DNA of 60,691 nt, the filler included. It is 7 parts of 7 records of this genome, joined end to end, with 100 filler letters (N's around TTAATTAATTAA, not from the genome) between each part and the next. Parts side by side here need not be neighbours in the genome. Positions count along the whole stretch, not along the records: positions 20,563 to 26,694 come from SRR31156797_34406; 6 more parts are not named here. The stretch is one strand, 5' to 3'. The number at the start of each line of letters is the position of its first letter. The first letter of the stretch is position 1. Of this stretch, positions 1 to 60,691 are shown piece by piece. The position numbers were made by a program, and so were the translations under genes. Under the pieces are notes generated by a model. It was not told the DNA's origin and did no database searches. It was given only the letters and a program-made list of their open reading frames with translations.

Positions 1-30
1 GATTTGAACCTCCGACCTTCAGGTTATGAG
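1..30 (-). tRNA. 3' fragment of tRNA-Met(CAT), truncated at the anticodon loop (att-site-like duplication)
   Basis: Reverse complement reads CTCATAA-CCTGA-AGGTC-GGAGG-TTCAAAT-C (anticodon loop, 3' anticodon stem, variable loop, T arm). Sequence beyond position 30 does not supply the 5' stem or D arm. The 3' end runs off the window. Confidence 0.75.
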
Positions 31-274
31 TTGGATAGCCCATATCTTACTCAATTGATAAATAATGGATATTTTTCGAAAAAATAAAACATATGTAAAA
101 AACTATGTAAGTGTGGCGACCTTGATCGCACTGTTTCCTGAACTGTCTTGCCGGGTTCGATCCCAGCCCCGCTTACGGCTTTGCCCCTGCTTCCAACGTG
201 GCTACACACTCCAAGGCTGCGGCTTTAGCCGCGAAAGCTAAGGTCTTTGGCCCGAAAAACGGGCACGAGGGCGG

Positions 275-314
275 GAAGTCAGCGTTTTGTCATGACAAAA
301 TGCGTTTCCTGCTA
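275..314. other. Perfect 16-bp palindrome with adjacent nic-like motif (candidate oriT)
   Basis: TTTTGTCATGACAAAA at 285-300 followed by TGCGTTTCCTGCTAA, resembling the inverted repeat + TATCCTGC layout of MOBP origins of transfer. Confidence 0.3.
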
Positions 315-788
315 AATCAATACTAACGATAGTAAGTTACCCAAAGAAAGGAAAAATACAAGAAAATCAAGGAGATACGACAACCTCACGTCATGGCGCA
401 AACTGTTGTAATCGCTCATCTTGAGAGCTAAGCCGTGTTGTAGGTCAAAAATAGCCTGCTGTAGGGAGAATGAAAGCCGTTGTTATAAAACACCGGTAAA
501 GAAGCGCGAAGGAAAAAAAAGCTTTGGCACTTGTGGGCATCGGGGAATCGCCGGGTGCGCCTAAATTGACGATAGTGCTGCGATCCGAGCGCTGTTGCCT
601 GGTGGTTTTCACCATCGGAGGCAGTTTGATGATCCACTAAGTCGGTTTGGACATTTAGCAGAAGATGACAAAGTGGGGAGATTTTTCGAGGTGTCCAATT
701 ACGTCAAATTGACGGAAGCAGATCTAAATAAAACAGAGGTAATTTCCAGAGAATTTCGTAGCTATCCCACCAAGAACAGACATAGTAT

Positions 789-1721
789 CTACATCAAATT
801 AGGAATAGTCATTCCAGGAATGTATTCTTGCGATATACTATGCCTTGCGTGATCGCAAAACGCCTTTATCAGGCGTGATTTTCTTAGGATCTTTAGTGTA
901 ACGATGCCAACTGTCATCGCTTGGTGTTCACCAGACAACTTGATGTTGACCACTTTACGTCCGTCGAGCGCATTATTTGATCTGGGTAGTACGTTGCCGA
1001 GTGTATAGCCGTAGCAATTCGCAACCATCGTCCTAATGACGTCAGGTTGGTCGAAGCAATAGGCGATGTTCGGTTGCAATCCTTCGTTCATGAAAAGCGC
1101 CAAGAAGTACTCGCGGCTCATAGGCAGATCGAGAAGGATGAGAGGCAACTTCGCCAGTTCTTTGAGCGAGACCGAAGAGCGTTGAGCAAGCACGTCACCC
1201 TCTCCAAGAACGGCGTGCACCGGCAGTTTGGCCAGTGGCGTAAACTCGACGCTAGCTGGAATCTGCAGGTCATAAGTGATCGCGATATCGATCTTCGCAT
1301 GGCCTAGATCTTCAAGCAGAGTTTGTTGATCACTGGCATCGAGACGCACCTGGGCTTTGGGAAAAGCTTCACTGAAAGAACTGGACAGTTCGGGCAGTAT
1401 CATCGGTGCAAGTGTTGTCAGACAGCCGACGTTCAGTGTTCCGCGAACCTCGTCATTGGCTTCCAGGGCCACGCTGTACAGCTCCTCCGCCTGTTCCAGC
1501 AGGAGCCGCACCTCCTGCAGCAATTTTCGACCAGCCGGGGTTAAGGACAGTCCCTGTGCGTGGTGACGTACGAAGAGTTGCAGCCCCAGTTCTTCCTCCA
1601 ACTGCGAGATGGCAGTGGAGATCGACGGTTGCGAAACGTTGATTTGGCTGGAAGCCTGAGTGATGCTACCCGATTGTGCGGCCGCACGGAAATACTCAAG
1701 CTGCCGAAAAGTAAATCTCAT
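789..1721 (-). CDS. LysR family transcriptional regulator
   Basis: N-terminal HTH (FTFRQLEYFRAAAQSGSITQAS...VSQPSISTAISQLEEELG..LF.R) plus substrate-binding domain. Start moved to MRFTFRQ at 1721. Confidence 0.95.
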   Translation of the reverse strand: MRFTFRQLEYFRAAAQSGSITQASSQINVSQPSISTAISQLEEELGLQLFVRHHAQGLSLTPAGRKLLQEVRLLLEQAEELYSVALEANDEVRGTLNVGCLTTLAPMILPELSSSFSEAFPKAQVRLDASDQQTLLEDLGHAKIDIAITYDLQIPASVEFTPLAKLPVHAVLGEGDVLAQRSSVSLKELAKLPLILLDLPMSREYFLALFMNEGLQPNIAYCFDQPDVIRTMVANCYGYTLGNVLPRSNNALDGRKVVNIKLSGEHQAMTVGIVTLKILRKSRLIKAFCDHARHSISQEYIPGMTIPNLM

Positions 1722-2208
1722 GGCGCTGGGAAGGCCTTTGCTACGATTCAAGCCACATTGAATCTATCATAATCTGCCTCACTTGCTGCGAATATGTATC
1801 GTGGCACCAAAAAGTCTCTTCTTCTGCGGTGGGATTAACACAGCCGAGGATGCCACATCCGCTGACCTGCCCCTTTAACCGGATCCAGATGCGAACTTAG
1901 AGAAGCTGAACATCCGGATCTCAGTGAGAAGGGGACAAACGGATGCCTGGATGGCGTTTTTTCGGTCGAGCAGATCATCAATCTTCATAGAGAGCGACCG
2001 CGGAGGTTCGCCGCGGCTTCGGAATATTGAAGTTACCATCTCTCTGGACGGCTCTCCCAAAGCAAACTGCTTTGGATCCGACGGGTCTGGTCGGTTACAG
2101 TCGTCTGTCCGGCATCACCGTATGGCGCCGCCCAAATGGGACATCCGCTCCCACACGCCTCTACTGATGGTAGGCCTCACGAAGGCCGCGACAATAATAG
2201 GGCTCGTT

Positions 2209-2450
2209 GTGCGCCGATCCTTCGCATATGCAAGATGACTTGCGCATCCTTTGGATCATTCTCGTCCCAGTTGTCATGAAGCGTTACACGCATGCGCCAA
2301 GGCAACGGACGAAATCAACCGTACGCCAGAACCGACTTCAGGAAGCCATCAGGCGATCGCAAGATGGTGGCTGCCGGTTGCCTCGAAGCCGACGGTTGCT
2401 AGCCAACCCGTATCGGCCAGGATCGTGATCGGACGATATTGATCATCATA
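2209..2450 (-). pseudogene. Degraded IS110-family transposase (N-terminal DEDD domain remnant)
   Basis: Manual translation gives ...TVGFEATGSHHLAIA* then RLISSVALA and, after a frameshift, LHDNWDENDPKDAQVILHMRRIGAQ, matching IS110 motifs GFEATG and KNDPKDA. Confidence 0.75.
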
Positions 2451-2537
2451 GGAGCGACGACCAAGTGTTTCGATTTCGGCAGACATTTGATGAACCTACG
2501 AGCCCTCCTCTCGAATTCGGTGATCTCTGATACCGAA

Positions 2538-3194
2538 TTACGACGACACGATACCGGACGCGATATCAACCACCCCGGTAACGACGATCTGCATACCCAC
2601 GCAAAGAAGGATGAAGGCAAAGAGGCGAGCGAAAACCTGCCGGCCTGAATCGCCCAGCAATGCCGTCAAGAGGGCCGTGTATCGGTAGAAGAACCAGATA
2701 AGAATGGAGATGCCGAGAACCGCAACCGAGGTGCCGACAACGAAGCCGAAAAGGCCGTTGCCAGCGGCCGGATGAACAGCGCCGATGGCTATAGCCGTGG
2801 CGATGGTACCGGGTCCCATGCTGATCGGGATGGTCAGAGGGAAGAACGCTTGATCGTGCAACCGGCGAGCGGCTTCGGCGGAAGAAACATGTTCATTCTT
2901 CTCATATTGGTTCCGGGATTCGAGTAGACGCCAGGCATGCACCGCCACAAGTCCGCCACCGGCAATGCGCAAGGCGCCGAGTGAGATGCCGAAGGCTTCG
3001 AGCAACAACGCTCCGCCCCAAAGTGAGACAAGAATGACCACGAGAACGTAGATGCTTATGCGCCCGGCCAGACGATTGCGATCACTTGCGGTCAGATCGG
3101 CCGCTATTTCATCGAAAATGAAGGCCATCCCGATCGGATTGACGACAGCAAAGAGAAGCGGGAAGCCGAAAAGGAAAGTGTCAAGGGCAGTCAC
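2538..3194 (-). CDS. MarC family integral membrane protein
   Basis: LFAVVNPIG, FGISLGALRIAGG, AFFPLTIPISMGPGTIA motifs. GTG start at 3194 follows a GGAGGA RBS. Confidence 0.9.
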   Translation of the reverse strand: MTALDTFLFGFPLLFAVVNPIGMAFIFDEIAADLTASDRNRLAGRISIYVLVVILVSLWGGALLLEAFGISLGALRIAGGGLVAVHAWRLLESRNQYEKNEHVSSAEAARRLHDQAFFPLTIPISMGPGTIATAIAIGAVHPAAGNGLFGFVVGTSVAVLGISILIWFFYRYTALLTALLGDSGRQVFARLFAFILLCVGMQIVVTGVVDIASGIVSS

Positions 3195-3638
3195 GACTCC
3201 TCCAAAATCCGACCAAACGGTAATGGCTGATATTGGGGCGGACGCCCGTTTACGTTTGGCCGCCACCCAACGCAACGCATTCATTATTGAATACGTCACC
3301 TTCTGTTATGGGCGTGCACCCAAATACCTACAACGTGCGCCTGCAAATGGTTTGTTATTGAAACAAGACTTATCGCGGAAGTAATAACCCTCGCCCTGCA
3401 CTTGCCGAAGAAAGGATCATGGCGGTCATTTTGGTGGGGCTGGAGTGGTGCTGTAAAATATAAAAAATCTGCCCTTTGCTTTGAAATTACAGAACCAGTG
3501 ACACGTCTAGCAGGCTGCAGAAAGGTCGTGAATGAATTCCGAGTCCAGGTTTGACATCGAGCTGATCCTGTAAAGGCGACCCGTTGGTCCAGAACTTCCG
3601 GAGACTGTACGGCTTGTGTCCTATTCGCCGTGTGCTTG

Positions 3639-5999
3639 CTATCCGCCGACTTCTTCCGCCGCGACAGCGGAGGCCATGTCATCCAGGACCGTCGCAATTT
3701 CCTCTTCGGTGAATCTTATCTGGAACCGCCGGTCAAAAGTGGTGAACAGCCCGATGAAGGAGCTTTCGCAATGCTGCATCATCTTTTCGGCGTCATGCCT
3801 CGAAATGTTCAAACGCTTTTGAAGAAAGGCGCCGAAGACCTTGCGGGCGGGAGGATTGTTCAGCATGTGGACCGGTTGGGTATCCCAGAAAATTGGCCGA
3901 TAACGGCCAAAGGAGGAATGACAGACAACCGTGGCCTGCAAAGGCAAATCACGTGAAGATGCACCCACACGAACCACCAGCTCGCAGTTATCCAGTATCC
4001 AGAACCCAAGACTCGCGTCGTAGATCATTAGATCATCAACGGGAACCACCATCGTCACGCACCGGCTTTCTCCTGGCTCCAGAGCGACCTTGGCGAATGC
4101 TTTGAGTTCGCGAGGCGGAACGAGGTGACGAGCGCCGATACGCTCGACATAAAGCTGTACGATTTCCTTTCCAGCCATTTCGCCGGTGTTCGTAAGCGTG
4201 AAGGAGGCGGCAACCTCTTGCCCCGGTTGCAGTTCCGTCTTGTCGAGTTGAAGGTCCGAATAGGCGAATTGCGTGTAGCTCAAGCCATGCCCGAAAGGAA
4301 ATAAAGGCTCCAATTCACGATAGTCATAGCCTCGATAGCCCACAAAGATCCCTTCACTATAGACATGGCGGCGGTTTTCTCCCGGGTAGGTCATGATGCC
4401 GGGAATGTCGCTCATTTTCCTGGGGAAGGTGGTTGTAAGCTTGCCGGAAGGATTGGTTTCGCCGAAGATCATATCGGCGACCGCGCCTCCCATCCCCTGA
4501 CCGGCGAAAAAGGTGTCGAGCACGGCGGCGACATCCTCGATCCAAGGCATAACGACCGCGTCGGGATTGGAGAGAACAACAAGGGTTCTGGGGTTGATCG
4601 CCGCAAGCTCCGCGATCAGTTCGTCCTGCCCCGGAGCCAGCGAAAGATTGTGCCGGTCGGAACCCTCCCCGTCATATCCGACCTCGGTATTGGCAAAGAC
4701 AATCACAACATCGGCAACCGCCGCGCATTTTCCGATTTCACCGTCATCGTCATGAAAAGTCGGGAACGACAGGATCTCGACCTCGGGTCCTGCAAGCTTG
4801 GCGATTTCTTCCAGAGGACCGTCGACCCTGGTCGGCAGGGTCGTCGCGCAGCCCGACCCCTGAATGACGGGCTCCTGCTGACCGGTGCCGATCAACAGAA
4901 GTTTTTGGGACGCGGTGCGGCTCAGGGGAAGCGTGCCGTCATTTTTAAGCAGCACGATAGAATCGGCCGCGGCCCGCCGTGCAAGCGCATGGTGTCGATC
5001 CCGATCGAAGGCCGGTTTACCTTTGCTGCCGAGCAGGGCCTTGCGCACAAGGGTCAAAACGCGCAGACAAGAGCGGTCTAGTTCTTCAGTGGACAGCGTC
5101 CCGTCCTCAATGGCGGCGAGCAGCACCTCCTTGCGTGTATCACTCTCGGGCATATCGAGATCGTTGCCCGCTTTCAAGGCAGCAAGGCGATCCTTGATGC
5201 CGTGCCAATCGGACACGACAAGACCGTCATATCCCCATTCCTTGCGCAATACATCCACAAGAAGCCACGGATTTTCCCCTGCCTGCGTACCGTTTAGCAA
5301 ATTGTAGGAGGACATGACCGACCATGGATTGCTCTTGGCGACGGCCCGTTCAAAGCCTCTGAGATAGATCTCGCGCAAGGGACGCTCCTCGACAAGAGAG
5401 TCCATTGTGGTGCGCTCGATTTCGGAATTGTTGCAGGCAAAATGCTTGAGCGATGCACCCACGCCCTGCCCCTGCAGGCCGTTGATGAGAGCCGCGGCCA
5501 AATCGCCCGTCAACAACGGGTCTTCGGAATAATATTCATAGCTGCGTCCGCCAAGGGGAATGCGCCGTATATTGATCCCCGGTCCGAGCAGCAAACCGAC
5601 GCCGAATTCCTGACATTCCCGCCCAAGCGCCGCACCGATTTCGTCGAAAAGGTCCAAGTCCCATGAACAGGCAAGGCATGATCCGTTCGGAAAGCACGTT
5701 GCCGAGTTGATCGTGCCAAATGCGGCCCGCACCCCGTCGGCTGTCTGGTTCACGACCGACAGAAACGCCTCGAATTCTTGTCCCCCTGGCTGGTCGCCAT
5801 CGATCTGATCGGCCGAATACCGCACGCCATAGGTGCCATCCGTCATTATCACGGAGGGAATTCCCAGTCTTTCGACAGAGGCCGATTTCCACATATGCTT
5901 TCCGGAAACTAGCGTGACCTTCTCCTCGGTTGTCATTTCAGCCAAAAGCGGATCGAGGATCCCCTCAATCAGGTTGGGGTTTGGCGTCACAGTCATCAC
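3639..5999 (-). CDS. Glycoside hydrolase family 3 beta-glucosidase with FnIII-like C-terminal domain
   Basis: GPGINIRR.PLGGR..EYYSEDP, KHFACN, catalytic SDW, EG.DR and PLFPFGHGLSYT motifs. No signal peptide. Confidence 0.95.
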   Translation of the reverse strand: MMTVTPNPNLIEGILDPLLAEMTTEEKVTLVSGKHMWKSASVERLGIPSVIMTDGTYGVRYSADQIDGDQPGGQEFEAFLSVVNQTADGVRAAFGTINSATCFPNGSCLACSWDLDLFDEIGAALGRECQEFGVGLLLGPGINIRRIPLGGRSYEYYSEDPLLTGDLAAALINGLQGQGVGASLKHFACNNSEIERTTMDSLVEERPLREIYLRGFERAVAKSNPWSVMSSYNLLNGTQAGENPWLLVDVLRKEWGYDGLVVSDWHGIKDRLAALKAGNDLDMPESDTRKEVLLAAIEDGTLSTEELDRSCLRVLTLVRKALLGSKGKPAFDRDRHHALARRAAADSIVLLKNDGTLPLSRTASQKLLLIGTGQQEPVIQGSGCATTLPTRVDGPLEEIAKLAGPEVEILSFPTFHDDDGEIGKCAAVADVVIVFANTEVGYDGEGSDRHNLSLAPGQDELIAELAAINPRTLVVLSNPDAVVMPWIEDVAAVLDTFFAGQGMGGAVADMIFGETNPSGKLTTTFPRKMSDIPGIMTYPGENRRHVYSEGIFVGYRGYDYRELEPLFPFGHGLSYTQFAYSDLQLDKTELQPGQEVAASFTLTNTGEMAGKEIVQLYVERIGARHLVPPRELKAFAKVALEPGESRCVTMVVPVDDLMIYDASLGFWILDNCELVVRVGASSRDLPLQATVVCHSSFGRYRPIFWDTQPVHMLNNPPARKVFGAFLQKRLNISRHDAEKMMQHCESSFIGLFTTFDRRFQIRFTEEEIATVLDDMASAVAAEEVGG

Positions 6000-6561
6000 A
6001 AATGCTCCGAATGAAAGTTAAGGAGATTGGACGGGCAGCCACGGGGCCAATTAAAATTTACCCCTCTCTCTCCTTTCGCCAAAAGAGACTTTTCCTTGCC
6101 GTAGCATAGGGTAAAGCTAAGCCATCTTTATTGCCTACCCATCCGACAACGTATCCTTCGTCCGATCATCGACATGCCGCTGTGCCCGATCTCGAACTTG
6201 TACGACGGGCGAAATTTGTCTGGCCCATTATCGCTTCAGGAGTCATCAGCTTAGGAAATTTCAAAACCAAGCTTCAGGATTTACTTCTTTAAGCGAGATA
6301 TTGGCACAAGATATAAATTGATTGCGGAATGAACGGCGGTTGATGCTTCCCACTTTGTCGAAAAGACGTTCCGGCAACAAAGTATTACCGACCTGTTCCC
6401 GGTTCCGTACATGGCGTTGTGCACCGGTCTATTGACCTGCAAAAGAATATTTCATAGGCGGAGAGGAATTGCGCCTAAATCAAGAATTGTCCTTAATTTA
6501 TGATTACCAAAAACCGCTTGATGCAAGTATCTTATGTGACTTGCATGGTCATATTTATCTT

Positions 6562-6661
6562 ATTGCCAACGCTTCCTCACCGTCGGCAACAACCTCCGCT
6601 TCAAAATAGATTAATTGCCAACGCTTGCTCGCCGTCGGCGACAACCTTCACCTTAAAATAG
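6562..6661 (+). repeat. Imperfect tandem direct repeat (two 48-bp copies, 52-bp period) upstream of the sugar-binding protein
   Basis: ATTGCCAACGCTTCCTCACCGTCGGCAACAACCTCCGCTTCAAAATAG (6562-6609) versus ATTGCCAACGCTTGCTCGCCGTCGGCGACAACCTTCACCTTAAAATAG (6614-6661). Confidence 0.9.
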
Positions 6662-6675
6662 GGAGAGAGATAATC

Positions 6676-7914
6676 ATGAAACAAATCAACAAATTAATCA
6701 TGACTGCATTGACAGCAAGTAGCATGTTTGCGGCCCCCGCCTTTTCCCAGACCGTTGACGTTCAGCAATATTGGACCAGCGCCAGTGAAGCGAAGGCGAT
6801 GAATGTTCTTGCGGACGAATTCCGCTCGCGTGGCGGTAAATGGATCGACAGTCCGGCCAGTGGCTCTTCGGGCAATATCGCCGCTGCCACCACCCGCATC
6901 GCAGGCGGCAAGCCGCCGTCCGCCATCCTGATGACGCCGACCTCGGTGCTGACCGAACTTGCCCAAGGCGATCTGCTGCGCGATCTCATGCCGCTGGCGG
7001 AAAAAGAAGGCTGGAAAGACTATATCGCTCCCCTGGTTTGGGACAAGCTGGTGGTCGATGAAGAGTTGGTTGCGCTGCCGATTGGCATTCAATCTCCTAA
7101 CTGGATCTGGTACTCGAAACCCATTTTCGAAAAGCTCGATCTGGAAGAACCCAAAAATTTCGAAGAACTCCTCGCCGCGGCAGACAAGATCCAGGAAGCG
7201 GGCTATATCGGTATAGCGACCGGGGGAGACCGGTCCTCACGCGCTCAGGTTCTGTTCAGCATCCTTTTGGGTCTTGGCGGTCCGGATTATTGGAACGCCC
7301 TGTTCGTCGATCGTAGCGAGGAGGCTTTCAAGTCCGACATCCTCGTCAAGAGCTTCGATATGTTCCGCAAGGCTTCCACCTTTGCCGATCCAGGCGCTTC
7401 GGGCCGCGGCTGGAACGAGACGACCAATCTGGTGATTTCCGGCAAGGCCGGCATGCAGTTCCTTGGCGACTGGGCAAAGGGTGAATTCGTGGCGGCCGGT
7501 CAGGTGGCCGGCAAGGATTTCGGCTGTTTCCTTTCGCCGGGCGACCATAAATCCTACGCCATCCTTGTCGACGTCTTTTCCTTCCCGAAAGTGGATGATC
7601 AAAATATTGTTTCCGGTCAGGAACTTCTGGCGGGAAGCATGATGGATCCGACAGTGCAGGTTAAGATTTCCGAGGCCAAGGGCTCGGTTCCGGCCCGCTC
7701 CGATGTTAATCGTGGCAGCCTTGATGCATGCGCCAAGATCGGCAGCGAAGCCATGGCGACCCCCGGCGCAGCCGTAACGGCGATCTGGAACGTGATCAGC
7801 AGCGATGCCGTGGGCGAATTATTCGATCTCGCGGCGCGTTTCTATGCAGACCCGTCCATGACGACCGAAGAGGTGGTCAAGAGCTTCACGTCGTCTCTGA
7901 GGTCCCTCCAATAA
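6676..7914 (+). CDS. Carbohydrate ABC transporter substrate-binding protein
   Basis: Signal peptide MKQINKL...APAFS; YWTSASEAKA, GKAGMQFLGDWAKGEF and KGSVPARSD motifs typical of glucose/mannose-type SBPs. ATG 6676 follows GGGAGAG. Confidence 0.92.
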   Translation: MKQINKLIMTALTASSMFAAPAFSQTVDVQQYWTSASEAKAMNVLADEFRSRGGKWIDSPASGSSGNIAAATTRIAGGKPPSAILMTPTSVLTELAQGDLLRDLMPLAEKEGWKDYIAPLVWDKLVVDEELVALPIGIQSPNWIWYSKPIFEKLDLEEPKNFEELLAAADKIQEAGYIGIATGGDRSSRAQVLFSILLGLGGPDYWNALFVDRSEEAFKSDILVKSFDMFRKASTFADPGASGRGWNETTNLVISGKAGMQFLGDWAKGEFVAAGQVAGKDFGCFLSPGDHKSYAILVDVFSFPKVDDQNIVSGQELLAGSMMDPTVQVKISEAKGSVPARSDVNRGSLDACAKIGSEAMATPGAAVTAIWNVISSDAVGELFDLAARFYADPSMTTEEVVKSFTSSLRSLQ

Positions 7915-7921
7915 AAACCAA

Positions 7922-7943
7922 AAGGGCCCCTTATGGGGCCCTT
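7922..7943 (+). terminator. Intercistronic hairpin after the SBP gene (attenuating or mRNA-stabilising)
   Basis: AAGGGCCCC-TTAT-GGGGCCCTT, without a long U tract. Confidence 0.55.
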
Positions 7944-7965
7944 CCCCCAACCGGGACACGTTTAA

Positions 7966-8742
7966 ATGAGACTATTGCGAAGCCTCGCCCACAAGCCCAA
8001 TCCAACCGTCGTGTTCTTCTTTGCCTTGGTGGCCTTGTTCTTCTACGGGTCGGTTTTCTGGACAGGCTATATTTCGCTTACCGGCTCGACATTGCTGCCC
8101 AAATACTCTCTGATCGGCCTCCATCAATACGAGCGCCTATGGACGAACACGCGCTGGATCGTGTCGTCGATCAATCTCGTCATTTACGGCAGCCTGTATC
8201 TCTTTTTCGCGATAGCTTGCGGCACTTGGCTGGCGATACTTCTGGATCGCATCTCGTTCGGAGGCTCCGTTTTCCGGACCATCTTTCTTTACCCTCTCGC
8301 GGTGTCGCTGATCGTAACGGGTCTGGCGTGGCGCTGGATCCTCGATCCGGTCAACGGAATACAGCAAATTGTCCGCAACATGGGCTGGGCGGACTTCAAC
8401 TTCGACTGGATTGCAGACCCGGACAGAGCCATCTACACCCTTGTCATTGCGAGTGTCTGGCAATCCACCGGTCTTGTTATGGTGATCATGCTGGCGGGTC
8501 TTCGCGGCGTTGATTCCGATATGTGGAAGGCCATTCGACTGGAAGGCATAAAGCCGTGGCGTGCCTATCTTCAGATCATCCTGCCCAGTCTGCGTCCCAT
8601 GATAAATACCTGTGTCGTGCTCATCACCGCACATGTCATCAAGGGCTATGACCTCGTCATCTCTATGACCGGAGGCGGACCGGGCATTTCATCCGAACTG
8701 CCCGCAAAATTTGCCGTCGACTTCTTTTTCGCCAGGGTCAAT
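7966..8742 (+). CDS. Carbohydrate ABC transporter permease (3' truncated by contig end)
   Basis: FRTIFLYPLAVS.IVTGLAWRW and EAA-like loop MWKAIRLEG. Confidence 0.92.
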
Positions 8743-8842
8743 NNNNNNNNNNNNNNNNNNNNNNNNNNNNNNNNNNNNNNNNNNNNTTAATTAATTAANN
8801 NNNNNNNNNNNNNNNNNNNNNNNNNNNNNNNNNNNNNNNNNN
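8743..8842. other. Artificial contig linker
   Basis: N-run, TTAATTAATTAA (stops in all six frames), N-run; 100 bp. Confidence 0.98.
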
Positions 8843-8907
8843 AGCACCTGTAAAAGGGTGCTTTTATTATGCACAAAAGCAGGTAACTCCTGTGATTGTG
8901 CTTTTTT
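8843..8907 (+). terminator. Two tandem intrinsic terminator-like hairpins upstream of the scaffold gene
   Basis: AGCACC-TGTAAAAG-GGTGCT-TTTATT and GCACAA...TTGTGC-TTTTTT. Confidence 0.6.
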
Positions 8908-8967
8908 AATGCCCTTTTACCTGACAAGGGAGAAAAGAAACAGGATATTTGATAAGGAGCTTAGAAT

Positions 8968-9609
8968 ATGAGCGAACAAACAAATGCTACTACAAGCGAA
9001 GAAAATGTAGAAACAATTACTGTAGAGAGTACAGAAGCTATCAATGAGCCAAAAGAGAACAAGACCTATACACAAGAAGAATTCAATAAGATGAGTTCGT
9101 CTCAGTATCAGGCAGGGATTAATAAGGCTCTAAAGCAAATCGGAATTGACCCAAAACAAGCAGGCGACTATAAGGCTAAACTACAGGCTTTCAAAGACTG
9201 GGAAGACAGTCAGAAAACAGATATTGACAAGGCATACGAGGCAAGAGAAATGGCTGAGAAAGCTTTGCATGAAGAACAGAATAAGTCTGCACTGCTGGGT
9301 AAACGACTGACAGCAATCTCTAAGGGTATACCTTCGGATAAGGCTGATAAATTCATAAAGCTGGCAGAGGCATATCAGTCAGAGAAAGTGGATTTTGAAA
9401 ATGCGCTGGAGTTTGCTTTGAAAGATTTTCCTGTGAAAGCTGAAAGCAGACCTCAGATAAAGGCAGTGAGCAGCACAAAGGGCGGTGGCCTGGTTGGTGA
9501 CGGCCTGGATGCAGAGATTGCACAAGCACAGGAGAACTACAAGAAAAGACCTAACATAGACAATCAGGCAAGACTAAGCGGATTGTTAATGAAAAGGAGA
9601 AACAAGTAA
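8968..9609 (+). CDS. Phage capsid scaffolding protein
   Basis: Acidic N-terminus, KTYTQEE motif, coiled-coil core (SQKTDIDK), directly upstream of the capsid gene; AAGGAG RBS. Confidence 0.85.
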   Translation: MSEQTNATTSEENVETITVESTEAINEPKENKTYTQEEFNKMSSSQYQAGINKALKQIGIDPKQAGDYKAKLQAFKDWEDSQKTDIDKAYEAREMAEKALHEEQNKSALLGKRLTAISKGIPSDKADKFIKLAEAYQSEKVDFENALEFALKDFPVKAESRPQIKAVSSTKGGGLVGDGLDAEIAQAQENYKKRPNIDNQARLSGLLMKRRNK

Positions 9610-9631
9610 AACAAATAATAAGGAGAAATAA

Positions 9632-10738
9632 ATGTCAACTATATTAAATGAACTAATAGTAGGGAAAAGGCAGAGTGTTACAGAAGATTACTTGCTGCTA
9701 GATCCAAGTCAGATACCTGTTATATCTGAATTAGGATTCGGCACTGCAGCCACTCAAACAAAGCATGAATGGTTTGAAGATGTAATGTATCCTACTGCAA
9801 CATTGGTAAATGGGGCACTAACAGCTACTGCTACATCAATTGTAGTAGACGATGTAACACCATTTACAGCAAATAGCATAGCTCAAGTAGATGATGAGTT
9901 TGTATTCATAAGTGCTATTGATGAGGGTACAAAGACATTGACTGTAACTCGTGGTTATGCTGGTACTACAGCAGCTACTCATGATGATGATGCAGATATA
10001 GAGTTTAAATTCTGTGAATCCAAAGAGGCTCAGGATGCAAGAGCTGCTAGATATAATGCAAGGGCATACAACGAAAACTATACCCAGATATTTACTGAAA
10101 CTGTATGCATCAGTGGTACAGCAGGAGCTGTAACACAATACGGTGTAGTATCTGAGTACGAAAAAGAACGAATGAAAAAGGAAACTGAGCTGTTCCTACA
10201 GCTGGAAAAAGCTATATTGGGAGGAGTTAAGTACAAATCTACAGATGGTATTAATCGCTATCTTGGAGGCATGAAATGCTTTGTCTCAACTAATGTTGTT
10301 GATGCTTCAGCTGCATCTGTGTCAGTAGAGCTGCTGCGTGAATTAACTAAAACTGTTGATTTAGCAGGAGGATTTAAGCGTGGTAAGCAGGGGTATAAAT
10401 TTATGATGCACCCAACACAAATAGAAAAAATATCCGACATCATGGTATCAAGCAATGGTACTCAAGAGCGTTCTGATACAGCTAGAGGATACACAGCTAC
10501 CAGCATCGTTACACCACAGGGTACATTCCCAATACTGGAAAACGGTAATATGAAAGAAAATGAAATAATGTTCATCGACTTCTCAAGAATTGAGATTAAG
10601 CCTCTAGTTTCCAGAGATTTTGGTCATACATACTTAGGAGTTAAGGGTGACTACCAAGAGGGTATGCTGGTTGGAGAATATACATTTGAATTTCATGAGG
10701 AAAAAGCACACGCTTGGCTGAAGAACCTAGCAGTATAG
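9632..10738 (+). CDS. Major capsid protein (SU10/DUF5309-like) with inserted beta domain
   Basis: KHEWFED, NYTQIFTETV.ISGT, LEKAILGG, YLGVKGDY.EGMLVGEYTFE motifs; position after scaffold. Confidence 0.88.
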   Translation: MSTILNELIVGKRQSVTEDYLLLDPSQIPVISELGFGTAATQTKHEWFEDVMYPTATLVNGALTATATSIVVDDVTPFTANSIAQVDDEFVFISAIDEGTKTLTVTRGYAGTTAATHDDDADIEFKFCESKEAQDARAARYNARAYNENYTQIFTETVCISGTAGAVTQYGVVSEYEKERMKKETELFLQLEKAILGGVKYKSTDGINRYLGGMKCFVSTNVVDASAASVSVELLRELTKTVDLAGGFKRGKQGYKFMMHPTQIEKISDIMVSSNGTQERSDTARGYTATSIVTPQGTFPILENGNMKENEIMFIDFSRIEIKPLVSRDFGHTYLGVKGDYQEGMLVGEYTFEFHEEKAHAWLKNLAV

Positions 10739-10748
10739 GAGTGATTAG

Positions 10749-10940
10749 ATGAAATTTAAATCTAAAGTACCTACACTTAAGGTTTATAATCCTGCTACTA
10801 AGAAATTCATTAAGTTCATCGACAAAGAGCTGATAACCAATGATAAAAAGGAAATTGCTCTGCTGAAGAAGGCTAAAGATATTGAAGTAGTAAAAGGAAA
10901 AGACAGTAAAGATGAGGTGACTGCAAATGGCAATGCTTAG
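10749..10940 (+). CDS. Small Lys-rich phage protein
   Basis: AGGAG RBS; sits between capsid and adaptor genes. Confidence 0.7.
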   Translation: MKFKSKVPTLKVYNPATKKFIKFIDKELITNDKKEIALLKKAKDIEVVKGKDSKDEVTANGNA

Positions 10941-11082
10941 TCCGATAATACTGAGAATTAAACATGTCTCAACGACACAGAGAGAGGCTTACTCCCCCTC
11001 ATATGCAACCATAGTATATGACACGGATTTGGATGCGTATTACGGATGGAATGTAAGCAATGGCACTTGGACTGCATTATAG
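10927..11082 (+). CDS. Unannotated 51-aa phage protein (possible head decoration/fibre-base module)
   Basis: Manual translation MAMLSPIILRIKHVSTTQREAYSPSYATIVYDTDLDAYYGWNVSNGTWTAL*; GAGGTGA RBS; fills the gap up to the next gene's RBS. Confidence 0.75.
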   Translation: MAMLSPIILRIKHVSTTQREAYSPSYATIVYDTDLDAYYGWNVSNGTWTAL

Positions 11083-11094
11083 GAGGAATAGGCT

Positions 11095-11463
11095 ATGTAC
11101 GCAGACTATGAATATTACGAAAATACCTACTATGGCTATAGAATATCTGAAGATGTGTTTAATAGATATGCGACATGGGCCAGTGACTGGATTGATTGTT
11201 ATACAGAATATAGAATATCTGAGACTACTGATGGTATTAAAAAGGCAATGTGTGCTGTTGCGGATCTGATGTATATGGATGATATCTCTGTAGATAGTGA
11301 GAGTAGGAATATACAGTCTGAGACAGTAGGCAAGCATACTACTCAATACCTAAGCAGCATTACCCAGAGAGCAGATATACAAAAAACGTATAAAGAAGCC
11401 TTCAGGCGTTATGTAAATGATGTTGAACTCATCAGTAGGGCGGTGGAGCATGAAGCGTACTAA
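11095..11463 (+). CDS. Head-tail adaptor/connector protein
   Basis: MYADYEYY...Y.G, KKAMCAVAD, SETVGKHTTQY motifs; AGGAGG RBS. Confidence 0.8.
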   Translation: MYADYEYYENTYYGYRISEDVFNRYATWASDWIDCYTEYRISETTDGIKKAMCAVADLMYMDDISVDSESRNIQSETVGKHTTQYLSSITQRADIQKTYKEAFRRYVNDVELISRAVEHEAY

Positions 11464-11860
11464 TACAAAGGCAACGGTATTTAATTACTACAAAAGTAAT
11501 GATACTGAAAGCTGGAATAAGACGGTACTGGATAGTGTTCACTGGGAACAAAATAAAATCAGCTCTGTTACGTCATCTGGACTGGCATTTGCTGATTATA
11601 ATGAAATACTTATATGGTTTGATGTTGATGCTGAGGGCAAGACCTATATTGATCCTGTGGCGTATTCTAAGCTGTCAGAGGACGAGGTAGGCAGCTATTG
11701 GACCTTGTGCACAGGCAAAGACCGAATGCTAAAAGGTATAACTGATACAACTAGTATAAGTGAAGTTACCAAGCTGGACGGATGCATAACTATCAAATCA
11801 GTTGATAAGATGGACTATGGGTCTGGGAAGAAGCAGCATTTTGAGGTAGGCGGCACATGA
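11450..11860 (+). CDS. Putative head closure / minor capsid protein
   Basis: TVFNY...W.KTVL..VHW and YGSG..QHFEV motifs; start at MKRTN (11450) after GGAG. Confidence 0.7.
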   Translation: MKRTNTKATVFNYYKSNDTESWNKTVLDSVHWEQNKISSVTSSGLAFADYNEILIWFDVDAEGKTYIDPVAYSKLSEDEVGSYWTLCTGKDRMLKGITDTTSISEVTKLDGCITIKSVDKMDYGSGKKQHFEVGGT

Positions 11861-12243
11861 TAAATATCAAAACACCACAATCAACCACAGTACGCACGAG
11901 CAGTGGTACGGCCTCAATACAATGGGACCCGACTCTTGGTGCTAAGTTGAGTGCTAAATACAACAAAGCTCAGGAACATATCGACAGTGAGGTGCTGAGA
12001 AGGTGTGAACCATATATCCCATATTGTACAGGTGCGCTGATAAGAAGCGGTAAAACAGGGACTGTAGTAGGCAGTGGTAATATCAAGTGGACTGTGCCGT
12101 ATGCTCGCTACCAGTACTATGTGGATAGAAAATCACCCGGTCAAGGGCTGCGAGGACCCCGGTGGTTTGATAGGATGATGAATTCCCAAGGGAAAGCAAT
12201 CCTTCAAGGTGCAGTTAAGATAACAGGAGGTAGAGCAAATTGA
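11857..12243 (+). CDS. Phage minor capsid / tail completion protein
   Basis: PYIPYCTGAL..SG, PYARYQYY, RGPRWFDR motifs; ATGA overlap with the previous gene. Confidence 0.8.
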   Translation: MINIKTPQSTTVRTSSGTASIQWDPTLGAKLSAKYNKAQEHIDSEVLRRCEPYIPYCTGALIRSGKTGTVVGSGNIKWTVPYARYQYYVDRKSPGQGLRGPRWFDRMMNSQGKAILQGAVKITGGRAN

Positions 12244-12659
12244 TTATAGACTATATTAAGGATTTGCTGATTCAAAGTCCTGTGATACAAGCCGGAGACG
12301 GATTGACGGTAGATTTCTTGGGAGAATATCCGACAACGTATTCAATAGAAGCTGAACCTAATCAGCCTAAACAAAAGCAGTACGTGAGAGGCAGCGGAAG
12401 TATAAGAACTTTCGCTTTTTCATTGGTTGCACGGTATGAGACCTTTACCGAGGAAATCAGAAAGCACAACAGTGACGACTTTGAGGAGCTAGGTCTATGG
12501 CTGGACAAACAAAGTAATGATATGCCTGAAATGGAGCACGGCAGGGCAATAAGAATCCAAGCAACAGGCAATGCATATGTAATTGAGCGTTCAAACGACA
12601 ATGACACTGCAATGTATATGATGCAGTGCCAATTAGATTATTATAAAAAAGGAGTATAA
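12240..12659 (+). CDS. Putative tail terminator protein
   Basis: VDFLGE.PT.YSIE..P, KQYVRG motif, C-terminal YMMQCQLDY; directly upstream of the tail tube gene. Confidence 0.7.
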   Translation: MIIDYIKDLLIQSPVIQAGDGLTVDFLGEYPTTYSIEAEPNQPKQKQYVRGSGSIRTFAFSLVARYETFTEEIRKHNSDDFEELGLWLDKQSNDMPEMEHGRAIRIQATGNAYVIERSNDNDTAMYMMQCQLDYYKKGV

Positions 12660-12662
12660 GAA

Positions 12663-13166
12663 ATGTCAAAAATAACAGTTAATAGTGTAATGGATGGAAT
12701 TACACCAAGTACAAGCTATGAAGGAATTGTGGTTAATGATGATTTCGTTCTGGCAATCGACGACGGAACTGCTACATCAGAAAGGGATTATTTAGTCCTT
12801 GAGGAAGCAGTTGTAGGTGTATCTCCTACATTCAACACAGGAACAAGTGACAAGACCTACTTAAGACGAGGCACATCATCAACAAAAACTAGTACTCAGA
12901 GACAGTTCGCTATATCCGGTGACAGGTTCATTGGTGATGATACACAGGACTACATTTTTGAGCTGGCTAGAGTATTCGGTCTGGGACAGGCATGTATTAC
13001 AAACTATGTCTACTTCAACCGTCTGACAGGTGCTGGTGAAAAAGGTCAATTGTCTATCATTGTAAACAATGACGGCGGCGGTAACGCAGGTGACCCTGCT
13101 GAAATCGACGTAGCGATGAATGGATTCGGCAGTATAGAAGAATATACATATACTGCAGCAGAATAA
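12663..13166 (+). CDS. Major tail tube protein
   Basis: KTYLRRG.S.TKT.TQRQFAISGDRFIGD.TQDY and DGGGNAG motifs; position in the module. Confidence 0.8.
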   Translation: MSKITVNSVMDGITPSTSYEGIVVNDDFVLAIDDGTATSERDYLVLEEAVVGVSPTFNTGTSDKTYLRRGTSSTKTSTQRQFAISGDRFIGDDTQDYIFELARVFGLGQACITNYVYFNRLTGAGEKGQLSIIVNNDGGGNAGDPAEIDVAMNGFGSIEEYTYTAAE

Positions 13167-13182
13167 CTAAGGAGGTAGTGCC

Positions 13183-13557
13183 ATGAGTGCCAGGTTTACA
13201 TACGGTGATTTGAACACAGAGATTAATTTCGCAGACCCGGAGGTCTATGTCAGGTTTCTGAAGACCCATAAAGTGTACCGAAGAATGATGAATAGGGTTA
13301 AGCGGTCAAGAAACTATGAAAGGCAAGCTAGAACCATTATTAAGGCAGTTAGGTATCTCTACGATAACTTCCTGGGGGAAGGTGCTGCAGATAAGGCTAT
13401 GAGCGGAGAAATTGATCTGGTGACAGCCACCAAAGCAGGAACTGAATTAGGAAACTTCTGCAGTGAAGAAACCAGAAAGTTAAATAACAAAATGGCTGAG
13501 ATGACTAAAAAGATTAAAGACTCAGCCACTAAGTATGCCCCTGAGGGGAATAAATGA
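13183..13557 (+). CDS. Tail assembly chaperone
   Basis: Helical protein with D.FLGEGA.DK motif between tail tube and Gp15-like genes. Confidence 0.65.
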   Translation: MSARFTYGDLNTEINFADPEVYVRFLKTHKVYRRMMNRVKRSRNYERQARTIIKAVRYLYDNFLGEGAADKAMSGEIDLVTATKAGTELGNFCSEETRKLNNKMAEMTKKIKDSATKYAPEGNK

Positions 13558-14186
13558 TGAAAAGTTTGTTTCACGCTCTACCCACAACAATTGATGTCAA
13601 TGGTAGAGCGTGGGGTATATACACTGATTTTAGAGAGTGGATGAAGTTCGAGCAAATGCTGATGGATGATATATCAGAGATAGAAAAGATAGGCATAATG
13701 TTGGGATTCTTTAAACCTAAATTTATTAGGAAGCATCCCTTTGATATTGCAGAGGCTATTGAGAAGCTGATATGGTTCTACAGATGCGGAGAGGATATCA
13801 TTGAGACACCAACAAATCAAAATAGGGCGTATGATTTTGAAAATGACAGCTCATTGATTGTATCAGCATTCTATCAGTTGTATAAGGTGGATTTGGTGAG
13901 CATTGAGCATCTGCATTGGTGGAAATTCAGATCTCTACTGGAAGGACTGACAGACAGTACCACCTATGGAAACATTGTATATATTCGTACCGTAGATGTC
14001 TCTAATATGCCAAAAACCCAGAAAAAAGAAATACTGAAGCAGCGTAAAAAAGTTGCAATTGAAAAGAAGAAAAAAGTAATGACAGCCGAGGAACGGGCTC
14101 TATTACGTGAAAAGAAAAAACAAGAAGTAATAGATAGGATAAATAGATTCGCAAAGGAGCAAGAAAATGGACGTATTAAAAGCTAA
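13554..14186 (+). CDS. Bacteriophage Gp15 family protein
   Basis: LP.TI.V.G....I.TDFR.W, AYDFE.D..LI.SAF.Q.Y.VDL, LHWWKF.SLL.GL motifs. Confidence 0.88.
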   Translation: MMKSLFHALPTTIDVNGRAWGIYTDFREWMKFEQMLMDDISEIEKIGIMLGFFKPKFIRKHPFDIAEAIEKLIWFYRCGEDIIETPTNQNRAYDFENDSSLIVSAFYQLYKVDLVSIEHLHWWKFRSLLEGLTDSTTYGNIVYIRTVDVSNMPKTQKKEILKQRKKVAIEKKKKVMTAEERALLREKKKQEVIDRINRFAKEQENGRIKS

Positions 14187-14233
14187 TGTAATAAAAATGT
14201 TAGACAAGCAAAATACAAAGAAGGCGAAACCAA

Positions 14234-14398
14234 ATGGCAGAAAATCAAAAAAAGAAGTGGATAGTGTGTCCACAGTGCAAAAGAGTGCAAAAAACAAACA
14301 AGTACGAGAGCAAGGCTAATGCTGTTGGCGTTTGGGTAAAATGTAAGCACTGCAAAACTGAATTTGAAATAGTCATTGAGAACGGAAAACAAATCTAA
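14234..14398 (+). CDS. Unannotated 54-aa four-Cys zinc-ribbon protein (Com-like)
   Basis: Manual translation MAENQKKKWIVCPQCKRVQKTNKYESKANAVGVWVKCKHCKTEFEIVIENGKQI* with CPQC and CKHC. Confidence 0.75.
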   Translation: MAENQKKKWIVCPQCKRVQKTNKYESKANAVGVWVKCKHCKTEFEIVIENGKQI

Positions 14399-14438
14399 AC
14401 AATAGTGCCTTGTGCCACATTCAACAGGAGATGAAATC

Positions 14439-17400
14439 ATGTCAACAGACGGCAGTATTACTATAAAGGCTTTGCTGGATACGGCAGGGCTGACATCAGG
14501 GCTTAAAGAAACTGAAAACAATTTAATAAAATTTGGTTCGAATGCTACAAAATATGTAACTACGCCATTTGTAAATGCTGCAACTGAGGCGATAAACTTG
14601 GCATCAGATATGCAGGAAACAACGTCAAAGATAGATAGTGTATTTGGCAATTCTGCAGATGCTATGATGGCTTGGAGCGAAACAACCATTGAAACATTGG
14701 GACTGGCAGGACAGACAGCTCTGGACATGACTGCCAACTATGGTGATATGGCTACCAGTTTTGGGTTCACTCAGCAGGCAGCTGCAGATATGGGGCAGGA
14801 ATTGGTCAGTAGGGCTGCAGATTTAGCCAGCTTCAAGAATATTTCTATTGATGTGGCTAATACTGCATTATCCGGTGTCTTTACTGGTGAAACAGAAAGC
14901 CTTAAACAGCTTGGCGTAGTAATGACACAAGCCAATCTAGATGCATTTGCTTTAGAGCAAGGCTTATCAAAGACTACTAGTGAAATGAGCCAACAGGAAC
15001 TTGTTGCGCTAAGGCTGGACTATGTAATGCAGGCAACCAGTAATGCAGCAGGCGACTTCGCAAGAACCAGTGACAGTACGGCAAACCAAACAAGAGTAGC
15101 CACACAGCGGCTAAAAGAGATGGGAACATCATTTGGCAAGCTATTGCTGCCTATGGCAAATAAGGCACTGTCGGTCATTAACAAAGTGCTTACAGCCTTT
15201 ACCAAAATGTCTACTAAGGGCAAGAAGACTGTGCTTGTAATTGCAGGTATTGCGGCGGCTATAGGTCCGGCTACTACGGGTATAACTAAATTTTATAATG
15301 CAACTAAGTCACTTTCAGACGGGTTTAAAAGTGTAAAAAAATTCTTTACTACTTTCGGTGCGATGGGTGAAGAATTCGCTTCTTCTATGGTCACAGCTAC
15401 AATGGCGACTAGTGCTAAAACAAAGGCTACTATAGCTCAGGGAACTGCAGAAAAGGGCGTAACTGTTGCTCTGACAAAAAAACAATTGGCACAGGCTGCA
15501 AATACAACGGCAGAAGTAACTGGTACAACTGTTACAGCTGCAAATACTGCTGAGTTAGCAGCAAATGCTGGTGTTATAAGTCTTAAGTCTGTACTAGTTG
15601 GTGTGCTAAACGGACAAATCGGTATAGTAACTGCTGCGCAGATGATTTGGAATGCAGCTATGGAGGCTAACCCTATATTTTTAGTGGTAGCTGTAATAGC
15701 TGCTGTAGCAACAGGACTTGTTCTACTTACTAAAAAACTATGGAAGAATACAGAAGCTGAAGCTGAAGCAAAAAAAGAAAAAGAAGCGCTGATAGAGGCA
15801 AACGAAAAGCTGAGAGAGAGTATTGAAGAAAGTGCTGAAGCATATGAGGATACTGTAAAGAGCTTAGAAACAGAAGGGGCTGCTATAAATAAACTTGTTG
15901 GTAATCTGGAGCAATTAGAAAAGGAATACCAAAACGTTGATAAGAATAGTGAAGAAGCCAAGAGAATACAGGCAGAAATGCAGGTATGCGTCAACACCTT
16001 AAATGGAAGTGTTGAAGACCTGAATCTATCTATTGATGAAGAAACAGGGTTGCTGAATAAAAATATCAAGTTGATTAAAAAAGAGACTCAAGCCTATGAA
16101 CTGAGTTTGAAACAGAAGGTAAAAGAAGAAAGGTATTTAGAATTAATAGAAGAGCAGTATGCAGCTCAGAAAACATGTCTTGATACCCAAGAAGAAATAC
16201 TTGATATTGAGAAGCAGATAGCAAATGGTACAATCCGTAAGGGGAAAGGCAACAAATGGATTAAACAGCTCAAAGAAGAACTAGTAGAAGCATCAACCAC
16301 CTGCCTTGACCTATTACCTGAAGTAAATGCGGTCAAGGAAGACCTTGCAGAACTTAATATTGAAGCGCAAGAGGTTGATATTGAACTAGGGTTAGAGCAG
16401 CAACAGGGGGAACTTCAGGCTTTAGCGGATGAGTTCGGTATGAGTTCAGAAGCTATTCAAGAGGCGGTTGAAGAATCAGGGCAGAGTACAGAAGATTGGG
16501 CAAGTTCCCAGAGAGAACAAATAGAACAACTGCAAGAATTATCAGATGAATTCGGTATGACGACGGAGGCTATTGCAGAAGCTGCTAGCGCATCTGGTAT
16601 GAGTATCGAGGACTGGAGCGACAGCCAAAGAGAGTATTTACAAGAAGTTGAGGATTGCTATACTTCCCTAAAAGATACAGCTACTAATGCATTTGAAAAG
16701 ATTGACCGTGGGCAATCAATAAGCATATCTACTATGATTACAAACCTTAATACAAATTCTGCTGCAGTAAAAGAGTGGAGTGATGGTCTTGCTTTTTTAG
16801 CCGAGAAAGGTATTGACCAAGGTTTCTTACAAACTCTTCGTGATATGGGCCCAGAATCAGTTAATCTTGTATCATCTATGGTAGGAGAGTTAAGCAATGG
16901 AAGAGACGAATTAGTAGATGAGTTCAATACAGCCTTTGCAGACAGCGGCCAAGCTGGATTTGATGCATGGGAAACGACAGTAGCGTCTACTGAATTTAAA
17001 AATATACCTGCAGAAGCGGTAGAGGAAGCAGCAGGTAAAGTAGATGCGGATACTTCTCTGGAGACTAGTATCACCAATACAATGATAGATGCTGTAACTG
17101 CTGCGACATCATATGTAGAGCAATTTGGTGACGTAGGAAAACAAATGATGACCGGAATGGCTGCCGGTGTAACAGATAATGCACATCTAGTCTCTGCAGC
17201 AGTAGCACAGGCTGTAAAAAATGCAATTGCTACAGCGAAAGCAACATCTGACCAAGCCTCACCGTCTAAAAAATTCAGGGCAATAGGTAGATACGATATT
17301 GAAGGCTATAGGCTAGGCTGGATAGATAATATGGATAGTACCTTTAGCAACATTCAAACGGCGCTGGATAAAAATCAAAATATACTACAACCTGCATATG

Positions 17401-17609
17401 CGGCTGTTGATAACTATCAGAGAAGAGCTGCCCTCAGTGCACAGTCTAACGTATCCTATAATAATGTTTATAATAGCTACTCACAAAGTGCAGATACCAA
17501 CCAAGATGTAAATGTAACGGTGGGTATTGACCCAGATATGAGTAAATTTGCAAGGATTCTCTATCCGTATATAAAAGATGAACAGGTTAGGAGGGGCGAT
17601 AATGCTTAG
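14439..17609 (+). CDS. Tape measure protein
   Basis: About 1056 aa, Ala/Thr/Glu-rich; MSTDGSI.I N-terminus, FTGETESLKQLG, ANPI membrane segment, C-terminal ASPSK motif. ATG 14439 follows AGGAG. Confidence 0.93.
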   Translation: MSTDGSITIKALLDTAGLTSGLKETENNLIKFGSNATKYVTTPFVNAATEAINLASDMQETTSKIDSVFGNSADAMMAWSETTIETLGLAGQTALDMTANYGDMATSFGFTQQAAADMGQELVSRAADLASFKNISIDVANTALSGVFTGETESLKQLGVVMTQANLDAFALEQGLSKTTSEMSQQELVALRLDYVMQATSNAAGDFARTSDSTANQTRVATQRLKEMGTSFGKLLLPMANKALSVINKVLTAFTKMSTKGKKTVLVIAGIAAAIGPATTGITKFYNATKSLSDGFKSVKKFFTTFGAMGEEFASSMVTATMATSAKTKATIAQGTAEKGVTVALTKKQLAQAANTTAEVTGTTVTAANTAELAANAGVISLKSVLVGVLNGQIGIVTAAQMIWNAAMEANPIFLVVAVIAAVATGLVLLTKKLWKNTEAEAEAKKEKEALIEANEKLRESIEESAEAYEDTVKSLETEGAAINKLVGNLEQLEKEYQNVDKNSEEAKRIQAEMQVCVNTLNGSVEDLNLSIDEETGLLNKNIKLIKKETQAYELSLKQKVKEERYLELIEEQYAAQKTCLDTQEEILDIEKQIANGTIRKGKGNKWIKQLKEELVEASTTCLDLLPEVNAVKEDLAELNIEAQEVDIELGLEQQQGELQALADEFGMSSEAIQEAVEESGQSTEDWASSQREQIEQLQELSDEFGMTTEAIAEAASASGMSIEDWSDSQREYLQEVEDCYTSLKDTATNAFEKIDRGQSISISTMITNLNTNSAAVKEWSDGLAFLAEKGIDQGFLQTLRDMGPESVNLVSSMVGELSNGRDELVDEFNTAFADSGQAGFDAWETTVASTEFKNIPAEAVEEAAGKVDADTSLETSITNTMIDAVTAATSYVEQFGDVGKQMMTGMAAGVTDNAHLVSAAVAQAVKNAIATAKATSDQASPSKKFRAIGRYDIEGYRLGWIDNMDSTFSNIQTALDKNQNILQPAYAAVDNYQRRAALSAQSNVSYNNVYNSYSQSADTNQDVNVTVGIDPDMSKFARILYPYIKDEQVRRGDNA

Positions 17610-17970
17610 TATTGACGGTATAGTCTATGATGTTGATTTCTGCAATTTCTCTGAAAGCATGAAGATGGAGAATAAATACTCTAAGATTACTGCAGATAAA
17701 GTAAAAAAGACTAAGGTGAACAGGGTTGTTAATTCATACACATTCACCATTGGAGATATTGACGATGATACCTATGTATCAATTAAATCTGCCTTGTGCA
17801 GTAAAGACGATTATCATACGTTTATTCTACTGAATACTAAAAACAGACCTATTTCTTTTGAAGGTTTAGTAATATCCTTCGGTGCGGCTTTAATTATTGA
17901 TAAAGACGACGGTACAAGACTATGGGATAATCTGACTATAGGAATCGAGGATAGACAGGATGTCAGTTAA
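17602..17970 (+). CDS. Putative distal tail protein
   Basis: Small beta-rich protein immediately after the tape measure gene; start MLSIDG after AGGAGG. Confidence 0.55.
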   Translation: MLSIDGIVYDVDFCNFSESMKMENKYSKITADKVKKTKVNRVVNSYTFTIGDIDDDTYVSIKSALCSKDDYHTFILLNTKNRPISFEGLVISFGAALIIDKDDGTRLWDNLTIGIEDRQDVS

Positions 17971-19603
17971 TGTAATATGGCAGCAGGTAGATGTAGGTGG
18001 GAAAGAAGACAGTATTCTCAATGTATCCACTGAGAAAAGCTTCTCTAAAATCTTAAGGTTAAAAGATGAGTTCCCCACAGTTACAAAATATGCGACCTTA
18101 GAGCCTGGCAGATGGAAGCTGGACGGCACGTATAAAATGATGGAAAGTGATGATTGTGAAGTAAATGCAGTATGGTGGTCTGAGGAACAAAGTGATGATA
18201 ACGGAGACTTTGCGACATATCCCGTATTGACAATAGAGTTTACTAAGGACAGGTCTAGCGGCGGTATAACATTTGTATTTGACGAAGCTACAGACGAGTA
18301 CTGTACAGACTTGACCGTAGCGTGGTATCAAAGTACGGGAGCGTTGATAAAATCAGTAGACTTTCAACCTGATGCCGCCAATTATTTCTGCGAGAACATC
18401 GTTGAAAACTATACGAAAATAGTGGCTACATTTAAAGCAACTAATAAAGCGTACAGACGGCTAAAAATATCGGATGTTAATTATGGACGCATAATAAAGA
18501 TAAATGAGGGATTGATAAAGGCTGAGATTCTGGAGGAGATATCACCTACAGGAGAGCAGATTAGCATTAACACTGCTACTATATCATTCCTGGACAACTA
18601 TGTATCAATACTAGACAGCAAGGGAGTATATGTAAACCTCAGAAAATTACATCCATTTGATTTCTACGTTGGAGATGAGTATTTCGGAAGATACTATATG
18701 AATAAGTGGACAGGCAGCGATGGTATAACCCCAAATAAATTCAGTCTGATAGACGTGGTAGGGTTACTGGAGCTGACAACATTCAAGGGTGGTATATATG
18801 ATGGAGTTACTGCTAAGGATTTGCTGGACGAATTATTTGATGGGATGCCTGAAGGAATTGAGTATACTATTGAGGAATCACTTCAGGATATTTTACTGAA
18901 CGGATGGCTGGAGAAGGACACCATACGGGAATCTGTCAAACAAGTTTGCTTTGCTATAGGGGCAGTAGTTGATACATCGAGACAGAATGTAGTGGCCATA
19001 AAAAGTCTATCTGATACTGTACACTCCGTGGACATTACAAGGCGCAGTGATAAACAGTCTATTAAAATTGAAACTAAGGTTACAGATGTAAGCCTGATGG
19101 CTCACTCATTTGTCTTGAGTGGTGAATCAAAGAAAGTGCATGAAGAAGAATATACTGCAGGTGAGTATGATATAGAGTTATCCAAACCCTGTGGTAACTA
19201 CACCATAGATAATGGTACTATTATTGATGCAAATGCTAATTATATCGTATTTACTACAGAGGGTGGTACAGTACTGATAAATGGCGAAGAGTATATAGAT
19301 ACTGAAACTGAATATACTGCAAGCGTAAATACTACTGAAAACTTGAGAGAAGCTATGGAACTAGATGAATACACACTGGTAGATGATAGTAAGGCTCAGG
19401 CTATTGCTGATAGATTGCTGGATTATTATTCAAGCCAATATATCAATGAATTCTCGGTTGAATTAGCAGAGGAAAGAGTAGGAGAGTTTTCTGAGGTTTA
19501 TCAGACAGATACACAAGTAATCAGGGGAGTTATTGAGGAGATGGAAATAGATTTGCTCAATGATAAAATAACAGATATTAAAGTGAGAGGCGAGGTAGTG
19601 TGA
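17960..19603 (+). CDS. Tail tip / baseplate hub-like protein
   Basis: 547-aa acidic beta-rich ORF in the canonical post-Dit position (YATLE...W.LDG motif). Confidence 0.6.
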   Translation: MSVNVIWQQVDVGGKEDSILNVSTEKSFSKILRLKDEFPTVTKYATLEPGRWKLDGTYKMMESDDCEVNAVWWSEEQSDDNGDFATYPVLTIEFTKDRSSGGITFVFDEATDEYCTDLTVAWYQSTGALIKSVDFQPDAANYFCENIVENYTKIVATFKATNKAYRRLKISDVNYGRIIKINEGLIKAEILEEISPTGEQISINTATISFLDNYVSILDSKGVYVNLRKLHPFDFYVGDEYFGRYYMNKWTGSDGITPNKFSLIDVVGLLELTTFKGGIYDGVTAKDLLDELFDGMPEGIEYTIEESLQDILLNGWLEKDTIRESVKQVCFAIGAVVDTSRQNVVAIKSLSDTVHSVDITRRSDKQSIKIETKVTDVSLMAHSFVLSGESKKVHEEEYTAGEYDIELSKPCGNYTIDNGTIIDANANYIVFTTEGGTVLINGEEYIDTETEYTASVNTTENLREAMELDEYTLVDDSKAQAIADRLLDYYSSQYINEFSVELAEERVGEFSEVYQTDTQVIRGVIEEMEIDLLNDKITDIKVRGEVV

Positions 19604-20028
19604 TAGTGTGGACAATACCTATATATGACAGAACCCAAGATGATGTAGATAATGATTCGTCAAAAGGTCAGATTAATTATGATGATCTAAACAGGATTGA
19701 GGGTAATACCCAATACTTAAGTGACCTGCTGAATCAGTATGGTTATAGCCATAAAATTATCACTAAATCTGACTGGAGTATCAATGATATAAGATACAAA
19801 GAAACAAGTAAGTCTCGAATAGTTGATAATATTGAGTATCTGGGAAAAATCTATATGCTGACAGGAGTAGAATTGCCTGACAGCATGGATAATCTGGAAT
19901 TTAAGGATGCAAACAATATTGAGCGAAACCTATATGTGATTAACCAAACTTTAGAGGCAATGATATACAACTTAAATAATTTTAATAAATGTGGAACTGT
20001 TTATACAGGAGGTAGCCCAATTATATGA
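19600..20028 (+). CDS. Phage tail-associated protein
   Basis: PIYDRTQ.DV, KG.INY.DLNRIE.N, NNIE.NL motifs; GTGA overlap. Confidence 0.65.
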   Translation: MIVWTIPIYDRTQDDVDNDSSKGQINYDDLNRIEGNTQYLSDLLNQYGYSHKIITKSDWSINDIRYKETSKSRIVDNIEYLGKIYMLTGVELPDSMDNLEFKDANNIERNLYVINQTLEAMIYNLNNFNKCGTVYTGGSPII

Positions 20029-20462
20029 TAACTCATAACAATATAAAAGCACCCAAAGACAGAGTGCCAGAGGTTGGTAAACAAGGCTATAGAAAGCTTA
20101 CAGATATAGAGACAGGAGAGATTAAAAACTACAAGGTAGAGTATGCAGATAATCCTAGCGAAGAGGGAACTTTAATAAATAAGGGTTATATTCAGACTAC
20201 TCGTGGTGCAAATCGTATATACGTAGAAGCTAGTGGACTGGTAGGCAATATGGTGCTATGCGCCGCTGGTGTATGGACTATATCTCAGAAAGGAACTCAT
20301 TATGCCGAATATGAGTATGTTCGTAATGGAATTACTTATACTGTTCTTGTTTCTGGTGGTAGTGCACGTATAGATTATATTCTGCAAGGTGTTAACTACT
20401 ACGCAGGAGAATTCGCAGATAAGCCGAATGCGATTATTAACCCACAGTTTGATGATGGTACT
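20025..20462 (+). CDS. Tail fibre / receptor-binding protein N-terminus (truncated)
   Basis: KDRVP...ADNPSEEGT.INK N-terminal pattern; runs into the linker. Confidence 0.5.
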
Positions 20463-20562
20463 NNNNNNNNNNNNNNNNNNNNNNNNNNNNNNNNNNNNNN
20501 NNNNNNTTAATTAATTAANNNNNNNNNNNNNNNNNNNNNNNNNNNNNNNNNNNNNNNNNNNN
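20463..20562. other. Artificial contig linker
   Basis: N-run, TTAATTAATTAA, N-run. Confidence 0.98.
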
Positions 20563-20700
20563 AAGGATCTCAGGGACTTTAATCATGCACCGGCGGTGGA
20601 TCAGGTCGGAAAGCTTGGAGGCCGCGTTACCGGCCCCGATGTTCCCGATCTCCTTAAGATCATTAATCTGTTCTTCGGTGAGCTTTAGAATTTCCATCAT
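20563..20700 (-). CDS. cheC: CheC-family phosphatase, second copy (truncated)
   Basis: DLKEIGNIGAGNAASKLS (D-x-x-E-x-x-N motif). Confidence 0.85.
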
Positions 20701-20769
20701 GATTTTGTCCTTTTAATAGAGGGCCATGGTTTATTAAAAATTGAATATTCAATATTCGATATTCAATTC

Positions 20770-21378
20770 TTATTCCCCCAATCCTAACGCTTTAACCATG
20801 CGATTCAGGGATTCATGATTCATGATATAAAGAAATGTCCCTTCAAATGGACTTTCCGTCCCATGGAACCGAGAGTGGATGACCAGCTTGTCTTCATCAG
20901 GCTTATCCAGCTGATTGATCAGCAGATCCAGAGACGTGCTCCAACTGTCCACAACCACTTCCGGCATGGACAGCTTGTACCGGATATGGAGGAATTCGCC
21001 CACGGCCTTGACAAAAGAGACCGTCAGCAGTTCGGCCAAATTCTTAAGGGCATACTGGGCCACAAAAGAAAAGTCTTTGCTTGAACGCCTTTCAGGGAAA
21101 GGGAGCATCATCTTGAGCAGCTTCTGTGCATCCCGCTTTTTCATGAGGACCATCATGATCGCGGGGATATCTCCATGGACCCTGATCATGATAGATACGG
21201 CCAGGACCCTGTCCATATCGAATCGTGTCTTGATATCAGCCACAGGCAGAAAAGCGGTCTCCGGGATATTCACCCTGCACCGTTGATGGATCTTATCCGA
21301 CAGGCGGGAAGCCGCGTACCCGGCGCCGATATTCCCGATCTCCTGAAGGTCTTCGAGGATCTGCGGATCCATTTTCAT
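20770..21378 (-). CDS. cheC: CheC-family phosphatase
   Basis: DLQEIGNIGAGYAASRLS...VNIP motif. Confidence 0.88.
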   Translation of the reverse strand: MKMDPQILEDLQEIGNIGAGYAASRLSDKIHQRCRVNIPETAFLPVADIKTRFDMDRVLAVSIMIRVHGDIPAIMMVLMKKRDAQKLLKMMLPFPERRSSKDFSFVAQYALKNLAELLTVSFVKAVGEFLHIRYKLSMPEVVVDSWSTSLDLLINQLDKPDEDKLVIHSRFHGTESPFEGTFLYIMNHESLNRMVKALGLGE

Positions 21379-21743
21379 TCCCCCAATACATTTTTAAGGA
21401 CCTTGATCAACTCGTTGGGCTGAAAGGGTTTGGCAATAAATCCCCGTGCGCCGGCCTTGACGGCATCCTCGGCCATGAGCTTCTGGCCAAGGGATGTCAG
21501 CACAACAACACTTGCCTGAGGGTCTATCTTTAAAATCTCCGTTAAGGCCTCCATCCCCTCCATCTCGGGCATGATCATGTCCATGGTCACCAGATCGGGT
21601 TTCAGCCGGCCGAACAGTTCGACGGCCTCCCGCCCGGTCTTGGCCTCCCCGGCCACTTCGTAGCCTGCGGCCTTCACGGTGTTAGTGATCAAACGCCTCA
21701 TTATTCGGGCATCGTCGGCAATCAGAATTCGCTTAGACATCAT
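21375..21743 (-). CDS. cheY: Single-domain response regulator CheY
   Basis: ILIADD, DLVTMDMIMPEMEG, TSLGQ, FIAKPF. Confidence 0.9.
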   Translation of the reverse strand: MMSKRILIADDARIMRRLITNTVKAAGYEVAGEAKTGREAVELFGRLKPDLVTMDMIMPEMEGMEALTEILKIDPQASVVVLTSLGQKLMAEDAVKAGARGFIAKPFQPNELIKVLKNVLGE

Positions 21744-21784
21744 TATTCCCCCTTTGGATTAAATATTTAAAATTAAATATTCAA

Positions 21785-24052
21785 TCACCTATACGTTCTC
21801 CTCAACACCGCCCTGACCCGATATACCAGTTCATCCATCGAAAAGGGCTTGGCCAAATAGTCGTCCGTCCCCACCTCAAACCCCTCCAAGCGATCCTCAA
21901 TCTCGCCTTTTTGAGAAAGGACGATCACCGGAATAAAGGCCGTGGCAATCTCCTTTCGCAATCGTCTGATCAGTTCCAGGCCGTCCATTTCAGGCATCAA
22001 AATATCCGTGATCACAAGATGAGGCTTTACCCGGCGGATACTTTCCAGGGCCTCCCTGCCATTCGCCGCAGTCGTCAGGTCAAATTGTTTCTTGAGCAAT
22101 AAGAAGGCCAACGCCTGAACCAGGATTTCATCGTCATCCACCAGAAGGATCTTGAACCCCTTGTAATCGTCCCCATTCCCCTCGCCCATACCGGGTGAGG
22201 GGATTTTTTCCGGATCATTGATGAGGACAACCCCCGCATCCGGAAACGCTTTCACCGCATGGCTGCAGAAGGGGCACGTCTGCCACTCGGGCTCAAGAGG
22301 CTTTTGACAGTGCGGGCATTTCAATCCCGCGGCCGGTTCGTCTTCCTGGGCTGCAAACAGGACCCTGTCCAGCTCCTCCACCGTGGTAATCCCCTGTTTG
22401 ATCTTCTCAAGAGCGTCCTCTATCAAAGATCCCATCCCATTCTCCACAGCCGCCGTCCTGATCTTTCCCTCCGAAGCCCCCTGGTTGATCAGCTCCCGAA
22501 TCTCCCCGGCCATCACCAGGATTTCGTAAACCCCGATCCTTCCCTTATATCCCGTATGCTGGCAGAGCTCGCATCCCTTGCCCCGGTAGAAGAGAAAGTC
22601 TATCTCTTTCCCTAATCTGGCCTCGATCTTCTTCACCATTTCCTCAGAAGGATCATATGCATCCCGGCAGTTTTCGCAGATGACCCGCACCAGGCGTTGG
22701 GAAACAATGCCCGACAAGGAAGAGGCTATTAAATAGGGCTCTATTTCCAGGTCCTTAAGCCGATTAATGGTAGAAACGGCATCGTTGGTATGGACCGTGC
22801 TCAAAACGAGGTGTCCCGTCAGGGAGGATCGCATGGCAATATCCGCAGTCTCCCCATCCCGAATCTCCCCCACGAAAACCACATTGGGGTCCTGCCTTAA
22901 AATAGATCTCAGGGCTTTGGCGAAGGTCAGTCCGGCCTTCTCATTGATCTGAACCTGATTGGCCCCATCAATCCTGTATTCGATCGGGTCTTCCAGGGTA
23001 ATGATATTGACCTTTTTCCGGACGATTTCATTGATCAGCGCATAAATCGTGGTGGTCTTGCCGCTTCCGGTGGGACCGCACACCAGAATCATCCCCTGCG
23101 AGAGGTGGATCATTTCCTGCAACTTCACCAACTCATCGGGAAGCAGGCCCAGCTCTCCGGTCGTCGTGATGTTCTTCCCCGTTTCAAGGATTCTGATCAC
23201 CACTTTTTCCCCGTATTGGGTGGGGAGGGTTGAGACCCTGAGGTCAACGATTTTCTCATCCATCCTTAATTTGACCTTGCCGTCCTGGGGAATGCGCCTT
23301 TCGGAAATGTCCATGCCGCACATGATCTTGATTCGGGAGACGAGGGCGCCCTGCACCCACTTGGGCGCCCGCATGGCTTCGCTCAGAATTCCGTCTATTC
23401 TGTTTCGCACCAGGAGTTCCCTTTCCTGGGGCTCGATGTGGATGTCGCTGGCACGGGACGTGATACCCGTAATAACAATAGAATTAACCAGCTTGACGAT
23501 GGGGGCCAACTGGCTCTTCCGCTTCAAGTCACTGAGATCCTCTTCGTCCAAATACTCATCACCGATAAACTCTACACCCACACCGCCTGCAAGATTCTTA
23601 AGGATCCTATCGATGGAGTCACCCGCGCCATAATGCAGGAGGAGGGCCTCATCAATATCGCTGCCGGGAGCGATGTTCGGGCGGATGTTCAAACCGGCGG
23701 CAAATCGCGCCATATCAACGGCTTCGTTATCGAGAGGATCCTTCATGGCCACAACCAGGTTTCTCCCTTCAAAATAGACGGGCAGAAGGTGGTGTTTTTT
23801 GACCAACTTTAAGGGGATACGTTCAATGGCTTTGGGATCTATGGCGACATTTTTTAAATCGAGGAATGGGATGCCGAGTTGGAAGGACATGGCCTTGGCT
23901 AAATCCCTTTCATTGGCAAATTTCAGACGAACCAGCGTCTCGCCCAGTTGTTCATGGGGATTTTTCCGGTTTTCTTCGAGAACGAGCGTTAGCTCCTCTT
24001 CATCTATTAAACCGGCCTTGACGAATATTTCGCCTATTTTTTCCTTTGCCAA
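21785..24052 (-). CDS. PilB/GspE-family ATPase with N-terminal MshEN-like domain, C-terminal double zinc ribbon and receiver domain
   Basis: KIGEIFV.AGLI / QLGETLV; ASDIHIEP; Walker A GPTGSGKTT; TLEDPIE; VGEIRD; LTGHLVLSTVH; CENC/CELC; CPHC/CPFC; REC with VDDD, TDILMPEMDG, AKPF. Probable TTG start at 24052. Confidence 0.93.
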   Translation of the reverse strand: MAKEKIGEIFVKAGLIDEEELTLVLEENRKNPHEQLGETLVRLKFANERDLAKAMSFQLGIPFLDLKNVAIDPKAIERIPLKLVKKHHLLPVYFEGRNLVVAMKDPLDNEAVDMARFAAGLNIRPNIAPGSDIDEALLLHYGAGDSIDRILKNLAGGVGVEFIGDEYLDEEDLSDLKRKSQLAPIVKLVNSIVITGITSRASDIHIEPQERELLVRNRIDGILSEAMRAPKWVQGALVSRIKIMCGMDISERRIPQDGKVKLRMDEKIVDLRVSTLPTQYGEKVVIRILETGKNITTTGELGLLPDELVKLQEMIHLSQGMILVCGPTGSGKTTTIYALINEIVRKKVNIITLEDPIEYRIDGANQVQINEKAGLTFAKALRSILRQDPNVVFVGEIRDGETADIAMRSSLTGHLVLSTVHTNDAVSTINRLKDLEIEPYLIASSLSGIVSQRLVRVICENCRDAYDPSEEMVKKIEARLGKEIDFLFYRGKGCELCQHTGYKGRIGVYEILVMAGEIRELINQGASEGKIRTAAVENGMGSLIEDALEKIKQGITTVEELDRVLFAAQEDEPAAGLKCPHCQKPLEPEWQTCPFCSHAVKAFPDAGVVLINDPEKIPSPGMGEGNGDDYKGFKILLVDDDEILVQALAFLLLKKQFDLTTAANGREALESIRRVKPHLVITDILMPEMDGLELIRRLRKEIATAFIPVIVLSQKGEIEDRLEGFEVGTDDYLAKPFSMDELVYRVRAVLRRTYR

Positions 24053-24105
24053 CGCAAACCCCCATTTTGGATATTGAATATTTGTTTTCCGAAATCCAAA
24101 ATCCC

Positions 24106-25194
24106 TCAAAGTGATTTCAAAATCTCACCCGATATTTTTTTCAGAGGGGCGACCGTGTCGATCCCTCCCTTTTCAATGGCGACCCTGGGCATCCCGAATA
24201 TGATGGAAGTGGCCTCATCCTGGGCAATGGTTGCGCCTCCCCGGTCTCTCACCTCTTTGATCCCCATGGCCCCATCATCACCCATGCCGGTCATGATCAC
24301 ACTGCACGCGCCGGGCCCGCATACCCGGGCCACCGATGAAAAAAAAACATCGGCGGAGGGCCTGTGAAGGGTGTTGGACGGTTCCTTACTCAAAGCCGTG
24401 TAGATTTTTCCCTCCATTCGCCTGACGGTCAGGTGGCGCCCTGTCGGCCCCAGGAGGCCCAGGCCCGGCCGAACCGGTTCGGCGTCCCCGGCAACCCTTA
24501 TCTCAAGGGATGATACGCTGTTGAGCCTTTCGGCAAGGGCGTGGGAAAACCCCTCACTCATATGCTGGACAATCACCAGGCCCGCCGGAAGGTTTGCGGG
24601 GAGATTCCCCAGGAGAATCTGAAGGGCCGCGGGACCTCCCGTGGATGCGGCTACGGCAACCAGTTCTTTTTTTATTCCGGACCTTTCAGCCATTGCGAAA
24701 GCAGGGGCGCCGTCCCGAGGCATTTGGGATAAGCTGGCGATGATATCCCTGAATTTCCCGGAAGCCACATTCACCCCGGCCGCTACCTTCAGCTTGCTCG
24801 TGTATACTGTCTTCACCTTTTGGACCAGATCCCCGGTGACTTTATCGATATCCAGGGAAATGGGACCGGACGGCTTGTGAATGTAATCGACGGCCCCCAT
24901 GGAAAGGGCCTCCATGGTCTGTCTGGCCCCTTCATAGGTCACCGAACTGAGCATGAGGACGGGGGTCGGCGCCTCAGCCATAATGTGCCTGAGTGCGGTC
25001 AGGCCGTCCATGACCGGCATGATCACATCCAGGGTAATCACGTCGGGCCGGAGTTTCTTGGTCATCTCAATGGCCTCCCGGCCGTTGGCCGCCGTCCCGA
25101 TCACCTTGATTTCCGGATCCCTTTCCAGGAGACGGGGAAGGTTGCGCCGTAAAAAGGCCGAATCATCCACCACTAAAACGCGAATCTGTTTCAT
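24106..25194 (-). CDS. cheB: Chemotaxis protein-glutamate methylesterase
   Basis: REC domain plus methylesterase with ASTGGP, VQHM, RPSAD, MTGMGDDG. Confidence 0.96.
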   Translation of the reverse strand: MKQIRVLVVDDSAFLRRNLPRLLERDPEIKVIGTAANGREAIEMTKKLRPDVITLDVIMPVMDGLTALRHIMAEAPTPVLMLSSVTYEGARQTMEALSMGAVDYIHKPSGPISLDIDKVTGDLVQKVKTVYTSKLKVAAGVNVASGKFRDIIASLSQMPRDGAPAFAMAERSGIKKELVAVAASTGGPAALQILLGNLPANLPAGLVIVQHMSEGFSHALAERLNSVSSLEIRVAGDAEPVRPGLGLLGPTGRHLTVRRMEGKIYTALSKEPSNTLHRPSADVFFSSVARVCGPGACSVIMTGMGDDGAMGIKEVRDRGGATIAQDEATSIIFGMPRVAIEKGGIDTVAPLKKISGEILKSL

Positions 25195-25796
25195 AATGAT
25201 CTCCGATCAGTTTCAAGGCTTAAAGATTCAGGTTCCTTTATGCCTGGATCCTTTGACGCCTGATTTCCCTTATTGGCTGTTTCCTTCAAGATCTTTCTTA
25301 TATCCAGGACGATGAGCATCCGGTCGTTCAATGGGCTGACCCCCTTGAAATACTCCGCCTGGATCTTGGCCACATCCGGTGGAGGGGGCTGAAAAGCCTC
25401 AAAGGAGAGCCGCAGCAATTCCCACATACGATCCGCTACAATTCCCACCAGGACCTCATCCCATTTCATGATAATAATACGGCTGTCCGGACCCGGCTCT
25501 TTCCGGTTGAGATGGAACAGAATCCGAAGATCAATCACCGGAACAATGATCCCCCGAAGGTTGATGAGACCCAGAATATAGTCTGAGACATTGGGAAGGG
25601 GCATAATGGGGACCATCTCCATCATCTCGGCAACATCTTCAATATCCGCCCCGTAAAGCTCATCGTCCAGTTCAAAGGCAACGATCTTCCTGAGATTGCG
25701 TTCCCGCCTCTCTTCAAACTCATCTTCCCAGTCATCATCATTGTTGTTTGCTGATTGTTGATTGTTGATTGATTCCATTGCGGATTGTCCTTCCAT
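25191..25796 (-). CDS. cheW: Chemotaxis adaptor CheW
   Basis: F.L.DE.YG, PN...YILGLINLRG.IVPVIDLR; start at 25796 after AAGGAG. Confidence 0.92.
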   Translation of the reverse strand: MEGQSAMESINNQQSANNNDDDWEDEFEERRERNLRKIVAFELDDELYGADIEDVAEMMEMVPIMPLPNVSDYILGLINLRGIIVPVIDLRILFHLNRKEPGPDSRIIIMKWDEVLVGIVADRMWELLRLSFEAFQPPPPDVAKIQAEYFKGVSPLNDRMLIVLDIRKILKETANKGNQASKDPGIKEPESLSLETDRRSL

Positions 25797-25815
25797 CTTT
25801 TCGATCTCCTTCCAC

Positions 25816-25845
25816 CTGGTTCCCATGCTCCGGCGTGGGAACGAG
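25816..25845. repeat. REP-like palindrome
   Basis: GTTCCCATGC-TCCG-GCGTGGGAAC (25819-25842) between the two cheW genes. Confidence 0.65.
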
Positions 25846-25881
25846 AGGAAAACTTAAAACCTGAAACTGCGGCTTACCGCA

Positions 25882-26637
25882 TCAGATCCTTGCGTTGTTT
25901 TGGGTCTGTTGCCCGTTGCCTTTGCCGGAGTTACAGGAGTCATGTTTTGAGTGCACTTCAACCTCTGAACCCAGGTCCAACATCTCTTTTTCATTCATGG
26001 TCAAGATTTTATTGAGATTCAGGATGACAAGGAACCGATCCTCCAGATAGACCACCCCTTCCATGAAGCGGGTCCTGATGCCCCCCACAATCTCGCTGGC
26101 CGCCTCGATCAGCCGGGTGGGCACGGTCAAGAGTTCGGAGGCGGAATCCACCACAAACCCCACATACTTCTTCTTCAGGCGCACGATGATGGTGCAGGTT
26201 TGATAGGACTTCTGAACAACCGGTAAATGTAACCGCTTTCTCAGGTCCACGATGGGAACGATCCGCCCCCGGAGCTTGATCACCCCATCCACAAAATCCG
26301 GGGCCTCAACGACCGGGGAAATGGTTGGGGCGCCCAGGATCTCTTTGACCTGACGCACATCCACGGCATGCTCGTGATCAGCTAATTTGAAGACCAGGAC
26401 GCGGATGGACGGCTCATTTTGGATCTCGGATTTCGGATTTCGGATTTCGGATTTTTCGGCATCCGGCGCATCAGCAACTGCAACGGCTTCATTGTTGCCC
26501 GACGGCATTGCTGTCCGCGCTTCACCGTCCCGATTCCCATGGACCGTCTTTTTCTCGGGCGTTTTTTCTTCAACCCGAGCTTTTTCCTTTTGGGCTTCTT
26601 TTTCTTTGGTCTTCTTTCTCGCTTCTGGTATGTCCAT
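25882..26637 (-). CDS. cheW: Chemotaxis adaptor CheW with low-complexity N-terminal extension
   Basis: VKEI, APDFVDGVIKLRGRIVPIVDLRKRL, VGFVVD. Confidence 0.92.
   Translation of the reverse strand: MDIPEARKKTKEKEAQKEKARVEEKTPEKKTVHGNRDGEARTAMPSGNNEAVAVADAPDAEKSEIRNPKSEIQNEPSIRVLVFKLADHEHAVDVRQVKEILGAPTISPVVEAPDFVDGVIKLRGRIVPIVDLRKRLHLPVVQKSYQTCTIIVRLKKKYVGFVVDSASELLTVPTRLIEAASEIVGGIRTRFMEGVVYLEDRFLVILNLNKILTMNEKEMLDLGSEVEVHSKHDSCNSGKGNGQQTQNNARI
26417..26459 (-). repeat. Heptamer tandem repeat (AAATCCG)n inside the cheW N-terminus
   Basis: Plus strand GGATCTC GGATTTC GGATTTC GGATTTC GGATTTT; translates as KSEIRNPKSEIQN. Confidence 0.9.
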
Positions 26638-26672
26638 GGATCGTTACTCCCTTTGCCAAATCCAAAATCGAA

Positions 26673-26693
26673 TCACACCTTAAACCCCTTCGT
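26673..26693 (-). CDS. Possible extreme C-terminus of a methyl-accepting chemotaxis protein
   Basis: Reads TKGFKV* at the contig edge upstream of cheW; FKV* is a common MCP ending, but only 6 codons are visible. Confidence 0.3.
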   Translation of the reverse strand, partial: TKGFKV

Positions 26694-26694
26694 G

Positions 26695-26794
26695 NNNNNN
26701 NNNNNNNNNNNNNNNNNNNNNNNNNNNNNNNNNNNNNNTTAATTAATTAANNNNNNNNNNNNNNNNNNNNNNNNNNNNNNNNNNNNNNNNNNNN
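26695..26794. other. Artificial contig linker
   Basis: N-run, TTAATTAATTAA, N-run. Confidence 0.98.
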
Positions 26795-27281
26795 CCTGGT
26801 GGCAACGGCTCTTGAAGAGGCCGGTCATGCCGCCGTGGCGCCGATGCTGTCTCCTTTTTGGGAAAGCAAAACATCCGACAGATTCGTATTTGCATCCAAC
26901 TGGTCGGAACGCCATGCAGCCCACGCCGCCGGATTAGGCACATTTGGGCTTTGCGACGGCTTAATCACGCCCGTGGGCAAGGCTATTCGAGTGGGTTCGG
27001 TTGTGGCTCGCATTAACATTCCTGCTACCCCCCGGCCTTACCAGACTCACCAGGAATACTGTCTTTTTTATTCAAAGGGAACCTGTGGAAAATGTATTAA
27101 ACGCTGCCCGGTTGACGCTTTGTCTGAAGCCGGCCACGACAAGGTCAAATGCCTGGCCCATCTGCAACCCGTCACTGAAGATTATGTGAAAGAGAATTTC
27201 AAATTCGACGGGTACGGCTGCGGCCTCTGCCAGACGGGCGTCCCCTGCGAATCAAGAATCCCCGGCCCCAAGGAAGGATAA
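26795..27281 (+). CDS. Epoxyqueuosine reductase-like 4Fe-4S protein (5' truncated)
   Basis: WSERHAA.AAGLGTFG, CGKCIKRCP, CGLCQTGVPC. Confidence 0.85.
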
Positions 27282-27586
27282 TATCGGCCAAGTGGAAATT
27301 ACCTGTAATTTAATATGGATCTTTGCGGCTGCTTTTCCGCTTGGCGTCACTTTAAAGTGTCGGTCCTACAAAATACCTCTTGTTATAATAATGAAGCTCA
27401 TCGTTGAAATAAAGCGATCAAATATATTAACTGACGCCGTCACTGCTCTTGGATTATCGTGATGCCGTTTATACTGCGCCGTCCATCCGCAGTGCAATGC
27501 ATCCCTTGATGCGAAGTTCGAGTTTGTATTAATATATTTTATAAAGAAGAGAGAAACCGAATAAACGTAATAACGGAAGCCTAATT

Positions 27587-28897
27587 ATGCGTTTGTATAA
27601 TAGCAAGATAATTCTGATTATCCTTTGCCTGAGCATTGTATTGGCGCATGCCGCAACGGTCCAGGCCGTTGATGTTCTGCGCGACGTCGGCGACGAGGGC
27701 GAATTTAAGAGAACGCCGATAATCCTTCCTTTTGCCTTTTATTCAGAAAGTTTCGCCCTGGCTCTCGGTGTGGGAGGGGGAGCCTCCGGATACCAAAAAG
27801 GGCAGATGGGATTGTATGGCGCCGTTTTAGGCACGACTAATGAAACAGCCGGGCTGTATTTATTAGGCACGGATATACAGATCCCCGGGACCGAGCGCCT
27901 TTTCGCAACATATACCGGAATCCTGGCCCGCTATACCGAGCAGCAATATTACGGTAGAGACAGCCAGTCTTATTCGGCCGTAAGACCCGGTTCAAATGAT
28001 TCCGATAAAGATGATTTTATCGTCGGCTTGAGTTACGACTATCTGCTGGAGATCGAATTCAAATACGTTCTGCCGATCGGGCATGCCAGGGATAAAGCCA
28101 TTAACACTTACTGGCTGGACCGGGGGCTGATGGTCAGGGGGGAAACAGGCGGCGACGTCTGGAATCCGCTGACCAGCGGCCGCACATTTTTATCCGTGAC
28201 CCCCTTTTACAGGTATCGGGACCTGGAAGTGAGCGATGATGACAAACGCATCAACGCCACTAACGGCCTGGAATTTACAATCGAGCACGAAAACCTCGAT
28301 TATGATCGCAGCCCTACCAAGGGAAGTTTTCAGCGCCTGACTTTCGCCAGGGATTTCGGCCTGCTTGACAGCAGCGACACTTGGAGCACAATCGAAGGAG
28401 AGTTCGGCAAGTTTTTCGATTTGGGCAAGACAAAGCGTTTCAGGCAAAGAGTGCTGGCCTTTAATTTCTGGACAATCGACACGCCGACCTGGAAAGTGGA
28501 AGAAACTCCCGCCGGCCCAAAAATACACCACGACCCTCCCCTGTATCGGGGCGCATCCCTTGGCGGGTACGACCGCTTGAAAGGCTATCCGTTTGACAGA
28601 TTTCACGACAAAAGCGCCATATATTACAATGCCGAACTAAGGGTCATTCCCGAATGGAATCCGTGGAGAAATATTTCCTGGTTGGATTTTTTCCAGATTG
28701 ACTGGTGGCAAATAGTCGCTTTTGTGGAAGCGGGCCGGGTGGCTGAAAATTGGGATCTGAAAGAGCTTCACACGGATATGAAAAGCGACGTGGGCATTGG
28801 TATAAGGTTGATGACCATGAAATCCGTGGTCAGACTGGACGCCGCTTTTTCTGACGAGACATTCGCCGTTTGGGCCATGGTCGGGCAATCATTTTAG
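27587..28897 (+). CDS. BamA/TamA-like outer membrane beta-barrel protein
   Basis: Signal peptide; LGGYDRLKGY..DRFHDK, Y.AELR, DVGIGIR, terminal GQSF. Confidence 0.8.
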   Translation: MRLYNSKIILIILCLSIVLAHAATVQAVDVLRDVGDEGEFKRTPIILPFAFYSESFALALGVGGGASGYQKGQMGLYGAVLGTTNETAGLYLLGTDIQIPGTERLFATYTGILARYTEQQYYGRDSQSYSAVRPGSNDSDKDDFIVGLSYDYLLEIEFKYVLPIGHARDKAINTYWLDRGLMVRGETGGDVWNPLTSGRTFLSVTPFYRYRDLEVSDDDKRINATNGLEFTIEHENLDYDRSPTKGSFQRLTFARDFGLLDSSDTWSTIEGEFGKFFDLGKTKRFRQRVLAFNFWTIDTPTWKVEETPAGPKIHHDPPLYRGASLGGYDRLKGYPFDRFHDKSAIYYNAELRVIPEWNPWRNISWLDFFQIDWWQIVAFVEAGRVAENWDLKELHTDMKSDVGIGIRLMTMKSVVRLDAAFSDETFAVWAMVGQSF

Positions 28898-29004
28898 CAT
28901 TATGGTCCGTGGAAAGCATGTCACAAAGGAAACTGGCCATTCAGCTTCATTAACCGGGGCGCTATAAAAAAACGAAAGATTTTTTATATGACTAATCTCA
29001 ACGT

Positions 29005-29400
29005 ATGTCATTGATTCTTGACGGTTTATTAACTAACGTGTATCGTTCCTTTGATGTAAGAAGTGAAAATGACGTTTACGATCGCCTGGCTGTCAGCGTA
29101 ACCGGCGATCAACTCGCGAATATATATCTTGAAAACCGGATATCTCTGGAACTCGAAAATAGGGGCGGCGCCAGGGCCAGGGTCGATGAAGTGGATATCC
29201 TTAATATTCATGATATCGGCAGATCGGACGATACAGGATTTATCGTTGACGCCGAGTGGACAGTCGGAGGATCCGTCAGTCACTTTGGCCATACCCATTA
29301 CCGGCAAAACAAGTATCGGGCGAAAGTTTGGATAATGCCGATTGATGGAACCTGGAAGATTAAAGACATTGAGCTGATTGACGAGAAGCGTTTGCTTTAA
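29005..29400 (+). CDS. Conserved hypothetical protein (probably the C-terminal remnant of a longer gene)
   Basis: NVYRSFD.R.E.DVYD.LA.SV.G, GGARARV, W.V.GSV.HFGH.H.R.N.Y motifs; no clear RBS. Confidence 0.6.
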   Translation: MSLILDGLLTNVYRSFDVRSENDVYDRLAVSVTGDQLANIYLENRISLELENRGGARARVDEVDILNIHDIGRSDDTGFIVDAEWTVGGSVSHFGHTHYRQNKYRAKVWIMPIDGTWKIKDIELIDEKRLL

Positions 29401-29438
29401 TATCAATGTGAATGCGGATGCGGAATAGGGAAGGGGAC

Positions 29439-30107
29439 ATGATTCAGATAAAGGACCTGCGATTTCAATACCCATCAGGCAACTTTCGCCTTTCCATCCC
29501 GGAATTTCTGGTGGACAAACATGAAAAGGTCGCTGTTATCGGGCCAAGCGGGTCCGGCAAGACAACCTTGCTCAACCTTGTGGCCGGCATTCTGACTCCA
29601 AAAAGCGGCAATATCCTGGTAAACGGTTCATCCATTGAGAACCTGAACGACGCCCAAAGGCGGGAATACCGCATATCCAGCATCGGTTTTGTTTTTCAGG
29701 ATTTTGAACTTTTAGAATACCTCAATGTTTTGGACAATATTCTTCATCCGTTTCGGATTACCGGCGCCTTGAAACTGAGTCGCGCCGTTAGAACACAGGC
29801 CGCGGCCCTGGCTGAAGAAATGGGTATTGGCGACAAGCTTAAAAGAGGCGTCACTCTTCTTTCCCAGGGTGAAAAGCAACGGACCGCGATATGCCGGGCT
29901 TTGCTGCCTCAACCCAAATTGATACTGGCCGACGAAGCAACCGGAAACCTGGACCCGGAAAACAAATTGCGCATCCTCGACCTATTATTTAAAGCAATTA
30001 AAGACCATGACGCCACGCTTCTGGCCGTCACTCACGACCATGAGCTGCTCAAGCATTTTGACAGGGTTGTGGATTTCAGGGACTTTCGTGTAGGGAGCGG
30101 CGACTAA
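29439..30107 (+). CDS. ABC transporter ATPase (LolD/MacB-type)
   Basis: GPSGSGKTT, IGFVFQDF.L, LSQGEKQR, LILADEATGNLD, VTHD. Confidence 0.93.
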   Translation: MIQIKDLRFQYPSGNFRLSIPEFLVDKHEKVAVIGPSGSGKTTLLNLVAGILTPKSGNILVNGSSIENLNDAQRREYRISSIGFVFQDFELLEYLNVLDNILHPFRITGALKLSRAVRTQAAALAEEMGIGDKLKRGVTLLSQGEKQRTAICRALLPQPKLILADEATGNLDPENKLRILDLLFKAIKDHDATLLAVTHDHELLKHFDRVVDFRDFRVGSGD

Positions 30108-31285
30108 TGGACAGCCTCTATATCGCCTGGCGCTACATCCGGTTTTACAGAATAAAGACCATCGTCCTGGTCTGCTGCATAACCCTTATTACGTTTTTAC
30201 CATTTTCCTTACAGGTTCTTCTCAATGAAAGCGAGCGCCAGCTCTTATCACGTGCAGTCACGACTCCCTTGCTGGTAGGCGCCAAGGGCAGCGCCCTGGA
30301 CCTGGTCATGAGCACTCTTTATTACGCGGATGAAGCTCCTGAGTTTATCACCATGGAAGCCGTCGACCGGATTATTGACAGCGACCTGGCCGCCCCTATC
30401 CCCATGTACGTCAGGTTCAAGGCCCGGGGGCATCCGGTTGTGGGCACGACTTTTGACTACTTCGACTTCCGCGGGTTGAGCATTGATAAAGGACGCGCCC
30501 CGGCTGTTCTCGGCGAATGCGCGTTAGGCGCCAAGGCCGCGGAAGCTTTGAAATTGAACGTGGGAGACAGCCTGGTTACATCTCCGGAAACCTTGTTTGA
30601 CCTGGCCGGCGTTTATCCCCTAAAAATGAAAATCGTCGGCATTTTTGGGAAAAACCATACCGCAGACGACCTGGCAGTTTTCGTGGATGTCAAAACAGCC
30701 TGGGTCATCCAGGGATTGGGGCACGGCCACCTGGATGTGACCAAAACAATCGATCCCACTCTTGTGCTAGACCGGACCGATTCCAATGTGGCGGCAACCG
30801 CCAAGCTTTATCATTACACAGAGATCACCAATGAAAATATTAATTCATTTCACTTTCACGGCGATACATCGGGCTTTCCCATCAGCGCCGTCATTGTCGC
30901 CCCTTACGACCATAAATCCTCGGCCATACTGAGGGGCCGCTTTCTGGCCAAGAGAGAATCCCTGCAAATTCTTAAGCCGGAAGAAGTAGTCGACAGTTTG
31001 CTCGAAAATATTTTCCGTATAAAAAATGTATTGGACGCCGTAATTATGGTCGTGGCCATGGCTACGATCCTGGCCGTCATCCTTGTTTTCACGCTGTCAT
31101 TAAGACTCAGGCAAAAGGAAATTCAAACAATATTTAAAATGGGCTGCAGCCGGTTGACTGTTGTCAAGCTTGTTACAGCGGAAATACTCATTGTTGTTAT
31201 TGCAAGCGCGGTTGTCTGCGGCGGCCTGGCGGCTGTAGTAGATTTCTATTCAAATGATTTGGTCAGGCTTTTGGTGATAGGTTAG
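30107..31285 (+). CDS. FtsX/MacB-like ABC permease with His-rich periplasmic domain
   Basis: One N-terminal TM, large loop (LLVGAKGS.LDLV, GLGHGH, FHFHGD), three C-terminal TMs. Confidence 0.88.
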   Translation: MDSLYIAWRYIRFYRIKTIVLVCCITLITFLPFSLQVLLNESERQLLSRAVTTPLLVGAKGSALDLVMSTLYYADEAPEFITMEAVDRIIDSDLAAPIPMYVRFKARGHPVVGTTFDYFDFRGLSIDKGRAPAVLGECALGAKAAEALKLNVGDSLVTSPETLFDLAGVYPLKMKIVGIFGKNHTADDLAVFVDVKTAWVIQGLGHGHLDVTKTIDPTLVLDRTDSNVAATAKLYHYTEITNENINSFHFHGDTSGFPISAVIVAPYDHKSSAILRGRFLAKRESLQILKPEEVVDSLLENIFRIKNVLDAVIMVVAMATILAVILVFTLSLRLRQKEIQTIFKMGCSRLTVVKLVTAEILIVVIASAVVCGGLAAVVDFYSNDLVRLLVIG

Positions 31286-31315
31286 GAAATTAGGCCAGAA
31301 TTATAGAGGTAAAAA

Positions 31316-31693
31316 ATGAATAGGTTTTTTTCTTTTGGATTGAAGCTCTCCTTGCTGTTCATCATTGTTGGCGCCGCCTTTTTTCTTTTTCCTCAGACGT
31401 CAATTGCCCACAAGCTATCCGTTTTCGCCTTTGTTGAAGATGATGTTTTGATTGTTGAGGGAAGGCTTCCCAAAGGTAAGCGGCCAGGGCAGGGCTCGGT
31501 TCAAGTCTTTAACGGAAAAGGCAAACTATTGATCGAATCGGAAATAGGACCCGGCGGCGAGTCGCGTTTCCCTTTGCCCGAGTGGGAAACAGGCCTCAAA
31601 ATAATACTGGATATCGGAGACGGCCATAAGGCGCAATGGATTTTAACGCCCTTGGACATCGAAGAACAATTGAATAAAAGCAAATCTGATTAA
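31316..31693 (+). CDS. Exported protein with N-terminal His after the signal peptide (CbiL-like)
   Basis: SIA-HKLSVFAFVE..L.VEG and D.GDGH.A motifs. Confidence 0.55.
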   Translation: MNRFFSFGLKLSLLFIIVGAAFFLFPQTSIAHKLSVFAFVEDDVLIVEGRLPKGKRPGQGSVQVFNGKGKLLIESEIGPGGESRFPLPEWETGLKIILDIGDGHKAQWILTPLDIEEQLNKSKSD

Positions 31694-31716
31694 CGGATAA
31701 TTGGGGAGCGTTCGAA

Positions 31717-32371
31717 ATGAAAGTATTGAAGTTGAACCTAACTGTGAAGCCCGCCTGTTTTTGTCTTTTGCTCTTTTTTATTGTATTAACCAGTTTATCC
31801 TATGCCCGCACCGCTGCCTCCGCGGATCTACCGGCAATCTACGTGGTGAATTATCCCCTAAAATACTTTGCCGAACGAATTGGCGGCGACCATGTCAAGG
31901 TCGAACTGCCGGTCCCTGCCGATATCGACCCGGCCTACTGGGAACCGGAAATTGCCGTTATTACCGAGTATCAAAAAGCGGACCTGATTCTCCTCAACGG
32001 CGCCGGGTACGCCAAATGGACCAAAATGGTCAACCTGCCGCGATCAAAAGTTGTAAATACTTCCCGGCGATTCAAGGACCAATACATTATAAGCGACAAG
32101 GTTGTAACTCACAGTCATGGACCGGAAGGCGAGCACGCCCACGAAGCCTTGATGTTTACTACATGGCTTGACTTTAAGCTGGCCGCCAAACAAGCGGAAG
32201 AAGTATGCAGGGCCATGATCAGAAAACGGCCTGGTTTGAAAAAGGAATTTATCGCAAACCTTGGTTCCCTGCAAAAAGATCTGCTTATGCTCGACGCCAG
32301 ACTCGAATCCATTGTTTCAAAAAACTCTTCCCTCTCTCTTATTTTTTCTCATCCTGTGTACGATTATTTGA
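31717..32371 (+). CDS. ZnuA/TroA-type metal-binding protein (truncated)
   Basis: YPL.YFAERIGGD, DPA.WEP, ADLILLNGAGY, HSHGPEGEHAH, TWLD, SHPVYDY. Confidence 0.9.
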
Positions 32372-32471
32372 NNNNNNNNNNNNNNNNNNNNNNNNNNNNN
32401 NNNNNNNNNNNNNNNTTAATTAATTAANNNNNNNNNNNNNNNNNNNNNNNNNNNNNNNNNNNNNNNNNNNN
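32372..32471. other. Artificial contig linker
   Basis: N-run, TTAATTAATTAA, N-run. Confidence 0.98.
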
Positions 32472-32780
32472 GATAATGACCTTTGACCGTTCATGCCAGC
32501 GCCATCCCGAAGAAATCCCTGCCGGGGTGATAACGATCTGATCCTTGTGATACATGAAATTCCGGTGCTCGCCGTCCCGCCAGTTTTCAATCCTTTGGGG
32601 CGTTTCCTTCAGGTTCAGGATGATATGGTGCTGGTCAAAGACCCGGGTGGGCATTTCTCCGGGCTCGGCCTCAAAGTATTCAAGGGTCAGGAGCTCGGCT
32701 GCGGACGGCCGTGCCAGGGATGCGCTGTCGAGCAATGGAGACGAGGGGTAAATGTCTTGGTACCGGGTTTTCATTTCCAC
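32472..32780 (-). CDS. Probable AraC-family regulator N-terminus (truncated)
   Basis: Cupin-like QHHIILNL...WRDGEH...IVITPAG...WRW pattern; HTH not visible; divergent from a flavodoxin-like gene. Confidence 0.65.
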
Positions 32781-33137
32781 TCCTTTTCCGGTTCACTTTA
32801 GCGAAACAGAACAAGTATGCCACAGTGGGGACCGCCGTTCAACGGCAAACGGATACCGGCCATTAAATCGCATGATCCTTCAAAACTTAAGCAACATCAT
32901 TCAATATCATCCTGCCCGCTGATGCTAAAAAACGACCTGTACGACACTCATTCCCGGCCAGACCGGGCAGGTGGGGATCTAAAGGCGGTTGAACATGACT
33001 GGCATGTTCAACCCGCCATCGTAAGGACAGGAGATAAAAAACGCGTTTGAGTTTAATCTTCCTGCCCTGGTCAAGGAAATGACCGTTGCAGATATGAAAG
33101 CCATTCTTGAAGCAGTTTATCAATGGGAGAAATTTGT

Positions 33138-33458
33138 ATGAAAGTGGTTGCATTCAATGGGAGTGCCAGGAAAAACGGCAATACCTCCCTTCTTATGGAG
33201 ACGGTGTTCAAAGAGCTCGACGCCCAGGGCATTGAAACCGAAAAAGTAGATGTGGGTGTCAAACCGGTGCGCGGATGTATCGCCTGCATGAAATGCTGGG
33301 ATAACAAGGACGGGATGCCGTCCTGCTGGACCTGGACGGCCTTGGGTGAGCCGGCCGGCAGGGTGTCGCTGAATGCCCGGATCCTCTGGGAGTTGATCCG
33401 GGACTCCCGGGATCAGCGGTTGAAAATTTCAAAATACCATGTACATCTCCAGGAATAA
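33138..33458 (+). pseudogene. Truncated flavodoxin / iron-sulfur flavoprotein family gene
   Basis: MKVVAFNGSARKNGNT...GCIACMKC, then loses similarity; no AD.II.GSP.Y segment follows. Confidence 0.75.
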
Positions 33459-33500
33459 AAATGATGACACGGCACTTTTGAGCTAATGCTAAAAAAGGCG

Positions 33501-33529
33501 TTGATTCCCTGTTGATGGTCTGCTATGAA
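33501..33529 (+). promoter_or_regulatory. Sigma70-like promoter
   Basis: TTGATT-17 bp-TATGAA with TG extended -10. Confidence 0.5.
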
Positions 33530-33567
33530 TACCCTGGTGTCAGGTAATACTTAAACCAGGGGCGATC

Positions 33568-33627
33568 ATGCTGAAAAACAAACCAAAACGCGTAAAAGTC
33601 TGCCGATGCTGGTGGCATGGTCGCTAA
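33568..33627 (+). CDS. Putative 19-aa leader peptide MLKNKPKRVKVCRCWWHGR
   Basis: AGGGG RBS, ATG 33568, TAA 33625-33627; clustered TGC CGA TGC TGG TGG CAT codons. Confidence 0.6.
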   Translation: MLKNKPKRVKVCRCWWHGR

Positions 33628-33631
33628 TTCC

Positions 33632-33685
33632 TTCCTTTTCATTCAAGCCGTATATCGTTATCAATTTATCTGAATGGAAAAGGAG
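33632..33685 (+). promoter_or_regulatory. RBS-sequestering hairpin
   Basis: TCCTTTTCATTCA (33633-33645) pairs with TGAATGGAAAAGGA (33671-33684) with one bulged G, overlapping the AAGGAG Shine-Dalgarno. Confidence 0.7.
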
Positions 33686-33692
33686 TTAGAAA

Positions 33693-34523
33693 ATGGAATT
33701 TCAAATGATTCATGTCCTGGCACTGCTTGCAACCGGTGTCGGTGTAGGACTTGCTTCCGGCCTTCTGGGGGTCGGCGGTTGCTTTATCATGGTTCCGGTG
33801 CAGTTCTGGGCCTTGAACGCCATCGGGGTTGATCCCACCATCGCCATCCGCATCGCCTTTGGCACAAATCTCATGGTGGTGCTGCCCACCGCCGTCAGCG
33901 GCGCCATGGCCCACCATAAAAAGGGGGCGGTCGTCTGGCGGGCGGGGATTGTCCTTGGCCTTACCGGCGCCATTGCCGCCTTTTTCGGCGGCTGGATCGC
34001 CTCGATGCTCCCGGGCAAAGTGTTGACCGTCACCTTTGGCCTGGCCGTCATCCTCGGGGGAATCCGCATGCTCACGGCAAAGCCGCCGGCCATTGACGAG
34101 GAACCCTCCGATAACCTCCTGGCCTATGTGGCCTGGGGCATTCCCCTGGGCATCGTCTCCGGCATTGTCGGCATCGGCGGCGGTGTGCTGATCATTCCCG
34201 TCATGGTGTTCTTCCTGAAATTCAAGATGCACCAGGCTGTGGGCACATCAACGGCCCTGATGATCTTCACCGCCATGGGCGGGGCGCTTTCCTACTTTAT
34301 CAACGGCATCGGCGTCCAGGGCCTGCCGCCCTGGTCCACCGGGTACATCAACTGGCTCCAGTGGATTCTCCTTGCGGGATGCAGCATTCCTTCCGCTGTC
34401 ATGGGGGCGAAGATCGCCCACCTGATCCCGGCCAGACAGCTCAAGTACCTTTTCATCACGGTCATGATGTATATGGGCCTGAAGATGACAGGCCTTTTTG
34501 CAGCGCTTCACCTGCCGCTTTGA
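33693..34523 (+). CDS. TSUP (TauE/SafE sulfite exporter) family membrane protein
   Basis: Duplicated SGLLGVGG / SGIVGIGGG motifs, AFGTNL and AVGTS. Confidence 0.93.
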   Translation: MEFQMIHVLALLATGVGVGLASGLLGVGGCFIMVPVQFWALNAIGVDPTIAIRIAFGTNLMVVLPTAVSGAMAHHKKGAVVWRAGIVLGLTGAIAAFFGGWIASMLPGKVLTVTFGLAVILGGIRMLTAKPPAIDEEPSDNLLAYVAWGIPLGIVSGIVGIGGGVLIIPVMVFFLKFKMHQAVGTSTALMIFTAMGGALSYFINGIGVQGLPPWSTGYINWLQWILLAGCSIPSAVMGAKIAHLIPARQLKYLFITVMMYMGLKMTGLFAALHLPL

Positions 34524-34528
34524 TCCAA

Positions 34529-34563
34529 AGCCCCCGGGATATGCCTTCCTTATCCCGGGGGCT
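34529..34563 (+). terminator. Strong hairpin after the TSUP gene
   Basis: AGCCCCCGGGATA...TATCCCGGGGGCT. Confidence 0.65.
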
Positions 34564-34744
34564 CGCAAATCTTGCCAAAGCATTCAACCATGGGGGAGGA
34601 GCTAGATGATTAACATTTATCAGTATCCCTTATGGTTTTCATATCTATTGTTAATTTAATAAAAGACAATGACCGTGATACGTCACTCCTGGTGCTTGGA
34701 AAGTGCCGAATTTATATTCCATTATTCATTATAGGAGGATTAAA

Positions 34745-36250
34745 ATGGTCAAGAGAATAATTAAAGGTATTTCTGTTGCTTCGGCGATAGGTTTGACGTT
34801 GATGTCGTCGGGCTGCAATAGTAATAGCCATGATTCAGATGTGACCCAGAAGGAGACGGATGTAATCAAACCTGGTTATTGGACTCAAGCAAATATACCC
34901 ACCTCATCGGTTGCGGACAGTTATGAAATCGGTCCTGCCGGAGTAAATAATCCCTATGTTGTCAATGTAATCGAAAATATAGGATCAGGACTCTATATGG
35001 TCGAAGAGAATGGTGAAAAAGTGTTTTATTCGGTGACCGATGCCGGACTGGCTGTCAAATGCGAGTTATTTGAAACCGGTGAGGATTTTAACCCGGATGG
35101 TGAGCGAGATGATTGGGGGGCCAGTGGAGACGGGCTTTTTTGTGTTGACGAAGATGGTGCGCCATCCAAAGATGGAAAAATTTATCCGGACCCGACGTTT
35201 GAGCCTAAAATTGTCAAGTTCGAATTGACCGCCGACGGTATTCATCTGCTGCAGACTATTGCCATCAGGGGCACGACCATTATCCCTCCAAGGGTGGATG
35301 AAGCCCGTGAGACTTCAGCGGGAACGAATGAAGACTTTGCAACGGAGTACCAGGCGACCATGCCACACAATTTAACCGGTGAAGTGATACCGCACAGCCA
35401 GGAGGGGATTGACCCGGAAGCCATAATTGTTCTAATTGACGGCAGCTTCTGGATCGGTGAAGAGTTTGGTCCGTCATTGCTGCATATCTCGGCTGAAGGA
35501 AATATAATCGAGCAGCTGGTCCCGGCGGGGACGGAGAATACCTACCTGGGTTCGTCCCACACCGTACGGTTTGTCCTGGATGAAATGACCAAAATGAGAA
35601 AAAGAAATCGCGGTATCGAAGCGATCGCCTATGACCAAGGGAAGAATCAGCTGGTTTACATTATGCAGAATGCGTTGGCGAATCCTGAAGAAAAGGTTCA
35701 CAGACAATCAAACCTTCATCGGATGTATACGATCCAGCTGGATCAAAATGGAAATTTTGAGTCGCTCCTGAACGAATATGTTTATCCGGCAGCCCCCAGT
35801 TTTGCTGGTCCGTCGAAGCAGAAAAATGTTCGCATCAGCGAAATGCGATACTTTTCTGAAGGACAGTTCGTTGTGCTTGAGCGAGATAAACAGAACAGTG
35901 ATGATCCCGGCTATACCAACCAGGTAATGTATCTGGTCGACGTCAATGGCGCGACGGATATTTCTGGCCTGGGATACGATGACCTTGAAGTCAAAGCACT
36001 GGCTGGCAATCCTTATGATGTTGCGCCTGTTATCAAAACCGAGATTTTCGCCAGTGATGCATCGGGTAATTCAGCGGATGATATGATGATGCCGGAAGGC
36101 ACTGAAGGGTTTGTGCTGTTGAATGATGAGGGGGACGTCGTCTTCATCAGCGAAAATGAATACGGCCTTGAAGGACGGAATGGCCATGTGAAAATCATTA
36201 ATATCCCGGCGCTTGCCAAGGCTCCTGTTCAGGATTCGACGGGAATCTAA
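34745..36250 (+). CDS. Phytase-like esterase family lipoprotein (beta-propeller)
   Basis: Lipobox MSSG-C; GIDPEAI, FWIGEEFGPSL, R.RNRGIEAIA, MQNAL, ISEM, VLERD, EG motifs. ATG 34745 after AGGAGG. Confidence 0.85.
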   Translation: MVKRIIKGISVASAIGLTLMSSGCNSNSHDSDVTQKETDVIKPGYWTQANIPTSSVADSYEIGPAGVNNPYVVNVIENIGSGLYMVEENGEKVFYSVTDAGLAVKCELFETGEDFNPDGERDDWGASGDGLFCVDEDGAPSKDGKIYPDPTFEPKIVKFELTADGIHLLQTIAIRGTTIIPPRVDEARETSAGTNEDFATEYQATMPHNLTGEVIPHSQEGIDPEAIIVLIDGSFWIGEEFGPSLLHISAEGNIIEQLVPAGTENTYLGSSHTVRFVLDEMTKMRKRNRGIEAIAYDQGKNQLVYIMQNALANPEEKVHRQSNLHRMYTIQLDQNGNFESLLNEYVYPAAPSFAGPSKQKNVRISEMRYFSEGQFVVLERDKQNSDDPGYTNQVMYLVDVNGATDISGLGYDDLEVKALAGNPYDVAPVIKTEIFASDASGNSADDMMMPEGTEGFVLLNDEGDVVFISENEYGLEGRNGHVKIINIPALAKAPVQDSTGI

Positions 36251-36285
36251 CATCATACGATAAGGTGTTCACAAATGTAACTTCG

Positions 36286-36325
36286 GTCGTCCGGGTGTCC
36301 ATACACGCCCGGACGGCTCGTTTTT
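36286..36325 (+). terminator. Intrinsic terminator
   Basis: GTCGTCCGGGTGT...ACGCCCGGACGGC followed by TCGTTTTT. Confidence 0.65.
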
Positions 36326-36381
36326 GGGATGCCGTTCTGCTGGACCTGGACGATCCGGCTACCTTCGGCCCGGCAGGAGTA

Positions 36382-37062
36382 TCACCAGCCCAACTCCAGT
36401 AACAGGTAGGGATGGCTTTGGGTCTCCGGATCGCCGAACCTTAGCGCCGGGTTGCCGGATTCCCTGTCACGCCGGGATGGGGGCGCATAATCCAGCAGAT
36501 AGATCACCGGTCCCCACTCCCGGTCTCCCGGGTCCGTAACGGATTGTATCAAGGCGGCGGCATTGAGCAGCTGCCTGGGGTGCCTGTCCGGATTTCCCCT
36601 GGAATAGCGTCCTGACTTATTGTTGATGACCCAGGTTTTATTTTCATGGTCATTGATGATTTCGCCCCCGATGCGCCCCGGAGCCCCGCCAAGTGCCGAA
36701 ACGTGGCCGTAGTTCTCCACATTTCCCCTGGTCCGGCTGTAGCCGTCTTCCGGGCGGGTAAAGTTTTCCGGATATGTGCGTCCCCGCGGGTGGGGGACCA
36801 CTGAAATAATGCGTAAATTTCCCTTGATATCAATCACCCAGTCGTAAACCGGGCATGCCGGATCCAGAACGGCCTTGTGCTTTCGAGTGGACACCTGTAA
36901 ATAGGGATTCAGCATGACCCTGTCCCTGTCATCGACCTCATAGTACTTGATGTGCAGGGGCAGGGACGGCTTCCCGTAAAGCCGGTCCAGTTTCCCGGCC
37001 CGGGCGGCCGCCGCATCCAGACTTAAGAAAGATAAGAAAACAACAAATATTATTTTTTTCAT
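36382..37062 (-). CDS. Exported hypothetical protein, paralog A
   Basis: Signal peptide MKKIIFVVFLSFLSLDAAAA; GH.S...G...RIGGEI and WVINNKSGRYS motifs shared with the neighbouring ORF. Confidence 0.8.
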   Translation of the reverse strand: MKKIIFVVFLSFLSLDAAAARAGKLDRLYGKPSLPLHIKYYEVDDRDRVMLNPYLQVSTRKHKAVLDPACPVYDWVIDIKGNLRIISVVPHPRGRTYPENFTRPEDGYSRTRGNVENYGHVSALGGAPGRIGGEIINDHENKTWVINNKSGRYSRGNPDRHPRQLLNAAALIQSVTDPGDREWGPVIYLLDYAPPSRRDRESGNPALRFGDPETQSHPYLLLELGW

Positions 37063-37151
37063 TCCTGTTTTCCTTATATATAATGAAAAAGATAGGACCG
37101 GCGGGATGACCTTGTCCGAAAAATTCAACTGTCGCAGCTTTTTTTGAGGAA

Positions 37152-37191
37152 AAAGGCCGGAGAATCGGACTCCGTTGATTCTCCGGCCTTT
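37152..37191 (-). terminator. Intrinsic terminator between the two paralogs
   Basis: AAAGGCCGGAGAATC...GATTCTCCGGCCTTT, with a T tract on the minus strand. Confidence 0.7.
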
Positions 37192-37220
37192 ATGCATTGG
37201 GGTGTTACATGTGCGGCAGT

Positions 37221-37934
37221 TTACTCAGGAACTTTAACGAGAAGATAGGGTTTTTGCTTTTTCTTGGGTTTCAGGTATTTGACCTTGCCGCTGTCCTGAT
37301 ATTCTTTTTGGGTATCGGCGTTGCCATAGGCCAGGCGATACCGGACTTCGCCCCAGGGGCTGCCCGAGGGGTTGACGGTTACCATGATCAGCCTGGCGGC
37401 GTTGGCCAGCTGCTCAGGTGTGCGGTCGAGGTTTTTCTTTGAGTAACGGCCGGATTTGTTGTTGATTATCCAGGCGCCGTCCTCAAACAGGATTTCCCCT
37501 CCAATCCGGGCGACACCGCCGGCGACCCCTGACGTGTGGCCGAATTTATCCTGGGGGTCCACTTCATAGTACTTGACATAGGAAGGCAGGGTAAGGGTGC
37601 CGTAAAGCTTGTCCAGTTCGCCGGTCCCCATGGCGGGAACATTGGCGAATTTATAGCCGTTGTTCTTGGACGCGGGCCAGTAATGGAGCTGCGGATTGCC
37701 ATACCCATCCAGGGGGATTTTGTCCGCTTCCGTAACCCGGGCGTTTTCATAGGCAAGGATGGCGTCTCCCAGCAGCTGGACCGCTTTGCCTTTTCCCATG
37801 AATCCCCTGGCTTCCAGCTTGAAGTTACCGTTTTCATCACGGCCTTTTTCTAACTGTTGATTGAAAGAAGAATTACCGGTTCCTTCGATTATCCATGGCG
37901 CTTTGCTGAAATGCGGCAGCGCCGTCGATGATTC
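37221..37934 (-). CDS. Hypothetical protein, paralog B; frame open back to the stop of the CYTH gene
   Basis: First ATG at 37799, but 45 further sense codons extend to 37934, in frame with 37935-38759. Shares LD.LYG...LP..KYYEVD and RIGGEI...INNKSGRYS with paralog A. Confidence 0.7.
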   Translation of the reverse strand, partial: ESSTALPHFSKAPWIIEGTGNSSFNQQLEKGRDENGNFKLEARGFMGKGKAVQLLGDAILAYENARVTEADKIPLDGYGNPQLHYWPASKNNGYKFANVPAMGTGELDKLYGTLTLPSYVKYYEVDPQDKFGHTSGVAGGVARIGGEILFEDGAWIINNKSGRYSKKNLDRTPEQLANAARLIMVTVNPSGSPWGEVRYRLAYGNADTQKEYQDSGKVKYLKPKKKQKPYLLVKVPE

Positions 37935-38759
37935 TTATTCAAAGTCGGGGCTTATTTCAAAGGTCCTGCCGGTCTTGGACTGGTAGGAATCGGACAGAAT
38001 CCCTTTTTTAACCAGGGCGCTTTTTATCTGCCGGTCGATCTCTTCGACGTTGGGATTTGACGTGCCTATCTTGTAGGAAAGTTCCGCCACAAACGTTTTC
38101 GGGTATTTGTAATAGGGGCTCCAGACGGCGTAATCGACTTCTATTTTATCCGTGGCGCATGCCGCAATTCCTTCCCAGCCCAGGGCCCGCATCACAACCG
38201 TCTGCCGGATCCGGTCCGCGTATTCCGTGAATACCGGTTCGACAAGGGCCCATGCCCGGGGGCTTTTCTTTTTGATTTGCGCAATAACCGCATTCACATC
38301 AACCTTGCGCACGTCGATGTCGCTGGGGTCAAATTTGATGTCATAGCTGACACTGTATTTCTTCCTGCCGTTTTGAAAATCAATTTCAGCCTTTGAATAC
38401 TTTTTCAGGTCACCGAACTGTCCGGGGGAAGGGGTCCGGAACTTGACCGTGATTTTACTTTTCCATGGCTTTTTCAAATCCTCCCTGACCCTGACAATTA
38501 ATGACCTTTTGCGTAGCTGCCGGTCAGGTGTGTCCAGGTAGGTCACCAGTTTTTCCTTACGTTCCGGATCAAAACTGACAAAGTCATAACAGCCGGCCCG
38601 TTCTTCCGATATGGAAGCCGGCGCCATGTCCCATGACGTTGGCTCATCCAGGCTGAAGGCGTATTCCGCCTGGGTAAAATCAGCCACGTTCAGCGCCAGG
38701 GCGGGCATGGCAAAGATGATATGAATCAAAAACAAACCGCAATATGCAATACTCTTCAT
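37935..38759 (-). CDS. Exported CYTH-like (triphosphate tunnel metalloenzyme) protein
   Basis: Signal peptide ending ALA; YLDTPD.QL.K.SL.VRVRE, ITVKFR, AELSYK, SKT motifs. Confidence 0.7.
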   Translation of the reverse strand: MKSIAYCGLFLIHIIFAMPALALNVADFTQAEYAFSLDEPTSWDMAPASISEERAGCYDFVSFDPERKEKLVTYLDTPDRQLRKRSLIVRVREDLKKPWKSKITVKFRTPSPGQFGDLKKYSKAEIDFQNGRKKYSVSYDIKFDPSDIDVRKVDVNAVIAQIKKKSPRAWALVEPVFTEYADRIRQTVVMRALGWEGIAACATDKIEVDYAVWSPYYKYPKTFVAELSYKIGTSNPNVEEIDRQIKSALVKKGILSDSYQSKTGRTFEISPDFE

Positions 38760-39182
38760 TTGACAACTCCCGGTTATATATTAAAAAACAAACAAACACT
38801 TTTATCCTTGGGACAATCTTGTGTCACAGGCAGTGAATGGATGTCCAATAAGGTGTTCTTATGAATATCATGCCGTTTTTTTATGGTTGCGCTTTCCCAT
38901 GGCCGTCCGGTATGAAGTAATTTTTCCGAATCGCATTCCCCCTGGCCCCGGACCCGTCTCCACCGCCGTAAATAAAGAGCCTTGGACTTTGAACGGCATA
39001 CGGGCCTCTACTCATAAATTTTCATTATCGTTGCGATGTCTAATGCTAATTAGACATTTTTTTTCTTTTGAGGTGTTCTGCCGGCAAACGGAAAGAATTT
39101 CTGTCATTTAAAGGAATTCCCCCTCGGCATCGTGCTGACAGGCGGACTTCCTTCAATAATAAAAAACTAAGGAGAGCGACCC

Positions 39183-40499
39183 ATGAAAAGAATGATCCTG
39201 GCCGCAGCCGTTTGCGCACTGGCCATTCCCGCCGCCGCCATGGCGGCTCCCAGCAATGAAGAGCTTCATCAGATGATTCTGGAAAACCAGAAGCAGATCA
39301 TTGATGCCCAGACAGAGCAAACCAGAAAAGAGAGCCATATCAAGTTTTCAAATAAAACAGGCATGCCCGAGTGGAAATCCGCCGACGGCAGGTCCTCGTT
39401 CAGCATCGGCGGCCGCCTGGCCATTGATGTTGCCGGGCTGTCCGACATGTATAAGAATGGCAAAAAATCAAAGTACTCGGACGGTGAGACCAAAAGCGAG
39501 ATGCGCAAGCTCTACCTTACGGTGGAAGGACAATTCGCCGATGTCTGGAAATATGAAGTGTCATGGGATTTTGCCGGGAACGGGGTGGATCTCAAAGACG
39601 CGAACCTGACCTATGCCGGTCTTGAAAACGATGAGATTACCCTGGGATGGCAGAAAGCCCGTTATGGCCTGGAAAGCACCACCAGCTCCAAGTACCTCAC
39701 CTACATGGAGCGCGGCCTGACCGACGCCTTCTCCCCTGACCGCGGCATTGGTGTTTTGTGGACCCATGAATACGGCATGGGCATCACACAGCTTTCCTAT
39801 TTTCTCCCCAATGGCAATGAGGAAAACGAAGCGGATTTCCGTGCCGATTCCCACGCGTTTTTGGGCCGGATCACCTGTGCCCCCATCAATGACAGGGAAA
39901 ACGGCCATGTGCTTCACCTGGGGGCGAATCTCGGCTATTTCGGCTATGATGATAAGGCGGAACCCCTCGAGTTCTCCGGCAAACCCGAGTCACATCTGGC
40001 TGAAAAACTTGTCGGGGTGGAATTCGAAAATCCGGACAGTGATTTCCGCTATGCCCTTGAAGCGGCCTATGCCATCAACGGCCTTTTCTTAACAGGTGAA
40101 TATGCGGCCGTTCAGGTCGAAGATGAAGATTCCGGCAAGGATTATTCCTTTGATGCCTGGTACCTGTCCGCCTCCTATATGCTCACCGGTGAATCCCACC
40201 GGTATAAAAAGTCTGCCGGTTATTTCAAGGATGTGAAGCCTTACAATCCCATCTCCGAAGGCGGTTTCGGCGCCTGGGAGCTATCCGCCCGCTACAGCGC
40301 CCTGAATCTCTCCGACGATGATATCTACGGCGGCGACCTGGAGGACATCACCATCGGTCTGAACTGGTACCTTGAAAGCAATCTGAAAGTTGTTCTCAAT
40401 TATGTTCACTATGATGCGGATAACTACAAGGACAGTGACAAATATGTCACCAGCCAGGACGGGGACCTTGTTCAGGCCCGTCTGCAATTGTTCTTCTAA
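39183..40499 (+). CDS. OprO/OprP phosphate-selective porin
   Basis: LKDA.L.Y, GLE.TTSSKYLTYMER, LTGE, GAWELSARYS, TIGLNWY, terminal RLQLFF. Confidence 0.92.
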   Translation: MKRMILAAAVCALAIPAAAMAAPSNEELHQMILENQKQIIDAQTEQTRKESHIKFSNKTGMPEWKSADGRSSFSIGGRLAIDVAGLSDMYKNGKKSKYSDGETKSEMRKLYLTVEGQFADVWKYEVSWDFAGNGVDLKDANLTYAGLENDEITLGWQKARYGLESTTSSKYLTYMERGLTDAFSPDRGIGVLWTHEYGMGITQLSYFLPNGNEENEADFRADSHAFLGRITCAPINDRENGHVLHLGANLGYFGYDDKAEPLEFSGKPESHLAEKLVGVEFENPDSDFRYALEAAYAINGLFLTGEYAAVQVEDEDSGKDYSFDAWYLSASYMLTGESHRYKKSAGYFKDVKPYNPISEGGFGAWELSARYSALNLSDDDIYGGDLEDITIGLNWYLESNLKVVLNYVHYDADNYKDSDKYVTSQDGDLVQARLQLFF

Positions 40500-40514
40500 T
40501 TCGGTTTAGTAGTA

Positions 40515-40561
40515 AAAAAGCGGGAAGGGGGGGACGGCTCACAGGCCGTTCCCCCTTTTTC
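40515..40561. terminator. Probable bidirectional terminator
   Basis: GGGGGACGGC-loop-GCCGTTCCCCC-TTTTT between convergent genes. Confidence 0.65.
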
Positions 40562-40581
40562 ATGTGCGTGTTTCTCCGGAT

Positions 40582-42027
40582 TCAGGAATCAATGTGGTCG
40601 ATGCGTTTGATGCCGTCTCGGTTAAAAACGATCCTGAACCGTTTGCAGACCTTTTTATCCCCGATTCTGTGGCACCGGATCATATTCATGTGATAGACCT
40701 TGTCCGCGGAAAGCGTTTCGTAGGAACTCCCTTTACAGACAAACATGGTATGCTTGGGGTCGTCCATATTGTTGAGGAAATCGCTGATGTTCAGCCGGGT
40801 GATATCCACAAGGCCGTCCCAGGATTGGCCGATGGCCCTGGGTTTCAGGAGAATCTCCTTCCGGTAATACAGGATATCCTCGCTTCTGAATGAATTTTCG
40901 ATGTCCACCAGGTGGGTTTTATTTCTAAGGGTCATTATGGCTGGGGGGATTTTCGACTCCTCCATGAAATGGAAATTTTCCCTGCATTTGCCGATCAGTG
41001 TGGAGTAATTCTGATAGACAAATTGCTGCCGGTCCGACAGTACCCTTTTGAGCCTGGCGGAAAGGAAATCCCGGATCGCCTCTTTCATCCGGTCCTTGAA
41101 TATATATCCGATGACCAGGGCCATGAACAGGGGGGTGCTCAGGGAGCCGTAGGTATCCTGCCAGATAAAGGCAACGGCCGTGGCAAATACCATGGCCAGG
41201 CCCGCGGCAAAGCTGTAAATCAGCTGGAGCAGCACCGTTCCTTCCTTTTTTTGCCGGATTTCCAGAAACAGGGGGCTGCTCACGTATTTTTTCAATATAT
41301 TCCATTTATATATCAGGGTTTCGCTGTCCGCTTCCACGGAAGGGACAGCGGTGGTCCCCAGTTGTTTCTGGTAGCTCAGTTCCTTACGAATCCGTTTCAG
41401 CAGTTTTTCCCTGACAGCCGCCTGGCTCCTGTTTTGGGCGTCCCATGCCGGCAAATCCAGGATGCGGAAAAAATAGTAGGTCAGGCACATGCTGATATAT
41501 TCATTGCAATAGGCCAGGGCCCGTCCGGATTCCGCATCCGGGATGCCACCATGGCCGGATGCATGGGCCCGCAGAAGGTCCGCGCCCCGGGCGGCCGTGG
41601 CCAGGGTGTCAAGGGCATGGCGGGTCAATTCCCGCCCTTCCAGTGTTTTTGCCTTAAAGGTGTTGTGCCTCAGCCGTTTTTTTACCATCAGGGCATAGCG
41701 TTTGACGGCGTCCCGGTAGTTTGAACGGGCTTGGTGGCGGCCTCCTTGTCTTAACCGGTCCAGGGCGGATTGGACTTTTTCCATGGATATGTCCGGTCCC
41801 TCGGTATTACTGCCGGGCAGGGGCGGAATTCGCAGCCGGATATAATTTTTCAGCCGGTTGTAGAACATCTGTTTGGTGTATGTTCCCTTGTTGATTCCCA
41901 GGGAGTTGGGAATAAAGAACAGGGTTTCGATGACATAGCGGCTTTTTTTCCTGGAATGGTGGAACGACAGCCGTTGCTTGATTTCAAACTGGAATTTTCC
42001 GTGGATGGTTACAAATTCTTGGATCAT
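40582..42027 (-). CDS. Conserved hypothetical protein with two-TM hairpin
   Basis: 481-aa ORF; FQFEIK, FFIP.SL.I...TY, AAGLAM.FA, YIFKDRMKE motifs. Confidence 0.8.
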   Translation of the reverse strand: MIQEFVTIHGKFQFEIKQRLSFHHSRKKSRYVIETLFFIPNSLGINKGTYTKQMFYNRLKNYIRLRIPPLPGSNTEGPDISMEKVQSALDRLRQGGRHQARSNYRDAVKRYALMVKKRLRHNTFKAKTLEGRELTRHALDTLATAARGADLLRAHASGHGGIPDAESGRALAYCNEYISMCLTYYFFRILDLPAWDAQNRSQAAVREKLLKRIRKELSYQKQLGTTAVPSVEADSETLIYKWNILKKYVSSPLFLEIRQKKEGTVLLQLIYSFAAGLAMVFATAVAFIWQDTYGSLSTPLFMALVIGYIFKDRMKEAIRDFLSARLKRVLSDRQQFVYQNYSTLIGKCRENFHFMEESKIPPAIMTLRNKTHLVDIENSFRSEDILYYRKEILLKPRAIGQSWDGLVDITRLNISDFLNNMDDPKHTMFVCKGSSYETLSADKVYHMNMIRCHRIGDKKVCKRFRIVFNRDGIKRIDHIDS

Positions 42028-42358
42028 GCTTAAACCATTGAAAATGAGTTGGTTTTTGTTAGAGGGATGACGGGGCCTGGAAAATATTCAAAAACAGCGT
42101 CGTAAAAGCCGGATCGGGGAAAGGGCGATGCCGGGGCACGCCCTCCTGTGTGGCCTTAAGGTTTTCCAGGAATCCGGAAGAGGGGAGGAACGGCCCCCGG
42201 ATTTATCCGGCGGGGGCCGTGGAAAGCCGGTTGCTTACCGGGTGGTAAAGTACTCATCCAGCATGGGAGAGAGTTTTTTTCTTGAAATGCCCAGGTTGTT
42301 CTGGGCATGGAACGAAATCTTTCCCTGGAGGCAGGGTTTCTGGGATTCAAGGCAAAGG

Positions 42359-42458
42359 NNNNNNNNNNNNNNNNNNNNNNNNNNNNNNNNNNNNNNNNNN
42401 NNTTAATTAATTAANNNNNNNNNNNNNNNNNNNNNNNNNNNNNNNNNNNNNNNNNNNN
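42359..42458. other. Artificial contig linker
   Basis: N-run, TTAATTAATTAA, N-run. Confidence 0.98.
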
Positions 42459-43036
42459 TTGGCGGAAAGGATGGATTGGGCCTTATCGGAACGGACGCCC
42501 CTCTCCCTCAGCCTCGCGGGAGTGGCCTCCCCTTCCCGGCGGAGGACCAGGGCGCTGCGGATGGCCTCCTGGCGGTAGGCGCTGATCCTCTCCTCCCTGG
42601 TGGAGATCCCGCCCTTGTGGAACTCGCCGTAGCGGCCGTTCACCTCCCGGAGCAGGACCGCCTGCTTCTTCCGCCTCATCCTCTTTTCATAGGGCCGGGG
42701 ATGGAGGACCGTGTCCACCCTGGTCTTGGTCTTCATAAAGCGGACGAGGATCAGCCCCACCTCCAGCTTGCGCAGGAGGTTGCGCAGCCCCCGGGCGTTG
42801 GGAAGGTCCCTCTTGCCCTCGGGGACGGGCACGCAGACATAGACGGAGTCACAGATATCCTTCCGCCGGGCCGCCTGGATCAGCAGGGTGACGGTGACCC
42901 GGGTCTTCAGCTCAACCAGGATCATCTGTTCCTCCTTTACGGCCACGAGATCGCACTCCTGCACCTCTCCCCGCACGCTGTAGCCCTGATGCTCGAGGTA
43001 GCTCTTCAGGGGATCGTAGAGCTCGGACTCCTTAAT
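42459..43036 (-). CDS. DUF2161-like PD-(D/E)XK protein (3' truncated; probable ATT start)
   Basis: IKESELYDPLKSYLEHQGYSVRGEV..CDLVA, VELK, SAYRQ.A motifs; AGGAGG 7 nt before ATT at 43036. Confidence 0.85.
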
Positions 43037-43331
43037 CGTCGTCCCTCCTTCTCCGTTTTTTCTTCTTCCGGCTTAAGGTCAGGGAGCCGAATCCGCCGAC
43101 CACGGCCATATAGAAGCCCAGGTCGTACCAGAATCCCGTGTTCCAGGGTTCGTAGATGCGGACAAAGGGATTGAAAAGGCTGATGACCAGGGAGACCGGA
43201 GCGATCCAGCCGTGCCAGATCCCCCAGAGGAAGCCCGCCGGCATGGCGTGGGAGGCCTGACCGTCTCCGGGCAGGCAGGAACAGAAGAGAAGGGCCGTCA
43301 GAATCATAAGGATTAGCAATCGTTTATGCAT
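43032..43331 (-). CDS. Small membrane lipoprotein
   Basis: Lipobox-like FCSC; PAGFLWGIWHGWIAP, IYE..NTG.WYDLGF motifs; GGGAGG RBS. Confidence 0.8.
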   Translation of the reverse strand: MHKRLLILMILTALLFCSCLPGDGQASHAMPAGFLWGIWHGWIAPVSLVISLFNPFVRIYEPWNTGFWYDLGFYMAVVGGFGSLTLSRKKKKRRRRDDD

Positions 43332-43369
43332 GGATACCTCCCGGAACCGAGTCCATTGTAATACCATAC

Positions 43370-44257
43370 CTAAAAAAGCTCCAGCTGCTCGGGCTCCTCA
43401 TAGCCCCTGCGGGAGGCGGCGATGATATCCTCCATCCTGTAGAGCAGCCCCAGGCGGCGGCACTCCTCCTGAAAGAGCCTGACAAGGGAGGACACATGGG
43501 GACGGGCGCAGCCGTAGCTGTCGCCGAAGCTCTTCCTGTAACGGCCCGAAAGTCCGGGGAACTCCCTGTCCAGGGCCTGGTAGAAATACTCTCTCTGCCC
43601 CTCCCGCATGGTCACGCCGAATCCGGAGAAGATGAAGCGGGCCCCCGCATCGGCGGCGGCGCGTACCACCGACAGGACGTTCTCCTCGCTGTCCTCCAGC
43701 CAGGGCAGAAGGGGCATAAAGAGGATCCCCGTGAAGAGCCCCCCCCCGGGCGAGTCCCTCCACGGCCTTCAGCCGTTCCGCCGGACGGGGCGCCCTGGGC
43801 TCTATCTTCGCCGCCAGTTCATGATCGGTGCAGGTAAGGGTGACCTTGATCAAAACGGGAGAGTGTCCGGCGATGTCCCGGAACAGGGAAAGGTCCCTCA
43901 GCACCAGATCGCTTTTGGTAGCCAGGGCGGCGCCGAAACGGGCCCTGTGGATCAGCCCCAACGCCCCCGAAGTCAGGGCCAGCCTCTTCTCCAGTGGGTT
44001 GTAGGGATCGGTCATGGCCCCTGTGGCCACCACCCCTTTGCGTCGGCGGCTTCCCAGTTCCCTCTCCAGGATCGCGAGGGCCCGGGCCTTGGGGCGGACG
44101 CGGTCGAAGTTTTCCACATGGTAGCAGCTGCTCCGGCTGTCGCAGTAGATGCAGCCGTAACTGCAGCCCCGGTAGAGGTTCATATTGTATTCGGTTCCGA
44201 ACCACCGGGGCTGTGGCTTCCAGGCCGACAGGATGGTCTTCGCCTCTATACCTTCAT
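43370..44257 (-). pseudogene. SPL-like radical SAM gene broken by frameshifts
   Basis: IEAKTILS / WFGTEYNMNLYRGCSYGCIYCDSRS / GILFMPLLPWLED...FGVTMREGQREYFY lie in different frames; shifts at a C5 run and a G9 run (43739-43747), and probably just after the ATG. Confidence 0.8.
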
Positions 44258-44291
44258 TTCCCCTCTCCAGACTGGTCTCCTTGCTTTTTTA

Positions 44292-44319
44292 TTGACACTT
44301 TCGCAGATTATGTTACTTT
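44292..44319 (+). promoter_or_regulatory. Sigma70-like promoter for carbonic anhydrase
   Basis: TTGACA-16 bp-TACTTT with TG extended -10. Confidence 0.5.
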
Positions 44320-44352
44320 AAAAATCGACAGCGATCTATTATCCTTTATACC

Positions 44353-44970
44353 ATGGATAAGTTATTAAAAGGGATCGTCCGCTTCAGAAAGGAAGACTTC
44401 GAGAGCCATCGCAGCCTCTTTTCCAGCCTCAGCCGGTCCCAGAAGCCCCACACCCTGTTTATCGGATGCGCCGACTCGCGCATTGTCCCCAGCCTGATCA
44501 CCAAGACCCTTCCGGGAGAGCTCTTCATCGTCCGGAACGTGGCCAATATGGTTCCCCCCTGGCGTCAGGCCGACGAGTACCTTTCCACCACCTCGGCCAT
44601 TGAGTATGCGGTCCAGGTGCTGGAAGTGGACAATATCATCGTCTGCGGCCACAGCAACTGCGGAGGCTGCGCGGCCCTCCACAAGGAGATCCACCGGGAA
44701 CTGCCCCATACCCATAAATGGCTCGAGCTGGCAAAAGGGGTGAGGGAAAAGGTGGAAGACCAGCTGGCCGAGCCCGATGAGGCGGCCCGGGAATGGCTGA
44801 CCGAACAGACCAACGTGGTCGAACAGATGAAGCACCTGCTGAGCTATCCCTATATAGCCGAACGCTTCAAGGAAGGGAAGCTGGAGATCCGGGGCTGGTA
44901 CTACATCATCGAAACAGGAGAGGTCTACGGCTACGACAGGGAGGAGTCGGTCTTCAAGCTGCTGAACTGA
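44353..44970 (+). CDS. Beta-class carbonic anhydrase
   Basis: CADSR, PGELF.VRNVAN, SAIEYAV, CGHSNCGG. Confidence 0.96.
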   Translation: MDKLLKGIVRFRKEDFESHRSLFSSLSRSQKPHTLFIGCADSRIVPSLITKTLPGELFIVRNVANMVPPWRQADEYLSTTSAIEYAVQVLEVDNIIVCGHSNCGGCAALHKEIHRELPHTHKWLELAKGVREKVEDQLAEPDEAAREWLTEQTNVVEQMKHLLSYPYIAERFKEGKLEIRGWYYIIETGEVYGYDREESVFKLLN

Positions 44971-45104
44971 TTCCCGTCGCCCATGGGGCCTGCGCGGCGG
45001 GGATTCCCTTCCGCGCTTGCCTTCGATGCCTGCGGTCAGGACGCCGCGGCGTGCCTTCCCGGGCCTACTAGGCAGAGCCGCCCGGTCATCCTACAATGGG
45101 ATTC

Positions 45105-46832
45105 ATGATCAAAAACTTCATCTCCTACTACAAACCCCATAGAGGGCTCTTCCTGCTGGATATGTTCTGCGCGGTCACGGCATCGGCCCTGGCGGTTATT
45201 TTCCCCTTTCTGACCCGTAATCTGGTGGGAACCCTCATCCCCGCCGGGGAGCTGCAGCCCATCATCTCCATCCTGGCCCTGATGCTGGGCATCTATATGG
45301 GCAAGGCCTTTCTGACCTATATCCGGGTCAAATGGGGCCATATCCTGGGTGTTCGCATGGAGGCGGATATGAGGCGGGACCTCTTCGCCCATATCCAGAA
45401 GCTCTCGTTCAGCTATTTCGACCGGGTCAAGACGGGGCATCTTATGAGCCGCATCTCCAACGACCTGAGCGTCATCGCCGAGGTGGCCCATCACGCCCCC
45501 GAGGATCTGATCATCTCGGTGATCGTCCTGATCATGGGTTATTCCATGATGTTTCTCTACAACGCCCAGCTGGCCCTGATCTCCATGATCCCCCTCCCCC
45601 TGATGCTCGCGTGGGGTATCTTCATGGGCCACAGGATGCGCCAGAGCATGAGGAAGGTCCGCAAGAAGATCGCCGATATTAATAGCACAGTCGAGAATTC
45701 CGTGCAGGGGATACGGGAGGTGAAGTCCTTCGCCGCCGAATCGGTGGAACGCAGGAAGTTTCACAACAGCAACGACAGCTTCCGCCTGGCCAAGGAGCAG
45801 GCCTATCAGCGCATGGCCCGTTTCCACTCGGTGATGGATTTCCTGAGGGAGCTCTACTACTTCTGCATCATCGCCGGCGGGGTGCTGCTGATCTTTTCAG
45901 GCCGCCTGGGGGTGGTGGATCTTCTGGCCTTCATCCTCTATATAGGCATCATCCTCCCTCCCATAGACAGGCTGATCAACTTCACAGAACAGCTGCAGCA
46001 GGGCATCTCCTCCTTTGAGCGCTTCAGGGAGATCATGGATCTGGACCCGGATATCCGGGACAGGGAGAACGCCGCCGAGTTCGATTGCAGGGGCGGAGAA
46101 ATCAGGATAGAGAATCTGAGCTTCAGCTATGACAAATCTCCGGAGGAGGTCCTCAGGGAGATAGACATCACCATCCCCGCGGGAAGCACCGTGGCCCTGG
46201 CCGGCGAGTCGGGAGCGGGAAAGAGCACCCTGGCGGCCCTGCTCCCCCGCTTCTACGAAGCGACGGAGGGAAGGATACTCGCAGACGGACAGGATATCGC
46301 CTCCCTGACCCAGGAAAGCCTTCGCCGCAATATAGGAATCGTTCAGCAGAGCGTCTTCCTCTTCGACGGGACCATAAGGGAGAACATCCTCTACGGCGAT
46401 CCGGATGCCGACGACAGGGCGGTCGAAGAGGCCCTGGCGGCCGCCAATCTGAACGGTTTTATAGCATCCCTCCCCGACGGCCTGGACACGGAGGTGGGTG
46501 AGCGGGGCGTCCTTCTCTCTGGAGGACAGAAGCAGAGGATTTCCATCGCCCGGGTCTTCCTCAAGGATCCGAAGATCCTGATCCTGGACGAGGCCACGAG
46601 CGCCCTGGACAACGAATCGGAGAGCCTGATACAGGAGGCCCTGAGACGGCTGTGCCGGGACCGAACCACCCTGATCATCGCCCACCGCCTGTCCACCATT
46701 ATGATGGCCGAGACCATCTATGTGATGAAACAGGGGCGGATAGTAGAACAGGGAAGCCATGCCGAACTGCTGGCCATGAAGGGCTACTACAAGTCCCTGG
46801 CGGATAAGGGTACCCTGACGGAATTGAACTGA
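45105..46832 (+). CDS. ABC exporter (fused TMD + NBD)
   Basis: GESGAGKS, LSGGQKQR, ILILDEATSALD, IAHRLST. Confidence 0.95.
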   Translation: MIKNFISYYKPHRGLFLLDMFCAVTASALAVIFPFLTRNLVGTLIPAGELQPIISILALMLGIYMGKAFLTYIRVKWGHILGVRMEADMRRDLFAHIQKLSFSYFDRVKTGHLMSRISNDLSVIAEVAHHAPEDLIISVIVLIMGYSMMFLYNAQLALISMIPLPLMLAWGIFMGHRMRQSMRKVRKKIADINSTVENSVQGIREVKSFAAESVERRKFHNSNDSFRLAKEQAYQRMARFHSVMDFLRELYYFCIIAGGVLLIFSGRLGVVDLLAFILYIGIILPPIDRLINFTEQLQQGISSFERFREIMDLDPDIRDRENAAEFDCRGGEIRIENLSFSYDKSPEEVLREIDITIPAGSTVALAGESGAGKSTLAALLPRFYEATEGRILADGQDIASLTQESLRRNIGIVQQSVFLFDGTIRENILYGDPDADDRAVEEALAAANLNGFIASLPDGLDTEVGERGVLLSGGQKQRISIARVFLKDPKILILDEATSALDNESESLIQEALRRLCRDRTTLIIAHRLSTIMMAETIYVMKQGRIVEQGSHAELLAMKGYYKSLADKGTLTELN

Positions 46833-47063
46833 AGGGCAGGCGCCCGGCCGGTCGGTCCAGGAGAGAAAAAAGATGAGGGAGCTGCGGCTGTCAACGCCTC
46901 CCTTGTTACTGAATTCAAAAAATGACTCCGGATATTCATGTACCACCGGCGCGGACACAGTTGATGCAGAGCAAAGCCAAAGACGACGAACCCGGACCCT
47001 GGAAAGAGTTTTCCTCCGGGTTTGTTTGACTTATATCATCTTCCGGTATTAAATAAACGGAAG

Positions 47064-48314
47064 ATGAAGAACAGCCTGATCCCCTTCGACAGCGCCCAGC
47101 AGAAGCGGCTCCTATTCCCCATGATCGTCCTCTCGAACTTCGCCGTGGCGGCCCTGTTTCTCACAGGGGGAGTGCATCCCTACCCGGATAGCTGGACCTA
47201 TCAGTTTCTGGCTCTTCTGACTGTCAATTTCGCGGCGACGCTGGGGATCTTCGCCGTCCCCGTCAGGGAATCCTCTTCCAGAGGACTGGCGATCGTATTC
47301 CTTTTCCTGGTTCAGATGTCCTGCAAATACATCATGACAAAACCCTTCAGCGGGGATATCTGGTTCGAGTTCTTCCTGATCATCATCATGTTTCTGGAGA
47401 GCATCCTCGTTCTGACGACGGCGGAAACCCTGGTGCTGACCCTGGCCATCATCGCCTCCGTCCTGTTCACAGACCACAACGGCGTGTTCTGGGGAATAGA
47501 AATTCCGATCAGGAACTGGGAGGTAAAGAGCTCCCTCTTCCTGCTTACCATACTGATTTCAGGGCTCTCGATCATGATAAAGCAGGCCCATGCCATCCTC
47601 TTGAACGACAGGCTGATGCTGAAGAACCAGAAGCAGATCATACAGAAGCTGTCGGCCTCCAACACAGAGCTCCAGAGCTACGCCAATATGGCGGAGGAGA
47701 GGAGCATGATGAACGAGAGGCTGAAGCTGACCCGGGAGATCCACGACACCGTGGGCTATACCATGACCAATCTGCTGATGATGCTGGAAGCGAGCACCGA
47801 CCTCCTGAAGACCAACCCGGCCAGGCTGGAGCAGCTGCTCAACCAGGCCCTGGATATAACGAAAAACGGCCATGAGGAGATCCGGCAGTCCCTGCGGACC
47901 CTGAGGAACACAAAGGTAAAGGAGAAGAACAGCGTCGAGTCTGTCCGCCATCTCACGGCGATCTTTATGGAGTCCACCGGAGTCGACGTGCGTGTGGAAT
48001 TCGGCAACCTGCCCTGGAGGCTGAACCGCAAGGTGGACCATATCATCTATCGATTTCTCCAGGAGGCCATGACCAACGCCCTGACCCATGGTGACGCCAA
48101 GAGCGTCGACATCCGTTTCTGGCTGAGCGACGACTGCATCCGGATAAGCATCGAGGATGACGGCAAGGGCAGCAAGGATATAGAACAGGGCATAGGTTTA
48201 AAAGGGATGAGCGAGCGGCTGGCGGAGGTATCGGGCCGTCTCAGCTACGAGAACAGCAGTACCGGATTCTTTATCCGGGCGGAAATACCATGGAGCAATA
48301 CGAAACAGTTATGA
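47064..48314 (+). CDS. Membrane sensor histidine kinase (HisKA_3 / NarX-like)
   Basis: ER.KLTREIHDTVG, QEAMTNAL.H, DDGKG, GIGL.GM.ER. Confidence 0.93.
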   Translation: MKNSLIPFDSAQQKRLLFPMIVLSNFAVAALFLTGGVHPYPDSWTYQFLALLTVNFAATLGIFAVPVRESSSRGLAIVFLFLVQMSCKYIMTKPFSGDIWFEFFLIIIMFLESILVLTTAETLVLTLAIIASVLFTDHNGVFWGIEIPIRNWEVKSSLFLLTILISGLSIMIKQAHAILLNDRLMLKNQKQIIQKLSASNTELQSYANMAEERSMMNERLKLTREIHDTVGYTMTNLLMMLEASTDLLKTNPARLEQLLNQALDITKNGHEEIRQSLRTLRNTKVKEKNSVESVRHLTAIFMESTGVDVRVEFGNLPWRLNRKVDHIIYRFLQEAMTNALTHGDAKSVDIRFWLSDDCIRISIEDDGKGSKDIEQGIGLKGMSERLAEVSGRLSYENSSTGFFIRAEIPWSNTKQL

Positions 48315-48958
48315 GTAAAACCAATATCCTTATAGTAGACGATCAGATCCTCTTCGCGGAAAGCCTTAAGACCGTACTGGAAACCAGAAGCGGGGATATC
48401 CAGGTGCAGTCCATAGCCGCCAACGGCAAGGAGGCCGTCCGCATGGCGGAGATCCACAGCCCCGATCTCATCCTGATGGACATCCGCATGCCCGAGATGA
48501 ACGGTGTGGAAGCTGTGGGGCTTATCAAGGAAAAGCATCCGGAGATAAAGGTCATCATGCTCACCACCTTCGACGATGACGAATACATCTACAGCGCCCT
48601 GAACAACGGAGCCGACGGTTACCTGCTGAAGAACACCCCTCCCGAGAAGCTGATATCCTCCATCGAAGCGGTCAGGGGCGGACTGGTCCTGATCTCCCCG
48701 GTTATCATCAAGCATCTGACCAAGGAGGGCGCCCTCTCCGGCGACCTTAAGAAGGACAAACCCTCCTGGTTCGAGGAGCTGAGCAAAAGGGAGAAGCAGG
48801 TTCTGAAGCTGATCTCCAGCGGCCTGAACAACCACGAGATATCGGAGGAGCTCTTTATCGCCGAGCAGACGGTTAAGAACCATGTGAGCCTGATATACAA
48901 CAAGCTGGGAACCCACGACAGGCTGAAGGTCATCCGCATGGCCAAGGACTATCTCTGA
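48311..48958 (+). CDS. NarL/LuxR-type response regulator
   Basis: IVDDQ, MDIRMP, LTTFDDDEY, LSKRE..VL, TVKNHVS; ATGA overlap with the kinase. Confidence 0.95.
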   Translation: MSKTNILIVDDQILFAESLKTVLETRSGDIQVQSIAANGKEAVRMAEIHSPDLILMDIRMPEMNGVEAVGLIKEKHPEIKVIMLTTFDDDEYIYSALNNGADGYLLKNTPPEKLISSIEAVRGGLVLISPVIIKHLTKEGALSGDLKKDKPSWFEELSKREKQVLKLISSGLNNHEISEELFIAEQTVKNHVSLIYNKLGTHDRLKVIRMAKDYL

Positions 48959-48965
48959 CTCATAC

Positions 48966-49047
48966 AAGTCCTTAAAATTCAGTATTTTACCTTTGGGTAG
49001 AGAATTGTACCGCCTTTTCAGTACGGATATCGGTACTTGAGTACCTT
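48966..49047 (+). promoter_or_regulatory. Cluster of (A/G)GTAC-like repeats, candidate response-regulator binding sites
   Basis: AAGTCC, CAGTAT, TTGTAC, CAGTAC, CGGTAC, GAGTAC within about 80 bp upstream of the SBP gene. Confidence 0.45.
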
Positions 49048-49117
49048 GCGGGCAGAAAAACATGCACTTACAATTAATCCCAGTTACTAACAAATCCTGT
49101 AAAAGGAAGGAGATTGT

Positions 49118-50389
49118 ATGAAAAGAGTACTTATCGGAGCATTACTGCTGATCACAGCCGTAAATTTCAGCTTTGCCGGTGGTCAGGCCGAACTGCCCAC
49201 CGATGAAGGGAGCGGAGACAAGGTAAAACTGGTCTTCACCAGCTGGAGAACAGAGGACATCGAAAGAATGAACCGCATCAACGATGCGTTCACCAAGGAA
49301 AATCCCAATATCGTTATAGACTTCCAGCCTGTAAAGGATACGGAGTATGACGCGCAGCTCAAGCAGTCCCTGGCTGCCGGCGTTGGCGCAGACATCATCT
49401 TCCTCCGCTCCTATGACTCGGGATACCAGATCTACAAAACCGGCTCACTGGCCGAACTGAACGACAAGATCCCCGCCCTGAAGGACTTCCCTTCCGCGGC
49501 CGTAGCCGCATGGGCCACCCCCGAGATGGAAAGCTACGCCATCCCCGCCGCCGGTGTAGTTCACGGCGTTTACTACAGAAAGAGCATCTTTGCCAAGTAC
49601 GGACTCTCCGTTCCCGAAACCTGGGACGAGTTTATGAAGGTATGCGCCACCCTGAAAGACGGCGGCGAGACCGTTTTCGCTCAGGGAACCAAGGACAACT
49701 GGATGCTGTACGAGGTCATGTACTCCGGTCTGGGCGCCAACTTCTACGGCGGTGAGGAAGCCCGCCAGGCTCTGATGGCCAAGAAGGTTCGCTTTACTGA
49801 CGACGCTTTCGTAACGGCCATGGAAAGGATGAAAGACCTGCAGCCCTACTTCCCCGACAGATTCGAAGGAATCGACTATGTGACCATGCAGCAGATCTTC
49901 GGAACCGGAAACGCAGCCATGTTTATGGGCGGAAGCTGGGAGATCGGTATCTTCGAAGACCTGGGCGGTCTGGAAGACGTCGGCTACTTCGCTCCCCCCC
50001 TTGAGAGCAAGGGCGATACCCTGCAGTACTGCTTCCACGTGGATGCCGGTATCGGTATGAACAAGAACTCCAAGCACGCCGAAGAGGCCCTGACCTACAT
50101 GAAGTGGCTGGCTTCCCCCAGTTACGCTCAGCTCTATATGAACGAGCTTCCCGGATTCTTCAGCTACACCCCCGGTTCCTACACCCTGGACAACGATCTG
50201 GCCAAGCAGATGCAGAGCTATGTGGCCAAGTCCGTTCCCACCGTCAGAACCGTATGGGAAAAGCTTTCCGCCGAATCTCCCTCAGGTAACGAGCTCCTGG
50301 GTGAGGCCGTACAGAAGATGTACGCCGGAGAACTCTCTCCCGCAGAAGCCTGTAAGTACGTAGACGACGGCCTGGCCTGGTACTACTGA
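49118..50389 (+). CDS. Carbohydrate ABC transporter substrate-binding protein
   Basis: Spirochaete-style FAGGQAE N-terminus; YYRK.IF.KYGL.VPETWDEF, G.AAMF.GGSWEI. Confidence 0.92.
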   Translation: MKRVLIGALLLITAVNFSFAGGQAELPTDEGSGDKVKLVFTSWRTEDIERMNRINDAFTKENPNIVIDFQPVKDTEYDAQLKQSLAAGVGADIIFLRSYDSGYQIYKTGSLAELNDKIPALKDFPSAAVAAWATPEMESYAIPAAGVVHGVYYRKSIFAKYGLSVPETWDEFMKVCATLKDGGETVFAQGTKDNWMLYEVMYSGLGANFYGGEEARQALMAKKVRFTDDAFVTAMERMKDLQPYFPDRFEGIDYVTMQQIFGTGNAAMFMGGSWEIGIFEDLGGLEDVGYFAPPLESKGDTLQYCFHVDAGIGMNKNSKHAEEALTYMKWLASPSYAQLYMNELPGFFSYTPGSYTLDNDLAKQMQSYVAKSVPTVRTVWEKLSAESPSGNELLGEAVQKMYAGELSPAEACKYVDDGLAWYY

Positions 50390-50448
50390 CATCCGTCTGC
50401 GCAGTCCTTCTTTTCGGATCGCCTGCGCAGATTTCCCGAATGACAATG

Positions 50449-50477
50449 AGCTCTCTGGAAAACAGGGGGCTTTTTTT
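50449..50477 (+). terminator. Terminator-like hairpin after the SBP gene
   Basis: AGCTCTCTG-GAAAA-CAGGGGGCT-TTTTTT. Confidence 0.55.
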
Positions 50478-50616
50478 AACCGGCCGGCAGGACGTCCTCC
50501 CGGTCCGGAAGGGGCTTACCGGGACAGAGCGTCCGTTTGAAAGACGAACGCATACCGGCCCCCCGACGCTCCGTCGGCCCTCCGGCGGATAAGATAAAAA
50601 AACAAGGAGGAGTTTT

Positions 50617-51540
50617 ATGCTTGAGGCACAGAAGAAACATGCCAGATTTCTGTTTATGTTCATATTTCCGGCATTTATCGTCTACACGGTATTCATGCTT
50701 CTGCCCATCCTGAACTCTATGCGATACAGCCTCTACACTGGCGACAGCCTGGTACCCAATGAATTCGTAGGGCTGGACAACTATATCAGGCTCTTTACCG
50801 AAGAGCGTTACTACAGTAAGTTCTGGAACGCCTTCCGGAACAACATCAAGTTTTTCGTCATCGTTACCCTGATACAGAACGTTATGGGATTCTTTATGGC
50901 CGTTCTGGTCTCCCGGAAGTTCAGGGGAAACAACTTCATGAGAAAGCTGAGCTTTCTGCCCACCACCCTGTCCGTACTGGTCGTGGGTTATATCTTCAAA
51001 CTGATACTCAATCCCTACTACGGGGTATTCGATAAATTCCTGGTAGCCATAGGCCTGGAGGAGATCATCCTCCCCTGGCTGGGGGATCCGCGCACGGCTA
51101 TTTACGTAGTGGCCATCGCGGTCAGCTGGCAGTTCTTCGGAGAGTCGGTGCTCTTTTATACCTCCGGCATCGACGGCATCAGCGACTCCATCATGGAGGC
51201 CGCCCGGATCGACGGCGCCAATATCTGGCAGGAGATCTGGCATATCATCCTGCCGTCGGTTCTCCCCATCGTCAGCATCGTCACCATCCTGATCTTCATA
51301 GGGGACTTCACCCAGTTCGATATCATCTTCGCCATGACCGGAAACAGGGGAGACCCCGGATACAGCACCGATCTCTTCGGTTCCCTCTTCTATCGCACAG
51401 CCTTCTCATCCCATGAGCGCGGCGGCTGGGGCACGGGCATGGGAGCCACCGTGGCCACCATGATGTTTATCATCGTCACCATAGGAGTCGGCATCTTCCT
51501 CACCTTCTTCACCAGGAAACAGGAGGAGTACGAAAAATGA
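50617..51540 (+). CDS. Carbohydrate ABC transporter permease
   Basis: FVGLDNY, EAARIDGA loop. Confidence 0.94.
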   Translation: MLEAQKKHARFLFMFIFPAFIVYTVFMLLPILNSMRYSLYTGDSLVPNEFVGLDNYIRLFTEERYYSKFWNAFRNNIKFFVIVTLIQNVMGFFMAVLVSRKFRGNNFMRKLSFLPTTLSVLVVGYIFKLILNPYYGVFDKFLVAIGLEEIILPWLGDPRTAIYVVAIAVSWQFFGESVLFYTSGIDGISDSIMEAARIDGANIWQEIWHIILPSVLPIVSIVTILIFIGDFTQFDIIFAMTGNRGDPGYSTDLFGSLFYRTAFSSHERGGWGTGMGATVATMMFIIVTIGVGIFLTFFTRKQEEYEK

Positions 51541-52370
51541 TTAATATGAAACAAAAAGCGATGCGCGGCGGGTTGTATATCGTTATGATTCTCTACACCC
51601 TGAGCATCATCATCCCGCTGTTTATCATGATCATGACCTCCTTCAAATCCAATGCGGAGATCTTCCGGAATCCCTTCGGATTGCCCGAGGCCTTCAATCT
51701 GGATGCCTATGTCAACCTGTTCGTCATCGCCAACTACGGCAAGTTCTTTCTGAACAGCATGGGAGTGACCCTGGTGTCCCTGTCCGTGGCGGTCACCATA
51801 TCCGCCCTGGCGGCCTATGCCATCAGCAAGTACAGCTTCAAGTACAACCGGGCCCTCTATATCTACTTCGTGATCGGCCTGGTCGTCCCCATCAAGCTGG
51901 GAACCATTGACATCATGATCACCATGCTGCGCCTGACAGTCTACGACAGCCTGATAGCCCTGATCATAGTCTATATAGCCATGGCCATCCCCCTGAGCGT
52001 GTTCATCCTGTACGACTACATCAAGATGGTTCCCGACGAGCTGTCCAGCGCCGCGAGAATCGACGGATGCAGCGAGCCGGGGATCTTCGGCAGGATCATC
52101 GTCCCCCTGATCAAACCGGGTCTGGCTGCGGCGGGAATCATCAGCTTCATCCCCAATTGGAACGAATTCTGGTTCCCCCTGGTTTTGATCAAGAGCAAGG
52201 AACACTACACCATTCCCCTGGCCACGGGACAGCTCTTCGGCCAGTTCGACACCAAGCTCAACCTGGTGTTCGCCGTCCTCTCCCTGGCCACCGTTCCGGT
52301 GATCATTATCTACCTGCTGCTGTCCAACTACTTTGTCAAGGGACTGTCCGCGGGAGCCGTCAAGGGATGA
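51537..52370 (+). CDS. Carbohydrate ABC transporter permease
   Basis: AAYA, SAARIDGC, WNEF, terminal GAVKG. Confidence 0.94.
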   Translation: MINMKQKAMRGGLYIVMILYTLSIIIPLFIMIMTSFKSNAEIFRNPFGLPEAFNLDAYVNLFVIANYGKFFLNSMGVTLVSLSVAVTISALAAYAISKYSFKYNRALYIYFVIGLVVPIKLGTIDIMITMLRLTVYDSLIALIIVYIAMAIPLSVFILYDYIKMVPDELSSAARIDGCSEPGIFGRIIVPLIKPGLAAAGIISFIPNWNEFWFPLVLIKSKEHYTIPLATGQLFGQFDTKLNLVFAVLSLATVPVIIIYLLLSNYFVKGLSAGAVKG

Positions 52371-52409
52371 CGCCCCGGGATTCCCGGAACGCTTTTGACC
52401 TTTGAAATC

Positions 52410-52439
52410 CATCCCCCCGTGCATTCCGCCGGGGGGATG
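52410..52439. terminator. Hairpin between convergent genes
   Basis: CATCCCCCC...GGGGGGATG. Confidence 0.5.
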
Positions 52440-52441
52440 CT

Positions 52442-53629
52442 TCATTCGAAATAAGGAGGTGTCGTAGTCAAACGGGAGAGAGAACGTCTCGTACAGTAAG
52501 GGACAAATTCCGCTTCCGGCGCCAATATACGATAGATTTCATCCGCATACTCCAGGGCGTACTCGCAGGCGAAAACAGGGATTCCCGCATCCTGATACAT
52601 CGGAAGCCAGCGTTCAAGGACGGAATCATACCAGTCTCTTCCGAGTTTTCTCCTGGCGCTGCTGTCATAGCCGGACTTATCATCCCATTCCGCATCGCCC
52701 AGCCCTTCCCGCCAGACGCCTTCTTCTGCAATACCGTCAATTAATGAGAAACGCCTGGGATCATCCGAATCAGCCAGATCGGGCGCATTCTGCTGGATAA
52801 TAATCCATTCGTCCGGCTCACGTCCCATCTCTTCAAAGCGCCTGCGGCCGTAATCGCGCATAGCCTCGATAAAATCGAACATGGCCTCTTCCGGATCGAT
52901 CCCGCTTTCAGCGGCGGCCTCCGCAACGGACTCGTCGCTGAAAGCCTCGACCCAGTCCAGATAGATCCCGTCAAATCCATCTTTGATAACCTCATCCAGA
53001 ATACTGTCATACCCTTCGCCGCCGTAGGCAGATCCTCCCGGGACCTCCACTCTCTCATCCTTCCAGCGGAAAGAACCGTTTATAACGATATCCCGCCAGT
53101 CCTTATGCCAGTAGGCCACGGGAAAGTTCCCGACCCATTCGGGATCATGGGCCAGTATCCATTCCGGCCAGTCTTCGGGTTTCTCCCCTTCCTCCGGATC
53201 CCAATGGCTGTGAACCGACCACCTCCAGTACCAGCGCCAGTCTTCGGCCTGTCCAATATCAATGTAGGCAATCACCATCTTGCGATGACTCCCATCATTT
53301 CCGGCACTTTCCTTAAGACGCTTCACAGCAGAGGCCGTATTAAATCCCCTGGACAAGGTATCCGAATGATCCGTCCTCATCGGCTCTATCACCAGCATCT
53401 CATACCGGGACCTCTCCAGTTCATCCATATTCCGGGATACGTCCTGAATCACATACGCCCAGTATTTTATTTCATCAAGAGGAAGAGCTGGAGCTGAAGC
53501 TTTTACAGGAAGGGGAAACAGCGCAGTCTCTCCCGTTTGCGGCTCCTGCCCGCCTTCCGCCACTAGCAATGCAACGGGAAGACACAGGAGGATTGAAAAA
53601 AATAGAATCTCAGAGTAAAGTCGTTGCAT
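52442..53629 (-). CDS. Exported endo-alpha-1,4-polygalactosaminidase-like (GH114 / TM1410-like) protein
   Basis: IAYIDIGQAEDWR.YW, V.YW..DW, GFDGIYLDWVEAF, IIQQN, EYA motifs. Confidence 0.85.
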   Translation of the reverse strand: MQRLYSEILFFSILLCLPVALLVAEGGQEPQTGETALFPLPVKASAPALPLDEIKYWAYVIQDVSRNMDELERSRYEMLVIEPMRTDHSDTLSRGFNTASAVKRLKESAGNDGSHRKMVIAYIDIGQAEDWRWYWRWSVHSHWDPEEGEKPEDWPEWILAHDPEWVGNFPVAYWHKDWRDIVINGSFRWKDERVEVPGGSAYGGEGYDSILDEVIKDGFDGIYLDWVEAFSDESVAEAAAESGIDPEEAMFDFIEAMRDYGRRRFEEMGREPDEWIIIQQNAPDLADSDDPRRFSLIDGIAEEGVWREGLGDAEWDDKSGYDSSARRKLGRDWYDSVLERWLPMYQDAGIPVFACEYALEYADEIYRILAPEAEFVPYCTRRSLSRLTTTPPYFE

Positions 53630-53645
53630 GACCGTCTCCTTGGGG

Positions 53646-53745
53646 NNNNNNNNNNNNNNNNNNNNNNNNNNNNNNNNNNNNNNNNNNNNTTAATTAATTA
53701 ANNNNNNNNNNNNNNNNNNNNNNNNNNNNNNNNNNNNNNNNNNNN
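53646..53745. other. Artificial contig linker
   Basis: N-run, TTAATTAATTAA, N-run. Confidence 0.98.
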
Positions 53746-54038
53746 AAAATGCGCCGTTGCTGCTGAAAGACCTTGAAAGAATCCTGGGCAATTTCCGCGA
53801 CAATCGACAACCATGGAATACACGAGGGACTTCTTAACATAATTTCATCCATGGGCCTGCCTTCTCTTTGTCTGTGGAGGAGCAGCTGTACCCTTTCTTT
53901 TTTCATTAAAAACAGACCTTTTTTCGTCGGGAAAAGTTCAAGAAGTGCAACTTGACAAAGCTTTTTCCGATGCTTAATGTATCGCCATTGTTCAAAATGA
54001 GAAACAGTTTCATTTTATGGTTTTTGCAGGAGTGAAAT

Positions 54039-54641
54039 GTGGCCAGGATAAACGTCATGGATGAAGAAAAAACAGTTGAAGATTTACCTGAAGAAGTCAA
54101 CGATGAAAAAGAAGGGGATGTAAGTTCGGAAGATGAATCCCAAAATGAAAAGGAAATCCCCCTATCGGACATGACCAAAGACCAGTTGATTGAAAAAATT
54201 TCGGAAGTGCAGGCATCGGCGGATACAAATATGGACAACTATCTCCGTTCACAGGCGGAGATGGAAAACATGAAAAAACGGTTCCAGAAAGACAAGCAGG
54301 ATCTGGTGAAGTTCGGAAATGAAACCCTGACCAAGCAGCTGCTTCCCGTTGCGGACAACCTGGAGATGGCCCTGGAGCACTCAAAGGGGGAAAATTCCCT
54401 TGAAGCTTTGCGTGAAGGGGTTGATCTGACGTTGAAAGGGCTGATGAACGTTCTGGAAAAGGCCGGTGTGGAAACGGTGGAAGCGGTTGGTGCTCCCTTT
54501 GATCCCAATTTTCACGAAGCCGTTTCGGAACAGGAAGATGACCGTGCTGAGCCCGGAACGGTGCTGAAAGAGCTCCAAAAAGGGTATTTATTAAACCAGC
54601 GACTCATCAGGCCGGCCATGGTCATAGTTAATAAGAAATAG
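54039..54641 (+). CDS. grpE: Nucleotide exchange factor GrpE
   Basis: LR.QAEMEN.KKR, LLPV.DNLE.AL, FDPNFHEA, KGY.L..RLIRPAMV; GTG after AGGAG. Confidence 0.97.
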   Translation: MARINVMDEEKTVEDLPEEVNDEKEGDVSSEDESQNEKEIPLSDMTKDQLIEKISEVQASADTNMDNYLRSQAEMENMKKRFQKDKQDLVKFGNETLTKQLLPVADNLEMALEHSKGENSLEALREGVDLTLKGLMNVLEKAGVETVEAVGAPFDPNFHEAVSEQEDDRAEPGTVLKELQKGYLLNQRLIRPAMVIVNKK

Positions 54642-54662
54642 AAATACTTAGGAGGCAAGTAA

Positions 54663-56576
54663 ATGGGAAAAACGATAGGAATAGACCTCGGGACAACCAA
54701 CTCATGCGTAGCCGTGATGGAAGGCGGAGATCCTGTTGTGATCGCCAATACCGAAGGAAGCAGGACAACGCCTTCTATTGTGGGCTTTACGGAGGGGGGA
54801 GAAAGGCTGGTGGGGCAGACCGCCAAACGGCAGGCCGTAACCAACCCGGAAAATACGGTTTTCGCGGTTAAACGGTTGATCGGCAGAAAATTCGACTCCC
54901 CGGAGGTCGGTAAAGACATTCAAGTTCTCCCCTACAACATCAGCAAGGCGTCCAACGGTGATGCGCACGTGAGCATCAGGGGAAAAGATTACAGCCCGGC
55001 CGAAATATCCGCCATCATCCTCAAAAAGATGAAAGAAACCGCGGAAAATTATCTGGGAGAAACGGTGACCGACGCGGTTATCACGGTTCCCGCCTATTTT
55101 AATGACAGCCAGCGACAGGCCACAAAAGACGCCGGACGGATTGCGGGCCTGAATGTTGAGCGGATCATCAATGAACCCACTGCGGCCTCTCTGGCCTTCG
55201 GCATGGACAAAAAAGGCGATCGAAAAATTGCGGTTTTTGATCTGGGCGGCGGCACCTTTGACATTTCCGTCCTGGAAATCGGCGAAGGGGTTTTCGAGGT
55301 CAAATCCACCAATGGCGACACCCATCTGGGTGGAGAGGATTTTGATCTGAGAATTATCGACTATCTGGCCGATGAGTTCAAAAAGGATCAGGGAATTGAT
55401 CTCAGGAGTGATAAAATGGCCCTTCAGCGATTAAAAGAAGGCGCTGAAAAGGCCAAAACAGAGCTCTCCGGTTCCATGGAAACCGATGTCAATCTTCCCT
55501 TCATTACAGCGGATGCCAGCGGTCCCAAACACCTGAACATTAAACTGACCCGCGCCAAACTGGAAGGGTTGGTGGAAGACCTCATTGAAAAGGTGGTGGG
55601 ACCCTGTCGCATGGCCATGAAAGATGCGGGTCTTTCCGCAAGCGATATCAACGATGTCATCCTGGTGGGCGGCATGACGCGGATGCCCAAGGTCCAGGCA
55701 AAGGTTGCTGAAATTTTCGGCAAAGAGCCCAACAAGGGAGTCAATCCCGATGAAGTGGTGGCGGTAGGCGCGGGCATTCAAGGAGGCGTGCTGAAGGGCG
55801 AGGTAAAAGATGTTCTGCTTCTCGATGTAACACCCCTTTCCCTGGGAATCGAAACCCTGGGTGGCGTTTTCACCAAACTCATTGAAAAAAATACGACGAT
55901 TCCCACCAAAAAGAGCCAGACGTTTTCCACGGCGGCCGACAGCCAGCCCGCGGTGGAAATTCATGTCCTTCAAGGGGAGCGGGAAATGGCCGCTTACAAC
56001 AAAACCCTGGGACGGTTTCAGCTTGTGGGGATTCCCCCCGCCCCCAGGGGCGTTCCCCAGATCGAGGTGACCTTTGATATCGACGCCAATGGCATCGTCA
56101 GTGTTTCCGCAAAGGATCTCGGAACGGGCAAGGAACAATCCATCCAGATTACCGCCTCGAGCGGTTTGAGTGAAGAAGAGATCGAGAACCTCGTGAAGGA
56201 TGCGGAAATGCATGCGGAGGAAGATAAGAAAAAGCGCGAACTCATCGATGCGCGGAATATGGCCGATTCCCTGATCTACTCCACCGAAAAATCGGTCAAG
56301 GAAGTGGGCGACAAACTGGACGATGCCACCAAATCAAACATCGACCAGGCCGTTGAAAATTTGAAAAAATCCCTGGAAGGGGAAGACACGGAAGAGATCA
56401 AGAGGCTCACGGAAGAATTGACCAAAGCCTCCCATAAGCTGGCTGAAACCATCTATGCCAACGCCAACCAGGAACAGGCCCAGGGGCAGCCCGGACCGGG
56501 TCCGGAGGCTGAAGAGGCTGCTGCACCCAAGGATGATGATGTGGTGGACGCCGATTTTGAGGAAGTGAAGAAGTGA
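54663..56576 (+). CDS. dnaK: Chaperone DnaK
   Basis: [34 protein letters not shown], terminal VVDADFEEV. Confidence 0.99.
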
Positions 56577-58522
56577 TCATTCGCACCATCTTTTTTAAGA
56601 GGGCTGTTTCCGTCTTGTGGGCGGGGATGGCCCTTTTTTTATTTGCCTGCCAACCCGGAAAGACCGTTCCCCCCAAAGTGACGGAAATTCGAACCGATTC
56701 CTTTACCATTGCTGAAAGATACCGACAAAGCGGTGATTTTGAAAAAGCGCTGGCCAACTACCGTATCTTTCTGAAACGGGCTCACAAGGACGAAAGAACC
56801 CCCCTGGCCCTCCAACGCATGGCGGAGCTCCATTTAAAGCTCAAAAACCCTAGAAAAGCCCTCGCCTCTCTCGAAAAGCTCTCAAGGGGATATCCCGATT
56901 ATGCCTGGATGCCCGAAGTCCGATACCAGATTTCGGTTATCCTCAACCAACTGGGGGAATATGAAGCTTCCACCGACCAAGCCATGGAATGGCTTGACCG
57001 GTATGAACACCATTTCCTGCAAAAAGAAGTTCTTGTTTTGCTGGGTGATGATTTTTGTGCAATGGGGGAAACAAAAGAGGCTTTCTTCTGCTGGGTTGAG
57101 GCCAAAAACGCATGGAAGGATGACCCGGACAAGGAACTGGAACTGGATGAAAAACTGAAAAACCTGATTGTCACCAGCAGTCCCATGCTCCTTTCACATC
57201 TTCTTGAAAGTGAACGGGAGACACGTTTTCCGCCTGAAATATATTATCAAATGAGCCTGCTTTTTCTATCTCAAAATGAATGGGGCCAGGCAGATAAGGC
57301 AGCTCGAACGCTTCTGGAATCCACCCGGAATCCCCATTGGATTACCAAGGGGGAAGATATCCTGGCAAAGATTGAAAAAGAAATGGCCGTCTGTGAAAAG
57401 TGTATCGGCTGTTTGCTCCCCCTAAGCGGCCCTTTTGCCGTCTATGGTCAGGAAGTTCTCAACGGCATATTATTGGGAATGTTGGGTGCTTCCATGGATG
57501 GGACAAAAATGGAACTCATCGTGAGGGACACGGCGGGAAATCCGGAAAAAGCCCTGGATGAACTTGAAACATTGGTTAACACACGGAAAGTCTTGGGTGT
57601 CATCGGCCCTCTTTCCAGCAAAACAGCTACGGTCACTGCTGAAAAAGCCCAGGAACTGGGTGTGCCGATGATCGCCTTGACCCAACGGAGGGATATTGTG
57701 GAGGCAGGGGATATGGTATTTCGAAATTTTTTAACCCCTGCGCAGGAAATCGATTCGCTACTTGAGTTGGCCATGGGTCAATTGGGACTGGAGCGGTTCG
57801 GTATTTTATATCCGGACAACGCCTATGGACGCTTTTGCATGAACCTGTTCTGGGACAAACTGGATGAAATGGGGGGCAGCGTTACCGCGGTTGAAACCTA
57901 TCCTACGGATGTCACGGACTTTGCAGATGAGATAAAGAAGATGGTCGGGCTTTATTACCCAAGGACAGGTAACTGGAGAAGCACGCATACCCAGAGAAAA
58001 ATCACGAATGACCCAAAAAGCGAAATAGAATTGGGAGAAGATGACCCCCTGATTGACTTTGATGCGGTTTTTATTCCCGACACCTACCAACGGGTGGCAA
58101 TGATTGCACCGCAATTGGCGTTTCATGATGTTCTGGGTGTTCGGTTGATCGGCACCAGGCTTTGGCATTCTCCCAAATTGCTGGAAATGGCAAAAAATTA
58201 TCTCCAGGGCGCTCTCTTCTCTTCGGGCTTTGTGACGGAATCCCAAAATCCGAAAGTCTCGGGTTTTGTAGCGGATTACAAAAAAAACTTTGGCACTACT
58301 CCGAAAATCCTGGCGGCCAACGGCTATGATACAATTTGTTTACTGAAAACAATTTTTGCTGAAAACAGACCGCAAACACGGGACAGTTTACGGCAAGCCC
58401 TGCTTGATGTGCCGGTCTTTGAAGGGGTGACGGGGTCCTTCAGCTTCGATGCCGAAGGAGAAGCCTTGAAAAGGCCATTATTAATGACCATTTCCGGAAA
58501 CAGAGCAATCCCTATTTATTAG
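56573..58522 (+). CDS. LpoA/LppC-like lipoprotein (TPR + type 1 periplasmic binding fold)
   Basis: Lipobox LFA-C; TPR helices; [33 protein letters not shown]. Confidence 0.85.
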
Positions 58523-58533
58523 ATTCCTCAACT

Positions 58534-59298
58534 TCATTCGATTTCTTCATCGTCATCCGCCTCTTTTTTCTTTTTCTCTTTCGATTTCCAGGCAATGGTA
58601 GCTACCAGGATGCCGATTTCATAAAGAATGATCAGGGGACCCGCCATCATGCATTGGGTCACCACATCCGGGGGGGTTAAGATCGCGGCCAGAACGAACG
58701 TCATCAGAATGGCGTATTTACGCTTTTTTCTGAGCAACTGCGGGGTCACAACACCCATTTTGGCCAGGAAAAAAATAACTACGGGAAGCTCAAAAACGAC
58801 CCCAAAAGCAAACAAAAGTTTGATGGCAAAGGAAAAATACTGCTTTACCGATGGCAGGGCCTTTACATATTCGTTTGAAAACCCGACAAAAAATTTGAAC
58901 CCGAAGGGAAAAACAACGAAATAACCGAAAAGGGATCCTCCCACGAACAAAATGGTGGAAGCTATCACGAAAGGGATTACATATTTTTTTTCTTTCTGGT
59001 AAAGCCCCGGTGCAATAAACATCCATATCTGATAAAAAATAAATGGGGCCACCAGCATTATACCCGCCAGTAGAGAGACTTTTAAGTAGGTAAAAAACAT
59101 CTCGGGAAGGTTTGTAAAAATGAGATGATCCCCTTCGGGCATAACCGCCTGCAAGGGTGCCACCAGCAGACCGAAAAGTCTTTCCGCAAAGGCGTATGAC
59201 GCCGCAAAACCGATGCCCACCGCAATGGCGGAGGTGATGAGCCGTTTCCGCAGCTCCTCCAGATGACCGATAAAGGGTTGTTTGTCTTCGCTATCCAT
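58534..59298 (-). CDS. tatC: Twin-arginine translocase subunit TatC
   Basis: HLEELRKRL, FIAPGLY..EK, FELP, LTPPD, LYEI. Confidence 0.97.
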   Translation of the reverse strand: MDSEDKQPFIGHLEELRKRLITSAIAVGIGFAASYAFAERLFGLLVAPLQAVMPEGDHLIFTNLPEMFFTYLKVSLLAGIMLVAPFIFYQIWMFIAPGLYQKEKKYVIPFVIASTILFVGGSLFGYFVVFPFGFKFFVGFSNEYVKALPSVKQYFSFAIKLLFAFGVVFELPVVIFFLAKMGVVTPQLLRKKRKYAILMTFVLAAILTPPDVVTQCMMAGPLIILYEIGILVATIAWKSKEKKKKEADDDEEIE

Positions 59299-59716
59299 TG
59301 CGATCTTTCTCCACGGGAACTTCCGGCCGGTCTTTTTCTTCAGCATCTTTTAAGGACGGCGCTTTTTCGCCCTCCGTTGAAGAAGGGGACTTTTCCTGGT
59401 GATAAGCATCCAGCATTTCGTCATAGTCTTCAAATTCAGGCGTTTTTTCCTTCGTAGCCGCCATCCTCTTTGAATCCGCTGTCTTTTTCAAATCCGTTGG
59501 TTCATCCAGGCCGCTGACAGCATCCACCAGATCCTCACGGGCTTCTTTGAGGTCTTCATCCAGATTCAAACCTTCTTTGATTTCCGTGGTTGCCTTCTTG
59601 AATTCAGACAATCCTTTCCCCAAGGCTTTGGCCAGATCGGGAAGCTTCTTGGGTCCGATAACGACCAGGGCGATCACCAGAATGATAATTAATTCAGGCA
59701 TGCCGATACCAAACAT
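59291..59716 (-). CDS. tatB: Twin-arginine translocase TatA/TatB family subunit
   Basis: MFGIGMPEL..I..IALVVIGPKKLP with a long charged tail. Confidence 0.85.
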   Translation of the reverse strand: MFGIGMPELIIILVIALVVIGPKKLPDLAKALGKGLSEFKKATTEIKEGLNLDEDLKEAREDLVDAVSGLDEPTDLKKTADSKRMAATKEKTPEFEDYDEMLDAYHQEKSPSSTEGEKAPSLKDAEEKDRPEVPVEKDRNG

Positions 59717-59807
59717 TTTTTCCTCCATATGTCAGTCTAACAATGACCGGCGGCCCATGCTCGAATATAAGGGGGCCGGGACAATTTGCGCCGATTTCAA
59801 GGCGCCA

Positions 59808-60290
59808 TTACAATTGAATCATCAGGGCGGTTTCATCGCAATCGGGAAATTTGGGGCATTTCAGACAATCCGCCCATATTTTGTGGGGAAGACAAGATTT
59901 GTCAACCTCATAAAACCCTCTTTTAACGAAAAACTCGGGGACATAGGTTAAGGTAAACACCTTGTTAAGCCCCAGTGAAACAGCCTCGGCCAGGCATGCA
60001 TCCACAAGCTTCCGACCCAACCCCTGTCCCTGGAATGTTTCAACAACGGCCAGCGATTCAATTTCCGCCAGGTCTTTCCAGCATATCCCTAAACCGCAGA
60101 CCCCTTGAATAGGTTCACCCGGTACCGTTTCCAGAACAAAATAGGCGCGCAAGTGCTCATAAAGTTCGCTGAGAGGCCTGGGCAACAACCGTCCTTCCGC
60201 AGCAAAGGTATTCAAGATATCATGAATCGGTTCAACATCCTCAATAACCGCTTTTCTCACAAGCGGATATTCATGCTTGTCATATACCAC
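59808..60290 (-). CDS. GNAT N-acetyltransferase, short ArgA-like
   Basis: LLPR.LSELYE, W.DLAEI.SLAV, VFTLTY.P.FF, LPHKIW.DC.KC.KF..CDE.A. Confidence 0.88.
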   Translation of the reverse strand: MVYDKHEYPLVRKAVIEDVEPIHDILNTFAAEGRLLPRPLSELYEHLRAYFVLETVPGEPIQGVCGLGICWKDLAEIESLAVVETFQGQGLGRKLVDACLAEAVSLGLNKVFTLTYVPEFFVKRGFYEVDKSCLPHKIWADCLKCPKFPDCDETALMIQL

Positions 60291-60336
60291 AATCTATTCC
60301 TTCTTGTCAGCATTTGCCCAAATTAGTGAAAAGCCA

Positions 60337-60691
60337 TTATTGACGGTTAACCTTTTGAACAAAACCTTTCAAATGTTCATTTTCAGCCAGTTTTCGCTGT
60401 ATGTCCACTGCTTCCGCTCTGGTTTTAAATGTGCCGCATCGTACCCGGAAATAACTCCGACCTTTGATGAAAATTTTGTAATGATAAGCTGAGTATCCTT
60501 TCTTCACCAGTCGGTTGACCATATCAAGAGCCTGTTTTTCGCGATCCAGGGAAGCCACCTGAACCACATAAAGCCCTGAATCCGGTGATGGCGGACTCGG
60601 TTCTTTTGCACTGTCCGAGGTGGCACTTTTATGTTCGAGACTTTTTTCCGGCAACTCTTTACGAGAGGAAACCACCGGCGCTTTTTTTTTT
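60337..60691 (-). CDS. SPOR-domain protein (5' truncated)
   Basis: YVVQVASL, L..KGY.AY, FRVR.G.F. Confidence 0.85.
   Translation of the reverse strand, partial: KKKAPVVSSRKELPEKSLEHKSATSDSAKEPSPPSPDSGLYVVQVASLDREKQALDMVNRLVKKGYSAYHYKIFIKGRSYFRVRCGTFKTRAEAVDIQRKLAENEHLKGFVQKVNRQ

Follow-up and report, generated by a model that had tools for sequence, protein, structure and literature searches.

A PilB-type ATPase with a C-terminal receiver domain encoded within a string of chemosensory genes

Why would a gene for a PilB/GspE-type ATPase carrying its own receiver domain lie between cheB and cheY, which kinase would phosphorylate it, and what would it drive? The stretch of DNA analyzed here (the window, 60,691 nucleotides at full length) consists of seven contigs joined by N44-TTAATTAATTAA-N44 spacers, and positions 20563-26694 are exactly one whole contig of 6,132 bp. 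One such artificial joint, which has no strand, occupies 20463..20562, and a matching joint lies at 26695-26794. Since the contig is bounded by spacers, genes beyond these limits are not neighbors of those within. The other six contigs are without che or pilus genes. One of the six is a phage fragment.

Is the fusion real? It sits on a short metagenome contig and the stretch is present in one run only, as might be expected if a misassembly, or a frameshift merging two separate genes, had created it. That one DNA run may be the source run; no RNA run containing the 6,132 bp is listed. However, when the source run was reassembled independently by Logan, all 6,132 bases were recovered without a single difference in one contig of 9,078 bases, at a word depth of about 38x. 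On the downstream side, past 20563, this contig extends 2,946 bases further. Furthermore, 30 further proteins on other contigs are collinear with the fusion across ATPase, ribbon, and receiver, and 17 more single-ORF fusions were read in genomes. An artifact is highly improbable and, as far as assemblies and homologues can show, refuted; the fusion is genuine.

All of the genes discussed here are on the minus strand. ORF and Pfam analyses confirm the order foreseen by the original prediction, cheW-cheW-cheB-[MshEN-PilB/GspE ATPase-zinc ribbon-REC]-cheY-cheC-like-cheC-like, with intergenic gaps of -4 to 69 nt and no minus-strand terminator-like site found within the string. The first CheW (251 aa; 25882..26637; Pfam CheW 112.1 bits, NCBIfam CheW match below cut-off) has its CheW domain at residues 80-214, after an N-terminal extension of about 80 aa. 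The second (211 aa; 25191..25826; Pfam CheW 117.3 bits) ends in a 4-nt overlap with the start of cheB. This gene (24106..25194) encodes a methylesterase of 362 aa with the Pfam domains REC and CheB_methylest, scoring 405.9 bits against an NCBIfam CheB subfamily model with a cut-off of 293. Past the fusion gene by 41 nt begins cheY (21375..21743), a single-domain protein of 122 aa with a Pfam Response_reg score of 103.8 bits; a CheY model gives its top NCBIfam hit, which falls short of the cut-off. CheA, MCP, and CheR are absent from the 6.1-kb contig, which reaches only 57 nt upstream of the first cheW and breaks off within the final gene. That cheA and cheR lie off the contig had been stated earlier, and neither is among its ORFs; the pathway's kinase is thus unseen.

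The last two genes are CheC-like, and here the original prediction of two CheC proteins stands in part. The first (202 aa; 20770..21378), a predicted CheY-P phosphatase, matches NCBIfam CheC_Thtogales nearly end to end (E 1.8e-25, model positions 1-200 of 201), but at 90 bits against a cut-off of 250, and its Pfam CheC/CheX hits are also below threshold. The second is represented by its first 46 codons (20563..20700; CheC model E 6.2e-11), truncated by the contig end. The phosphatase site of CheC, CheX, and FliY reads D/S-x3-E-x2-N-x22-P. As read from the translations, the core ExxN-x22-P occurs once in each of the two proteins, with E or N at its first position; in the 202-aa protein it lies near the N terminus, with no clear second site.

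What, then, is the protein in the middle? The fusion gene lies at 21785..24109. Its longest ORF has 774 codons from a TTG at 24109. A TTG at 24052, giving 755 aa, is the likelier start, as it fits the N termini of relatives and is preceded by a GGGGG run. The gaps on its two sides, to cheB and to cheY, are 41-53 nt. The T2SSE core (residues 199-582; 22364..23515) scores 429.7 bits in Pfam (cut-off 24.9) and has the complete PilB/GspE motif set that had been claimed for it: Walker A (GPTGSGKTT, 345-353), Asp box (LEDPIEY, 372-378), Walker B (VVFVGEIRD, 410-418), and His box (LVLSTVHTND, 434-443). Its tetracysteine zinc site (CENC 478-481 plus CELC 513-516) is kept in all 31 aligned family members. 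The closest solved relatives include Thermus PilF and Geobacter PilB (5zfr/5tsg), the latter at E 3e-140 over residues 20-586. The NCBIfam equivalogs are not reached, with 581.4 bits for PilB (TIGR02538; cut-off 675.65) and 574.7 for GspE (TIGR02533; cut-off 630.25). An extra C-terminal ribbon, CPHC-x10-CPFC (residues 598-615; 22259..22321), is a single CxxC-x10-CxxC and not the double zinc ribbon (DZR) proposed earlier. Its Pfam Zn_Ribbon_1 match (E 5.5e-4) is below cut-off; 29 of 31 family members retain the ribbon's cysteines.

The MshEN domain scores 73.4 bits in Pfam (cut-off 23.1), and within it two tandem 24-residue MshEN_N motifs (residues 24-47 and 54-77; 23879..24040) form a predicted c-di-GMP site. 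They were compared by eye with the consensus RLGxxLLxxGLVxxxxLxxxLxxQ, in which R, L, G, L, L, and Q are key (supplement of PMC5013675; PMC7288161). These positions read K, I, G, L, L, N in motif 1 and Q, L, G, L, M, Q in motif 2, so that about 8 of 12 equal the consensus and 4-5 depart by this count. The changes are R to K, L to I, and Q to N in the first motif and R to Q and L to M in the second; they include R38 to Q, and the equivalents of both R38 and Q32 are altered. The spacer between the motifs is 6 residues, versus 5 in the consensus. Perfect conservation, according to the published work on the motif, is not needed.

At the C terminus lies the receiver (residues 654-765; 21815..22150; Pfam Response_reg 98.7 bits). 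As predicted, its acidic pocket (DDD 658-660), phospho-acceptor (Asp702), and Lys754 are intact; Ser732 is present as well. Among NCBIfam receiver models it fits PhoB best, the solved structures that match it best are receivers of the OmpR/PhoB family, and it shares 34% identity with the operon's CheY. By these comparisons it is PhoB/OmpR-like rather than CheY-like.

Which kinase would feed such a receiver? The genomic contexts of 17 relatives with a C-terminal REC, all outside the fusion's own 17-row clade, bear on this question. (Family trees were LG+G4 quick searches with SH-aLRT support only. One member of the fusion's clade, HWP47857.1, is encoded on a 94.6-kb contig.) A complete che cluster, with CheW, MCP, CheA-REC, CheB, and CheR, adjoins the fusion in two of the 17. 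At L201 the order is fusion-CheW-CheW-MCP-CheA/REC-CheB-CheR/TPR, and at L203 the fusion is divergent to CheV-like-MCP-CheA/REC-CheB-CheR/TPR. The original prediction was to be given up if homologues elsewhere had no link to che genes; with two such clusters on hand, this test does not refute it. The che wiring therefore recurs, but as a minority arrangement. A HisKA or Hpt kinase is found within two genes in 10 of the 17 contexts, and a REC-GGDEF cyclase no more than 2 kb upstream in 8. In this respect the family acts like a modular response regulator. The nearest relatives with context, L236 and L237 (Nitrospirota, in the same zinc-ribbon super-clade), are accompanied by a GAF-HisKA kinase plus REC-REC-GGDEF. 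Might the receiver take its phosphate not from CheA but from a kinase of the HisKA type or of an Hpt phosphorelay, with its gene elsewhere, so that the fusion's place in the che operon reflects co-expression or cross-talk? The PhoB/OmpR-like receiver, the 10 relatives near HisKA or Hpt genes as against 2 beside CheA, and the kinase next to L236 and L237 all point that way. However, the contig carries no HisKA kinase and the fusion gene is closely spaced between cheB and cheY. Moreover, for the two relatives with complete clusters, CheA-REC is the only adjacent kinase within the operon, and non-CheY receivers are an established pattern in Che-like pathways, WspR being an example. On balance a non-CheA kinase seems unlikely, if far from negligible.

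Is the pairing with cheB itself conserved? No contig was common to the top 120 CheB relatives and the listed fusion relatives. This comparison covered longest contigs at the level of clusters, and because its values are cluster-level, it argues only weakly against a conserved pairing.

What would the ATPase drive? No pilus or secretion structural gene was seen among the neighboring ORFs scanned in any of the 17 contexts, or on the 6.1-kb contig, where the ORF and Pfam scan found no pilin, PilC, or secretin gene, as stated earlier. The accompanying generalization, that PilB-type genes sit with pil genes, does not hold for the REC-fusion family, which lies in signaling gene clusters and not in pilus clusters. 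The label “pilus/secretion motor” is, as a result, an assumption. The fusion could instead be no filament motor at all. It would then sense c-di-GMP and phosphorylation as a signaling ATPase or scaffold, with something other than a filament under its control, such as exopolysaccharide production or the biofilm state. Along with the lack of pilus genes in all 17 contexts, this would suit the REC-GGDEF cyclases directly upstream in 8 of them, the L237 module, which follows a pgaABCD polysaccharide operon, and the scores under both equivalog cut-offs. Catalytic motifs have also decayed in 14 of 31 aligned members, which lack the His-box histidine; in 6 of the 31 the phospho-site Asp is Glu. Part of the family therefore has no need of ATP hydrolysis. 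PilB of Myxococcus xanthus has been reported to signal to exopolysaccharide production (PMC5544727). Yet neither the tetracysteine site nor any catalytic motif has been lost from the contig's copy, the solved structures that match it best over residues 20-586 are true PilB motors, and PilC-type platforms are encoded elsewhere in fusion-bearing genomes (2-3 PilC/GspF genes per genome in all five tested, none near the fusion). A non-motor role is quite possible, though we would not bet on it.

Our preferred reading, plausible but held tentatively, is that this PilB-type ATPase-receiver of a che operon is phosphorylated by the pathway's unseen CheA, a modification predicted to switch the ATPase. 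More generally, the fusion would be a response regulator with a hexameric ATPase as its output. Phosphorylation probably gates it, c-di-GMP possibly does so too, and its connection to a Che pathway would be much like that of WspR, which follows wspF much as the fusion follows cheB. How might the switch operate? Phosphorylation of Asp702 may promote pairing of alpha4-beta5-alpha5 faces, in the PhoB manner, between neighboring subunits, and receiver pairing may in turn alter the activity or docking of the hexamer. A second input would reach the protein through c-di-GMP bound by its MshEN domain. CheY could serve as a phosphate sink or a parallel output; its phosphate, and perhaps that of the fusion, would be removed by the two CheC-like proteins. 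Finally, the ATPase would most likely drive, in trans, a type IV filament or a type II secretion platform whose genes lie elsewhere; this step is the weakest. Both CheA as the kinase and a pilus as the driven target are inferred. In favor of the mechanism are the intact domains and motifs, operon-like spacing, conserved architecture, recurring che wiring, platform genes elsewhere, and the agreement of the independent assembly; against it are the unseen kinase, the few che-linked relatives, the HisKA wiring of L236 and L237, the type of receiver, the weak signal from the CheB relatives, the lack of pilus or secretion genes in all 17 contexts, the motif decay in part of the family, the MshEN departures, and the scores below equivalog cut-offs.

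How does the locus compare with known systems? The Wsp system of Pseudomonas (WspA-F plus WspR) is an “alternative cellular function” chemosensory pathway. Like it, the contig has two CheW genes and CheB followed by a gene for a receiver-enzyme fusion, the pathway's output in Wsp and probably here, and the che-linked relatives L201 and L203 share with it CheA-REC hybrids and CheR-TPR. The contig thus shows the Wsp-like pattern of a receiver-enzyme fusion encoded within a che operon. It differs in that the output domain is a PilB-type ATPase and not a GGDEF cyclase, in that the receiver is C-terminal, in that CheY and two CheC-like genes, absent in Wsp, are present, and in that no CheA is visible. 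The c-di-GMP-binding assembly ATPases of the MshE, PilB, and PilF type share the MshEN domain with tandem MshEN_N motifs and the T2SSE core with all of its motifs; the extra zinc ribbon, the receiver, and the orphan genomic position set the fusion apart.

In Pil-Chp of P. aeruginosa and Tax1/PixG-PixH of Synechocystis, chemosensory pathways are described as controlling type IV pili by way of free CheY-like proteins (PMC11656802; 10.1101/2021.06.11.447907; PMC11181946). There, a Che-type pathway is linked with a PilB-type ATPase by separate regulators that act on its localization or activity, whereas the contig's ATPase carries its receiver in the same polypeptide, and no pil genes are found on the contig or beside the 17 relatives. 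A receiver joined to an MshEN-T2SSE ATPase has been listed before, as the REC-MshEN-T2SSE protein Gmet_3473 of Geobacter metallireducens in Supplementary Table 4 of Wang et al. 2016 (PMC5013675), but with the receiver at the N terminus. That table also includes MshEN-T2SSE-cNMPbind and does not list the C-terminal REC form. The N-terminal form occurs as well at L057 and L204, within histidine-kinase/HD-GYP clusters.

Is the architecture rare, as the original prediction implied? Protein-atlas clusters with T2SSE, MshEN, and REC have 123, 66, 80, 3,005, 224, and 55 members, so that the architecture is common in databases and the implied rarity is not borne out. Gemmatimonadota make up most of the 3,005-member cluster. 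Some 30 clusters with proteins of 745-806 aa are collinear with the fusion over zinc ribbon plus REC, and 19 of the best 150 representatives at 50% identity give a full-length single collinear match, as counted from the table. In searches of genome samples for the fusion's own clade, no relative closer than 52% identity was found. Among 401 Desulfobacterota genomes, 51 had a match at E<=1e-150, the best of them (52% identity) receiver-less. In the class of genome G151, which carries a che-linked relative, only G151 itself matched among 122; in that of G146, 3 of 17 matched, all receiver-less; and there were no matches in the class of G068 (4 genomes), in Myxococcota (281), or in Chloroflexota (281). 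When genome contigs were searched with the fusion protein, nearly all of the 80 loci listed were generic receiver matches. The only receiver-bearing ATPases among these 80, L053, L057, and L079, were set aside, as they have other architectures. A metagenome-contig search with the C-terminal sub-alignment yielded, among the matches listed, generic receivers and no family member.

What does the fusion mean for chemosensory biology? The route from such pathways to the type IV pilus motor is still open. According to a 2024 review, no interaction of PilG or PilH with PilB had been reported (PMC11656802). A receiver welded to a PilB-type ATPase offers a directly testable case, with one protein, one Asp, and one ATPase assay. 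The fullest version of the scheme, in which a chemosensory array directly phosphorylates a PilB-type hexamer that integrates receiver and MshEN/c-di-GMP inputs and gates a type IV filament machine in trans, is doubtful; if true, it would supply, in covalent form, a natural “Rosetta stone” for the link from CheY-like proteins to PilB, which is still unproven in Pil-Chp-type systems. The loss of catalytic residues in many members, and the presence of pilus genes beside none, caution against the annotation “pilus assembly protein PilB.” A literature search turned up no work on the function of a PilB/GspE ATPase fused to a receiver, with REC in either position. In at least three lineages the REC-fusion family lies in or beside che clusters. 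The MshEN-T2SSE-REC proteins look like a widespread and as yet unstudied class of response regulators whose output is an ATPase. Their usual partner is a REC-GGDEF cyclase, so they may connect phosphorelay with c-di-GMP signaling.

Between cheB and cheY, within an operon-like row of genes on the contig at 20563-26694 of the window, lies a gene for a PilB-type ATPase that is intact and also carries an MshEN domain, an additional zinc ribbon and a complete receiver of the PhoB-like type. Every gene of this contig lies on the minus strand: CheW (26637-25882, with an extension of about 80 residues ahead of its CheW domain), a second CheW (25826-25191), CheB (25194-24106, above the NCBIfam CheB subfamily cut-off), the fusion ORF (24109-21785), CheY (21743-21375), a CheC-like protein of 202 aa (21378-20770, a full-length match to a CheC model at E 1.8e-25 that falls below the cut-off), and the initial 46 codons of a second CheC-like gene (20700-20563), which the contig end cuts. 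Overlaps and gaps between these genes run from -4 to 69 nt, and the coding strand of the contig carries no terminator-like sites.

How far can the surroundings be read? Six N44-TTAATTAATTAA-N44 joints (8743-8842, 20463-20562, 26695-26794, 32372-32471, 42359-42458, and 53646-53745) divide the window into seven unrelated-looking contigs with G+C from 0.40 to 0.56, and the che contig is exactly one of these. The other six differ in G+C (0.40-0.56) and contain no che or pilus genes. Readings spanning a joint are meaningless, and the surroundings can therefore be read only from the che contig itself and from relatives elsewhere. One of the other contigs (8843-20462) resembles a piece of phage DNA: its G+C is low (0.40), its GC skew is strong, and it encodes an SU10-type major capsid protein (9632-10738) and, further along, a Gp15-like protein (13554-14186); the large ORFs after these belong to no family.

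Is the fusion itself real? In the Logan assembly, the whole 6,132 bases fall without differences within one 9,078-base contig at about 38x word depth, an agreement between two assemblers and not between two samples, since the one run with this DNA may be the source. This contig extends 2,946 bases past window position 20563, downstream of the cut cheC-like gene. Querying with residues 560-774 returned about 30 clusters, 745-806 aa long, that share the fusion's Pfam set and run collinear with it across ATPase, ribbon, and receiver (41-63% identity), and 17 further single-ORF fusions were read directly in genomes. On these three lines of evidence the fusion is real; it stands against misassembly, and the collinear homologues in other contigs are more telling on this point than the Logan contig.

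Pfam places MshEN at fusion residues 78-164, T2SSE at 199-582, and the receiver at 654-765. The ATPase retains the full motif set and the tetracysteine site, and the receiver has its acidic pocket, Asp702, Ser732, and Lys754 in place; the motif positions bear out the original observation of complete PilB/GspE motifs and an intact receiver. The C-terminal CxxC/CxxC ribbon noted there was also found, as one CxxC-x10-CxxC only (598-615). The longest ORF opens at a TTG (24109) overlapping the cheB stop. Translation more likely begins at TTG 24052, which gives 755 aa: the N termini of relatives fit this codon, and a GGGGG run lies six bases ahead of it. The initial 19 codons of the longest ORF (window 24052-24109) are therefore probably not translated. 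For residues 20-586, the top solved relatives are true PilB motors (Geobacter 5zfr/5tsg and Thermus PilF), and the fusion scores below the NCBIfam equivalog cut-offs of both PilB and GspE. The tandem MshEN_N motifs have K,I,G,L,L,N and Q,L,G,L,M,Q at their key positions (published consensus R,L,G,L,L,Q, twice); since they are recognisable but imperfect, binding of c-di-GMP is plausible. The receiver has PhoB as its best NCBIfam match and the PhoP, YycF, PmrA, and PhoB receivers as its best solved matches, and is by resemblance of the PhoB/OmpR kind. Its identity to the operon's own CheY is 34%.

What do relatives have for neighbours? Within a 401-genome Desulfobacterota sample, matches at E<=1e-150 occurred at 56 places in 51 genomes: 45 were ~640-aa proteins whose match took in the ribbon (up to residue ~616-626) and went no further, 7 ended near residue 581-601, and 4 reached residue ~770. 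By Pfam, two of those four loci, L201 and L203, hold true C-terminal fusions; L202 instead has an ATPase and, behind it, a REC-REC-histidine kinase as a separate protein, and in L204 the receiver is N-terminal and a free receiver comes next. The whole class of genome G144 (209 genomes) added 13, for a total of 14 in 12 genomes including L203, and a Nitrospirota sample (286 genomes) added two. The resulting 17 contexts cover neither the window's own clade nor the Gemmatimonadota-rich cluster, absences hold for the genomes searched, which are samples, and small genes may escape the simple longest-ORF script used to call locus ORFs.

Once these neighbourhoods were tabulated, che clusters stood beside 2 of the 17 fusions. 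L201 reads fusion-CheW-CheW-MCP-CheA/REC-CheB-CheR/TPR on one strand; the L203 fusion is head-to-head with CheV-like, 138-aa ORF, MCP, CheA/REC, CheB, and CheR/TPR genes. In 8 of 17 (L221, L223, L225, L228-L230, L236, and L237), a REC-GGDEF cyclase is encoded on the same strand no more than 2 kb upstream, and in 10 of 17 (L221-L226, L228, L230, L236, and L237) the fusion has a HisKA kinase, a hybrid kinase, or an Hpt protein at most two genes away. Three of those ten kinases are giants of 1,724-2,200 aa immediately adjoining the fusion gene in three genomes (L222:1834-7944, L223:10265-15439, and L224:9571-16173), with Ser/Thr kinase, AAA_16 ATPase, GAF, PAS, and histidine kinase domains and, in two, a receiver. 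Three loci (L231-L233) have no adjoining signalling gene, and L227 is uninformative, its contig being too short. Which kinase, then, would feed the window's fusion? CheA is the most economical for this locus, at about even odds; a HisKA/Hpt kinase in its place is kept in play by the PhoB/OmpR-type receiver and by the majority wiring among relatives.

Pilus or secretion genes adjoin none of the 17 (no T2SSF, secretin, pilin, or PilM/N/O match among the ORFs scanned, at E<=1e-6 to 1e-8), and in five fusion-bearing genomes the 2-3 PilC/GspF-type proteins per genome are all encoded far from the fusion. L237 holds a co-oriented string (L237:1690-16337, G1432:C22) of pgaA-pgaB-pgaC-pgaD, GAF-histidine kinase, REC-REC-GGDEF, MshEN-T2SSE-double ribbon-REC, DnaJ-domain protein, free MshEN protein, PilT-like ATPase, and receiver, which may link the family to PNAG-type polysaccharide; its kinase, cyclase, fusion, and DnaJ-domain genes are shared with L236.

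The receiver-less ~640-aa MshEN-T2SSE-double-zinc-ribbon ATPases (the 45 of 56 places) are always away from pilus genes (L205 and L207-L210 annotated), and an HD-GYP protein adjoins two of these five (L205 and L207). The N-terminal-receiver form, REC-MshEN-T2SSE-double ribbon (L057:94-12921 and L204:8382-16595), sits in a conserved cluster together with free receivers, REC-HD-GYP proteins, and histidine kinases; L057 also has an Arf-family small-GTPase match (7896-8564).

Quick LG+G4 trees (576-579 shared columns, support by SH-aLRT only) place the window protein within a 17-row clade (99) of metagenome proteins only, each with one ribbon and a receiver. Its sister (85) comprises receiver-less double-ribbon ~640-aa orphans, and the Nitrospirota fusions (double ribbon and receiver) fall in the same super-clade. 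The Desulfobacterota fusions, both che-linked ones included, lack a ribbon altogether and group in a clade of their own (98). The two che-linked rows do not pair as sisters, and one of them falls inside a set of kinase/GGDEF-linked rows. Che wiring has therefore been gained or exchanged at least twice, which is the behaviour of a modular response regulator.

Walker A, Asp box, and His box are all kept in 17 of the 31 proteins of alignment A1, and the window copy has all motifs intact. The His-box histidine is lost in 14 (P0003-P0007, P0011, P0012, P0015, P0018, P0019, P0021, P0028, P0035, and P0037), most also with Walker A or Asp-box changes and six with Glu for the phospho-acceptor Asp; these look like a pseudo-ATPase/pseudo-receiver branch inside the window's own clade. 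Such decayed paralogues, together with the orphan gene position, the cyclase partners, and the pga neighbour, lend real weight to the rival view that the protein signals independently of any filament. As the target of the window's fusion, a type IV filament platform with its genes elsewhere comes first, given how PilB-like and intact the core is; the target is the weakest link of our reading.

The MshEN-T2SSE-receiver architecture is common. Of the 150 best 50%-identity representatives in an exhaustive profile-free search, 19 matched over their full length in a single stretch (our own count), and protein-atlas clusters with T2SSE, MshEN, and Response_reg have 123, 66, 80, 3,005, 224, and 55 members, labelled mostly Gemmatimonadota or Thermodesulfobacteriota. 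Supplementary Table 4 of Wang et al. 2016 (PMC5013675) lists REC-MshEN-T2SSE (Gmet_3473), GAF-MshEN-T2SSE, and MshEN-T2SSE-cNMPbind, and not the C-terminal receiver form. The word "receiver" does not occur in a 2024 review of PilB regulation (PMC11656802), and full-text literature searches turned up no work on the function of a receiver-fused PilB/GspE ATPase.

Overall, the fusion belongs to a large family living in signalling clusters. We infer that the protein acts as a response regulator whose output is an ATPase and that at this locus it is wired into a Che pathway; phosphorylation could reasonably pair PhoB-type receivers between neighbouring subunits and so gate the hexamer. The WspR gene comes after wspF, and in gene logic this would be the nearest analogy to the placement of the fusion.
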